A stretch of DNA of 64,000 nt, taken from NCBI GenBank assembly GCA_000934665.2, contig KZ538336.1:1-64000 (forward strand), in the 5' to 3' direction. The translations under genes and the position numbers were made by a program. This document shows positions 1 through 64,000 of this stretch, piece by piece; the stretch's first letter is position 1; every line of letters begins with the position of its first letter. The stretch is from Catajapyx aquilonaris (taxonomy: Eukaryota). The notes under the pieces were generated by a model. That model ran no database searches. It was not told the DNA's origin and saw nothing but the letters and a program-made list of their open reading frames with translations.

Positions 1-152
1 AGGCCTCATTGCCATTCCCAGGAAAAAAATATTTCCTTCGTACCCACCCATTTCTTGGACTGGACTTGGGCTTTTGTTCCAGAGGGCCATTCAATTGGTT
101 TCATCGCAGTGAATCGCTTACATGTAAACCCTGCGCTTCTTGCACAGTCGTC

Positions 153-2492
153 TCAATAGGCTTGTCGATCCCATCGCCAGACAGTTCCGTCATCGCAAAC
201 GCACAACAAAACAGCACCGTTGCGACTTAAAGTCGTCTGGCGTATTGCGGACACGCACTTTGGATGGGACAAAGTGATGCATCGAGCAGTACTGGGATCG
301 TCCACATCCAAATCCCATACGTACGTTCGGCCCACTTGATTTCCGAGGGCCAAGATCTGTAATGATATGCATTAGAATTGGCTTTCATAATGTGCCGCAA
401 AGTTGTGTACCTTTTGCCAAAAATCCATGGAGAATCGCATGAACCAGATCTCGCACTCTTTGTAGTCAAATCGGTGTATTATGGTGACGCTGGTCTCCGT
501 TGGTCTTACTTCTGTCTGCTCCAGTTTTCCAGGTTTCCAGCAGACGATTGAGTTCTCGCATGATTTGGATAGTACGAAGCGGCCAAGCCATCGTACGCAG
601 TCGACGTAATTGCGGTGGATGTCTCGGGTTGAGAAGTCTGGGAAGTGCTCCTTCACGGTGTCGAACGGGAGGCTGCTCTTGCTGGCATTGAACGTGTACG
701 ATGCTCTTATCGCCTCCTTGGTCTTCTCTTTGTTCAAGCGCCATAACTTGAGTGAATGGTCCATTCCGCACGATATTATGTTGTCGCCCTTCAGGTCAAA
801 GTCCTGAAAATTGAACAAATGTAACGAGAAAGTCGAAACAAATTGCATTGTACGTACCGCGCTCAAGACCTCGTCACGATGACCTTCAACCCCTCCGAAT
901 ATCACGATGCATTGGTCGGTCTTGATGTTCCATAGCCTCAGGGCATGATCTTTCGATACGGACAGCAGCAAATTGGAGTCCTTTGGATGAAACTTGAGCT
1001 CGTTGATCGCATGTCCGTGGCCTGCAATTGTTCGATGTTAATCTGTCGGAAACTCGCTAGAAAATACATACCGATATAGTGACGTATGCAGGACATGTTA
1101 GCAGGGCTGAATATCCTGACAATTCCTCTGGAGCCAGCTGCGGCCAGTATCGGACGTCCGATGTCATCGTACGACCAGGCGCATGTGTAGAAGTTCTCGT
1201 CCGTCTGCAGAGTAAACATAATGTTAAGAGGGTGTATCGGTGCTACCACCTGTACGTACATCAGGATCGCAGTAGCTCTGCAGCAGCTTGATCCCGCTTC
1301 CATCCGGACACTCGTAGATGGTCACCCTGTTGCTTCCGACAGTGGCGAAGATCAGGGGCTGCCCCTCCCTCAGGCAGTGGTTGAACTGGGCTCCAAACAG
1401 GGGCTGCCCATGGTCCTCCTTCACGCTGCAGGTGAACTTGTAGTGAAGCTTCGGCTTGTTCGACTTCTTCCTCCCCCGCTTGCCCTTCCTCGCACGCTGC
1501 GTCGGGGTCTCGCTCCTCGAGGCATTGTCCGCAGTGGACGTGCTGCCGATACTCGACGTCTCATCCTGAAGTCCAATTCGCTCATTACATACTCGCAGGG
1601 GACAAATTATAATACTGCCCAGACCATATCGACCTGGACAAACATCTGTGACATAGCAACGAGTGGCCACGGTTAACTTGGACAAACATTACGAGTGGCC
1701 ACGGTTAACCTGGACAAACATCATGACACAGCTACGAGTGGCCGCGGTTAACCTGGACAAACATCATGACAGCTACGAGTGGCCACGGTTAACCTGGACA
1801 AACATCATGACAGCTACGGGTGGCCACGGTTAACCTGGACAAACATCATGACACAGCTACGAGTGGCCATGGTTAACCTGGACAAACAAGCATATATTAG
1901 TGTTGTGACGTAGAAACCGGTTGCCATGGTCAACCTGGACAAAAAGCAAACATTTGTGACATGGCAACCAGCTGCCATGGTTAATTATTTGGACAAGCGA
2001 ACAGGGCAAATGATATTTTGTGAAGTACCAAGAGGCTGCCATGGTTAACCCCCGGACAAACAAGCAAACATATTTGCGACATGGCAACCTGTACAAACGT
2101 AAAGCATATTTGCGACATAGCAACCGGTTTCCACGGTTAACCTGGACAACCGTAAGCATATTTGTGACATAGCAACCGGTTGCCACGGTTAACCTGGACA
2201 AAAAAAAGCAACCACATATTTGTGACATGGCAACCAGCTGCCACGGTTAATTATTTGGACAAACATTATTTTGTGACGTACCAACCGGTTCCCACGGTTA
2301 ACCTGGACAAACAAACACACAAACATGGGGCAAAACGAACATTATTTGTGGCATAGCAACCGGTTGCAATGGTCAACCAGCATGGACAAACAAACATACA
2401 AGTCAAATCTGGACAAGACAAACAAGTGGGATACAAACCACGTCGTCTCCCGAGTCCTCAGTGTTGGTCGAAACCTCCGAACTTTGATTCAT
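153..2492 (-). CDS. EED: Polycomb protein EED / extra sex combs (PRC2 WD40 subunit). Exons approx. 2492-2439, 1565-1260, 1204-1072, 1021-858, 803-411, 356-153
   Basis: Spliced translation starts [26 protein letters not shown] and includes [85 protein letters not shown] and [11 protein letters not shown], all hallmark EED/ESC segments. Junctions are GT-AG and phase-compatible. Confidence 0.96.
1625..2425. repeat. Minisatellite filling EED intron 1, with core (G)TGGCCACGGTTAACCTGGACAAAC in units of about 42-60 bp
   Basis: Core visible repeatedly, e.g. near 1663, 1695, 1738, 1779, 1820, 1863, 1921, 2181 and 2290. The array lies inside the intron at 1566-2438. Confidence 0.9.
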
Positions 2493-2695
2493 CCTTTTGT
2501 TCTTCCTCCTTATTAATTAAAAAAAAAATAATAATAATCAATAAAGACAAGAACAAGAGCCGCCAAGAAACGATCGCAGCGACAGAACAATGCGGCGGAT
2601 TGAAGAGGAAACTAAGAAATAGCAGGTGTTTTTTCTTGGATTTCCGTTGTAGCAGCTACGTGGTTTTCGGCTGCCGATGTCCAAAGATGGCGGCG
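2493..2695. promoter_or_regulatory. Putative bidirectional promoter between EED and LAS1L, with a YY1/Pho-type motif AAGATGGCGGC over the LAS1L start
   Basis: Divergent ATGs at 2492 (-) and 2687 (+) are only about 195 bp apart. CCAAAGATGGCGGCG lies at 2681-2695. Confidence 0.6.
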
Positions 2696-5135
2696 ACCAG
2701 GGGCAGAATGGGCGTCCGCGTGGTCCCTTGGTTTTCAGCGTAAGTTCAGATTGACTATTACAATTGCGGTACTGGCACTGTAAGTACACTCTACGTACAC
2801 TCTATGTACTGTGCAAGTACTGAAATGGTCATTTTTTTTGCAGGTTGGAATGGAAGGAGACGTACAGGCTGGTCTATTCGGAGAGCTGGATCGACAGGGA
2901 GAGAGGCCTACAGAGGCTGCTTCTGTGGAAGTCTAGGAGCCAGAGCAAGCTGCCGACTGGAATCGAGTGTACCTTGTACCTCCTGCAGTCGCTGCTGAAG
3001 GCGGAGGAGGAACGGAGGCACGGAAGGATGCAGGATCGGGATGTTAGCCTCATGTTCGCAATGTCGTTAGTCCGCTTCCTGAACCATGTGTCGCAGCTGG
3101 GACAGAACATGCCGTATCCGCAGTCATTGTCGGAAGTGGCCGTGCTGATGGACATACCGGAATGGTTGGTGAGCCTCAGGAACGAGGCGACGCATGAGCA
3201 TATGCCGACGTTCCAGGTGCTTGAAAGTGGCGTACAGGTCGCGCTGCGATGGCTGCAAGACCATTACTGGGAAACGGAGATACCAGAAATGACATTGCAA
3301 CAATTGCCGTCACAGGAAAATGCAGAGTGTTCGCCACAATTGGCGGAAACGCTGCATCACTACTTTACAGCCCAGTTCTACTCCGCATCCGAAATATCCA
3401 TCACGGACGTCTCCAACCCCAAATTCTGCTCCCACGTGAAAGCGCTGGCCAAACGTAGCGAGATGACCACAAAGCTGTACCACATGTCCAATAAGCTAAA
3501 GAGGTCGAAGAAGAAGCCGAAAGAGACGCTCAACATTCACACGGCCGTCAAATTGCTTTGGGATGACCTGCAGAAGTCGCTCTCACGTGATAAAAACGAA
3601 GTTGTTGCCTGTTTGATGTCTGGCAACACATTCATTCCGACAAGTGATGTCTGGGACACCTTTGCAAGTCCGGCTGACTTTGTCCGATTGTGGAACGATC
3701 TTATTGTTAGACTGCACCTGCTACGCTTCATTCCAATGCTGATCCACTCTTTGGTCAAAATCACGCTGAGCGAGAGGGAAAGCCCTTGGAGGAAAACCAT
3801 GGCTGTGACATGGCTTCAGGAGCTGCCCAACATGTTGCTGACACCACCGAAGCAACCGGAAGTCGAGGCATCGAATAAGAGGAAACGCAAGAAGAACTCT
3901 CAGGTCAATGGGCTGATGCCGCACAAAGTTAGGAACGGCTTCACGAAATATGAGCTGCAGAAATTAATTCAAACTGTCGAGATGGCTTTGGAGGAGCCTA
4001 ACGAGTTGACCCTCCAGTATTTGTCAGAGTAAGTATTTTGACCTTTATTGCTCTGTAACACTCCATTAAAAGATCAGCCGTAGTTTGAAAGGCTATGTCA
4101 CGAAAAGGTCATGCTCACCCTCATGAAACGAGATGTCAGAGTCAATCCGAAAGGTCATAAAAAGCAACAATAGGTCAAAAAATGGCAAAATGTCATGTTA
4201 GTAGATAACTAGAATTTGTATTGATTTCGTAATCACACATACAGAGCAATGGATTTCCAGCAATAATTTTTGCCTGAATTTCAAATATTTCTGGTGTCGC
4301 ATCCTGGCTGTGCTTTACATTTTAAATTGAAGTGCCCCGTAATTATTATCCAATTAAGACTAACGTTCTGCCCCAATTTCAGAGTGATGAAGTTGCTCCG
4401 TCCACATTTGGAAAATGAAGTGGTAACGAAGTTGGAGTCGTTAGTGAAGGTGTATCAAGGCGAAATACTGGAATTTGAAGCGGAGTTTGAGTCCAAAGAG
4501 GACTGGTTGTCACTGGAAGATATAACCGCAAAGGAAAAGCAACAATACCTGCTGGAAGTGGACGCAGACGACTCTTCACCCTGGCATAAATACGAAGGTA
4601 ATGATATTAACACGTCTATAGTAGGGTTAAGCTAACTTATGGTGTTTTGGGAGGTGGCTTGTGTCCTTGTCAACCATAATAATAGCCCCGCTCCCTACTG
4701 GTCGACCAATCAGGATTCGATTTCAAAGGAGATGGGCCTAAAAATCTCACTTGTTTACACCAACTAAATATTTCCCCACCAATCATTCTAAATTCTATAC
4801 AAAAAAAAACTCAGCATGGGGCGGGGCTAATTATGGTTCCCAATGACACAAGCCACCTCCCATCCCACCATAAGTTAGCTTACCCCCTACTAATAGTAAA
4901 ATGCGATCCGACGATTGCGTCTCCAGATAATCCCGGTTGGTCCCGCTGCCCAATCGGTGTCCTCCCATGGCAGAAGGATTGCGAGGATCTCAACCTGGAG
5001 ATTCCAGGCATAACCTGGAATCTGGCCGATCTGGAACTAACTCCAGACGAACCGTCGTCGTGCCCAGTGATGCGAGGCAACACCAGTAAGAAGCGATCAT
5101 CCTCCGTCGCATTTGATGATCCAGATGAAGGATAA
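2687..5135 (+). CDS. LAS1L: Ribosomal biogenesis protein LAS1-like. Exons approx. 2687-2739, 2844-4028, 4383-4597, 4927-5135
   Basis: N-terminal RVVPWFSALEWKETY, LPTGIECT, LMFAMSLVRFLN and IPEWLVSLRNEATHEHMP (HEPN-type RxxxxH motif), plus C-terminal WSRCPIGVLP, match the Las1 family. Splice phases are compatible. Confidence 0.88.
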
Positions 5136-5704
5136 TCTCAGTGAAAAAGCAATAAAAATATAATATTATTGTGGCTATGCATTATTATTATTATTATTAT
5201 TTGTTTTTTTTTAAAAACTGAAAAAATACAGTACCGTACATGTGTTGCCTGCACTAGAACAAATATGGCTCCCCAAATTTTTTTTCGTTGCCTGTACTAG
5301 AACAAATATGTCTTCCCAATTTTTTTCCGTTCGTTCGTGAGTCACGTTTTTCGTGACGTCACATGTTGATTGTCCAGTCTCTGTCTGTTCCATTTTCCAT
5401 CCGGAGCCGGCAAAACAGCAGCTGTTCTTGTTCCGCTCGTGGGCTGGTTGGGTGTCCCCCCCGCCCCCGTCTCTCTCTCTGGCTGTGCCCCGGGGCCATT
5501 AGGGAGAGGACCCTGCATCTGGTTGGCGCCATCACGGAAAAGAACCAGGGGGAATAAGGAAGGAAAGGAAGGAAGGACACCCAACCAACCCTCTAAAACA
5601 ACACAACAACAACAGGAGAACAACAATGACCATCTACAGCTCGAAGCCTGCTGAACCATCAGCCAACAACGCTGCAGATGGTAAGCAACAATGGGCATCA
5701 CTAG

Positions 5705-5865
5705 AAAAAGAACCGGCCCACTATTGACAGTGTTGCTAAAAACCGGACCCGTTCCAGAACCGGCCCACTATTGCTCAAAGGCAGTGTTGCCAAAGCCGGC
5801 ACACTATTGACGGTGTTGCTAAAAACTGGACCCGTTCCAGAACCGGCCCCAAAATGTTGCCAACA
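5705..5865. repeat. Short degenerate tandem repeat (AACCGGCCCACTATTG / GTGTTGCTAAAAACCGGACCCGTTCCAG)
   Basis: Motifs recur at about 5711, 5758, 5795 and 5841, with an inverted GGTTCTGGAAC near 5917. Confidence 0.55.
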
Positions 5866-8439
5866 TACCTGTTGACATGATATCGGACGAGCCACGGGTT
5901 GGCGACAATGTGAGCCGGTTCTGGAACTGGTCCAGTTCATTCCTAGGTGACCGTATGTTTGCTAATGTTCTAATGGGACGCATTTAAGAATGCGTACGGT
6001 GGGCTTTAATTGTTTCGTTCGCTTTCAAATGTACCGCCCTGTCATAATATGCCATTGTCTTATCGGGATTATCGCAATTCAGTGTTTGAGGGGCTGGTAC
6101 GTCTCTGTTGCAATGCAGGTGATGCAGCATGGCCTTGAACATTGGGGGAAGGATATTCCTGGAAAATGTCGGGTTCGAAATGTCCAACCAATTCACCCGT
6201 TAAACTTGTTAAAGGCCGAATATTATGCAACGCTGCGACATTTGCACGACAGCTCGACAAGGTCAAGCTAATGACCAGACAGCGTTGTGAAAAGAAGGAT
6301 ACCATTGTTCGTCGCAACCAACCATTGCGAGTACTTAGCTACATTGCTGACAGATGTCGTTGCATATTTTTTTTNTGCAGGGAGGGATTGTATAAAATGT
6401 TTTTTTGGGGGGGTGGGATAGCAATGGGTGTTATTTAGAGAGAGAGAGAGTGAGGGGGAGAGAGAAAGGTGGGTGGTGGGGGAGTAGCCAAGCGCAAAAC
6501 AGCCCCACCTGTCGGAGGGTGGAAGTGGGTGGCCAGGTGGAAGGTTCCTACCCCCTTCTGTTTAAAAAAGGTTTCCGCTTCGGTGTGTCCTCTGCCTGAC
6601 AGATATTCAGACTGGTGTACTTCTCAGCCGCTTTTTTAAGAAAAAAGGTAAAAACATTACGTTCGTACAGATAACATTTTATTTCCCCCCAAAAAATATG
6701 TAGGCAAGAAAATTTGAATTGTAGGAAGTCATTTAGGAACATCCTCTTTAGTTCTTTTGTGCAAGGGAAGTGAGGCATTTTATCCGGTGTGGCAGTGTCA
6801 CCCTCAGGCTCTCTCCCCCTTCTATTCCGACCATGGGAGCAGCGACCGTCCAGAATATTCATTAGTAGCAAGTGTTGAGGGTAACAGGTGCATGACATCA
6901 CCTTCGGATGAAATTCATTGTCAGTACGTATGACGTTGTGAATATTCCGAGATTGTTTTGTGAATGACGTTGCAACGTTGCAGTTTTCAGGAAAAAAGTG
7001 TTTTAATTGCCCCTGGCTTTTCGTTGCGAACTAAACTGTACTTAAAAACCACATAAGTGTGACAACCTATGTGACGCTTTCTCTGCTGCAATCTCGGTAA
7101 GATAAAAACTGAGATTAGCCAGGTGGGGGGACTGGCTCTAAAAAGTACTCTTAGCGCTAATTGATTTTTCATCAAATTTACAATATTGTCATCACATTTC
7201 GCTGAATTACTTTTCATTAAATCCGTGAGTGTATGTTCAGTAAATCAGCAGGTAGTGCATGACTATGTTCTCTTTTGATCGTAACAGATTGGGTGTGTCC
7301 GTATTGGGTTCTAAAATTTAGGTCAGCACTGCAGGTGAGAAGAGTCGATTACAGGGTTTTTTTTTTCCCCACCATCGTCTGCTGAGGTGTTGCTAATGGG
7401 GCAGATGCCATTATGTAAATGGGTTGGCCACTTGCGGAATTAATGCAGTCGGGGTGCTATTGAGCTCACCTTGACATCATTCAAAATCAGACACTTTGGA
7501 TCCGCTGATGTGAAAGGCAAGGAAGTTTCCTACCGAGTTTGGGGGGAAACTTTTTCCTGCATTCGATACACTTGGAGAAAGGTGCACTTCCTCGTAGGTG
7601 ATGAGTGTCATTGACGCAGTAGATGTCATTCTGTCGCAATCACCAGGAAAGACAGGTACACAGGGTGTAATTGAATTGCCGGTAAACTGTTAAATTACCA
7701 AAGTGAGAGGCTGCAAATTTTATGCCTTTGGTAATGAGTAATTGCTGCAACAAATTCAATGAGGGGTCATGGGTATGATCAATAATAATTTAGATTGATT
7801 CAACAGTCATCAATGGAAAAAAAAATTATTTGCAGTTTTCAAATTGGTTCAAGCCTTTCGTTGATATGGAATTGACAATTTTGTAACACGGCAGAGGAAC
7901 TGACGTGCAACTGTTTGTTACAGTTATGTAAATAGAGACTTTCACTGAGAAAGTGCTTTTGATAAGGTTAAGTACAGGAAGAATGCCAGGTGGATTTTTG
8001 GCTAGGTTTTCCACTTTTTGGAAATTTTTTGTGTCCGTGCGGGTCGTTAAGTGCGCAAATTGTGGCGAGGAGAATTTAATTAGTAATACGTAAGTGACGT
8101 TGCTCTGTTTTTTTTTTACCTGAACCGAAAAAAAGGCAAACAATTAGCGGCAGAAATTTTTAAAATAAAAGCAAGCTTCTGCTGCATTCAAGTTTCTCTG
8201 TATTTAATCTAAAGTCACTTTTTATGAGAGCAAGAATGATTAGATTTATTGGCAGTGCTTCAGGCGTGTTCGTTCCTTACATGTAAAGTGTCAGGGTGAC
8301 AAATGTCTTTGCAGTGGCATTGACGTTGTTATCGGGAGGTTATCTCGTTATCTTTATACCTGTAGGAAAAAGAGCGAGTTCCACATCACTAGTGCCTGGC
8401 ATTGAATCCGGCTGCGTTCTTTCAGGTTCGTACAGAGTG

Positions 8440-11400
8440 ATGGATGGGCAAAAAGTGTGGGTGCCCCACCCTGTCCAGGGATTCATCTGCGGACAGATTG
8501 TGGACATCGGAGGAGATGGAGTTACGGTGATGCCATTTGAGAAGCAGTTCAAGACTGTGACGTGCACATATGATCGGGTGTACCCAGCAGAGGAGAATGA
8601 CAAAAAGGACTTTGATGATAATTGTGAGTGGGTAGCTATTCGCACAGCAACATACTGTTGCGATTGTTATTTATGCCTGAGTTTAATTTACAGGCATGTT
8701 GATGTTCCTAAATGAGGCGACTCTTTTAAACAACATTAGGCTGCGCTACAACCGGGACCAGATTTATGTAAGCAATATTTACGCAATTACAGTACAGAAT
8801 AAAAATTTAATGAGTCATGTTCTGTGATGCAGATTAAATAGTGAAACTGACGTTTCAAGCATTTATGAAAATATAATTTCAGACGTACGTGGCAAACATT
8901 CTCATCGCTGTCAACCCCTACGTTGAGATCAAGGATTTGTATTCGGCCACAACAATTAAAAAGTACCAGGGCAAGTCTTTGGGTGCTTTGCCGCCACATG
9001 TGTTTGCAATCGGTGAGGACGTTTGGTTACATTTTGTAGTCCAGCCGTGGTTGACTTTTCGTCTCTTTGCTTTTTTCTACAGCTGATAAGTGCTTCCGAG
9101 ACATGAAGGTCCTGAAGCAGTCTCAGTCCATCATTGTGTCCGGTGAATCAGGAGCTGGAAAGACTGAATCGACCAAGTACATCCTGCGATACCTGTGCGA
9201 TTCCTGGGGGTCAGCTGCTGGCCCAATCGAGCAAAAAATTCTGGATGGTAATGATCCGTACAAAGAATGAAAAGTGTTACAGATAATTTAAGATGTTATG
9301 TACCTTTAGCCAACCCGGTACTGGAAGCTTTCGGAAATGCAAAGACTACACGCAACAATAACAGCAGTCGATTTGGCAAGTTCATCGAGATACACTTCAA
9401 TGAGAAGTTCCGTGTTGTGGGCGGATACATCTCCCACTATCTTCTGGAGAAGTCCCGAATCTGCACCCAAAGTCCAGATGAGCGCAACTACCACATTTTC
9501 TACCAGTTGTGTGCCGGTGCTCCCGAGGACCTCAGGAAGCAGCTTAGGCTCACCAAACCAGACGATTTCCATGTAAGTTTGAGCCTCATTGGATTTTTAT
9601 TGTAAATTTGATTTTTTAAATTTATGGACCTTTGTTTTGTCCAGTACCTGAGACGAGGATGCACCCAGTATTTCACAAGCGATGCAATCGATAAGAAGAT
9701 GAGTGCAGCCTGCAAAAGCAAGGTCCATTTGGCAAAGGGACCACTGCGAGATCCTCTTCTCAACGATTACACTGACTTTCAAGAAATGGATAAAGTAAGT
9801 TAACATGTTTCTAAGCAATTAATGTAATGACTGGGTTTTGATTACTTTCCTCTTGATTTAACTCCTAGGCCCTGTCTCGATTTGGCCTGTCCGACAAAGA
9901 TCGTTTCGAGATCTACACGACTGTGGCTGCTGTCCTACACATGGGCAACATTAACTTTGAGGACAACCCGGAAGACTCGAAGGGTGGATGTAAAGTGGCA
10001 GCCAGTTCTGAGGGATCCCTTATGATCACGGCAGGACTTATTGGAGTGGACAAGGAAGAGCTGAGGCAAGCGTTGGTCTCAAGGGTAATGCAGCCAAGCA
10101 GAGGAGGAGCCAAAGGGACTGTCATCCTGTAAGTACATTTTGATTTGGATTTTTCAGGCAGTCACTCGTTACTTGTGAATTTTTTTTTTGGGTAGGGTTC
10201 CTCTGAAGGTCCACGAGGCGAACAGTGCTCGAGATGCCCTTGCAAAGGCCACTTACAGCAAGCTCTTTGATTACATTGTGCACAGAATCAACAGGAGCAT
10301 CCCATTCCAGACCTCCAGCTATTACATTGGCATCTTGGATATCGCTGGCTTTGGTAAAGCTTTTTTGTAGTCGCAGTTAATAGAAACTGTTTGCATGTTG
10401 CCGTAACGTTTGTGTGCGACAAATATCAACAAATGTGATGTTCAGGCAAAGAGTTCTGCTATATTATATATACACCTAGAGGAGGTACTCGGCCTGAAAT
10501 GTGAGGCAGGCAACAATGCAGGCAACAATATGACCTCCAACAAGATGGCGGACGCCTGACATTAATGAACTAATTATCGCCCAGTTGTCATTATTGGTTG
10601 TTGTCCCAGTTGCTAGACAACTGTTAGAACAACAATATGACCTCCAACAAGATGGCGGCTGCCTCAGCCTGTCTAATGGAAAAGGATAGGGAGTACCTCC
10701 TCTAGGTATTATATTATATAATAGCAGAACTCTTTGTGTTCAGGATCTGCTTCAAGCAGTTTCCGCAGCAATATATGCTCGGTATTATTGACTTATCATC
10801 TCTCAATTTTTCCTTTCGTAGAGTACTTCCCGGTGAACAGCTTTGAGCAGTTTTGCATCAACTACTGCAATGAGAAGCTGCAGCAGTTTTTTAATGAACG
10901 CATCTTGAGAGATGAGCAGAAGCTGTATGAGAAAGAGGGGCTCAACATCCGCAAGATTGAGTACGTTGATAACCAGGACTGCATAGGTATGCTGCTTTTC
11001 CTTTTACGATATATGTCATTGTCCTGATTACGGTTGGTACACATTAAGCGTGATATGTGTTACTTTGTTTCCAGACCTCATAGAAGCAAAGGGCAGCGGG
11101 ATTTTTAGCCTTCTGGATGAGGAGTCAAAGCTTCCGAAGCCGAGCTACACACACTTCACCGAAGGGGTCCACAGCCACCACTCCAATCACTTTAGGTTGG
11201 CCGTCCCAAGAAAGTCCAAGCTTCGGGACCACAGGGAGATTCGAGATGATGAAGGATTCCTCGTTAGGCATTTTGCTGGAGCTGTTTGCTACCACACTGT
11301 AAGTTAACTAGCAACGATGTTATTGTAATGCTAAAATTTCATGACAAGTATCATATTTTATGTTGCGTTCTCTCCAGAACCAGTTCCTTGATAAAAACAA

Positions 11401-14400
11401 TGATGCTCTGCACACTTCCCTGGAAGTTCTTGTGCAGGAGTCGAAGAATCCTTTCCTTCGTGGGCTGTTTGAGGCAAGTGACAGCCAGCAAAAGGGGAAG
11501 CTCGTATTCATCAGTGTTGGTTCCAAGTTTAGGACCCAGCTCACTGGTCTTATGGACAAACTCAAGGCCACTGTAAGTTGATTACCCAGTGCAACAGTTC
11601 GAATAATGGTGCATTAGTATGGTAGATACTTCATATGCGTTTCTCTTTAGGGTACCAATTTCATCCGGTGCATTAAGCCAAACCAAAAGATGGTGTCGCA
11701 AAACTTTGAAGGTGCCCAGATCCTGTCCCAGCTGCAATGCTCAGGGATGACAGCCGTCCTGGAGCTCATGCAGCAGGGCTACCCATCCCGCACCTCGTTT
11801 GCTTCATTGTACGACATGTACCGCCGCTACTTGCCGCCAGAGCTTATGAGGCTTGATCCTCGCCTCTTCTGCAAGTCACTCTTTAAGGCGCTTGGGTTAA
11901 ACGAGCACGACTTCAAGTTTGGCTTGACAAAGGTCTTCTTCCGTCCTGGAAAGTTCGGGGAGTTTGACCAGATGATGAAGTCGGATCCGGACAACCTGGC
12001 CCTTCTGGTTAAGAAGGTCAAGCACTGGCTGCTGCAGTCGAGGTGGAAAAAGGCCCAGTGGTGCGCCTTGTCTGTCATCAAGTGTGAGTATATGCTTGCT
12101 TGGTCTTAGCTCGCGATAGCAATGTAATTATTGTCTTTCCCTTTCCATTAGTGAAATACAAGATACTGTACCGCAAGGAATGCATTGTGAAGGTCCAGTC
12201 ATGCATCCGCATGTACCTGGCAAAGAAGCAACATCGTCCGCGGTACACCATGATCCGCAAGATCAAGAGCCTGGAGGTCTCTGTGAACCAAATGAGCGGG
12301 ATGATCTCGCAACTGAAGAAGGACAAGGAAACGAGCCAAAAGGAGGTTAAGAAGTTGCAGGATGGAATCACGGCTGGTATCAGGAGCATTAAGGTATGCT
12401 TCTGGCAGCTTTCGTGTTTTTGTTATGGATGGTACAGCAACTGTGTGGATGAACTAAAATTTTAGTGAACAATGATTTCTGCTGATTTAACGCCAATGAC
12501 AAAGCATCTCTGCAATGCCTCTCATTACATGTCTGTTCTGCAGATGCAATTGAAAATGGTACGTATGGTACAAAAATGGATTTTGTCGTCATTGACACAG
12601 TTCTTTTCTTTCAAAAACGTTTCTTGCAACTGTTGTAATTCGTGATGGTTCTCCTGAAGTAGTGTTGAAGTCCGCAATGATTGATTTCTCAAGTTCACAA
12701 ACAACCTTTATAAGTCCAAGGGCAGGTTGTAAGATTGATTATGGAAAAATCACCGCCCTTCTGCATTCGTTACCTTTGTTAGGCTCTGTTTTCCTGCTTC
12801 CTTTATAATCACGGAGAGGGAAGTTTGTGTAGATTGCATTAATCAATTGCTGTTACTGTTTGTTGTTCTAATTCTAGACCAATGCAAAGCTGCCGGCAGC
12901 AGAGATCGAGAAACTGTACGCTGAGCTGGTGAGCCAGGCAAACGGTCAACTTTCAACGCTGAAGAAACGTTTGGAGCAGCAAAAGACAGCAGAGGAGACT
13001 GAGCGTTTGCGTCGCATCCAAGAGGAAATGGATCGTGAGCGCAAGAGGAAGGAGGAGGAGGAGCGTGTGAAGAGAGAGGAGGAAGAAGCAAGGAAGAAGA
13101 GGGCAGAAATGGAGGCACGGAGGAGGGAGGAGGAGGAAGCAAGGAAGAAGCAGGAGGAGGCGGACAGGCGGGCTGCTGAAAAGCTGCAGGCTGAGATGCA
13201 GAAACAGGCTCTGGAGGATTCAAAGGTGCGAGAGCAGATGGAGCAGGAGAGGAGAGACCATGAGTTGGCCCTCAGGCTGGCGGAGGAGACCAATTCACAG
13301 GTTGATGACATCAGCACCCCGCAAATGAGAAGGTGTGTGTACGATCTGTTTGCCTTTTGCTGAACAAAATGTGTCGGAGCTTAATTTGTATTCATGATCG
13401 CTCGTTCATTTGTGTAGGGCTGAGAGCAGGGCCCAATCGTCCAAGTCTGCCAAGCATGACTTATCCAAGTGGAAGTATTCGCAGCTGCGAGATGCCATCA
13501 ACACTTCCTGCGACATAGAGTTGCTTGAGGTAAGGTTAAATACTAATGCTACCGCAATATCCCATCGTCTATAAACCAAAGTGTGAACGAACCCCATCTT
13601 CCCTCATTCTAGTCATGCCGTGAAGAATTTCACCGTCGACTGCGTGTATACCATGCCTGGAAGGCACGCAACAAGAAGCGTTCAACCATGGATGATGATC
13701 AGAGGGCTCCTAGATCAGTTTTGGAGGCAGCTTCGAGGGCGCAGCACCCAATGGTCCATGCCCAGCAGCAGCAACAGCAACAGGGCAACGGGCCAAAAGT
13801 GGACACCCAGAGGTTCTTCCGCATTCCGTTTGTTCGTCCAGCTGACCAGCACAGGGAGCCGCCGTCTGGTGGTGGGCAGCAGCAGGGGGCAAAGAGGGGT
13901 TGGTGGTACGCGCACTTTGACGGGGAATGGATTGCTCGGCAGATGGAATTGCATCCAGACAAGGAGCCTGTGCTGTTAGTCGCAGGTAAACACTATTTTT
14001 ATGAATGAATAATGAATCACTGAATAGTTTGCCGGAAGCGTGGATCAGTAGCATTGACTTATGTTATACTGGCTTTCAAAAATTTGCTGTGCAATAATTA
14101 TGCTATTTATTATAAATTATTGTAAATGTCAGATCCATGCAGATTGACGTTTGAGCCGTACATGCGACAAACTAATTTTTCGAATGCGTCATACTTTCAG
14201 ATATTTTTTCAATGAGATAACATTTTGACCATTTTAATCTCTTTTCATGTGCAGGAGATTAGTTCTCCTGCGATAATTAAATGATGTCATGATCTGAAGG
14301 ATTTTTCAAAATCAGGCATTTAACCCATGTCAATATGATGTTTCACATGGATAAAAGTAACATGAGCTAGAAGTGTAAAGACCTTTCGTCCTTCACCTTA

Positions 14401-14813
14401 GTTGTATCTGTGCATCAAGTTTAATTCTGTCTCCGCCTGGGTCACTTGCACATGACCCCCACATCCATTCAGCTTACATAAATAACATAAGTAATATCTT
14501 GGTAATATGCACATAATTTGAACCAAGTTGAAACATAATGCGAGGTCAAATCAAAGGTTATATCTACCTGCATACGAATGATTCTGCAAGAGAGTCATTT
14601 GCATTTTCAATTCTATTTTTCGATGCAATACAATTATCGTGCTGGTGTTTTCTGCTTGCAGGTCGTGATGACATGCAAATGTGTGAACTGAGCCTGAACG
14701 AGACTGGACTGACCAGAAAGCGAGGGGCTGAAATCCTGGAGCAAGAGTTCAACAAAGAGTGGGTCAAGTACGGTGGAACTCCGTATTCCCGTCCCAACGA
14801 GAGGAAGAAGTGA
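8440..14813 (+). CDS. MYO6: Unconventional myosin VI (jaguar/95F ortholog), multi-exon
   Basis: [11 protein letters not shown] start, P-loop [57 protein letters not shown]-rich SAH region, [34 protein letters not shown] (RRL motif), [20 protein letters not shown] (WWY motif) and [24 protein letters not shown]. Confidence 0.97.
10447..10736. mobile_element. Non-autonomous DNA transposon (MITE) in a myosin VI intron; P-element-like or hAT-like
   Basis: About 45-bp TIRs (CAAAGAGTTCTGCTAT...ACCTAGAGGAGGTACTC and its reverse complement). Exact 8-bp TSD TGTTCAGG at 10439-10446 and 10737-10744. Two internal copies of CAACAATATGACCTCCAACAAGATGGCGG. Confidence 0.88.
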
Positions 14814-17800
14814 GAAGGACTTGTGTGAAATGAAAGGGGGCGATGCTTAGTAAGTGGGCACACATCTTAGCGCTTTAGTAATATGCAAATCACACTTCCT
14901 TTTTTTACACATGCTACAGGAGAAGGTCTTCCGAAGAAAAGAAAAAAATGTTGGTAGAGGTTAGATTCAGGGCTCCGGTGCCTTAATTACCTGACGAAAC
15001 TATGCTAGAAAATTTTTATAGTGCCTTCCAAAACACTTCGACTATGCATTCCCTATGCATTTTATATCCGGTGAGGCTTCACATTCCGTGCAAGTATTTA
15101 TATAAGAAGGAATTTTTAAGTATTTGAATGCACTCCTAGAGAGAAAGAGAGAATAATTTTTAAATGTATTTAACTTTGATAATGCAGCCACAATCAGTAT
15201 TTATTTTTTTAGAGAATGATAGCTTTTTTTGGGGGGGGCTTTTGACCACTTTTAAATGGTGCGTGCAACAGGCTTTGTGGGGGTTCCCAGCTGTGTCGGT
15301 GCAGCATTTTATTTTACACATATGGTATTATGTGATTTATTCCAGTTTTACGTATGAATGAAGTGAGTTTCCAGTATAATAAAGAAAGTGAAAGCATTGT
15401 CGACTCTTCATTGACCATCAGCCTTCCCCTTTCATCCAGGGAAACCATACGGATAATATATTAACCCCCTGCTCGAAAGAATCTATAGTGTGTGTGACTG
15501 CCAGAGAGTAAGAAACCTTAGGAGTACATGGCGACCGTAGAATTGTTACTAGGTCATCCTATGCAATTTTTATAGTTGTATTTTCCGGTATGAGCTGGAT
15601 CTAAGTTGCAACACTGTTTAGGTAGTACAGTATGGGAAAAAACAAGAGTTGTATTCCTGCAAACAGTGCTTGTGTCCAAGTTGATTCGTGAAAGCTTGGG
15701 GCTGTATGCAAGGATGTGTTTTCCAGTAGTGTACTGTACAGTGTATGTCACATAAAAACTACTTTTGTTCGGTCGTTGTTGTCATATTTAATGTGCCTGC
15801 CTTTTGTGTAGAATTCGGATGGAAGCGGTGAATGAACTTGCTTCGGTTCATTAGTCCTAACCCACCTTATTTACATGTTTGCACCTGAGTGACTATGTTA
15901 GTTTTAATCAGAACTGACCTACCTGATCATTAATGTGCACTTTTAGTTCAAAAAAATAATTGGTTGTAAGAAGCCATGCCCATGAGGCGGAATGAAAAAG
16001 GTCCGGCCTTTTGAAAGCGTCTTTTGTTGCTCCAGTGTCTCAAAATGCCAGTAACCTTTTGCAAAAATAATAAAAAACTCCCCATTCATTCCTCCGCCAT
16101 CAAATCAGGGCATCTCGTCGCTCCTTGGTGATGCCCTTGACCCTCAAAAGAATATATTGGATTGCCAATTATTTCGAAGAACTGATACCATACGCCTTCT
16201 GTCCTACACTGTTCATTTCTCAGAATCAAGGTGGTAGCGCAAAAGGCAGACAATTAATAAAATGCGACCACAGTTACATTATTAATATTGCAGATTGCGG
16301 TACTGACCTCATCTACGTTCAAACAAGAATGTAGTTGTTCCTGTAATTAAACTTGTTGCATTTGTAATCTAGTTACAATTAATGTTGCAGATTGCGGTAC
16401 TGACTTATGTTCAAAGAAGAAGGTGCAATAATGCCATTGTTCCTTTACTTTAACGAGTTGCGTCAACCCTTTCTGATAGACTTTTGCCTTTCAGTAAAGC
16501 CCATTGGAACAAATCCCACACACCTTTTTTTTTCCAACAATAGTAAATTGACGCACATCTCCCCCCCCCCCCNNNCCCTACTGAAAAAAAAGTCAGAACA
16601 AAGCAATTTGAGGTCCAAATATAATGTTAAAAAAAAATAAAAAGGTGTCTCTTGGCCCCTATTTGGATGCCCTTTCTTGTTAAGGTGACCGGAAACTCTC
16701 GGATATAAAGAACCATCCATGTCTACCCAGAATGGCGAAAGTCCTGTCCATTGTCCCCCTTCAATATCCCCCTTAAGTGGACACTGTCACCTTCCAGGAC
16801 ATGTTTTGGCAGTGCGATTAATATCAGTCTCGTCACTTTATTTTTCTCTCTTTTTGCTCCCTGGTTATATCGACAATCGACCTTTTTGTCTTAATAAGGC
16901 TTGTTTGCGACCGCAACAATGGGCTTGTTTTGTTCCCTTTTCCCTGAAGGTAATTGGTCAGCAGCACCAAGCCTCAATTTCATTATCGACAAGCCCTTTC
17001 GACACTAAGGAATTTCCTATAGAAGATTTTACGGTGTAACAACATATACGCAAAAATATGTAATATGCTTTATTTAATTTATTATTGGATCTAAATCCGT
17101 CTCCTTTGAACTTTATCTTCCGGGTTGGCTTTTTTTAATATATAAATTTTTTTCTAATTTAAATGCTTGGCGGCGTCAGTTGAAGCAACGGGAAATCGAT
17201 TTCTTGGAATCCTTATATATGTTTTTGCAATTTGGCACAGGGAGTTTTCATTGCGAATAAAGTGAGAGTTTGCATTATTGCCTCTTCTTGCTTGCTCCCA
17301 CGTCCTTTTCCTCCTCCCCCCCACGTCTTTTCCTAATGGCTAGAAATGGGGGCAAATAATAATCTAACTAAGGGGCTCACCACAAAGGGGAACCTGTTGT
17401 TTTAATAGAGTTCGGCCATCGCATGAGAGGTCAAGTTATTTTGGGTCACAAAAGACGGGTTCAAGCTTTGGTTCACACAATTATTAGCATATAAAATCGC
17501 ATTATTTTTTTTTGAGCGAACTTGTCACTCGCTTCCTATTTATAAATACAAAAATTGATACTGTATATTATTGAAATATTGTGACAGAAGTGTGTCGGTC
17601 TCCTTCATATCACGTCACGGTAAATATAGCAAGACAGCTTCTGATCGATTTTTTTTCTCATTCGTGTGACATGAGAGCAAACAGGTTCCCGGAAATCCAA
17701 ATTATTACAAACAGTATCAAAAGATGAAGATCGATTATTTTTTAATTCTAATATTAATATGGGAACAGTAGGTCAAGAGTTGTCACCGGATATTGACAAG

Positions 17801-18789
17801 ACAACCTGGATTGAACTTGTCTGATGCAACCGCGGACTCTTTGAACTGAGATTAATTAATTTTTTTGACATTTTTTAAGAACCTGTGGATAATACCACGT
17901 GTCTCTCAAAGTTCAGTGGGAGGAAAAAAAAAGATAGATATAATATTATAGAAAAGTGATTAAACGTCTGGGTTTATATTGAGGTTTATGAATCACCCTG
18001 TTTACATCACGATTATTATTATTGCATCATTTACTATATAGATGGAGTATGACTAACCGCGTATTATGCTCCCCAAAATGATAACGGAACGTTTAAATCG
18101 CACAGGGTGTTTCATAATAATTTTTGATATAAAGTGGCTTATAACATAGTAACTGACCACTCTAAAATGTATATATTTAACCGTGGCAGTGCATCAGGAG
18201 CTCTGTATAATTGAAATGTAATGTGTACAGGACCTGATGCATGTTGAATAATTAGTAATGACCTACAGACTGTCGACCTTTCCATATATATATATATTTT
18301 TTTAAATCGGATATTTCTATTAAAAACGACGAAGCTACATCCTGAACCGCCACTCAATCAATCGCAATCTTTTGCCTATAAGTTCAAGGATAGCGCAAGT
18401 CGCATTTTGACCAGTTATGAAACTCTGAAACGGTCCTCCATGAATGAACGTAGATAAAAATAGCGTCACATATCCGGCATGGCTATAAGTAATATGGCCC
18501 ATCAGCATACTAGAAGAAGAAAAAAAAGATGGGCATGTGTACTATTACATCATATAGACTCCAAATCCTTGTACTATAATGTAGCCGTATTGTAACCACG
18601 TGTCACATAGGATAAAATGGAGCCATTTATTGTCAACGTAATTGCCAGATTTTTAAAGCAATTTAAATAATAATTATGGCATGTAACAACATTATGTACA
18701 TGCCATTTTATTTAGACTTGAGACTTTTTTTAAAAAAGACTTGCTGCTATAAAATTAATATTGTTCAGCCCACACCTGTTGCACCAATA

Positions 18790-19030
18790 ATGAAAAAATA
18801 ATATATTAATATAAGTATCATAAAATAAAATATGTGAAATATGCATAAATTCATAAGTAATATTAATATAATATTAATATATGTGAAATATGCACACACA
18901 CAAATGCATAAGTAATATACAATCATATAGTATAATATGAAATAGGCATAACTGCATAAGTAATATACATATAATATAACAAATGAAATAATAATAATAT
19001 AAAATATAACTATACTATAACATAAAATAA
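18790..19030. repeat. AT-rich low-complexity tract
   Basis: Almost entirely A/T with recurring ATGCATAAGTAATATA-like words. Confidence 0.6.
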
Positions 19031-19539
19031 TTTGTGTCTCCTCTTTCATACAGAATGTAAGTAAACAATAATTATGACATTTCTTCTAACTAATACCGGA
19101 CAAAACTTTTATATGACTTCATACATCATTATCTGATTGAAGGACTAAATGCTGTCTAGTCCAACCATTACATAATCGTTTAAAACCCACACCTAATCCG
19201 CTATTGGCAAATTCCCGTCAAGAAATCTGCACATTGCTCAAAAAAATTAACTGACGCACGGCTGTCAATCCAAAAAATAAAAAAGAGGCGATGCCATCAT
19301 CCTTTGCGTCTTTTTTGACCCCCTCCCCACCAAAGCCTCCTCCCAATATAAAAACCCACGCTTTTTTTTCTTTTTTTAAAAGTAGCCTAGATTACGTGCC
19401 GATAGATGGGCAAACTATATAGACGACATATATAGAGTTGCGCGAGGTAGAAACGGAGGCAGTCGCTTCCGGGACACCGCGTGTGGAGGACGTGTCTCTT
19501 ATAATATATTCGGTTTTGACCCTTAAGAAGTGGTGGACA

Positions 19540-22500
19540 ATGTGGTCAGTTTGGATCAGCTTAGCCGTGGTCGGGGTCGTGTCCAGCATACCTCTTGTCC
19601 AGAACTTGTATCCGAGTGTTGAGTTGGAAGGTCCGGTTGTTCCTCATCAGGATAGGTTCGACCCTTTCTGGTTAGACTTGGACGAGGATGATGAACCGGA
19701 CAGCAGCAGGGACAATAATGTCCGAGAGATGCTGTTCGTATCGGACGGGAAGAAAACTGTGAAGAAGAAGAAGCCATGGAGGTCATCAAGGGGTGTCAGA
19801 CACGTGGAGGACATTCTTCAGGACATGAAGGCGGTCGCAGCAGCAGCAGCATCGGAGATACCCGACGAACCCAAGAAGTCCAGGGTTGAAAAGCGCTACC
19901 CACCACATCTGGACCCATACAACCAATACAAATTCTGGATGAGATCTGGAGGTTAGTATTTGCACATTAGGAGTTAACTATAAGAACCGGTTTGAACTAT
20001 ATTCACACACAAAAAAGACCAAAGAAAGGTTCGGTTTTTGTACATCAATCGGACCTAACTGGCCCATTATAGGTGTGTTTATACGTTAAAATGTCAGGAT
20101 GTAACAATTAGATGATAAAGTCCGGTTTTAGCGACATTCAGATTTGTTTACGTTCTTATCTACTTGTTGTCTCAGATGAACCATTTGAATAAAAAATAAT
20201 AATTTCGTCCCGTACTTGGCAGCATTGGGTATACAGTATCATCGAAGCAACAAGTGAACGGTTTTTCTGCCAATTTTTAGCGTATCAGTTTTTGGCAGGA
20301 TTTTCAGCGTGGGCGTCATTCATCCTTTTAATTTTATCCAGGGTTCTATACTCAGTGAGTAAAAGAAAGTGTGAGGTTTAACAGGGTCAAAGGGCGATCC
20401 ATTTAGCGCGGAACCGGATCCATATGATGTACCGCAACAAAGGAAGCGGTACTAAGCTTTAAAATTTACTACCCAGAACAGATAGAACTCAAGCAAAGAC
20501 TCGGCTATACACATTCCCCCCCCCCCCCTCCCCAGGCAGCATACTAATTAATTTTCCTTAATAAACAAGTTGCACCGTAATTTGCATGCTCGGCATATTT
20601 TGTGGCTGTGAATCTTGGCAGTATTGTTGACAAAGTGCAATGAAATGTACGCTATATCCATTTTGCATTGAAATTATCTGAGACTAAATTAATATGAGAT
20701 ATAATAATATTTGCGTGACATTTCCTGTAGGAAAGAGTAAAGGTTTGGCCTACATATCAGGAGGTAGCCATTATTAGTCCCTTTTTTAAAAAAAAGCCTT
20801 ACATTTAAAACCAACAACTGCTTTATATATGTAAATAAAAAATAATATTAATTTTCTTTAACGTATACCATTTTTGACAACTGAACCAAATTTGCTTATT
20901 AATTTGAAATATTAATTACGAATGATATTATGGAACAATATTTGTCTGCTGACGTGGCGACTTTTAATAAACCCATGTATATCGAGTCCTCCCCCGGAAG
21001 ATTGATGACATCTGGGCTCCCCAGGAACACTGGAAGCTTCACTGGACATTGCCCTTTGACTGTATTTGATTAGCACAAAACCCCATTTCCTGTAATTAGT
21101 AATATGAAGAGTTGTCTGCCCAAACCCTCCCCACAAGGAGAAGGGGGGTGAAAATCCGGGGATTTAATATAAGAAAAACCCGGGTCAATATACCTTTTGC
21201 GGTAATATCCTGGTGTAATTAACACCAGTTAATTGAATCCAGAATTTGACGTGCTTCGTCAAACTTATAGATTTTTCTCTTTCTTCTTACTAACTGTTTG
21301 CAGTTCCGATTTTTTTTTAAACTTAAGAAAATCTTCGGATAATGTCCTGAGGGGATGATTGGGATCAATTTTCTTCCAACTAGATTTTTCCTGCCTTAAG
21401 GTCAGTTTATCTGAGCTGAGTGGTGAACAAACAATGAAAAAAAAAAATTACTCCCACATTGTTTCTACGAAAGGTGGCGCGGAGGGCTTTAAAGTAATTA
21501 TGGCCTGTCATCGCCCACCTGTGATGCCAATTAAGAGGCCAGTGATATTGAAGTTTGTTGAGTACCAGGTGTTGCTTTCATCTAAAATCCTTTCATGATT
21601 ATAGTTACGCTGATAAGATGCAAAATTACGTCACTTGAATGATTTATTTCCGGATGTACTTATTCAATAGATGGCTTCAATTATTTTAATTTCTTTGGTT
21701 AATGAGAGGCTCAATTATTTGCAGATTAATCACTATAAGATGTATTCGAAGGGTGCCAGCAATTTTTTTCTTTTCGTTTTCATGACACTAAGGAATGCCA
21801 GGGTATCAAATATTTCTCATACCAACTTACTGTAACCTGCGACCAAAGAAGGAAGTGTTTTGTCTCCATCTCTTTTGTTGCTCTGCAAGAATCAATAAGG
21901 TAGCATCATAGACAGAAAAAGAGACAGATACACCAATGCTTTAATTGGTACTATAGCCCATAGCTGGATGGGACTATAAAAATGGTGCTGGATCTGAAAA
22001 CATAGTATCAAGCCAATATTATGAAGCCCCACAATTTTTTTTTTGCGAAATGGGAAACCACTAAAAAAGCAGTTAATTACTGGAACTAGGTCACACTTAG
22101 AAGTTGCGAATATTTATTTTTAGTCAGCAGTTATTTCCAGTGGCAATATTAGCTTGTTAATATTAGATTTTAGCCAACAACTTGTTGGAACTAAACAACA
22201 CGTCAAAAAAAAAGACATACAATTTGCGCCCAAAAAACCACGTATCTTCCCCCCCCCCCNNNNNNNNNNNNNNNNNNNNNNNNNNNNNNNNNNNNNNNNN
22301 NNNNNNNNNNNNNNNNNNNNNNNNNNNNNNNNNNNNNNNNNNNNNNNNNNNNNNNNNNNNNNNNNNNNNNNNNNNNNNNNNNNNNNNNNNNNNNGCAACA
22401 TTGGAAGCTGTGATAAAGAATAGGTCAAGATCAACATTCGTAGAAAACGGATGCTGATTACATCTCATTAGTATGTCTACTAAATGATTGACATATACTA

Positions 22501-23813
22501 ATAAGAGGGTTGAATAGTCTAAAAATGTATAGGTAATGTGCAAAATGTTATTTCTTTTGTATGTTGCTCAATTGGCGAGGGATAAAAAATTCGCCCACGT
22601 TGAATCCTCAAGGGTGTGCCAACCCTGCAATTTTGCGAAATTTGCTTTGTCCGTGATGACACCTCAGGCGTCCAATTTGAACTCCTGAGGGAGCAACAAT
22701 CCGATTGATCCCCTATTGTTTATCTTTTCTTCTTCTTCTTTTTTTTTCTTTTCTCTCTGCTGATTTGTTCCCAGAATGCCCGTCAGCTGAGGATGGGCAG
22801 CAGGAGTTCTTCTGTCCTTCACCAGACGCTGACGACAAGTGGCAATGCATCGACGACTATCAACTTTGCGACGGAATGCGTAATTGCCCTAATGGCGAAG
22901 ACGAATTGCCTATCCACTGCCTCTTCTACAGGGTGGTAAGTTTGTGGATTTATATAGCCTATACATGGAAGGAAACTTTGAGGCATATGGATGGAGATAA
23001 GGCACGATCTTTGTTGAGGATGTGTACATTTTGGCAAAATAATACTATAGACAGGGAGCATATACTACATAAGAGGCGCAAACATTCGATTTACGCGTCT
23101 CTCTGTTTGGGGCGTTGCCAAGGCTGGCGGCCATTTTGAAGTGTGGGGAACGCCAACGAGGTATAAATAGGGTACAGGCAAAAATCTGGTCCGCCATCTT
23201 TGATTCGCGTGTGTTCTTGCCGTGTAGTTAGTTGCCATGGCCGCCAAAACCATCACCTATTTTTGCCTGTACCCTATTATAATACCTCGTTGGCGTTGCC
23301 CACACTTCAAAATGGCCGCCAGCCTCAGCAACAGTCCCCAAACAGAGAGGCGCGGACATCAAAGGCTCCGACAGAAGTTTGCGCCTCTTATGCTCCCTGC
23401 TATAGACAAGTCTCCTAAGGATATGCCAAAAGAACTGCCAATCTTAGAGAGGCTCTATAGTGAGAGAATCGCCAACTTGTGACGTCAGGTCGTATCTGAT
23501 TGGCTGGAGGCAGGAGCCAATCAGAGTCGACCGTGACGTCAGAGCCGGCCACTATTTCCATAGCAACGCAAGATGGCGGCCTCCATAGGACACTAATTAA
23601 CTCCAGCCAATCAGGACGTGACGTCAAAAGTTGGCAACTCTTTCCCTCGAGGCGCTCTAGTCCATCTAAGTGATATTGTTGTCTTGCATTACATGTGCCA
23701 TATCCGATAGTGTGAACCTGACTTAACACAAACTTTTTTTTTTCCAGATACAGTCTCACATAAACGTGCTGACAGGACGAATAATGGCCAACTCTCGTGT
23801 TAGAGAAGGATAG
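19540..23813 (+). CDS. jeb: Jelly belly (Jeb)/HEN-1-like secreted LDL-receptor class A protein, putative ALK ligand. Exons 19540-19951, 22775-22935, 23748-23813 (about 212 aa)
   Basis: Signal-peptide-like MWSVWISLAVVGVVSS. C-terminal ECPSAEDGQQEFFCPSPDADDKWQCIDDYQLCDGMRNCPNGEDELPIHCLFYRV|IQSHINVL resembles, as I recall it, the Jeb C-terminus (FxCPxPD...CIDD..LCDG..CP.GEDE...C.FY....HLxVL). Junctions are phase 1 and phase 0. The N-gap in intron 1 could hide sequence. Confidence 0.72.
22260..22394. other. Assembly gap (run of N)
   Basis: Run of n bases directly after a poly-C tract. Confidence 0.99.
23052..23399. mobile_element. MITE with nested inverted repeats in jeb-like intron 2; P-element-like ends
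   Basis: Ends CAGGGAGCATA / TATGCTCCCTG are flanked by the 7-bp duplication CTATAGA (23045-23051, 23400-23406). CATAAGAGGCGCAAAC is also inverted. An internal inverted pair of about 60 bp lies at 23127-23186 / 23260-23320. Confidence 0.8.
23445..23659. mobile_element. Older hAT-like MITE (imperfect long inverted repeat) adjacent to the previous element
   Basis: GCCAACTTGTGACGTCA...CTGATTGGCTGGAG is inverted as CTCCAGCCAATCAGG...TGACGTCAAAAGTTGGC. Ends are TAGAG/CTCTA, and the flanks GCCAATCT vs GTCCATCT match 6/8. Confidence 0.55.
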
Positions 23814-25550
23814 TGTTTGTCTGAAGATGAAAAGTGCTGCTCTTTCTTCGTCCCCATCATCCGCGTGATCGTCGAAAACATACCCCCAAAAAATAATAAT
23901 AATTTGATAGTGCAGATGTCTATAATCCATGAATACAGAGAGACATTGTTGGAACTGATGCTAAAACTTCACGATTGTTGTGCAGTCGTTTTCAACAAAG
24001 AAAACTAGGAACTATGACGAGCAGTCTTGCAGCACATTCCAGCCCCACCAATTTTTTTTTGTGGTTTTTTGCTTAGATGTTTAGGAACCGTGTAACCTTG
24101 TGTACAATCTATGTAAAATGTAATTATTTTCAAGCCGCCAAAAAAGATAGACTGACGTTTCTTAAAATATTATATTTCCCCACCTCATAATAAGTTATTG
24201 CACCTTTTTTCTTCTTCTTCTTCCATCGAAGGTCATCTCAGTGCGACGTGATTTTTATCACGCCTCTTATAACCCTCCTCCTTTTAAATAAAGATGGTAT
24301 GGAGATGAATTGACGTCAATGTGTGGCACACTATTTCTGAGAATACGATTTCTGAGGTGACGACATCCGATTTCCTAGAAACATACATATCCAGATCGGA
24401 TTTCCATATGTGCATTGTTGACACCTTATGTTATTAAAAAGTATGTGAATACCCTTTTAACAATTGCGATTATTTTACTGATTACCTCAGCACAATACGA
24501 TTCAGGATGTGTAAATAGTGGAAGAAGTCAACAATTCTGTTGCTCAGATTTGATGTGGCCCTGCCAGGCACGGTGTGATTCAGAGCAATGTATAAATGGC
24601 GCCAATTTTAATGAATGGAAGAACATACACAAAAAAAACAAACATGGCATAGAGAGCACTTGATGTAAGGACCGTCTCGACGAGACAATTCAAGTTTTTG
24701 AAGAAGGTAGCACTTGGAGGAGATGGTTTCTCTTGAAATGGGGCTCCTTCTAGTCTGGACTGGGTGGCGGGGGCATTTTCAACGCCTATTAGCACAAAGT
24801 GGGCATAGTAAATGCATTAATGCACCGACCCTATACACTTTTGTGTACCGGCGAGACACAAAGTCTAGGTCAAAGGTCTAGGTCTTGTTTCTATAACAAC
24901 AAAACAATGCCCCTCTCCAAAAAAAAATGTAACCATGACCACTTCGTTTGTTTTGGCTACCCTGTATTGTTGGAGATAAGTCAACAAAAGTTGCGTAATG
25001 GACGAACGGTTCTGCAGTGAAAAGGTCAGTGCTGCTAAAGGTCGTCTGTTGGGTCATGTGCTTAATTTTTTGATGACATTTTTTTTTTTTGCAGAGGGAA
25101 GGTGCAGAGGTGCCAGGAGATATGGCCAAGAGACTGAAAATGTCGTATGAAGAGGTGAGCACATTTGGAGCACATTTTTTTATATATAAATTAAATCAGA
25201 AATTAAGCTAATGTAGTCGTAAGAATAACGCTATGGGTGGTCACAGTTGCGCATTTTATGTTTGAGTGTAAAGCTGTTTTGGTTGCTTCGAAAAATCACG
25301 TACATTACTTTTGAAGTAGAATTTTCAATTTTGGCGGTTCTAAGGTTCTAAGGTTTCAAGTTCTAAGGTTCTTCTAATAAGGCCAACAATTCGACCGTCT
25401 TAATTGTTGGAAATGTTGACAAGAGTTGTAAATAACTAATGTTGGCAGCTTTGTTTATTTTTTTGATTTTTGGCGGCAATGGTTCCCAGCAGATAGGAGC
25501 TAATTAGCTAATTAATATGCTGTTAGACCCCAGCAGGTACTTCGGCGCTA

Positions 25551-26839
25551 ATGTGGCCGTCCGGTCGTCCTCGTAGGGGTGTGACCCTGTCTGACCTGGA
25601 GGTGATCCAGGTGGAAGGAGAGGAAGTGGTCATACCGGAGGATCTGCATGGCCAGTGCAATTCTGGAGACACACCTGTCTGGACACACTCAGGGATGATG
25701 TACGTGTCGGCTGGACACGACGTCAACCAGGGATACACAGTGGAGGTCACCACTGAGCCGGAGAAACCAGCACAGGTTATTGTGAAGGAAGAGGTGGTGA
25801 TTCCAGAGAGGGAGGATGTGACCATGTTGGCTGGTGACCCGGGTCCGGAAGACTTCTGCATCGTGGACGAGGATGTGTTCAACTTGCTGACCTCCAGCTG
25901 CGGTGACCCTGGCGAGTATCAGCTGTCGGCCACCACTGTCAACCTGAGCGATCTGGATCAGGACAGCTACTTTCTGATCCAGCAGGAGGAGGACGATGGC
26001 CACGAGGTGCCTGATGACCCCGACCTGATCTCTGACCCAAACTGGGAGCCTCCAGGCAGGGCAGGCACCAGTCGACGAAACACCACCACCAGCAACAACA
26101 ACAAGGTCAGGAATCTGAACCCTGAGCAGCTTAGCGAGGTTGAGAGACTGGCAAAGGTCCTCTTCAGCAAGAGGACCAGGACCCTGTACCACTGGTTGTA
26201 TCCGAACATACCCAGGCACCGCTTCAAGGCTTTTGTAGAGCAGCTCTGGCAGAAGCTGGATCCGAAGGACAGGCAGCTGTACATCAATCAGGTAAAAAAA
26301 AAAGAGGCGCAAAATCGAGCGTGAGCGTGATTCGAGTATACTTTTTTCTCAGTGCTGGGAGGGAGCTGTCACAGCTCGATTTTGCGTAAAAAAACGCTGA
26401 TTTGGGAACAGCTTTTTAAAGACGGCGAAAAATGTCTTGTCGACAGTGCAAAGTCTGAACTATTAACACCCTGTGTCACCATATAAAGGTTCTGGGTCGG
26501 TTTGGCGAAGGGATGGCTGAACCCACCCGACTGATGACCAACCCGTACCTGACCCTTGGGATGGAGAGTCCTCCGAACAACAACCTGCTGAAGACCATCC
26601 GGAAGTACCAGCGTCGGGAGCCGTCGTCGTCGTCGTCGTCGTCCGGTATGGTGAGGCAGCGGACCAGGGAGGACCTGATGGAGGAGAAGGAGGCGGCTGA
26701 AGCGGTCAAGGACCTCCTGGTGTCTGAAGGATGGCTGAACTGCAGCGGGGGGCCTGACAGTTCCGCCGAGGACCAGGCGGGACTCAGGGTGGTGGCCCTC
26801 ATCCACGAGCAGCAGAAGGCTTGCTTCGGAGGACAGTGA
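25551..26839 (+). CDS. Uncharacterised protein with an acidic N-terminus and a divergent HMG-box-like segment. Exons 25551-26291, 26489-26839
   Basis: Long GC3-rich ORF; a phase-0 GT-AG intron joins INQ|VLGRFGEG. KRTRTLYHWLYPN...FVEQLWQKLDPKDRQLY resembles HMG-box helices 2-3 (WxxLxxxE/DK/RxxY). Confidence 0.7.
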
Positions 26840-28156
26840 CCGATGTTGGACACCGATGGATGGTTTGTTTGATGATTGTTGAGGATCGAGTTAAATGAGT
26901 TTGTGTTCATACTGTCCGGTCCGGACTGTTCCATTAACCAATTTGGTGAGCGCGACTGTCCGCACGCAGTGTCCGAATAATCCTGTTTTAGACGTTTGTG
27001 TCACGGTTGATGTGTTTATATGTGCTTACATGTTCCAGGAATGTAACTGTATCGCTCAAAAACATAGACACGATTTTGCATTTGACTCAAGTGCAGCAAA
27101 TGCAAAATCGTCTCTATGTTTTTGAGCGATATATAGTACTTGATTGTCCTAATAAAGACTGATGTTTGTTTTATGTTGAATATTTGGTGTTATTATGCAG
27201 CTTCAAACGGACATCTGTATGCCCGGGCTGCCTAACCTACTTTCGGACTACTGAGAGTGATGAAACTTAGGCACACTGATGGATTACGTGGTTCTAATTA
27301 GGGAGAAAAAGTCACAAAACCAAACCATTTTGAGGTCTTAATACCTAAAATATAAGATTTAATCTATTTTTTTTTATATAAGTAGCTGTAATTACTTAAG
27401 AATGAATTTTTAAAACCCGAAAACACAATCCATACTCTGACTACCATAAGCAGATGTGATGAAGTTGATTCTTATGCAGTTTTTCAAGGGCGCTCCTTAC
27501 AGCTAAATAGAGCATGGAAAACGGGTTGGTTGAAATGAGCCGTATTATGCAAAAAACTAATCTAATCAGGTTACAGCAAAAAAATTTGAAGGAAAAAAAA
27601 TCCTGTCTGGATTATTTGCAACAAAAAAAAACAGACACAAGTTGGTTAATCAGAGATTTTGGCCAACTTCTTAACAGCAAATGAAGTATATAAGGAGAAT
27701 ATTGCTCCGGGTGACTTATATCGACTTGTTTCCTTTAAAGCAATCAAACTTTAAACAGCCGTTATTCAAATATACGAGCCAATTTTGTGCCTGTAAGTCC
27801 ATCTCCTTCCTCCTTCCCACCCTATATAAACTGTAATTTCGTCTGATCTTTTCTTCTTCTTCTTTTTAAAATGTGAACGACCTGGAGCCCAACAGTTGCG
27901 CAATACGCTCGACAATTGACATGTTGAGGACCCTGTGTTATTGCCTTTTGAACAATCAATGGAAGCGAACCCACGGAATCTTTTTTAAAATTCCAATCCG
28001 GAGAAACTCCCCCCCCCAAAAAAAAGGAATTTCATATTGAGCGGTTCAGGATAGTATCGAGTCCAAGAAGATTGAAAACTACTGGGACTTCCCCATACGC
28101 TGCTGTCTTTGGTCGTTTGCTGTTTCTTTCGTTTGGTCGTTTGGTCGTTGAGAGAG

Positions 28157-28417
28157 ATGTTGGAGACGACGAAGGCTGAGAAGCCTTGCAAGGGGGAGGG
28201 AGACCAGCCCAAGAAGCTGAAGCCATGCTGCGCCTGCCCGGACACAAAGAAGGCCAGGGACATGTGGTGCGTTGTGGCCGCAGTGCAACGTTGTGCAATA
28301 AGTAGTACATTAATGTAATGCCCTAATTGCAGCATAATGGAGAAGGGTGAGCCCAACTGCCAGGATCTGATCGAGGCGCATAAGGTCTGCATGAGGAAGA
28401 TGGGATTCAACATTTGA
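28157..28417 (+). CDS. COX17: Cytochrome c oxidase copper chaperone COX17. Exons 28157-28266, 28333-28417
   Basis: [64 protein letters not shown], with the CCxC motif and twin CX9C. Confidence 0.97.
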
Positions 28418-28629
28418 GCAGTATTCCCCCCCAGCCGGAGCATGGCACTTACGCCGGAGCAGCCAAGACGGGGGGCAGCCAAGGCATGGTGCCAAAGCCA
28501 AAAAAAAGAAACCAGTAGAGTAATGTATATAGTTTGAGCATTAAAAACCCATTTTTGAACCTGTCCGTGCCAGTAATTTAGTCACATGTGGACAGACGTA
28601 CTGATAGGCCGGCAACAGTTGTGTTCACA

Positions 28630-29085
28630 GTGGCGGAAAAAGAATTGTTGGCTGTCAGGGGTTTTGGGTCTAAAGGGAATTCACTGTTGGGGAATTGGCA
28701 GTAAAAGATTTTGGCTGCCGGGGAATTGGCAGTAGAAAATTTTGGCTGCCGGGGAATTGGTTTTGGCTGTCAGGGAATTGGCGGTAAAAGATTTCGGCTG
28801 TAAAGGGAATTGGTGGTAAAAGATATTGTTGTCATGGGTTTTGGCTGCCAGGGAATTGGCGGTAAAAGGTTTTGGCTGTCAGGAATTGGCAGTAAAAGAT
28901 TTTGGCTGTCAGGGGTTTTGGCTGCCAGGATATTGGCGGTAAAAGGTTTTGGCTGTCAGGGAATTGGCAGGAAAAGGTTTTGGCTGTCAGGGGTTTTGGC
29001 TGTCAGGGAATTGGCAGTAAAAGATTTTGGCTGTCAGGGTTTTGGCGGTAAAAGGTTTTGGCTGTAAAGGGAATTGGCTGTCAGG
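28630..29085. repeat. Minisatellite of about 31 bp (GGGAATTGGCAGTAAAAGATTTTGGCTGTCA) with half-unit variants
   Basis: Repeated many times in tandem downstream of COX17. Confidence 0.9.
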
Positions 29086-30679
29086 GAGGTGACCCTTGAT
29101 TATCCATACACTTTTTTGGGGAGTGGTTGCCCCCTTGGATGTAATGTAATGGTAGTTCTGAAACATCAGGGAAGAAAAAACGACAGTCGTTTTGTTTACG
29201 GTTTGATTTATTTTGTAATTTATTTTTTGAGGTGAAGCAAAAAAAACAACAACAACAAAATGGCACTATTCACAATTCGACCATTATGGTCAAAAGATTT
29301 TCACCATCTGTGAGTAACCACTCGTAATTATTATTTTTTTCATTGCTAGGTAGGGGGGTCTGTAGCAAAAGCAAATAAATAAATAAATAATAGTCGAGTG
29401 AATACGCCTCAAGAAGAGTGCAACAGTCACATGACTTTTAAACAACCATTTTTCTCGACTTTTGTGCAGGTGTGTGTATGACTAGAATCTAAAAAAGGCG
29501 CTCAAAATAGTTTCTTGAATTTGTGTGAACAATTTCGAGTCGCCAGAAAATGGGACAACTGCTCGAGTTTACTTAAAGCCTTTTTTTTTTTTTTTTTGCA
29601 TGTGACTATTGCAAAAATCACAACCACTAAACTTATTATTAATTATTATTAAGTGACACATTTTGCATATCTCGACAGTTGGAAATGGCCTCGTAAATGA
29701 TGTGTGTGTATTTTACTGAAAAGATACGTCTCTCTTTTGAGAAATATTTTATCCCCCACCCACTTTTTGAGCTCAGCACTTTCCCTCTACAGGAAATCGG
29801 TTGAAACCTCACTTTTTTTTCCAGCGACACTAATTCGTTTTAAGTGGAATGCTAGGAATTGCTAGGTATTTATTTTATTTTAATTTTTTTTAAATTATTA
29901 TTTTGGGTGCCATGGGTAGCAAAGAGATGCATGGCAAAGTTTTTCCTATCCGCTACTGAAAAATATAATTTTTTTCAATGCGCACGAGTTATTTATTTAT
30001 TTTTATCCTCCACTTCTCTACGTTACGTTTTGGAATTATCTCTCGAGTGCATTTTATACATCTACACAACCCAGTCACAAAATAAATTGCTTTGCCGATA
30101 CACATAGAGCTAAGTCATAATAAAATTCAGCGTGAAATCACAGTGTTTTTTATCTGACTGCATTTTTCTCACTAGAGGAAAAAGTGCACTGCATATTATT
30201 TTGAAATATATTTTTTGGAGGGGGGAGTTTTTTGGTTTTTCCCTTTTTTTCTCTCTCTCTCTCTCTCTTAAATTGGGATTGGATGGGAGAGGCAGGGGGT
30301 GGAGAGCACCTAGTGTGGGGAAGTATCTTTCAGCGGTGATTGATAAAGAGGTGTAAATTGGTGTGAGGCAGCAGCCATTATTGTTGAGCCGACTGTTACC
30401 GTTTTCATCCCATTACGATATTAAGTTTCTCAACCAATTTTTTGTTGTAATTCTTGGCAGTGAAACACCTTCCGCGACTTTTGCTGTCTCGTACTTTTGG
30501 TATTGGTTAAAGAGAATCGACGGTGGGAGATGGGGGTTTAATAAGGCCCAAAAAACCCATAACTTGTAAGTGGGGGGGATGAAATGCACACAATGATGAT
30601 AACAAGCATTAGGGAGAGATTCTTTTTTTTTTTCAGGCTTCGGTGAGGACACTTGCAGAAAAAGTGATATCGCTAGAAG

Positions 30680-32984
30680 TTAGTTATCGCCTGGGATCCG
30701 CATCTGCCTCAGCATCTTGTTCCTCTGTAATAAAGAGGGACGTGTTGATAATTCGGTCGATTAACAGCGGATGATTTTTTTACTACCTGGAACTCCTGCT
30801 CTGTCTCCATTATTCCAACGATTGCGACGATTTGGTACTGCCTTGCCTGCATGACGGTGAGTGACTTCCTGATGAGCCTCATGGCGGAGGAGGCAGTGAG
30901 TGTGTTCTTGAACTGGCCCATTTGGGACGGGGAGTGGCTTGGATCCAGGACTAGTAGATGGACACTCCCGTCTCGCCACTGCTCCGCACCGACTATTGTG
31001 CGGCTGTGGCCTTGGTGCTGCAAGTACAGTGGGAGCTTGAAGTCCTGGTTCCTCTGGAAGTATTGCAACACCCAGTTGAATAGTTGCGGGTGCGTCCCAT
31101 CTGGTGCGGTGGGCTTGTGGAAGTCAATCAACTGGCAACGTATCCTGAACGAGGACATTAGCGTCACAACCTCGGTGGCTCCGATCCATTTGCGGGTGTT
31201 GCTCAGTTTTCCTCCGAGCTGTTCGCAACCTGGTGGATCAAACCCTTGGAACCAGGCGGCTTCGATCAGCTGCTGAAGACGAGATATGGATGGGACTGCT
31301 GCTCGGTTCATGTTGGAGCCACTGGAAGTCGGAGGTGGCTTGAGACCCGACATGTGTGTCGTTGCTGGGGTGTCGACAGCACCTGACAGCTGCTCGTAAT
31401 AGGCAGTGTTGTGTATGAGCGCGGAGAACAGCATCTGTATATTCCGGTACCCACAACCCCAGCCTTTATCGCCATATGTGGAGGCATAGTGGTCAACCGT
31501 TGTGCACACAAACGTGCCCACCACGCTGTTTGTTCCCTGGCTGACTGACTGGATACGGGGCACCAATCCTTTGGTGCATGAGCTCCCATCGTCCACTCCA
31601 CATCTCTCGGCTACCCGAAGCTCAATTTGCCTCTCGTAGTAATCCGCAACTGTCATCTCGCCTGCATGAACCGCCCGCTGCATATTGGTGAGGCTCTGCT
31701 CGCAGAAATTTCCCTGCTCGTCCATTCCATACTGCGCCTGAGGAAGAAAAGCATTTGACACATATCCATGGAAATATATTTGCCGTTGCCATGCGATGGC
31801 GGTCATCACCTGCAGGAGTTCAAATTCCTTCTGTTCCCGTAGCCTCCGAACTTCCCTTTCTCGCTGCTCCATTTCTCTGGCTAAAAGTCTGTCAGACGAT
31901 ACGTCCGGCGTGATCGGTGAAACTGGAACCAATTTCACAATGATTAGTAACATCTCTTTAACGAGTTCTAACGAGATGAACCTCACCCTTCTGATTAAAA
32001 TGCTCTTCTATATGGGACGCCATCTGCTCACTATTTTTGAACCCTGACATGCTGCATACGGGACAGCTTTCATTGGAATTCTCATCACCAGGAGTGGCTT
32101 GAGTTGGCTGCAAGACAATTATTGGCGTCAGTTCCTATCTTATTGGTACTGTGTCAATCGCTCACCTTTGCTGGACTGAGAATGTCCCTGTGATCGAGAT
32201 TCACATGCAGCTCTACGTCTCCGGCAGTCTCAAAACTATGTGCACACAATGGACACCTAAACACATCCTGTTCTGCCCCTCCACCCGTTTCTGCTGCGGC
32301 TGGTGACGAGATGACCGGAAAGGAGGGGCTGGTTAGGTCAAAGTGCTGGCGGTTTATGTGCTCCTGCAGCTGAGCGGCCGACTCGTTGGTGTATGGACAT
32401 AACGGGCATGATTTAGGAGGCGGTGCGAATCCACCGGATGCTTCGCCTCTGAAACGGGGCGGAGCTGATGCAGGTGCACCCCGCCTCAAGTTTAAGGACA
32501 GCTGGGTACGGAGTGGGCTGCCGCAACTGGCTGCACCGATTTCGTGGTCAGGCGACATTTCGTTCATGTTGAGAGTGGCGCCACCGTTAAGAGCCGCTGA
32601 TGTGCTGGCTCCACTGCTGGTCCCAGGTGACGACATATCAATCCCATTGCTAGGTCTGGCTGTACACCCAAGCCCATCGTCATCGTCAATGAAGGCGACA
32701 AAGTCCTCCCTGGCCGGAGTCAGGTAGTCCAAATGGGCTGAGTTGACATGTAGCAGCATCTCGTCCGATGTGATGTCGCTCAGCTCGCAGAAGGGGCAGG
32801 ACATGGCTCCTTCCAGGTGGGCACCCATCACATGGGAGTGGAGGCCATCCTCTGAGAAGCCGTCCTCACCACACACCTCGCAGCAGTACACCGCCTGCTG
32901 CTGGTTGCCCAGCAGAGGCGGCGGAGGCGGAGGTGGGGGCGGCTGGTGGGATGACGTCCCGTTCGGCACGTCACGGTCACTCAT
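30680..32984 (-). CDS. ZUP1: Zinc finger-containing ubiquitin peptidase 1 (ZUFSP, peptidase C78). Exons approx. 32984-32166, 32107-31987, 31923-31810, 31737-30787, 30724-30680
   Basis: Multiple C2H2/UBZ fingers (CEVC...HVMGAH, CPFC...HVNSAH, CPLC...HINRQH, CPLC...HVNLDH, CPVC...HIEEH), MIU-like DRLLAREME, catalytic DKGWGCGYRNIQML, RKWIGATEV, PLYLQHQGHSRTIVG, LVLDPS and YQIVAI. Confidence 0.94.
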
Positions 32985-35900
32985 CTTTACAGAGGCCAAT
33001 TGCCACCCGTGTCACCTGCGGAAAAAAATGCACAGTTCAGATTAAAGTGTACGGACAAACATACCGTAAATTAAAATTTAATGAGCACATTTACATGTCA
33101 GCGATGACGTCACTGAGCGAATGTAAAAATATATTTTTCTCCCAAAGAATCGCTGCAACATCGCTGATAAATTGCTCGCATGTAAACGCGGCTTTATAGT
33201 TCACACCCAAAAATCCACGGGGTTGGCTTGAAAAGCTTGCGATTAAAATTTTTCGGAGGCGTTCGTTGCCATAACGACCCGATTGAATCAATCAAGATTT
33301 AATTAACAGATTGGGGTGGACCAAACAGGCTGCTAATCACACACATTATGAGGAAACCCCACTGCTTCATCACGTAAGATTCCAATCTGTTGGCAAAAAA
33401 ATAATAAAAATTGTTCTGACGCGTCACATGTGCAAAAGCTGCGTACATTTTTTAGGTAAGGGTTTTTTTGCGCTGAACAACATTCGTATATCCAGCTGTA
33501 GTTTGAAACCAAAACCTATCAAACATGTGGAGCAAAAAGAAGGCAAGAAAAAGCGATATAGTGTAACGGCTCAAGTTGGCACATCAGATTTGGCAAACTT
33601 TTTGCTCCAGATCTGCGGATGTGCCAACTTTTTCTCTCTCTCCTAACACTAGTAAATATGAAGGACATTTGTATCGCTTTTTTTTAAACGGTTGACAAAA
33701 ATTTTTTTTTGACGGGGAGTCTTAATTGACCCAGCTTTGATGAGTGCCTGTCCCAGTCAATAAGTTTGGTCTGGCTTGTTGCATGTCAAATGGGCGTTTC
33801 TTTAATACGGAGGGGACTTGCCAACCAGGTCGATTCGTAACCACTCATATCGGCATCGGATGGACAACAAATAGGCAATTGTTGTCATAAAATAGGATCA
33901 CCCAATATTATGCCGCACCCAAAGTTAAAGCGTACGGCCCAAATGCGTTATTGGATAACCAACCGCGGTACGTAAAGAAATCGGGGGAAGAACCCAGCAC
34001 TTCGCATGCACTTCGCATAGTTATCTGATGACAACGTAGCAATTATCATGTCGTATCCGACTCTTACAAGCGACCTTAATTATTTAGGCCAGGACGCTAC
34101 TGTATGGCCCACTCGAGTAAACTGTTGTTGCCGACACAATCATCACAGTTCCTAATACATATGTTAGCCATTTAAAAAAAAAACACATAATTTTAAACGG
34201 AAAATCCTGCATAAATTTGGGAAATAATTCCAGATTAAAAAACTTAAATTAAAATAACAGTTATTATGACTTCATGTAACACATTTTGAATGTAATAATT
34301 ATATGAACTATGTGTGGATATTTGTGACACTTTTAATTGGGAATGTTGTGGACGTGAATTGATCGGTTATTTAAAAAAATTGCATTTAAGAAGTTACACG
34401 GTACGCACACGGTACATTGTAAATCACATCAATGCAAGTTAGTATTTAAAATTCAATTTAAAATAATTGTGGAATGGGCTCGGTACAGTAACGCCAAGCA
34501 AGTAATGTGCGAAATTATCAATGGGCTACTTTACGTAACATGCAACGTACGTCAGGCGTACCTGTACGCCTCTCAAATATAGTTCGGTTGAATCTAGATG
34601 TAAGAATAATAATCACACACACTTAACTAATATTCATTATATATTTTAATAAATCAATGCAATTCAAGTTACACCTATGCGACTATTATCCGTACATCTA
34701 GACACAATAATTGCACGGATAACCGAAATGTACATTAGCGTAAATTTAAATCTAGGTCGTGATGTAAAATGTAGGTCAACTTAAAATGCAATGTAGGTCA
34801 AATTTTTAAAATGTGCTACATGATTAATATAACGCATGCGTAGCACATGTGGGGAACGAACAGACACTCAGGCAACGATATCAAAATAATGTCGGTCCAA
34901 TCGTGTATGATTCGGTCGTATGTACCGATCGGGCTGTGACCATTGTAATGTTGCAGTTGTTGTTGCTCGATTTAGTACTGTGGGTACATGTCATTGTTTT
35001 ATGAATGTGTGGGTCGCCATGGTTGTTTAACTGAACCCATCGGTATGTAACCGCTGCGATGTAAGTCGTCGCTGCGTACCGACACCGGCGACACTTCAAC
35101 CGCAGCGGATCACCCGCATCACCTGTCATCCTCCCAACGCATCAACTGTCACCAAAATCACCAAACAACCCACAACACTTTTTCTTTTTTTAATCAACAT
35201 TAAATTAAAACCCTCTTTCTCTCACCTTATCACAGCCACGTTTGCTTCTCTACCTTCCACCTTTCCACCCCAATTAATGTTATTATTATAATCCAGATAA
35301 AAAAATAAAGTTTGTGTGTGTCCTGGGGGGTAAGCTATTCTAGTCTATCGACCATTATAGACCTTTTCCTACCCCCCCCCTACCCTCCTCTCTCCCTTTT
35401 TTTTACCCTCCCCCACCATCCATAAAGACTAGCGCTAGTATGAACAAGCAGGGTTGGAAATACAGCGAACGACTATCGCCCTTTTATTTCCAACCCTAAT
35501 GCTACGTTGCCACACTGCCACTGTTGCCATTTTAATTCGAATAAACCGAACATGCTAATGATTCCCCCCCGGTCTCTTTTTCTTTTAAAAAAATGAATGG
35601 CAAACGATGTTATTTATAATAAATAAATATGTTTAAAAAAAATTGGTTGACAGCGCTGCCATTCATCAGCTGTTGTTTTGGTAAACATCGTCCCTCTGCC
35701 GGCTGACATTCCAACCAAAAAAAAAGTAGCGGCTACTTACTATTCGCTGCTATCCCAATGCGAATTGGATGGGGGGATATATTAGCTTCTTTTTTCGTTG
35801 TTGTTGGCTATATCAGTTATTGTGGAACACCCCACCCCTCCCTCCCTCTCCTTGCCTTCCTCATCCTCTCCTGGGGGAGACTTGCCTTCTTCCTTCTTCC

Positions 35901-36234
35901 CTTCCCGTGTTCCTGCCTGGGGCTGTGTGACCTGCGTTTTTTGGTCCTGGAGGTGACCTTTGACCTGAGCCGTTGATGGGTCGAGGACAACTTGGCTGAG
36001 AGGAAGGGGGAAGGTGAGAGGCACAGTGGGGGGGGCGCATGTTATGTGGGGATGGAATGGCGAGGGTTTTGTAGGTCAACACGACTACTGGAAGGGGGAG
36101 GAAAATTTTGATGGGGGGGATTGTTGGAATGGGAAGGAATTCCTGTGGGAGGTGGGCAGGATTTTTTTTAAAGAAGGAAGAAAGAAGCAGGAATGGGACA
36201 TGAAGGGGGTCGGTCATATAGTGTGTGTGAACAG

Positions 36235-36795
36235 TGGGATGGAACGTACTTCAGAATGGAACGTCCAGAATGGACCAATCTCTGTTATGGAACATTTTTT
36301 TTGGAATGTAACATTCTTCGGAATGGAACGTTCTCCGGAATGGAACGTTCTCCGGAATGGAACATTTTCTGTAATTGATCATCCGCACTGGAATGTTCTT
36401 TGAAAGGTACCATCCAGAATGGACCAATCACTTTTGTGGAACATTCTTTATTGGAATGTAACATTCTCTGTAATGGAACGTTCTTCAGAATCAAATATTC
36501 TCTGTAATGGAACATGCTCTGTAATGGAACATTCCCTGTAATCGTAATGGAACATTCTCCGTAATCGTAATGGAACATTCCCTGTAATTGCAATGGAACA
36601 TTTCCTGTAATGGAACATTCTCTGTAATGGATTCTCTGTAATCATAATGGAACATTATCCGTAATGGAACATCTGCAATGAAACATTAACTGTAATGGAA
36701 CATAGCCTACACAATGGAACATTAATGGAGCATTCTCTGTAATGGAACATTCTCCTTAATAAAACATCCGTAATGGGACATTATCCGTAATGTGG
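36235..36795. repeat. Minisatellite of about 17 bp (TGTAATGGAACATTCTC) with a higher-order duplication
   Basis: Many AATGGAACATT/AATGGAACGTT copies. The block CCAGAATGGACCAATC...TTGGAATGTAACATTCT occurs at about 36265 and 36414. Confidence 0.9.
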
Positions 36796-37998
36796 ACGTC
36801 CCCTTTTATTTACATACACTGCAATGTTGTAAGACATTACTTGCTGTGGTGTGTGTTGAAACCCATGCGTTATCAGCTTTGGCTCTCTCACAGCTGGGGG
36901 GTAGTAAATAAAAGTAATCATATGATCTGCTTCAAAACAACGACATATCTAATCGCCCCAATTTCTAGAGTAAACAGAGCCGAGTGGATAAAAGGCATGT
37001 CTAGGACTCTATTTTTAGGCGGGTCATTATTTAACTGACTTGTGAGTGTAGATGGCCACACTTTGTTGTGTAATCGGACTGATGCTATCAGTAGCTTGTC
37101 TACAAAGTTTGTACGGCTGTGTCGTGTAACTGGTGTGAATCATGTTGTTTTGAAAGGTACGCAAAATCTTTCAGAGTGTATGGAGTTGTTCATGTGTTTG
37201 CTTGCATAAGTACCAGCATTGCATCATCATTAAAAATTATGTGTCATAACAAGTAATATGTGTACTGTGAAGGACTGGATGCTGCAAATATTACTGATAT
37301 CACTGGTGATTATATGAGGAGGTTATGTGTCACCTGCAGTGCACTGGAGTATCGTTGATGTCAAGCAAGCACATTTGGCCTTGCCTTCGTTGGAGCGATT
37401 GAAATAACCTGATATGTGGGAAAAGGCCAGAGGTCGCTTGGTTTTTTAAATGTTTGCTATCAAAAGAAGGTCAGATGACTGCACGTCTTTAAGAAGTGCA
37501 GCCGAGTGTAGTGTACGGCCAGTGCTAAAGTTTGTTGCGAGGTATTGATTATTTGGGTGTTTAAAAATTTCACTGTTGGTTTTGTTGGCAAGGTTTTTGC
37601 TGTGATATGTTGTTTTATTATGGAGCTTCCAATTGCCTCCAGGCCGCACTTGCCCTTGTGAGCCTAGCAGGTGTTGCACTGCATTATTCCCACATGCATC
37701 AATAAAACATGCAATAATATGTGGAACAGAAAAAAAGTTTCCAACTCGTTTGTGATCTCATCAGCCTGCAGTTGCTAAATACTGCAGCTTAACTGTAAAT
37801 AATTTGAGATCGAACCTTTAGCAGTGCGACACGTAGCTCATGCAATTTGTGGACTTTGTGATCATTCTGTGTGACGGCTTGTCTCGTACAATTTTGTGTA
37901 AGCATAGCTGGACCTACGAATTGCTCAATGGTGCATGACTTTCTTCCTGTTACTTTCATCATTTCCTTTTCTGCAGCACTTGTGAGCAGATCGGGAAG

Positions 37999-38568
37999 AT
38001 GACATCAGAAGCAGGCAGCCTTTCCACATTGGACATGGCCTTGAAGGAGCTGGGCATGCTTAGCTCTGCGGATGGCCACAAGGACTATCTTCGGGAGAAG
38101 CTGCGGCACCAGCACCAGCACCAGCTTGCTGGCCGAACTCGCAACCAGTCTTCGGCTGGCGAGAGCAGTCGGTGCTGCAGCGTCCTCCAGATGAACACCG
38201 ACTATGTGACGGGCGTGGTTCTTGGAGGGACTGGTGCCTCCGAAGAGCTCTGCTCCCTGAGGTGGGCCAAATGGCCTGGGGAAGGCAGGCCGCGGCCCCA
38301 CCACCATCTTAGGCCCTACTACGTTCCCTGGAGGCGGGAGGAGCGTACCAGGACACGCAGCGAGAACTGCGATGATGAAGGCAGCCCGGATAATTCTCAG
38401 GAAGGGGGAGCAGCCCAGGAAGTTGTGCCACCTTCGTCCTCAGGTGGGGGCGGCCTCTTCAGGTCGAGGTCACTTGAGGACTTGCGGGTTGGGGTGGAGT
38501 CAGTCGCATCGCAAGGCCATGAAGTTGAGACTGTCTCGCAGAAGATTCAGCAGCTGCATGTTCATTGA
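37999..38568 (+). CDS. MACIR: MACIR / C5orf30 (UNC119-binding protein)-like, single coding exon, 189 aa
   Basis: Splice acceptor just upstream (TTTTCTGCAG ending 37976). The ordered motifs VLQMNTDYVTG...EELCSL, LRPYYVP, RSRSLEDL and EVETVSQKIQQLHV parallel my recollection of vertebrate MACIR (ILHMDSNYLVG..EELLKL, YQPYEIP, HSKSLDYL, TEVLQYQLQHLTL). The ORF is convincing; the family name is a recall-based call. Confidence 0.6.
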   Translation: MTSEAGSLSTLDMALKELGMLSSADGHKDYLREKLRHQHQHQLAGRTRNQSSAGESSRCCSVLQMNTDYVTGVVLGGTGASEELCSLRWAKWPGEGRPRPHHHLRPYYVPWRREERTRTRSENCDDEGSPDNSQEGGAAQEVVPPSSSGGGGLFRSRSLEDLRVGVESVASQGHEVETVSQKIQQLHVH

Positions 38569-41308
38569 GGTGGGATACGTTGTGGTTTTTTTTTTTCCCA
38601 GGGTGTGTGGAGTATGGCCGGGGTATGTTGCCACTGCCAATTTCAGCCGTCACAGGGTGCTGAACTAGCTCATTTTTTAAAAACGTCACGGCCCAAAAAA
38701 AACCATTTTGTGTTTGAAACCTGGGGGCCGGATGCAAAGGCAGCTCATTTTTCAAGACACTTTGTTTTATCTCTCCATGCTTCCATCAGGTCTAAAATCT
38801 TTATTGACAGAAAAGAAAGTACTGCCGCAACTTGGCCAAGTGCGCATGTACATGATGAAAACGGCAGCTCTCTCAGCCTATTTGTAGTTTCAAAATTGAT
38901 GGCAATAAGAGGCTACGACTTGCACAATTTGATTTTCAAGTAGGTGTTGGGACCTTTACGTCTTCCTTTATTGAAGGAGGCTGATTTTTTTTAATTCTTT
39001 GATCTCAGACGGACCTGGCTGCCTTTGCATCGAAGCTCCACACTTGTCAGTCGCTTAGGGAAACCATAAGTCACGGCTCAAGTTTTAAATAAAATCTCAC
39101 TGCAAGTTTCATGTCGCACTGGTAACCTCACCCTTTCCCTCGAAACCTGTCAATTCGATGCATTGCACACAAAAAAAAACAATGTTTCAAGTAGTGTTTT
39201 TGATACCGCTTTGATATTGTTGCCTGCAATATTGTTCATTTCTTTGCTCGTTTTCCTGAGCCGAAGCGTGAGCAGTCTGAATGTGTTTTTTGCTAGATAC
39301 AAGACTGACTTTGCTGTGAGATCTCAAATCAGAGAGGGCATGAGAGAAGTTAAAGAGCACCTGTTGGCCCGCCGCACGAAGTTTAAAAAAAAAAAAAAAA
39401 AATGTCAGAGCTTCACCAGATTTTTACAGGGGATGTGTTTTTGTTTTTTAAATGGTTGTGTCAGGATGCATTATTGTGTGCAAAAATACAGGCAGCTTTT
39501 AGTATTGTTGCACTATCAGGAAGGCACTGTGTGACAAATCGGCCCAATTACCTTTTTTTTCTTCCTTTCACACTTTCACCCCTTCGAAATACTCAAGAGT
39601 TGGGATCGATTTATCTCATGGCTGCCGTTTGATCGGGGGGGCCCTCTTTTTGCCTTGCTGTCAGATGAAACGGGAGGGGGGCGTGTGTGAAAAAATTATT
39701 ATGGGGTAGCTTTAAACTGCTTTCTAAAGTGAGTGCCAAATGATTGTCCCAGTGATTTAAAGCAATCATATCTGGGGGGGTTGGATGTTCAGTGGGGGGG
39801 AGGGGGGGATCCTGATGGAAAGAGCATTTTTATGTGGGTTCATATGAACACCTGAAATGCAGAAAAATCAGTGTCACATTTGCATGATTTCAAGCACTGT
39901 ACTGTTTTACGGTATCTTGGTTTTTAAGTTGATCTAGAAGCAAACAAGATCGTCTGAGGCGGAACTGAATTGACCAAAATGTGACTGATCATTCTGCGTT
40001 TTAAGTAGTCATATTATTTTACTGTACTTACTCTCATGTAATCCCGCATTTCTCACCGTTACGAGTTAACTGTAGTCTGCAGGCATTAGTTTCGGCAAGA
40101 TTAGGCCCTTACTAAAGATGAACTGTGTGTTTGTCACTATGTCGACTACTAGCGCCATAATAAAAAGCTATCTGGCTTTAAGAAGGCAGGATAAGTAGTA
40201 AAATTGGAGGCAGACGAAAGATATGTGGACGGTCATCGTGACACTTGCTCTGTCTCTTACTCCATCGAAGACCTTTCCAGCTTGGTCGACAAGTAGTCGA
40301 AGCTACCACTCGGGAAGGAACCTCACAGCAATTCCAGTGTGGACATATATTTATTACGTACATATTTAAATTGACATTAGCGCATGGGCTGCAGAATCTC
40401 TAAGAAACGGTGACGAAAATAATAACTGTGTGGATTACGTGAGATTAAATATAGTATTAGATTCTGAGAGTTAAATTAGGCAGCTATTAGAGTAGCAGAG
40501 AAAATTTATACAATGCAAAATATTACACTGCATAAGCTATTATTGAGGTTTTGCGAAGTGAAGGACGCTGTGGGTTCATTTTTTAATTTCTACCTCCGTT
40601 TAGTTGCAAAGCAATCTCCAGTATGTTTACATAGGAAAGTTTATTCGTGTGTGGTATGGTAGTGAAAACTCTGATGGGTTACGGTAAAATTGCATTGGTG
40701 GAAAGCATGTGGAAAGGACCCTTGTTCATTTTTGGTGTGATTGTGCTCTCTGATCCACATGGGAAAAGAATTTATTGCATCACAGACAGTAGAGACTTTA
40801 TAAAGTGCTGTGTTACAATATAATTATTGTCTTGTGCCACTTGTGCTACGTGGTGCGATTCAGTCAGACTGAACTCGTGGCCCCAGTGTACTGCAAGTTA
40901 TTGCAATGCTTTTAATCAGTCACGGGGGCTTAGCCTTTGTGACGCCGCACTCTTTGTGGGAGTACAAAAGTAGGCACGACAAAGTATTTGAGGAAAGAGT
41001 CAGTATGAAGGAGAGAGAGAGAAAAAAAAAACAAACATGCAAGTTATTTTTTTTTCCTCCAGTACTTTTGTGGTGGTGCCCTTGTGAAAACACACATCAC
41101 TGTACAAGAGTTTGAATAAAATATGTGAATATGTGATTTTTATGCATTGCACTCAAATCATGACCTCCCTATGCTGCAATTAATAAAACACTCAATGCGT
41201 AGTCAGTGAGAATATGAATTGCTGCACACCTTCCTCGGTAATACTTCATAAACTTCACAAGAATAAGCTGTACATGAAAAGTATTGTTGCGATGAGAGGA
41301 TTACAAAA

Positions 41309-43649
41309 TTACTCAGTCTCCTCATAGTCGGATTCATCTGAAGATAGTTCATTAGACAGTAACAAGGTGCTGTAATGTTTAGAATGACATTTTGGTTACA
41401 TGTAATGAAATAATGTGATTAACATTAGTACCTGTTGTGCGTGTAGTCGAACTCGGCGGTTGAATTCTGGCAAAAGCATTCGACACATTCGATTGTGACA
41501 AATTCACAGGGTTCTTCGCAACTTGGGGGATCGTATGGGCAGTGATCTTTCACACAAGATGTGGTTTCATTTAAATCAACACAGTGCTGACCTTCATCAC
41601 ATTCTTTGAACTGAAATAGTTTTATGGTACGTAATGTGCACAGTAAAAAAGGTGGCGGCTATGTACTGACTGAACATGGAGTAGTGAACTCCTCCGACTC
41701 CTCCGACGACTCCTCCGACGACTCCTCCGACGACTCATGTGAATTCTGGCAAAAGCATTCGACACATTCAATTGTGATATATTCACATGGTTCTTCGCAA
41801 CTTGGGGGATCATATGGGCAGTGGTGTTGCACACAAGATGTGGTTTCATTTACATCAACACAGTGCTGACCTTCATCACATTCTTCGAACTGAAATAGTT
41901 TCATAGGACTTAATGTGCCGAGTGAAAAAGGTGGAGGCTATGTACTGACTGAACATGGAGTAGTGTTCTCCTCCATCTCCTCAAGCTTGCAGCTAAAAGA
42001 TGGGCAGCACTGGTCCTCTTCGTGGTGCCTCTCACAGTGCGTGCCTTCAGAAGGTTGAGGCTCTTCAGGACAGATCTCTTTGACGCAGGTGAAAATAGGA
42101 GGCGTTGTGCATGTGCACAAAAAGCAAGGGTCGTTGGTTAGTTTCTCGCCTATTTCGAGCGTGATATTGCCAAACTGACAGGCATCTGGTCTCGCAGTAA
42201 AAGCTGAGGGCAAATTAGCAGTAAATATTTGAGCACCGACAATAATGTTGATTTTCGTTACCTAGATTTACGTCGTCGTCAGCTGCTGAAAAGGACGTTA
42301 ATATTAGAGTTTATTTTCCATATGTGTGTTAATTTAATCATTACGGCATTTCCAGGTGGTAGGACAGCATTCGTCAACCATGTAGACAGGCGCACAACCT
42401 TTCTTTACATTTTGCCAGTATGCCAGTTCCAGTCCGCATGGGATTGGCTTGCACCATGGCCACACTGCTTGTCCTGGAGTAACGGAATTAAGCACATACC
42501 CAGTCCCGGCTTGCTGTAACTTACCGTAGAAACCTTCTGCGCAAATGCACACCATGCAACTCTGGTCCATGGGATAAAATTTTTCTCCGTAGTAATACTC
42601 GCGCCCATCATATTCGCAGTCGACTGGTGCCGATTCCGAGCCTGAAATAAGCCTGTGTGTATGAGTGGGTGTACCCCATGTTTCTAATTGTTACTTTTTT
42701 ACATGGTATGGAAACAAGTGGTAATTGATGTCTTATTCGAACTTCAAAACTTTTATTTCTTAGGTCCATGCTTCATCTCTCGTAAAAGTGAACAATAACT
42801 ATTGACTCCCAACGCTTTTAATTTAGTATGTTTAGATGGATGTCTTTTGATCAATTGAATAGTACCTACCACATAACCATTCAGATGGACAGCATTCATC
42901 AATTTCGTACTTAGGTGTGCAATCGTCATTTTCAGTTTCGCATTTTAAGGCGTCACACTTAATGGCATAAACTGGGCCACTGGAAAAATTATGGCGCTGA
43001 CATACCGCTATGTTTTTTAAAAATGTTTGAAGACTTTACCTTTTTGATCTTTGTTTTTTACATGAACAGTTGATTTGGCAAGGGTCGTCTTCAGTTACTT
43101 CAGGAATATTTTCATTTACCTTGTAGGCTTTTCCTTTGTACTGGCATTTTTTACTGTTCCTGTTCAAGTCTTCTGCAGCTGTTGGATGCCGTAAACTCAA
43201 CATATTTGTTTATTAAAATATGTAGGCCTACTTACCGCAATTGTAGCTGCTTGGACAGCAAGATCCATAACCAATGAAAGGTTTGCACGAGAACTCAGTG
43301 TAGTGAGCCAGGTACTTAGTGCAAGAGTGTCGATCTTCACATTCAGCTGAGCATTGAATAGTGGCCAATTTTTTTAATTATTTCATTGTCATTATGTAGG
43401 TACTCGATCAACTTACGAATTTGGGCCTCTATTTCACCCAAGGCTTCTTTCAGCGCAGTACGAAGGATCTCAATTGAGAACCCAAGGTCTAGGCAGTTCC
43501 CTGAATATAAGAGAGTAATGATAATAATATGCAGTTGACATTATTCTCTGAACTCAAGCTGCTCCGTTGTGAAACGTGTTTTGGACACCTGAATTTGGCC
43601 ACATTGCAGCTGCGAATCCACAAACAAGAAGGAAATGATAGATCCACAT
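41309..43649 (-). CDS. Secreted cysteine-rich multi-VWC-like protein (gene B), about 12 short exons, no Kunitz domains
   Basis: Signal MWIYHFLLVCGFAAAMWP. Exons encode ECEDRHSC...HYTEFSCKP...CCPSSYNC, KCQYKGKAY...PCQINCSC, IKCDALKC...ECCPSEWLC, CEYDGREY...CMVCICAEGF, WCKPIPCGLEL...GCAPVY...CCPTTWKC, CQFGNITLEIGE...CFLCTCTTPP...CCPSFSC, two duplicated CDEGQHC exons and an acidic tail ending YEETE*. Splice phases are compatible; the first donor (GTGTCC) is weak. Confidence 0.78.
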
Positions 43650-44121
43650 TCCAACGCTTCCCATGTGTAAACTCTTGGCTCGAAGGGGTATATTTACAAC
43701 AGCCAATCAGTTGGTGACACATCGCATAGTAATTCTACAACCTACGGGAAGTGCATATTGTGTTTGTGAATGCGATAAAAGGTAAATTAGGCATTGTGAA
43801 TTTATCATTGTTGTAAGATGCTTGGCATGATGTAATGTTGGCGACTTCTTTTGTAAAATGTCTTTAATTTGGTATATGTAATATTATTTTGCGTAATTGC
43901 CGCGGTTCACTGTCAGGCAGCAAATATTTGGCCTTCTTCGTAATGTGTATTCTTTGGTATGAAATGGTCGGTTTTTGGCTGAAGAATGAGACGGGGTTAT
44001 AATAATGTATTTATTATTTTTGCAGTAACAGTATTAAGTATATGGCATTGCTATTGATGAGATATTGCAGTCCACTTGGACTAGTTTAGTAACAAAAGAC
44101 GATGTGAATTGCAGGTTCATT

Positions 44122-47100
44122 TTATGTTGAAGATTCAGTTGAAGTCGAGGTTGAAGTGCTGGGGATAAACAAAAGGCTGCAGTTAAATATCTCGGTACAA
44201 TCATTAACGATGCTGCTAATGAGCAAATTTTCGTACCTTGTAATAGTTGTACTACTGCTTTTGTAGTGGAGAGCTGCGGTCGAAACCTCACTGCTTTCTG
44301 TGCTGCTACTTGTTGCAATGCAGGTGGGATTGTCACCAATCATAACGCAAATTTGACTTTCCTCACAAGCGATGTCCTGTGTGGAAGAATTTTAATTGGA
44401 ATTTAATCCATATCGATTGTAAATTGCTTTCTGAGCAGGACTTGCGATCGACACTTTGGGCCCAAGAGGACTAAACTATTTGGTGTCAACCTACAGCGCA
44501 AGATGCCATCCTGACTGGTGGATTCATGGGCAAACATGAGTAGCTAGGGCAGCACTCGTTGTCGGTGTAACTTATGTCACACTTGGCGTCAGATGGTGGC
44601 TGAGGGCATCGCTTCTTGATACAGGTCAGCCGAGGGGGAGTGAGGCAAGTGCAGGTCACACACTTGTTGTCGGTGATTGCCAGTTGCTCACCAATCCCAA
44701 GCTGTGTTGTTCCGTGAAAGCATGTCGTTGGTTTCTTGCTGTAACCTACAGTAAATTTTGTGGATGTGAAAATTACTTATTACAGAGGTAAACCAATGAG
44801 ACGCAACTATTTATCGCTTTCCTGTTGTATTGCAGTGCTTACCAGACGGTGCTTCGTGCGTATCAATCCCAACATGTGTGCATTTCAAAATGCATTCGTC
44901 GTGAGTGAAAAAGTTGTTGCCATTGCCTCCACAACCACCGTAATAAAAGTGCTTACAGCTTGAAGTGACAGGGTCATAGAAGTAACGAGGGATGTAACCA
45001 AAGCAAGGACCAGTTTTAGGAGGAAGCTGACATGTAGAAGCTACAGGGACGGAAATGAGAAGTAATTTGTTAAAAAGAATGAAAATAAGAAGCAAAGATA
45101 ACAGTTGAAAGTGATGTAAAGCGGAAAAATGTTTCTGTGAAATCCGAAAAATGTTACCCCAATCCTGGCCAAGATCAATTTCAATGGCCACGGGCTTCGC
45201 ACACATGGCCTCGCATTCTTTTAGACTATTGAAGTTGTTGCCATTCCCTCTGCATCCACCATAGATGAAGTGTCTGCACACCTTGTGCTCATAATCGAAA
45301 TAAAAGCGATGGAAAGCACCATAGCAAGGGCCAGAATTCACTGGCTGCTTACACACATCTGACAGAATTGGAAGAGATTAGTAAACCCCCAATTTAACGT
45401 GGCACAGCATGTTACGTACCTCCAGCACGCCTCTCAATTTTGACTTCGCACTTTTTGTGGCATTCGCGCAGTGATTTGAAATTGTTTTCATTGCCACCGC
45501 AGCCAGTGTAAACGAAAGGTTCGCATGTTCCCACCACCACGTTATAATAGTATCGATGAAGAGCACCACTACAGTGGCCCATAGCTTGAGGCAGGCTGCA
45601 ATTTGTGTCTATGAAAAAAGTCGGAAGATGTAACATTGCTCTACGAAACTTTTCAATCTGGCATGTATACCTTCAATAGAGTTAGATTCGCTACTTGATG
45701 AACTTGAACTTGAGTTTGAACTGTCGCTGTCCTGACTCCGACATCTTTTCTGGCATGCTTCGAGAGTGAGGAAATTATTCGCATTTCCTTGGCATCCACC
45801 GTATATGAATGTCCTGCATTCTTTAACCTTGTTGTCGTAGTAGAAGCGTATGATTTTTGCCTTGCACATTCCGCTCTTTGCAGGGAGTTGGCATATGTCT
45901 ATATCTGAATGGTTGAAAGTTATGTGCGTAATTGGTAATGTTATGCTGTATGTTGATTTACCTCTCAGAGTAACGTTAGTTTCCGCATGAATGCCACATT
46001 TTTCAATGCATTTTTCCCTGGTTCTAAAATTGTTTTCGTTGCCTCGACATCCGCCGTAGATAAAGTCCTTGCATGTGTTATCGTTAGGGTCGTAATAAAA
46101 ACGAGGTTTCATAGCTCGACATGGCCCTACTTGTGCCGGCAACTGGCAAGGCTTATTGTCTAAATATTTGGACAAAATCAATTATTACATATCTTTTCCA
46201 ACAGATCATTGGAGTAGTTGAACTAACCATCTGCTCTGCGAAAGTACTGTTCCAGTGTGTTGTCAATTTCATTCAACTCTTTGCATTGCCTCTGACATTG
46301 CTCCATGGATTTAAAATTGTTAGCATTTGCTCCGCAGCCAGACTCAAACCTAGTGCACTTTCCGCTCAAGTGGTCAAAATAGTAGTTTGGTCCAGTATCG
46401 CAACGTGTCTCCACTCCCGGAAGTTTGCAAGCTGATAGTCGCAGAAGAAATAGGATTAGAAAGAGAAGTGCATGCAATTTTTTTTTTCAAGCGTTGTTTT
46501 AGTATGTTACCTGAAACCGATTGGTTGTTGCAGGCCTCGTTACATTCGTCCAGCGTTTCAAATCTGTTTGCAGTCCCTCCACAGCCACTATATGCAAAAG
46601 CTTTGCACGTTTGCTCTACAGAGTCATAGTAATAGTTAGGGATGTAGTATTCGCATGGTCCTTGCTCCATATCCAGAGTGCATATGTCCGTTTTGTCATC
46701 TACCAGAATATGTTATGTACACTGTGGGCATGTGGAAGTGCATGTTTTTTTTGTGCATCAGTTTAGTCCATTACCTGAAACCGATTGGGTGTTGCAGGTC
46801 TCGTTACATGCGTCCAGTGTTTTAAACCTGTTTGCATTTCCTCCGCAGCCACCATACACAAAACCTTTGCACGTTTGCTCTACAGAGTCGTAATAAAAGC
46901 TAGGGATGTAGGCTTCGCATGGTCCTGCCTCCATATCCAGATTGCAAATGTCCGTTTCGTTATCTACTAGAATATGTTATGTACACTATTGCAATGTGAA
47001 GTGTCAAGCTCACTTACTTGGAGGTGGTCTGGTAAAGTCCTCCAGATTTGGCTCTGGTGTTGACTGCTCTAGCGCTGAGTTAGGTGTTGGAGTTGGCCGT

Positions 47101-50100
47101 GGAGGCACTTCAGCTGAAAGTGGCTTCGGTTTAAGCAACAACCGCAGCAAACAGTGTGGTTGTACTTACGACATTCCCAGTCGATTGCGCAGCATCTGTT
47201 TTCCAGGTAGACTGGAGAACACCCGTTGCGGATACGCTCAGCATAGTGGATCTCAAATCCGCATTCGATTGGCTTGCAGAATGGCTCCTCCAAGGTTTCT
47301 GCATTGATAGATTATAGAGTCAGAGAACTTGTCATGTGTCTAATGCTACTCTTAACGCACCGTTATTGAAACCAGCCTTGCATGTGCATGATATGCAGTC
47401 ATTGTCAGCACGGTCGAATGTCTGTCCCTCCGTGTAAGTGGCACCGTTGTACTCGCACACTATAGGCTCAGGTGTCGGTTCTGAACTGGGTGTCGTTGCA
47501 TCTTCAGCTGCGGAAAGTCACACTGTTACATGCACAATCCTTAACAGTTGATTTCAGGTTGTTGTGGAACACACATCTGTGCACAATGTCCAAGTGAAAA
47601 CTTACGACAAACGTGACCAACTGCACAGCACTTGTCGGGGCTGTAGATGCGCTTGCAGTGAGACTTCTCACGTGGGTGTCCGAAGAACTCGGGGCATTCC
47701 ACGCTGACGCAGTTTGGGGCCACCTCACTGTTGTGAAATAATAATAATTTTATTTATTTATTTTTTCAGAGGGTTGACATAAGTGTTTACCCTGGATATA
47801 GCTCCCTGCAAGTACAGTGCACCAAACATGGTTTCCGCTCCATGATTTCTGGCATGGGATCACTGACGTTGTACTCCTGTCCACGGTAGTAGCACTTGGA
47901 ATTACTTCTGTCGCTCAGGTGACCTGTTCACATAACAAGGTGATGGTAGTAAAAACAAGATAAACTCTGAATTTGTGGTAACTGATGCATCACCGAGTAA
48001 ATGACATGCTCATAAAATAACCAGGTGACCATGACTTCATTCTGGAAGTTTTGTCGGTTCAGTTACAGAACATCCTGTACTTTGTTGGAAAGTACTTACT
48101 GCAGTCATAGCTGGTTGGGCAGCAAGCACCGTCGTCAAAGTTGGGCTTGCATCCAATCTCCTGGTAATGCTGGTACGTGTACCACGGACAACTCTTGGTA
48201 TCACACTGGGTGTCTGAAACACATCAAATGTACCATTATGTATTGGTAAACCTTTCTGACAGTACTTGTGTTGGTACTTTCCCATGTGTTACGTCAATTG
48301 TCAGTTAATCAAGCATGCATTAGTACCCCCCATTAGAGGTAGTAAAGTGTACAAAAAGTTGCAAGCAATTAGTCACGGTGTTGTACACATGTGCCCTTCG
48401 CAAGTGTCACTCTTGTCGGAATGAATGCGCAAACCAGAGTATTGTGTAGTACAAGTGTTCAAGGTTACCAGTGGATGGTTCATCACCACCGCATGTCTTC
48501 CTGCACTCTTCTGCACTTTCAAAATTGTTCTCGTTGCCACCGCAACCAGTGTATATGAAACCCTCACATCGATTCGCTTTCTGGAAATATAAACGCAATG
48601 TTTTAACCTCACCGGTACATGTCCAATATGTCATGCAATAAATAAGGTCATGTCGCTACGGTATACAAACCATCAGCACTCTAGCAAGGCGCTTATTCAC
48701 TTTGCTCAAGTGCTAGAGAGTCTAGAAAACAACGGATTGGAAAATCACATTCGAGTAGACTTTTTCTCAAAATTGCCAAAGGAAATTCAAATTGGACAAC
48801 AATAACATAGAATGTTGTTGCTGTCTAATTTCTCGTTGTCTTAAGCAACCTAAAGGAGAAATAAGTTCTAAATCATGTAGGCTTGACCTTGGTGGATAGA
48901 GTGAACCCGTAAAACCGGAAGTTGGAAGGGTCCACCGAATCCGAATCCGAAAACCGTTTGTCTCTATTGCGGTTTAATCCCTTGATACATGTCCACAGAC
49001 AGACAGACGGACAAGAGCCGTCCTATGCGACTTATTTATTAGGAAAAAGTCTATCCGAATCCGAAAACCGTTTGTCTCTACCTCTTGCGGCTTAATCCCT
49101 GATACATGTCCACAGACAGACAGACGGACAAGAGTCGTCCTGTACGACTGATTTATTAGGAAAAAGTCTATCCGAATCCGAAAACCTTTTGTCTCTATCT
49201 ATTGCGGTTTAGTCCCTGATACATGTCCACAGACAGACAGACGGACAAGAGTCGTCCTATACGACTTATTTATTAGGAAAAAGTCTATCCGGATCCGAAA
49301 ACCATTTGCCTCTATCTATTGCGGTTTAATCCCCGATACATGTCCACAGACAGACAGACGGACAAGAGCCGTCCTATACGACTTTTTATGAGGAAAAGTC
49401 TAAAATCACGTGTTTTACGAATCCAACCGAGTGCGCACCCACACTCGCGCAGCTCTATTGTTCCTCTGAGTTTCGTTCCGCAGCCTTATTGGCAACGTCG
49501 CAAACGTGCAAATGTGTTCCCCCTCCAAGCGTAGCGTTGGAAATAAGCGAGGAGAGCCTACCATCAGCTATAATTGATAATTCCAACCCTGCACGCTGCG
49601 CGAACTGTGGTGTGCACTCGGTTGCGTTCATAGAGTGCTGATGATGATGGTTGTATATAACGACATGATACTTTTGAGCGTACTGACAGAATTAAATGCG
49701 TATTTCTCCTTAAAAGCTCTGCAGTCTCCAGTCTTGATCTCCATACTGCATACCGCCTTACCGGACCGTCGTGCTACAAATAATGAAAAATAAATCAATC
49801 CTTGCGCATTGTACGGCGGACGGTCCGTATACCTTTCTTTCCGCACTGTCTGACACACTCGTCCTCAGTGTCGAACAGGTTGGCTGTACCTCCACATCCT
49901 CCGTACACGTATTGTTCACACTGGTTAGCACCGGAATTGAAGGTCCATTTGTCAATCAGTGCTAAGCATCTGGCTGCCCTAATTTCCTCAGGAGGTAGCA
50001 GACAAATGTCTTGTTCCGACGATGCGTTGTCAGGTACGGCAGTTGGTTCAAACGACTCATCAGACGACGATTCGTCGGATGAGGAGTCTTAATGTATAGG

Positions 50101-50891
50101 ACAAGTAGTGTTATATAAACATAAGCATATACAAACGACAGTCGTACCGTTTTTGGTCAGCAGATGACCACATTGGAGCAGACATAGTTCTTTGGTCTCG
50201 TAGTTGTTGTCGTTCCCGTTGCATCCTCCGTAGTTGAAGTCCTCGCATTCGCCAGTGTTGTTGTTGTAGTAAAACTTGCGTATCGCAGCACGGCATGAAC
50301 CTTTGTCCGGTTCTGCCATACAGCATTTTTCGTCGGTGCAATCAGGATTCCTCACATCTGCAGGTTACGGGTATCGCAATGTTCGGTATATAAATCAGGA
50401 AGTCTGTACGTATGTTGGTATGTCCGGTCTACCTAACCCACTTTCAGACTACTGAGAGTAAAACTTAGCACACTGATGGCTTTTTTTATATATAAAAAAG
50501 TCTAAATACCAAAATAATTCATATTCTTAAATTGTTGTGTGGTTTATAATGTATAACATTGGCCGCATTTAATATGTGGTGTGTCCCCTCCAACTGGTAG
50601 TGCAACACCTGCCGAAGTACTTGTTAGGTCGCATTAAAACGGTTAATGACATGCCACAGGTGTGTTTAGCAGCTGGCAAATGCTATTCATGTGGCAATAA
50701 TATGGCTTTTTGTTATACAACGTGCAATAAAAGCAACATTATTGATTTGCATCGTTCAAAACCTTGGAAAAAAAAACCCCAGATCAATTTTCCAATAAAC
50801 TAGTTATTGCAGCATGATTAAAATTATGCTTACCTGCTGGTAGTGCCCAGCATGATGCTGCCAGAAGACACAGTATTGTTGACACCCACAT
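44122..50891 (-). CDS. Secreted multidomain Kunitz (11 domains) plus VWC-like protein (gene A)
   Basis: Signal exon [19 protein letters not shown] (50891-50834). Three Kunitz domains (about 50355-48470), a five-exon Cys-rich/VWC-like cassette (about 48215-47170), eight Kunitz exons (about 46965-44840, mostly with YGGCxGNxNNF-type motifs), a VWC exon (about 44745-44495) and a Ser/Thr tail ending STSTESST* at 44122. Confidence 0.85.
48935..49405. repeat. Four tandem units of about 115-120 bp containing (ACAG)n; Helitron/DINE-like derivative
   Basis: CCGAAAACCGTTTGTCTCTA...GATACATGTCCACAGACAGACAGACGGACAAGAG...GACTTATTTATTAGGAAAAAGTCTA recurs at about 48947, 49061, 49178 and 49295. The superfamily assignment is inference. 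Confidence 0.85.
49420..49628. mobile_element. Small inverted-repeat (MITE-like) element in a gene A intron
   Basis: CAACCGAGTGCGCACCCACACTCGCGCAGC (about 49424) versus GCTGCGCGAACTGTGGTGTGCACTCGGTTG (about 49595-49624). No clear TSD. Confidence 0.55.
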
Positions 50892-53800
50892 TGTTTGAGC
50901 ACTGTTAACACGGCACAGCCAGACAAGCAGAGGTGTCTGGACAGAGTGGGCAAAAATTTTTATAGGCTTTCCTATCACGTCTCTTCGGGTTCTGAGTTGA
51001 GGTCATCCCGAAGCCGACGTCACCAAACGTCCTCACCCAATCCAATCGCGGCAGTAGAAAGCTTCGCAACTATTTTTTTAAAACAAAAATACTATTAAAC
51101 ACTTACGATTGCGGTATAGCATGTGCGAATCATTGGGAGGTCAAAAGGTCAAGTTTGTGGCCATGGCGACGGATGGAAAATCCCCCAATATGTGCGTGCA
51201 GTGCATATCGGGTACTTAGTATTTACAAATCGATTTTGTTTCACCGAAGAATGTTGATGTACCCAGAATATTGACGAGTAGATGTCCTATACGAGCTTTT
51301 CGTAAATTAGATAATGATTAACAGCAATCAGATTTGGGCTACTTAAGTGTAAGTAGTTGCAGCTTTTAACATATTTGACTGACTGTTTGGCATGTAAATT
51401 GAACTGGCGTCAGTTTTATTGACGGACAGTATAAAACGGGTTGGGGGAAACTGGACTATATAGGGCTGACGTTTCGTGCGGATATGCATAAATAAATAAA
51501 TAAATAAGTAAATAAATAAAGTAGGAGTGCATTGCCTTGGGCTCAGATAAACTGGGTCACCACCACTCCCTGCCAAAATGACCTTTCGTTTCTACTGACT
51601 GTATTTTTTATGTATCGTCATGAGGCCGTAAAACCCCCTCTCTCTTCCCGTTTTACCTGGGATGATGTACAGGGTGTCGTGTAAGGTCACTGCCAGTATA
51701 CTGACGAAACATCCTGACAATAAAGAGGAAAGAGGAAAAGTGTTGTCACGTACAATAATTGAAGCCGGCCCTTTGTTGGCCATCTGTATAGTGAGCAAAA
51801 TAAGTAGGGCACTAATGGCAACAGTGTTTAATTTTTTGCATAATTTTTTGTATTTTTAGAATCACAGGGTGGACCAGAAGGTCGCATTGCTACATGTGAC
51901 CCTACATGTCATTATCGCACAATTGCAATTGCATCCAAAAAGGTCATACGCGAACCTTGAACCCATCGAATAATTCCTGGAAACCTTCAATGTGAGAATA
52001 TACGCCGAGGGTCATACTTGACCCAGAAAATGTGACGTCATCCGATGGGCTTACCGGATGATTTTTCTATCGCTAATAAAAATTCTAAGACTTTGTGACC
52101 TTGACTTGGTAAAAGGATGACATCCCACACCTTCTTATGTCACAAGGTCCAAAAATGGGAAAGATCTGGAATTGAAAGTGGGATTTTAAAATGGGCGGAC
52201 ACGACCTTGGATAAATATATTGTATTTGGGTGGCCTACAGGGTGATCCACTACTCAAGTCTCTTAATTCAATTTACTAGGCTGGGGGGGAAACAACCATG
52301 ATTAATAATGTGGAGGCAATCGCCTTGTAAATTTTTCTGAGAAAAAAAAGTACGATTATTTCTTCATGAGGGGAATACAGAGTGGTTGTGACCTACTGTC
52401 CAACTTTGGGCTTGAAGGACGATTGTTGTAGGCTTTAGCCAAACGTGGTTTTTTCATGGGCAAGGATTCTTCTCAGGCATATCGCTTCCAAGAAGTTGAC
52501 CTTACGTAACGAGCAATATCATGGATTACTGGGAGAGATAATAAAAAAAGTGTTACATCTTCCAGGAGCATACAGGTCTAAGTAGAGAATAAGCCTTACA
52601 ACACAAAGGCAGAATAATACTAAAATGACGTAATTTGCATAGTGGGCAACATTGGATCTTTTCTCCTGATAGGCTTATATTTTCTCCGTCGGATGTTTGT
52701 CCGACCTGATAGTGTCGCTATCTCTCGCAGACATGAGGGTGGCAGGAGTGTGCAGAAGAAATGCGCCATCTACGCGTGAATAATAGTACTTTGTATGGTA
52801 AATTGGCGGTCCACCTAATTAAAGTCGTTTGTCACTTTCATACCGTAGCCAAATTTATTTATTTTATATTATTACAGTACCTCTCACTTTCATCAGCTTC
52901 GAAGATTGTTTCCTCATCATGACACATACTATTCAACCTTGAATAGCTGACTAAGTTTTTATGTCCTCTTTTTGTGTGTGTGTTAATATGACTATAGATG
53001 AGTAGGCCAAATATCACGATGGTTTCTGAGAATTTGGAGTCAGAAAATTATCCAATAACATGTAATTAAAAGTTGAAGGTCCGCTAATTTGCATGTGCTT
53101 TTTTTTATTCAAACATAAAAAAAATTAGTTGCCGTCATAACATCCGCCAGAGTGAGACACATCATACTTCAGTTGTGGGCGTAACATGTTAAATTTGACC
53201 TAATAATTAAGCCAAAAATTCGATCGAAATAAATCCGGTGTTAAAACTAATTTAAAAAATAAGCACAAGTGCGCTGCAAGAGTCGCCGCCTCCCATCTAT
53301 TTGCATTTAGTAGAAGCTGCTAATATTAGCCTTGTTGGTTTGACGACATTCCCAAGCTTCGGTCTACTTTTTGGGCAGGCCAAAATTAGAGCCCTTTCGG
53401 TGTACACTTGGGCCTAGCTAAAGGAGTGCATGCGTGTGCATGTGTGTATGACCCCTTAATATTTTTTTTTCCAACTGAGCATCACCAGCAATCAGTGATC
53501 TAAACAACTATCAGAAGGTAAATAATGTGGGCGACAAGCTGTGGTTTTTACATTTTCTTTGTGCGATATATTTTTCGCTGTTAATAGACAGTGATTCAAA
53601 GGATGTGAGGCCTAATTAAGCGTGAGATTAGTATAGGAAGCGGCTCCATTTTTTTGTGTGTACAGTGCATATAAAATTCGGTGTGTGTGAAAGGATGTAG
53701 TGAAGGTCTAGAGAAGAAAACGTGTTTTGCATGTGGCCACGCAAAAGCCCCCATTCAGCAATGCTCTGACTCATTCACGGCTCTCGTTATAATATTTAAA

Positions 53801-55085
53801 GGGTTAAAATGCACCTTTTAAAATATTAATATTGCATTGGTGAAGTACATAGCCAATATTGCATTGTTATAGAAAAGTTAGGTAACATGTGCGCAATAGT
53901 GGTTGGATTCATAATAATAAAAAGGTGTTATTTTATTGGTATGACTCGTAATGTATAGATATGCAATTTATATAGGTAATAGTTGTAACACCGCTTTTAA
54001 CTACCAGTTGCATATAGAATCAAAATCTAGAAAAAACAAGAAACTTGTTTTGATCAAAGTGATAAGATCAGCATGTGACTAACATGTGCGTCTAATATTG
54101 CTCAATACAATATATGTAATTAAATAATATATCATGATATTTAACTATCTTAATTTTGTTATTTAATTTGGGTGGAATTTACGTCTCACTAGCAGTGGGA
54201 CTACAATTACACGCATTGCCGATTTACTCTTTCCATGAAAAAAGTGATAATTAAACATTTAAGTAATGACACCACAATTAGTAAATATATGTAATGGACT
54301 AATGGCATAATTATATCAATATTACGAATTTATGCAATGAAACCATTGCAAAATTAACAGAATAATTAAACAACACGTGCGATTTAAACTAATGACATTT
54401 AATTAGAAAAAAACGATCAGAGGGCACCATGTTGTATTATTATGCGTTTAATTTTTATTTAAATAAATGTTATTACATGGCCATGCGTTTTAAAAGTACG
54501 TACTTATCTATCATAACAAACCACACCTTTAACCACACTATATGGTAATGATTTTAAGTAATAAAAACCGTATAAGAAAACATTTTATAATAAAATCCAC
54601 CAGTTTGAACCTCCCTCCTCAATTACACCGTTGCCAAATCAACAGAACCGGCAACATGGCCTTGATGAAAACCATTTAAAAAAAAAATCAACTTATTCCA
54701 AACCAAGACTTTATTAATAAACACAAGTAAAAAAAAATTAAATATTTTATAAATAGTAACCAATCCCCCTGTAGATAGAAATAATCCTGATCAAAGATGT
54801 CTCCTTGATTTCGTTTGTTGCATCGCATCCAAGGGGAGACCGAGAGCTAGAGAGAGAAAATTCCAACCATTTTATTATTCCGATTCTAAAGAAACAGCAA
54901 GCCGATTATCTGCATTCCTCCTGCTGGGACTTGTGCGCCTCAAAATTTATACACAAATTTAAGTAAGTTACACCATGGGGTGGAGCCGCCTTTGTTGGGG
55001 GTCATTGGACACTGGTCATTATTTGGAGCAAAAATTAAAAAATGCATATATTTGGTACATTCCAATAATTGCAGATACTCAAGAT

Positions 55086-58000
55086 ATGGAGAGCGCCGTG
55101 AGTGAGCCGCAACCCGAGGCGACACCCGCTGCGATTGCTGCGCTTCCGGAAGACGTCGCACCGCAAGTGGCCGCACCGTCGAAGGCGGAAAGCAGCCGGG
55201 AAAGCAGCAAGCGGGATGAACGACTAAGAAAAAAGGCGGAGAAGAGCATAGAGCAGCTTCTGAAGGCGCTGAACGACCTGCGTACGCCCGAGGAAAAGCT
55301 GGCCTTCATGTGCAAGAAGTGCGCTGAGATGTACGAAGAAAACCGCCGGTTGCAGTACGGTCTGAAGCAAGGCGAGAAGCGGGCGCTGCAGCTGTGCAAA
55401 GAGAAGGAGCACCTGCAGTCGGAACACTCCAAGGCGATCCTAACCAGAAGCAGGCTTGAGAGTCTCTGCCGGTATGTCCCATGTAAAAATGTACCTACAA
55501 ACTGTAACCCCCCCGGTTTCATTTTCAGCGAGCTTCAGAAGCAGAACAAGGCGGTGAAGGACGAGAGCTTGCTGCGGATCCGTGAGGGTGAAGAGAAGCA
55601 GCGGGAGGTGTCCCTTAAGTTCCAGACGACGCTGACGGAAATTAATTCCCTAATGCAACAGAACACGGAGAAGAATGCGAAGCTTAGGGAGGAGAATATT
55701 GAGATGGCTAAGAAGCTCAAATCGCTTTGCGAGCAGTACGAGGCCCGCGAGCAGGTGAGGGAGCAGGTAACTACACACTCTACTTCTCAGAATGGAGTGA
55801 AGTGGTTGCACTGTTGGGTGGCGCACACCTTTTATTTAATTATTTGATATTTAAAAAATAATAATTAATTGTTACTAACATTATTGAATGGCGTAGTATC
55901 GCGTAGTATGTAGTAATGGAAATGTTTCCAAGCACATTTTTTTTTTTTTGTAGATAATACTGTTAGTGCAGTGGGAATTGCGGTTTCAGTTTTTGAGTTG
56001 CTCGTACTAGTTGCAATGAACTTGGAAAAGTTGGTAATCCAATGTGGTCGCATCACAGCCAAATTACGAGTTCACTTACAAGTAAATTAATAAGTAATGT
56101 GGTAAAAATGTCAAATCACATCCAATTAATACACTAAGCGAGTAGAGTACAAGTTGCCTAGCCAAAAATTAATCGTAGAAATGATGCAACGATTGGCCGC
56201 ATTTTAAAAACTTCATTAGTTGCAGCAATTACATGTTTGAAACATTGGTTTATTAATTTTTATGCATCTGACTGATTGCACATTTCGTAACTTACGCATC
56301 GTGCTGCATGTTGCATATCGCTGTGATTGCGAACCGCATTTTGACCGTGTTTAATGCGTCCAGCACGTTGAGAAGCTTCTGAAGCACAAGGAGCTTGAGT
56401 TGCAACTGTCCGAGGCGAAGCTAGCGAAGGGCAAGATGGAGATGAGCGAGGAGAGGGAGAAGCACCTGAAGGAGAAGCAGGAGCTGCTGTTGGAACTGAC
56501 TGAATACCAGAAGAAGTGCCAGGAACTACAGACGAGTGAGATCGGGCTCAGGAACCAGCTGCAGCTGTACACGGAGAAGTACGACGACTTCCAGAAGGCC
56601 CTCACCCGGAGTAATGACATCTTCTCTAGCTTCAAGAGCGAGATGGAGAAGGTTAGAATCGCTCTCTTGTATTTTGGGACTCGAGTATTTCATTGCTTAG
56701 TTATTTGAGGCACCAGACATTCTGCAGACCAATGACCTCGAAACACAGAAAGTAGTGTTGGAGTAGTAGGAAAGTAGAAGGGATGCAAGTGTTGACTTGA
56801 ATTGCAATACAATGTGTCGTTTGGTCAAGGATGAGCGGAGAGGGAATGAGAGCCTTTACTCCCATGATGCAGGATTGAGGTCAGTTGCTTTTTTTTTACG
56901 AGCCACCAGCTGTACTATAATCATAAAGCACATTGCCTTATAAAAGAAAGATTGGGGCCTAAGTAACGCCATGAAACCGTCGGCACAAATGTAATTTTTC
57001 TAAACATAATTGAGTTTAATGCTAACAGCTGGCTGCCCCATAAGTGGAATAATTACTGCAAGTACAATGCAGGTGACCTGATCCACAGTAGCCATTAGAG
57101 ACGATAAATTGTGTTGTCAGTATTCTCTGGAGTACTTGTTAAGATTTAGTAATTGACGCATATCAAAACAGATGGCAAAGAAGATCCGCAAACTCGAGAA
57201 GGAGACACAATCATGGAAGCAGAAGTGGGAGACGAGCAACTCAGCACTTCTTCAGCTGGCGGCAGATAAGCAGAGAAGGGACGCCGAAGTCAAGGCTGCC
57301 ACCAAACAAGTGTCACAGCTGGAGAAACTCTGCAGGGCTCTGCAGGCCGAGAGGAACACTCTCTCCGCACAGCTCAAGACATGCCAAAATGGAACAGGTT
57401 AGTAGACAACAATACCTGAAATGCATAACAATTAACAGTCACATTTATTGTTGGAACTTCGGCATTGTGCACATAATCCATATCTTGCTTTCGGTGGCTG
57501 AAATTATTATCCTTTCTAGTGGCTCCTGAAGTTGTTGCGCCAACCAGCCCAGCTCAAGTAGCAGGTGACTGCGAGAAAATTACAAATCAAATTGAGGAGA
57601 TTACCTTGGAAGAGGTGGAGAGTGACAAGGTACGAACGGAAGAAAACACTCCAGAAGTGGTGGAGAAAGTTGCTGCTGCGGAAGAGAGTAAAATATCCCA
57701 AGAGAGCAGCTTAGAGGACATTTCTCAGGAGAAAAATGTGCAGGAGAAGATTGCGGAGGAGAAAACTGAGGAGAAAAAAGCAGAGGAGAAACCTGGGGAA
57801 GGAGGAGTCCAAGTGAGTCACGTTTATAGAGAACTTTGTTGGGATGCTCAGGTTATAGAAGTTCCACTATACGATTTGGATTTTAAGCGAATATGAAATG
57901 GGTACTTTGTGTCAGCAGAGCATCAACAAGGAAGTATAACTACGAATCGCCAAATTGCCCTGCAACTTGTTACACCTTTGCGGTTTGCTTACATTTGCAT

Positions 58001-58628
58001 TAAATTAGATGGGACAAGTAGATCTCTCAATGATATATGCCTGTCACAGTTGGAGAACTCCTGGCCCACATCCGAGGCAAAACTGGTATTAGTGATTATT
58101 GGTGTACGTTGTTTTTACTGGCTAATGATAGTGGATGTGATTACAATGCCAAAGGCACTTGCTTCAACGCAAGCATCATGCTTGTGCAGGATTTTTCCGA
58201 TATAATTATGACAAATGCTTCTGCGCTATTGAAGCTAAAACCTTTTTAACCTGCCAGGAGCTGCCACTGGATACACTGGAAATGGAAAATTTGTTGAAAG
58301 AGCAGGAGGCAGCGGCAAAACAGATGGAGCAGCTGATCCACCACCAGAAAGACATCGACACCATCAAAGAAGAGCAGGGATCCATCTGGGCAAAGGACGA
58401 CTCTCCTGACGCAGACGACATTTCTTCCAGCATGAATGGAGCCGAGAATGGTATTAAAACCAGTTCCGAGGAAGGGGATAAGAAAGAGGCTCCAACCAAA
58501 GATGGAAGGAAAGTCAAGGTGAGTTTGAGTTCCTTATTAGCAAAGTGTTTCTGGCTTTTATTAGAGTGTGTAACATATGCGGATTAATTTTTTTTCAGGA
58601 GGGAGGTCGCAAGCGGAGGAAGAAGTAA
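55086..58628 (+). CDS. TXLN: Taxilin family coiled-coil protein. Exons approx. 55086-55471, 55529-55754, 56364-56651, 57172-57398, 57520-57812, 58258-58518, 58599-58628
   Basis: RSRLESLCRELQKQNKAVKDES, LREENIEMAKKLKSLCEQYEARE, LRNQLQLYTEKYDDFQKALTRSNDIFSSFKSEMEKMAKKIRKLEKETQSWK and LEKLCRALQAER are taxilin hallmarks. The C-terminal exon choice is less certain. Confidence 0.92.
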
Positions 58629-58812
58629 AGATCTAGTACGGCTTATTTATAACTGATATGCGTTTTCTTTTTTTTAGGGAAGAAAGGGGGGGGGGTCGTT
58701 TTTTCCAGTCTCTGTATTGAAATCGTCAGATAAAAAAATGCTAAAAAATATATTAAAATTTTGAGCTGAACACATGCGGACTGGTTATTGACTTCCTTCA
58801 TTCCTACTCTTA

Positions 58813-58921
58813 GGCCCGGTTTCACCAAGCCCGGTTTTCGTAAAAACCCTAGTTCTTTCGGAAAATCCCTCTTCTATTTGCAGGGATTTTCCAAAAGAAC
58901 CGGGCCTGATGAAACAGGCCC
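58813..58921. mobile_element. Harbinger/Tourist-like palindromic MITE between the convergent taxilin and GH1 3' ends
   Basis: GGCCCGGTTTCACCAAGCCCGGTT versus AACCGGGCCTGATGAAACAGGCCC, with internal hairpin GTTCTTTCGGAAAATCCCT/AGGGATTTTCCAAAAGAAC. Preceded by TTA. Confidence 0.55.
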
Positions 58922-59014
58922 TTTGTGTTCATCAGTCATCTCGGGCTTCTTCCTTTGAACTGGAGACTTGGGCAGTACGTAACCTTCTAAAAGAGGAAGA
59001 ATAACTGAATATTT

Positions 59015-62000
59015 TTAGTTGCTGATATTTTGAGGCGGAGGGAACCCCCAGTCAGTGATGACCTGCTTGTAGAAATGTGCCGAAGCCTTTGCTGTACGAG
59101 TTCTGTTCGGATCCTTGAAGTCCACTTGGTACAGCCCATACTTGGCGCTTAGAGAGAAGGCACGTTAATATTATTACTCGTATTGCAGGGCGAGCCGTGT
59201 ACCTGTAGCCCGAGTTCCACTCAAAGTTGTCCATCAGACTCCAGATGGTGTAGCTTCTGAGCTTGCATCCGTCCACCTGGATGGCCTGAAGAGCTTCCTT
59301 CATGTACGACTGAAGGTACAAGATCCGGTCTGTGTCGTTCAGTCCTTCATTTCCAGTGTCGCTTAGGCCACTCTCGGTCAGGAATATCTCAGGGCTGTTG
59401 TACTCTCGCATTATCCAGTCCAAAACCTTGCGAAGTCCCCATGGCACCACAGTCTGCGAAAAAAATATGCTGTAGTCACTAGTGCAATAACAATTACTTC
59501 AGTATACATACTCCGGCAAATCCAAGTACTTCAGGGCAGCTGGTGTCATTCGACAGGGTCAGGTTCACGTCATTGATCATTGATGGAGACGGTCCATCAT
59601 TTCCAGACGATGCTAGGTACGTAGTGTAATGATTCAGACAGAAGTGGTCTGATGTACCTGCAATATTCACACTGTAAGCCGTACAAGTGTCAGCCGTGCC
59701 ACGTACCTTTAATGTACTCGATCCACTCCCTATCGAAAGTAGGAAGCCTGGACTTTCTTAGCCCTTGCATCCGACTCTTCTCATCCACATACTTCTTAAT
59801 CACATCCGGATAATCCCCATAGCTGCTGTAAATAGGATGCGCAAAGATCCCACCTTGCATCTCAACCGCTCTTTCAGCTGCTCTCCTATCGTTGAACTTG
59901 TCCTCTTTTGGCTCATACCAGTCAATATCAAGTGTAATGGACACCGTACCATGTTGAAGAGGCCTGTACACATCATCGTACAGATGCCAAGCTGTAGCAT
60001 GAGCCTTCAGAAGATTGTGAGCCACCTTGTACCCTCTAACACCTGGGTCTATAATACCCGGAGCTTTCCCACCATCCTCTGAGCTTATCACTGTACGGTA
60101 TGGCTCATTCAACGTTATCCAATATTTCACCTGTTGTATGACCACAAAGGGAATATATTTCAACCTGTACAAATTAGTGCATTTCAAAAACAACAATGGT
60201 GAGAATTTTACCTTATCGCCAAATGTAGCGAAAGTGAAGTTTGCAAACTCTGCGAATTTTTGCACAATAGATTCATGAGCCCAACCTCCATTGTCTTGTA
60301 AAATTTGAGGCAGGTCCCAGTGGTATATCGTCACCTGAAAAAAAAATAAATTGTGGCAGGTCCGGATAGTTTCTGGTCAATTTTTTTTAAAAAGGGGGGT
60401 GTGCGAAATAAATTATTACCATTGGTCGAATACCGTTGGTTAATAGCTGGTCGATTAGTCGGTGGTAGTAGCCCACCCCATTCTGATTCACGTAGGAGAC
60501 GGTACCGTTGGGCAGAAGTCGAGACCAAGACAAGGAGAAACGGTAGTGAGTCACCTGGAAACACGTTTATTTCAATGACTTGAATTCTAGGTGTCCTCAT
60601 TACGCAGAATTTGACCACCCCTATGATTTATGTTTTTCCAAAAAAATATTCGGCAATATCTGCACTATAATAGGCAATTTTTTTAACAGCTAAATTAATG
60701 ACAGGTTATGCTCATTTTCTAGACAGATTCTATCATGCAAAACGGGCATGACAGCGATCCGTTCTCATCTGAAAGCGAAGGATGTAATTTATTTCGGTAA
60801 AAATGGTTAACTGGACTTATCCTGTTTTTCTCCCCATACTGACCCACTCAAATTCTTTGATCCAAAGCAGTTAACCTGTCATTAACAGTAAGACTTTGAC
60901 AAGCATCGCACATGGCAATTGAACCAACCCCAAGTTCCTTCAACATCTGGATGTCTCTCAGGTACAAGTGATACGAGTCACATGAGACGTCACCGTTGGA
61001 TCCGTCTGCTATCCTCTCCGGATGAGTGTGTGTGAATCGGTCCCAGATACTCTCACCTTTACCTGCAATTTAAGACGTCAATTAAGAAGAAGAAGAAGAA
61101 AAAAAAATTAGTCACTTTCACAGGGACAGTTCAGGTTCACACGGGGCAGTCGTTATGCATTGTTGGAATGAGCCAATCAGATGTGAAAGCCATTGTTGTA
61201 ATTGCTGATGAGAGTTGGCTGCTCTTACCCGAATAGAAACGATCAAACGACAAAATGACCAAACTATGAAGCGAGAAAGCGAACAAACGAACAAACGAAC
61301 AAACGATCACTCAAACGAACGAACGAACAAATGAAAAAAATGATCAAACGACTAAATATCTAAGCGAGCAAGCGAACAAACTATCAAACGAACGAACAAA
61401 TTCAAAGAAAAAAATCAAACGTCCAACCGAACAAATGATGAAACGAACAAATGAGCCAATGGCCAAACGATCAAGCGAGAAAGCGAACAAACGATCACTC
61501 AAACGAACGAACGAACAAATGAAAAATGATCAAACGACAAAATATCAAAACGAGCAAGCGTACAAAGGAACAAACGATCAATCAAACGAACGAACGAACA
61601 AATGAAAAATGATCAAACGACAAAATATCAAAACGAGCAAGCGTACAAAGGAACAAACGATCAAACAAACGAACGAACAAATGATAAAAGATCAAACGTC
61701 CAACCGAACAAATGATGAAACGACCAAATGAGCCAGAGACCAAACGATGAAGCGAACAAACGATCAAGCAAGCAAGCAAGCGAACACACGAACACACGAA
61801 CAAATGAAGAAACGATCAAACGTCCAACCGAATAAATGATGAAACGGTCAAATGAGCAAATGACCAAACGATCAAGCGATCAAGCAAGCAAGCAAGGAAG
61901 CGAACAAACGAACAAACGAACAAATGAAGAAACGATCAAACGACCAACCGAACAAATGATGAAACGGTCAAATGAGCAAACGAAAAACGACCAAATGAGC

Positions 62001-62434
62001 AAATGCCTCAAGCGAACAAACGAACACACGATCAAGCAAACAAACGATGAAACGATGAAATGAAGAAAAAAAACGATCAAACGACCAACCGAACAAATAA
62101 TGAAATGATTAATGATTAAACGACTAATAAACGACCAAACAAACAAACAAAGGACAGATCCTTCGACCTGATCTGACCTGATTGGTCTATTCCAACAGCA
62201 ACGACCAAACGACATCCCGTGTGAACCCTCATCAATTTTCATTATTTTTTTTTTACCATCCTGATTCCAAGCTCCTTCAATCTGATACGCGGAGGTAGAC
62301 ACACCCCATGAGAAGTCCTGAGGGAATGATCCGTACGTGTTGCCTTCAGGTCTACCGCACGTCTGACCCGAACTGGTCAGTGCCAGTCTGGTCAAAAGCA
62401 ACAGCAATGGGTAATGGGACCACTCACACGCCAT
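59015..62434 (-). CDS. Secreted glycoside hydrolase family 1 beta-glucosidase (myrosinase/lactase-like). Exons approx. 62434-62257, 61062-60929, 60554-60420, 60334-60212, 60130-59707, 59658-59512, 59453-59203, 59147-59015
   Basis: Signal peptide, [65 protein letters not shown], acid/base TLNEP, LNHYT, nucleophile [18 protein letters not shown] and KYGLYQVDF. Confidence 0.95.
61235..62150. repeat. Complex (AACG)n/(CAAA)n-derived satellite filling GH1 intron 1
   Basis: Strongly A/C-skewed words (AAACGAACAAATGA, AAACGATCAAACG) with duplicated blocks of about 80-120 bp, e.g. 61501-61580 vs 61584-61660. Confidence 0.9.
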
Positions 62435-64000
62435 TGGGGTAGTATGTTGTAACCTGTACGAAAAATTGTGGAGAGAGAGAGAAAAAAAAACAGTAGTGAC
62501 CTGCAATAATTCCAGTTCAAGCCACCTGAAAAAGTTGCATAAAACAGACCTGTTACACTCTACAGTCCACATTTCTTCGGACATCAGATTGATGTCTTGT
62601 ACCGTACGCAAATGTACGTGCATGACAACGTAACGCGCTCGTTCGGCTGCTGCACTTGCGGTTACCTTTTTTTATATATATTTAAAAAAAAATTGTGTAA
62701 TAGGTTTTTCCGAATTGCATACCAGAAGCTAATCATTACCGGGATACGTAATTAGGGAAGTTCGATCACGACAAACAGACGTGTAACAGGTCACGGTCAG
62801 ATGATATAATATTTTTGCGGGTTATGTCATGGTCATGTACCGTACGTAATTTTTTTTGTGTACAACCAGCCCTTTGTGCGCACATCATATTCATAATAGA
62901 ATTGGGCAAAAATGACTACATTACATTCGCATAAAATGCACATAAAACCTGATTCAATGTATGTCAATGCACTTACAACCGACCTATTTTCTATTAGTTC
63001 ATGAATCATTGCTATTCAATGAGACTATTTGTTATGGTGACTGGTCATACTGGACTGATCAGCTCAACAATGTGAGATGTGGTTTTGCATTTTTTTTTTG
63101 AAATGGTACGACTGGTCCAATAAATGCAGGGGTGGTCCATAGGATAAATTTGCACTGTGCATACTTTTATAAATTTAAATATTAATTGTAGTAATGTGCA
63201 TCGTACTTATTTATTCTGTTTAGAAAGGACACAGTTTTTTTTTTCAAAAGTGTTTCAGTGGCCCCACCCTGTACACACACTGACCGATATGCATTTTTGA
63301 GTCTACAACAATACCGTTAATTGCATGCATACTTAGGAAGCAAAAGTTCAACCTACTGGGCAATCGTTCCTATGTGAAAATGACACATTTTTTCTTCTTC
63401 TATAGAGTTACGTGCTTAACATAATGCGCTTTCGGTTTTCAGTTTTCTAAAACAACTAGTACACGTAATAAGATAGTTAACACTAACAGACAATTTCGCA
63501 CGTAACATGTTTGGAATAATCTTTTTGTTGACAGACTAAAAAAACAGTTAGACTCTTCCTGTGGGAAGGAAATGAAAGCGTCATGTGTCTGAAAATGCGG
63601 TTTTCCATTTTGCAGAAAAATGTTTTTGAAGGGAAAATTTTGTAGCATGTGGGTTGATTTATATATATTTTTTATTTACTGTACAATGCATCTTAGAAAG
63701 CTTCAACGGGAATATATATATATTTTTTTGCTGATGTGCTAGACCACAATTCGCAAATTTTGGGAGTCCAATCATGCAGCCTACATTAAGCGAAACCACC
63801 AAATATTTGCATATAAACTGACCCGGTTTAAGTTCAGGTCAGGATAACAAAAAAAAGGAGAGAGCAAAATGTTCATTGCCAAAAAAATTTGCAAAAAGTT
63901 AGTAGGATATAAGTAAAAATCGCATGGCTCTCTAACAATTGGACAAATCCCGTTATCGAAAGCTTGCGAATCTGTTCAGACATGCGTAGAAAGTTTTTGG

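Follow-up and report, generated by a model that had tools for sequence, protein, structure and literature searches.

Two adjacent genes on the minus strand of a 64,000-nucleotide stretch of Catajapyx aquilonaris DNA (contig KZ538336.1, positions 1 to 64,000; hereafter the window) probably code for two separate secreted proteins of a pan-arthropod scaffold family, gene A being the full ancestral form, in which Kunitz domains surround a cassette of VWC-like modules, and gene B a form that has lost its Kunitz blocks.

The positions of both predicted genes and their parts are given in Table 1. Splice sites were modelled as GT-AG and scored with a rough matrix. GT-AG borders were found at all introns of both models, with low scores at the K3a/K3b and V3b-K4 junctions of gene A and at the V4-R1 and R1-R2 junctions of gene B; the outer boundaries of both models are tentative. 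The earlier note had placed the pair at 41309..50891: the upper end coincides with the ATG of gene A, whereas the lower end lies 116 nt past the stop codon of gene B (41425-41427) in the new model. Promoter-like candidate motifs were read upstream of each gene, and comparison of the two 5' flanks showed no meaningful DNA similarity. The first exons of A, B and the proteins of their relatives all start with MW, and both products look secreted from their own signal-peptide-like first exons, as had been proposed.

Table 1 Coordinates in the window of the predicted features of genes A and B
Feature	Position	Strand	Remarks
Gene A, promoter-like motif zone	50957..51047	-	motif level
Gene A, two inverted CCAAT boxes	~51037-51047	-	promoter-like candidate, read by motif
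Gene A, TATAAAAA	~50957-50964	-	promoter-like candidate, read by motif
Gene A, predicted spliced model	50891-44122	-	1168 aa, 20 exons; open from ATG to stop
Gene A, exon 1	50834..50891	-	ATG and signal-peptide-like stretch; phase-1 donor, best donor score 7.2
Gene A, Kunitz exon K1	50357-50148	-	Pfam 60.5 bits; flanking introns phase 1
Gene A, Kunitz exon K2	50087-49833	-	Pfam 55.1 bits; flanking introns phase 1
Gene A, Kunitz K3 (two exons)	49773-49688 + 48580-48469	-	phase-0 intron of 1107 nt between; alternative donor at 48487
117-bp tandem repeat (satellite)	48939..49402	.	4 copies, within the K3 intron
Gene A, whole cassette	47170..48213	-	model
Gene A, cassette exon V1	48213-48100	-	model
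Gene A, cassette exon V2a	47923-47791	-	model
Gene A, cassette exon V2b	47727-47606	-	model
Gene A, cassette exon V3a	47507-47361	-	model
Gene A, cassette exon V3b	47298-47170	-	model
Gene A, Kunitz exons K4-K11	44843..46966	-	every one flanked by phase-1 introns
Gene A, K4	46966-46775	-	Pfam and model
Gene A, K5	46699-46511	-	Pfam and model
264-bp tandem duplication	46507..46987	.	over the K4 and K5 exons and their intron; 1.8 copies, 88% matches
Gene A, K6	46431-46228	-	Pfam and model
Gene A, K7	46159-45962	-	Pfam and model
Gene A, K8	45904-45671	-	Pfam and model
Gene A, K9	45608-45420	-	Pfam and model
Gene A, K10	45358-45158	-	Pfam and model
Gene A, K11	45040-44843	-	Pfam and model
Gene A, exon V4	44495..44775	-	whole 10-Cys VWC-like domain in one exon; phase-0 donor; alternative acceptor at 44745
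Gene A, last exon	44122..44376	-	3-Cys motif, then Ser/Thr-rich tail and stop; 3' end uncertain
Gene B, promoter-like motif zone	43689..43707	-	motif level
Gene B, inverted CCAAT	~43703-43707	-	promoter-like candidate, motif level
Gene B, TAAATATA	~43689-43696	-	promoter-like candidate, motif level
Gene B, predicted spliced model	43649-41425	-	441 aa, 9 exons; open from ATG to stop
Gene B, exon 1	43589..43649	-	own ATG and signal-peptide-like stretch; phase-1 donor (CAG/GT)
Gene B, whole cassette	42345..43346	-	model
Gene B, cassette exon V1	43346-43236	-	model
Gene B, cassette exon V2a	43178-43040	-	model
Gene B, cassette exon V2b	42979-42870	-	model
Gene B, cassette exon V3a	42641-42525	-	model
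Gene B, cassette exon V3b	42473-42345	-	model
Gene B, exon V4	41950..42203	-	joined directly to V3b by a phase-1 intron; phase-0 donor
Gene B, exons R1 and R2	41425..41889	-	two copies of a 10-Cys unit
Gene B, R1	41889-41671	-	
Gene B, R2	41610-41425	-	includes the stop

The Kunitz domains were searched with Pfam Kunitz_BPTI (PF00014, MEROPS I2; curated cut-off 21 bits). Nine frames of gene A scored above the cut-off, seven with a single domain (40.6-73.3 bits) and two with a double domain (127.3 and 140.6 bits), giving 11 domains, three upstream of V1 and eight between V3b and V4, whereas the scan of the gene B frames gave no Kunitz match; the claim that Kunitz domains belong to gene A alone, three before and eight after the main cassette, thus stands. 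A local HMM likewise gave 11 domains, with six cysteine residues in each. The cysteine spacing 8-15-7-12-3 is exact in nine of the 11, the two others being K2, which has a first loop of 11 and is preceded by an acidic Ser-rich linker, and K6 (14 and 6). In the models, 10 of the 11 domains are encoded by a single exon between phase-1 introns, in line with the mostly symmetric phase-1 exons described earlier; the exception is K3, split by a phase-0 intron, whose second half is a Pfam match (44.6 bits) and whose first half was placed by tblastn with the relative P0062 and the model. K4 and K5 are 78% identical in protein sequence.

The P1 residue of a Kunitz domain follows its second cysteine; from K1 to K11 it is R, L, R, E, E, D, R, K, S, Y and F. 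This variety leads us to read the product of gene A as a compound inhibitor of several trypsin-like and chymotrypsin-like proteases. The residues E, E, D and S, found here at 4 of 11 positions, are atypical of strong inhibitors, and by these residues some of the domains may not inhibit.

Genes A and B have one cassette in common. All six peptide pairs on which the reading of adjacent, same-strand paralogues was first based were found in minus-strand open frames at the positions given for them. The cassette cysteine residues align at 22 of 22 columns between A and B, and at all 22 columns they are colinear with those of four relatives too. In the models, intron phases are identical at every common junction (1, 2, 1, 1, then 0 after V4) and splice positions agree to within one codon, so that the matching cysteine spacing and splice positions claimed for the pair were recovered. 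When the gene B model was compared by tblastn with the gene A region of the window, V3, V4 and V2a matched with E-values of 7e-13, 1.3e-11 and 1.2e-5, respectively; V1 and V2b fell short of E 1e-3, yet align cysteine for cysteine. On these alignments, the likeness of the two cassettes exceeds chance. A local cassette HMM, seeded with four full cassette rows, spans positions 1-204 of 205 in gene A and in gene B. When both models were run through tblastn, none of the 73 HSPs lay outside 41300-50950, and no other copy of the cassette or of a Kunitz domain was found in the window.

A profile search with V3 among 1.84 billion representatives gave 545 proteins at E<=1e-3, including 266 at E<=1e-10; 150 of the 545 were listed, and architectures were counted among 229 retrieved proteins. 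Cassette proteins, defined as those with at least 60% of the V1-V3 cassette covered, were 106 of the 229. Kunitz domains were present in 34 of the 106, on both sides of the cassette in 20, and absent from 72, which have a median length of 289.5 aa; some proteins counted as scaffold-only may be fragments, lengths ranging from 150 to 2521 aa. Gene A (K3-CAS-K8-V) has the two-sided arrangement of the 20 relatives, and gene B is without the Kunitz blocks. The search of other arthropod proteomes for the same domain order, which the earlier note had proposed, returned it: Kunitz(n)-cassette-Kunitz(n)-VWC is found also in predicted proteins of Daphnia, Tigriopus, the springtail Allacma and the sea spider Nymphon, with partial or variant forms in Artemia, Strigamia, Macrobrachium and many metatranscriptome proteins, some of which carry cystatin or pacifastin domains. 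Among the matches listed, the named Kunitz-bearing members are from Daphnia sinensis, Tigriopus, Artemia, Allacma, Nymphon and Macrobrachium, the scaffold-only members include eight named insects and three named spiders, and the fixed V1-V3 arrangement has solely arthropods as named sources. The Strigamia protein P0203 has Kunitz domains and a V3 match and falls under the 60% bar. Aligned end to end, gene A and the Daphnia protein P0015 are 36.2% identical over 993 columns, with 87 cysteine columns in common. In relatives on intron-free contigs, the Kunitz and VWC parts lie in one open frame, which in L001 runs uninterrupted for 862 aa.

The lineage-specific, unmatched architecture proposed in the earlier note was not borne out, since several arthropod groups have the same domain order, and proteins consisting of the scaffold alone are common among insects and spiders. 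By domain order and profile matches, A and B belong to a widespread, unnamed arthropod family, and the pair is real and not unique to the Catajapyx lineage. In Culicoides, the consecutive locus numbers CSON006945 and CSON006946 hint that full and scaffold-only genes may be neighbours there as well. A described and widespread ortholog group was what the earlier note had named as refuting its reading; the group is widespread, but no description of it was found: the database names of its members are automatic (papilin-like, TFPI, kielin/chordin-like, NELL2, hypothetical), and literature searches found no paper on the Kunitz-cassette-Kunitz-VWC architecture. For one member, a planthopper protein, the source gives the name seminal fluid protein. 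Passages of PMC5673224 count arthropod Kunitz proteins and never mention VWC, and passages of PMC13388995 note that pacifastin proteins in general, not the Kunitz-cassette family, have VWC and Kunitz among their accessory domains.

The assignment of the scaffold modules was then considered at the level of pattern and fold. The best Pfam VWC scores (PF00093, curated cut-off 27.6 bits) were 18.3 bits on V3a of gene A and on V4 of gene B, under the cut-off, and the relative P0083 scored 24.0 bits. The VWC pattern comprises ten cysteine residues, the first half containing CxxCxC and the terminal part CCxxC. It is present in V2, V3 and V4 of both genes, V1 having the second half only. An AlphaFold2 model of the scaffold-only relative P0072 (pLDDT 90.7, pTM 0.82) was matched best in Foldseek by NEL/NELL2, which bear VWC domains (E 5e-4), and by single VWC domains; target-normalised TM scores were 0.59 for the CCN3 vWC and 0.45 for the collagen IIA vWC. 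The scaffold might be the active part of these proteins, binding a BMP/TGF-beta-type ligand or receptor in the manner of the VWC modules of chordin, crossveinless-2 or NELL, with the inhibitors as accessories; its conservation in insects and spiders without any inhibitor domain would fit this, as would the structural matches, which include the crossveinless-2 VWC1 bound to BMP-2. All of these matches are, however, weak (VIA-align on the Foldseek list, Z at most 3.0), and a PDB sequence search with the scaffold profile gave at best E 0.047, for a fibronectin type I module, so we regard such a ligand-binding role as rather unlikely.

The C-terminal part of gene B has features of its own. The R1/R2 region is a 279-bp tandem repeat with 90% matches, and its 10-Cys unit had no Pfam match and was found in none of the 229 retrieved proteins; a word-based search with the V4 exon of gene B among longer proteins gave zero matches at E<=1e-3. 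We doubt that gene B lacks a function of its own, whether as a copy in decay or as a product of faulty modelling. Its end branch in the 48-row tree described below is longer than that of gene A (1.18 vs 0.70) and its last two introns score poorly, but the model stays open across 9 exons and 441 codons with GT-AG throughout, the 22 cassette cysteine columns are all retained, and proteins with the scaffold alone are frequent and conserved elsewhere (72/106 cassette proteins).

Still less credible is a single gene whose long transcript would cover both A and B, the cassette being duplicated inside it. The two share a strand, with only ~470 nt from the stop of A to the ATG of B, and the relative P0073 has two cassettes in a single protein; against this, the last exon of A has an in-frame stop with an AATAAA at 44015 (~110 nt downstream), B starts with its own ATG and signal-peptide-like exon, similar to that of A and of the relatives, and plain joining of A to B would break the frame, since the V4 donor of A is in phase 0 and the V1 acceptor of B in phase 1.

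The direction of change was examined in a careful, unrooted cassette tree of 48 rows. A set of 86 rows had given a quick tree that was superseded because a constrained search reached a better likelihood, the tree with A and B together beating the quick free tree by 45 log-likelihood units; the 38 rows that were left out comprised identical or nearly identical sequences, some of the insect rows, and P0073 and P0183, which have long branches. In the 48-row tree, the scaffold-only insect proteins cluster with A (97/86), and a springtail protein that bears Kunitz domains clusters with B (94/79), but a tree that forces A and B together loses only 1.14 log-likelihood units (AU p 0.46). The rows nearest to B are Allacma P0096 and then the gene A clade, and these, like the branchiopod outgroup, bear Kunitz domains. 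On this unrooted tree, at least 6 changes of the Kunitz state are needed, which leaves room for gains in general.

The Kunitz domains themselves were more informative on the N side. For the second and third domains of gene A (N2 and N3), the best matches are the N-side Kunitz domains in the last-but-one and last positions, respectively, each in 4 of 5 relatives; the C-side domains have no clean positional orthology. This positional orthology of the last two N-side domains points to the Kunitz-bearing form as ancestral. Gene B corresponds to gene A minus two blocks, each bounded by phase-1 introns, and would thus most likely derive from a Kunitz-bearing ancestor by block loss. The evidence favours Kunitz loss in B over gain in A. 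That A instead acquired its Kunitz exons by exon shuffling in its own lineage, from a scaffold-only ancestor, is very improbable: symmetric phase-1 exons are the classic substrate of exon shuffling, K4/K5 are a recent tandem exon duplication and the 48-row tree places 18 scaffold-only proteins as the sister clade of A, but Kunitz blocks stand at the same two sites in Daphnia, Tigriopus, Allacma, Nymphon and many metatranscriptome proteins, the orthology of N2 and N3 extends to an uncommon first loop of 11 residues and to the acidic linker that precedes N2, and the best-match analysis already points toward the Kunitz domains of A being nested among their positional counterparts.

With loss in B as the preferred reading, the family base would be a fixed scaffold of V1, V2 and V3 with V4 farther downstream, serving as a putative non-inhibitory binding or anchoring part. 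Gene A would keep the ancestral full form, with three Kunitz domains between the signal peptide and V1 and eight between V3 and V4, the latter block enlarged through recent exon duplication. Gene B would be a scaffold-only paralogue that lost both Kunitz exon blocks and afterwards gained the duplicated C-terminal 10-Cys unit. As such, the pair would be an ordinary outcome of gene duplication and exon loss, and the locus, in which both states lie next to each other and the intron phases are preserved, a clear textbook example of block loss through phase-1 introns. Its wider value lies in a large, conserved and apparently secreted arthropod family with neither a curated family model nor any literature that we found, in which a single, fixed Cys-rich scaffold occurs either bare or together with protease inhibitors of as many as three classes. 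The family could bear on arthropod immunity, clotting, moulting or reproduction, provided that its scaffold binds a defined partner. We suggest, tentatively and with low confidence, that the V1-V4 scaffold might be an arthropod-specific rigid carrier which repeatedly gained and shed three unrelated inhibitor classes (Kunitz, cystatin and pacifastin), bare proteins like gene B and the insect members competing with inhibitor-loaded ones for a shared docking partner; in that case the tandem pair would act in haemolymph, matrix or seminal fluid as a tunable system of inhibitor and decoy.

Among known systems, the multi-VWC proteins (chordin/Sog, crossveinless-2/BMPER, kielin/chordin-like protein, CHRDL, VWC2/VWC2L and NELL) resemble the scaffold in their repeated VWC-type modules with CxxCxC and CCxxC, and it is here that the Atlas features and the best Foldseek matches fall. 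Kielin/chordin-like protein and crossveinless-2 have many VWC repeats followed by a VWD domain. In contrast, CHRD, VWD, EGF and TSPN domains were not found in A and B (for VWD, no match in their scanned frames nor in 52 scanned relatives), their Pfam VWC scores are below the cut-off, and V1 is a half-module. Papilin is, like gene A, a protein with a long Kunitz run, secreted in its case to the matrix, and several relatives are automatically named 'papilin-like'. The hallmarks of papilin are thrombospondin type 1, ADAMTS-spacer, Ig and PLAC domains; none of these had a match in 23 exon frames at E<=1, and papilin lacks the V1-V3 cassette. TFPI and boophilin-type inhibitors carry tandem Kunitz domains with differing P1 residues and target several serine proteases; unlike gene A, they carry no more than 2-3 Kunitz domains and lack a VWC-like scaffold.

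The nearest counterparts lie within the family. Scaffold-only proteins of ~290 aa, such as Zootermopsis KDR18192.1 'kielin/chordin-like', Nilaparvata lugens APA33927.1 'seminal fluid protein', the Xenopsylla 'putative conserved secreted protein' and Stegodyphus 'kielin/chordin-like', run like gene B from a signal peptide through V1-V3 to V4 and carry no inhibitor domain. Identity with gene B is 35-36% for the two that were compared; two insect scaffold-only proteins end inside V4, whereas gene B has a full V4 and two 10-Cys units unseen in the others. The Kunitz-cassette proteins, namely Daphnia sinensis GHT06_009290 (P0015, UniRef name 'Tissue factor pathway inhibitor'), Tigriopus californicus 'papilin-like' XP_059096304.1 (P0227) and the metatranscriptome proteins P0026 and P0062-P0064, show the plan of gene A: a signal peptide, 3-4 Kunitz domains, V1-V3, 4-6 or more Kunitz domains and V4, in 1052-1314 aa compared with 1168 for gene A. 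End to end, gene A is 32-36% identical to P0015, P0062, P0227 and P0079. It differs from these relatives in its eight C-side Kunitz domains, which include the recent K4/K5 duplicate, in its terminal Ser/Thr-rich tail and in having none of the cystatin domains of which the P0026/P0062 group carries two.

The window is eukaryotic in character, with short GT-AG introns (mostly 51-140 nt), and the adjoining paralogues A and B both lie wholly on its minus strand. The peptides quoted in the earlier note were all recovered in stop-to-stop frames at 41400-50900. Gene models were built by enumerating frame-keeping GT-AG pairs between the conserved cores and ranking them with a rough splice matrix; since several splice sites score low and two have close alternatives, the exact exon boundaries are provisional. 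The cysteine-rich cassette exons and the later VWC-like exon V4, which together form the scaffold, have in gene A the phases 1-1 (V1), 1-2 (V2a), 2-1 (V2b), 1-1 (V3a), 1-1 (V3b) and 1-0 (V4). In the predicted models these phases are identical in gene B, with intron positions within one codon, in agreement with the matching splice positions first read from the sequence.

When 23 exon-sized frames were scanned with Pfam, Kunitz_BPTI exceeded its cut-off in 9, which confirmed the 11 Kunitz domains of gene A, three (K1-K3) ahead of the cassette and eight (K4-K11) between the fifth and the sixth exons; gene B had none. All 11 keep their six cysteine residues, and the P1 residues of Kunitz 1 to 11 are R, L, R, E, E, D, R, K, S, Y and F. 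Their description as symmetric phase-1 exons holds in the gene A model for 10 of the 11, which are single exons flanked by phase-1 introns; it does not hold for K3, where a phase-0 intron, 1107 nt long and with a 117-bp satellite inside, interrupts the domain. K4 and K5 are 78% identical as protein, within a 264-bp DNA repeat; this recent tandem duplication is evidence that expansion of the C-side array continues.

Features of the window and their coordinates
Feature	Coordinates	Strand	Description
Gene A model	ATG 50891 to stop 44122	-	Open; 20 exons, 1168 aa; predicted
Gene B model	ATG 43649 to stop 41425	-	Open; 9 exons, 441 aa; predicted
Kunitz exon repeat	46507-46987		One Kunitz exon and its intron tandemly duplicated, 264-bp period, 88% matches; recent
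Tandem repeat	48939-49402		117-bp unit, 4 copies, 92% matches, in the unusually long K3 intron
Gene B end	41425-41889	-	Two copies of a 10-Cys unit; exon and intron duplicated, 279-bp repeat, 90% matches
Possible tandem repeat or satellite	36285-36780	-	Peptide-like periodicity in frames, recurring MFHY...ECSIT strings suggesting a repeat
Neighbouring genes	372-14008; 30709-33011; 54963-62671		Pfam, long frames: WD40 protein, Las1-like, myosin VI (motor and lever arm), C78 peptidase with zinc fingers, taxilin, glycosyl hydrolase family 1; no evident connection to the A/B pair
Assembly gaps (N runs)	22260-22394; 16573-16575; 6375		Largest 135 bases

A and B are very probably two separate genes, since gene B starts at an ATG of its own, in a hydrophobic first exon that ends in a phase-1 donor, the last exon of gene A has an in-frame stop with an AATAAA 110 nt downstream, and a direct joining of A to B would break the frame, the donor of A V4 being in phase 0 and the acceptor of B V1 in phase 1. 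The first exons of gene A, gene B and relatives all begin MW, and CCAAT-like and TATA-like motifs, at motif level only, were found upstream of both ATGs. The 10-Cys unit at the end of gene B gave no match in Pfam or among the 229 relatives collected; by eye only, its first three cysteine residues are like the short post-V4 motif of gene A and of the Daphnia sinensis protein P0015.

V2 and V3 are each one module spread over two exons, with CxxCxC in the first half and CCxxC in the second; V4 is a complete 10-Cys module in a single exon and V1 only the second half of a module. All 22 cysteine columns of V1-V3 were aligned in A, B and four relatives. The best Pfam VWC score, on A V3a and B V4, was 18.3 bits, under the cut-off of 27.6, so that the VWC-like label draws on evidence beyond Pfam. 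The structure of the scaffold-only Zootermopsis relative P0072, rather than of A or B, was predicted from a 40-sequence alignment (mean pLDDT 90.7, pTM 0.82). Foldseek ranked NEL and NELL2, both VWC-bearing, highest for this model (E 5e-4 to 4e-3), ahead of single VWC domains with target-normalised TM of 0.59 (CCN3), 0.45 (collagen IIA) and 0.40 (crossveinless-2 VWC1); fibronectin type I modules were also among the matches. VIA-align Z scores were at most 3.0, and a scaffold sequence search of the PDB gave no match below E 0.047. With weak scores throughout, the structural matches of the P0072 model point tentatively to a VWC/FnI-type fold as the best reading of the scaffold.

Searching longer proteins with a two-Kunitz-frame query gave 61 multi-Kunitz matches (identity up to 45%), one of which, P0026, additionally carries a VWC2L-type and a cystatin domain and has the domain order of gene A. 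Its cassette region as query led to three further proteins, P0062-P0064, which have their full length, signal peptide included, and the order K4-cassette-K4-cystatin-K2-V4-cystatin. A V3 profile (alignment A2), made solely from the window and locus references, was matched at E<=1e-3 by 545 of 1.84 billion representatives, 266 of them reaching E<=1e-10; the best 150 of the 545 were listed. Local HMMs over the 229 collected proteins found at least 60% of the cassette in 106. Kunitz domains are present in 34 of these, flanking the cassette on both sides in 20 and limited to its N side in 7 and to its C side in 7; the remaining 72 carry none (median length 289.5 aa). Names are known for part of the set, and every named relative is from an arthropod, which makes an arthropod source probable for the window too. 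Kunitz-bearing forms occur in Daphnia sinensis (UniRef name "Tissue factor pathway inhibitor"), Tigriopus ("papilin-like", "similar to TFPI"), Artemia ("papilin-like"), Allacma, Nymphon ("Boophilin-H2") and Macrobrachium (with pacifastin domains); Strigamia P0203 matches V3 and bears Kunitz domains but falls under the 60% bar. Scaffold-only forms occur in insects (Zootermopsis, Macrosteles, Clastoptera, Xenopsylla, Ischnura, Culicoides, Nilaparvata, with one identical-length entry named "seminal fluid protein", and Ignelater) and in spiders (Stegodyphus, Caerostris, Trichonephila). In the protein atlas, P0072 adjoins four arthropod-only clusters of 61-126 members each, with no Pfam family in common and the automatic names "hypothetical protein" or "NELL2". 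The presence of both forms in many groups indicates that the architecture is widespread in arthropods. The earlier interpretation is thus partly supported: the paired cassette with Kunitz domains in A only stands, but the architecture is not lineage-specific, the same order being found in predicted proteins of Daphnia, Tigriopus, Allacma, Nymphon and others. Two scaffold-only Culicoides sonorensis proteins, P0084 and P0232, have adjacent locus numbers (CSON006945, CSON006946), a hint of tandem paralogues in a midge as well, and the metatranscriptome protein P0073 apparently has two cassettes in one chain (K-K-CAS-K-CAS-K5-V).

Whether A gained its Kunitz domains or B lost them, left unsettled in the earlier note, now appears largely resolved in favour of an ancestral Kunitz-bearing form and a loss in B. 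In four of five relatives, the best match of the second Kunitz of gene A, whose first loop is unusual in having 11 residues and which follows an acidic linker, is the penultimate N-side Kunitz; that of the third is, again in four of five, the last one. These positional matches place the N-side block before the split of this lineage from branchiopods and copepods; best matches of the C-side domains are mixed in position. In the predicted models B equals A minus two exon blocks, both bounded by phase-1 introns, so that the frame survives the removal of both. Whether A and B are held together in the cassette tree or left apart, the nearest relatives of B carry Kunitz domains. The Kunitz state changes at least six times on the 48-row tree which, being unrooted, cannot alone separate gain from loss.

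Across the cassette A shares only 36.9% identity with B and is closer to several insect proteins, at up to 41.8%. In a careful unrooted tree of 48 rows, without the long-branched P0073, 18 scaffold-only proteins form the sister group of gene A (support 97/86; all eight named ones are from pterygote insects), and the partner of gene B is the springtail protein P0096, which bears Kunitz domains (94/79), with branchiopods outside. Constraining A and B together cost 1.14 log-likelihood units (AU p 0.46) on this set, and on an 86-row set the constrained tree outscored the quick unconstrained one by 45 units. With so small a cost and the 86-row result, neither an old duplication nor a fast-evolving B is preferred.

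The gene A product would be a secreted compound inhibitor. Its varied P1 residues suggest that it is aimed at several trypsin-like and chymotrypsin-like proteases, and some of its Kunitz domains may be non-inhibitory. Elsewhere the scaffold is conserved alone in many arthropods and joined to cystatin or pacifastin in other lineages, and it therefore probably serves a purpose apart from inhibition: it would either dock onto a matrix or ligand partner or bind ligands itself. Gene B would provide this scaffold function without inhibition.

A literature search found no description of the Kunitz-cassette-Kunitz-VWC architecture. A survey of arthropod peptidase inhibitors counts Kunitz proteins and in its main text does not mention VWC (PMC5673224), and in a 2026 pacifastin study both VWC and Kunitz are noted, in general terms, as accessory domains (PMC13388995). 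The A/B pair is a new addition to a family known in databases, yet unnamed and uncurated, in which gene A and Daphnia P0015 align from end to end with 36.2% identity over 993 columns.
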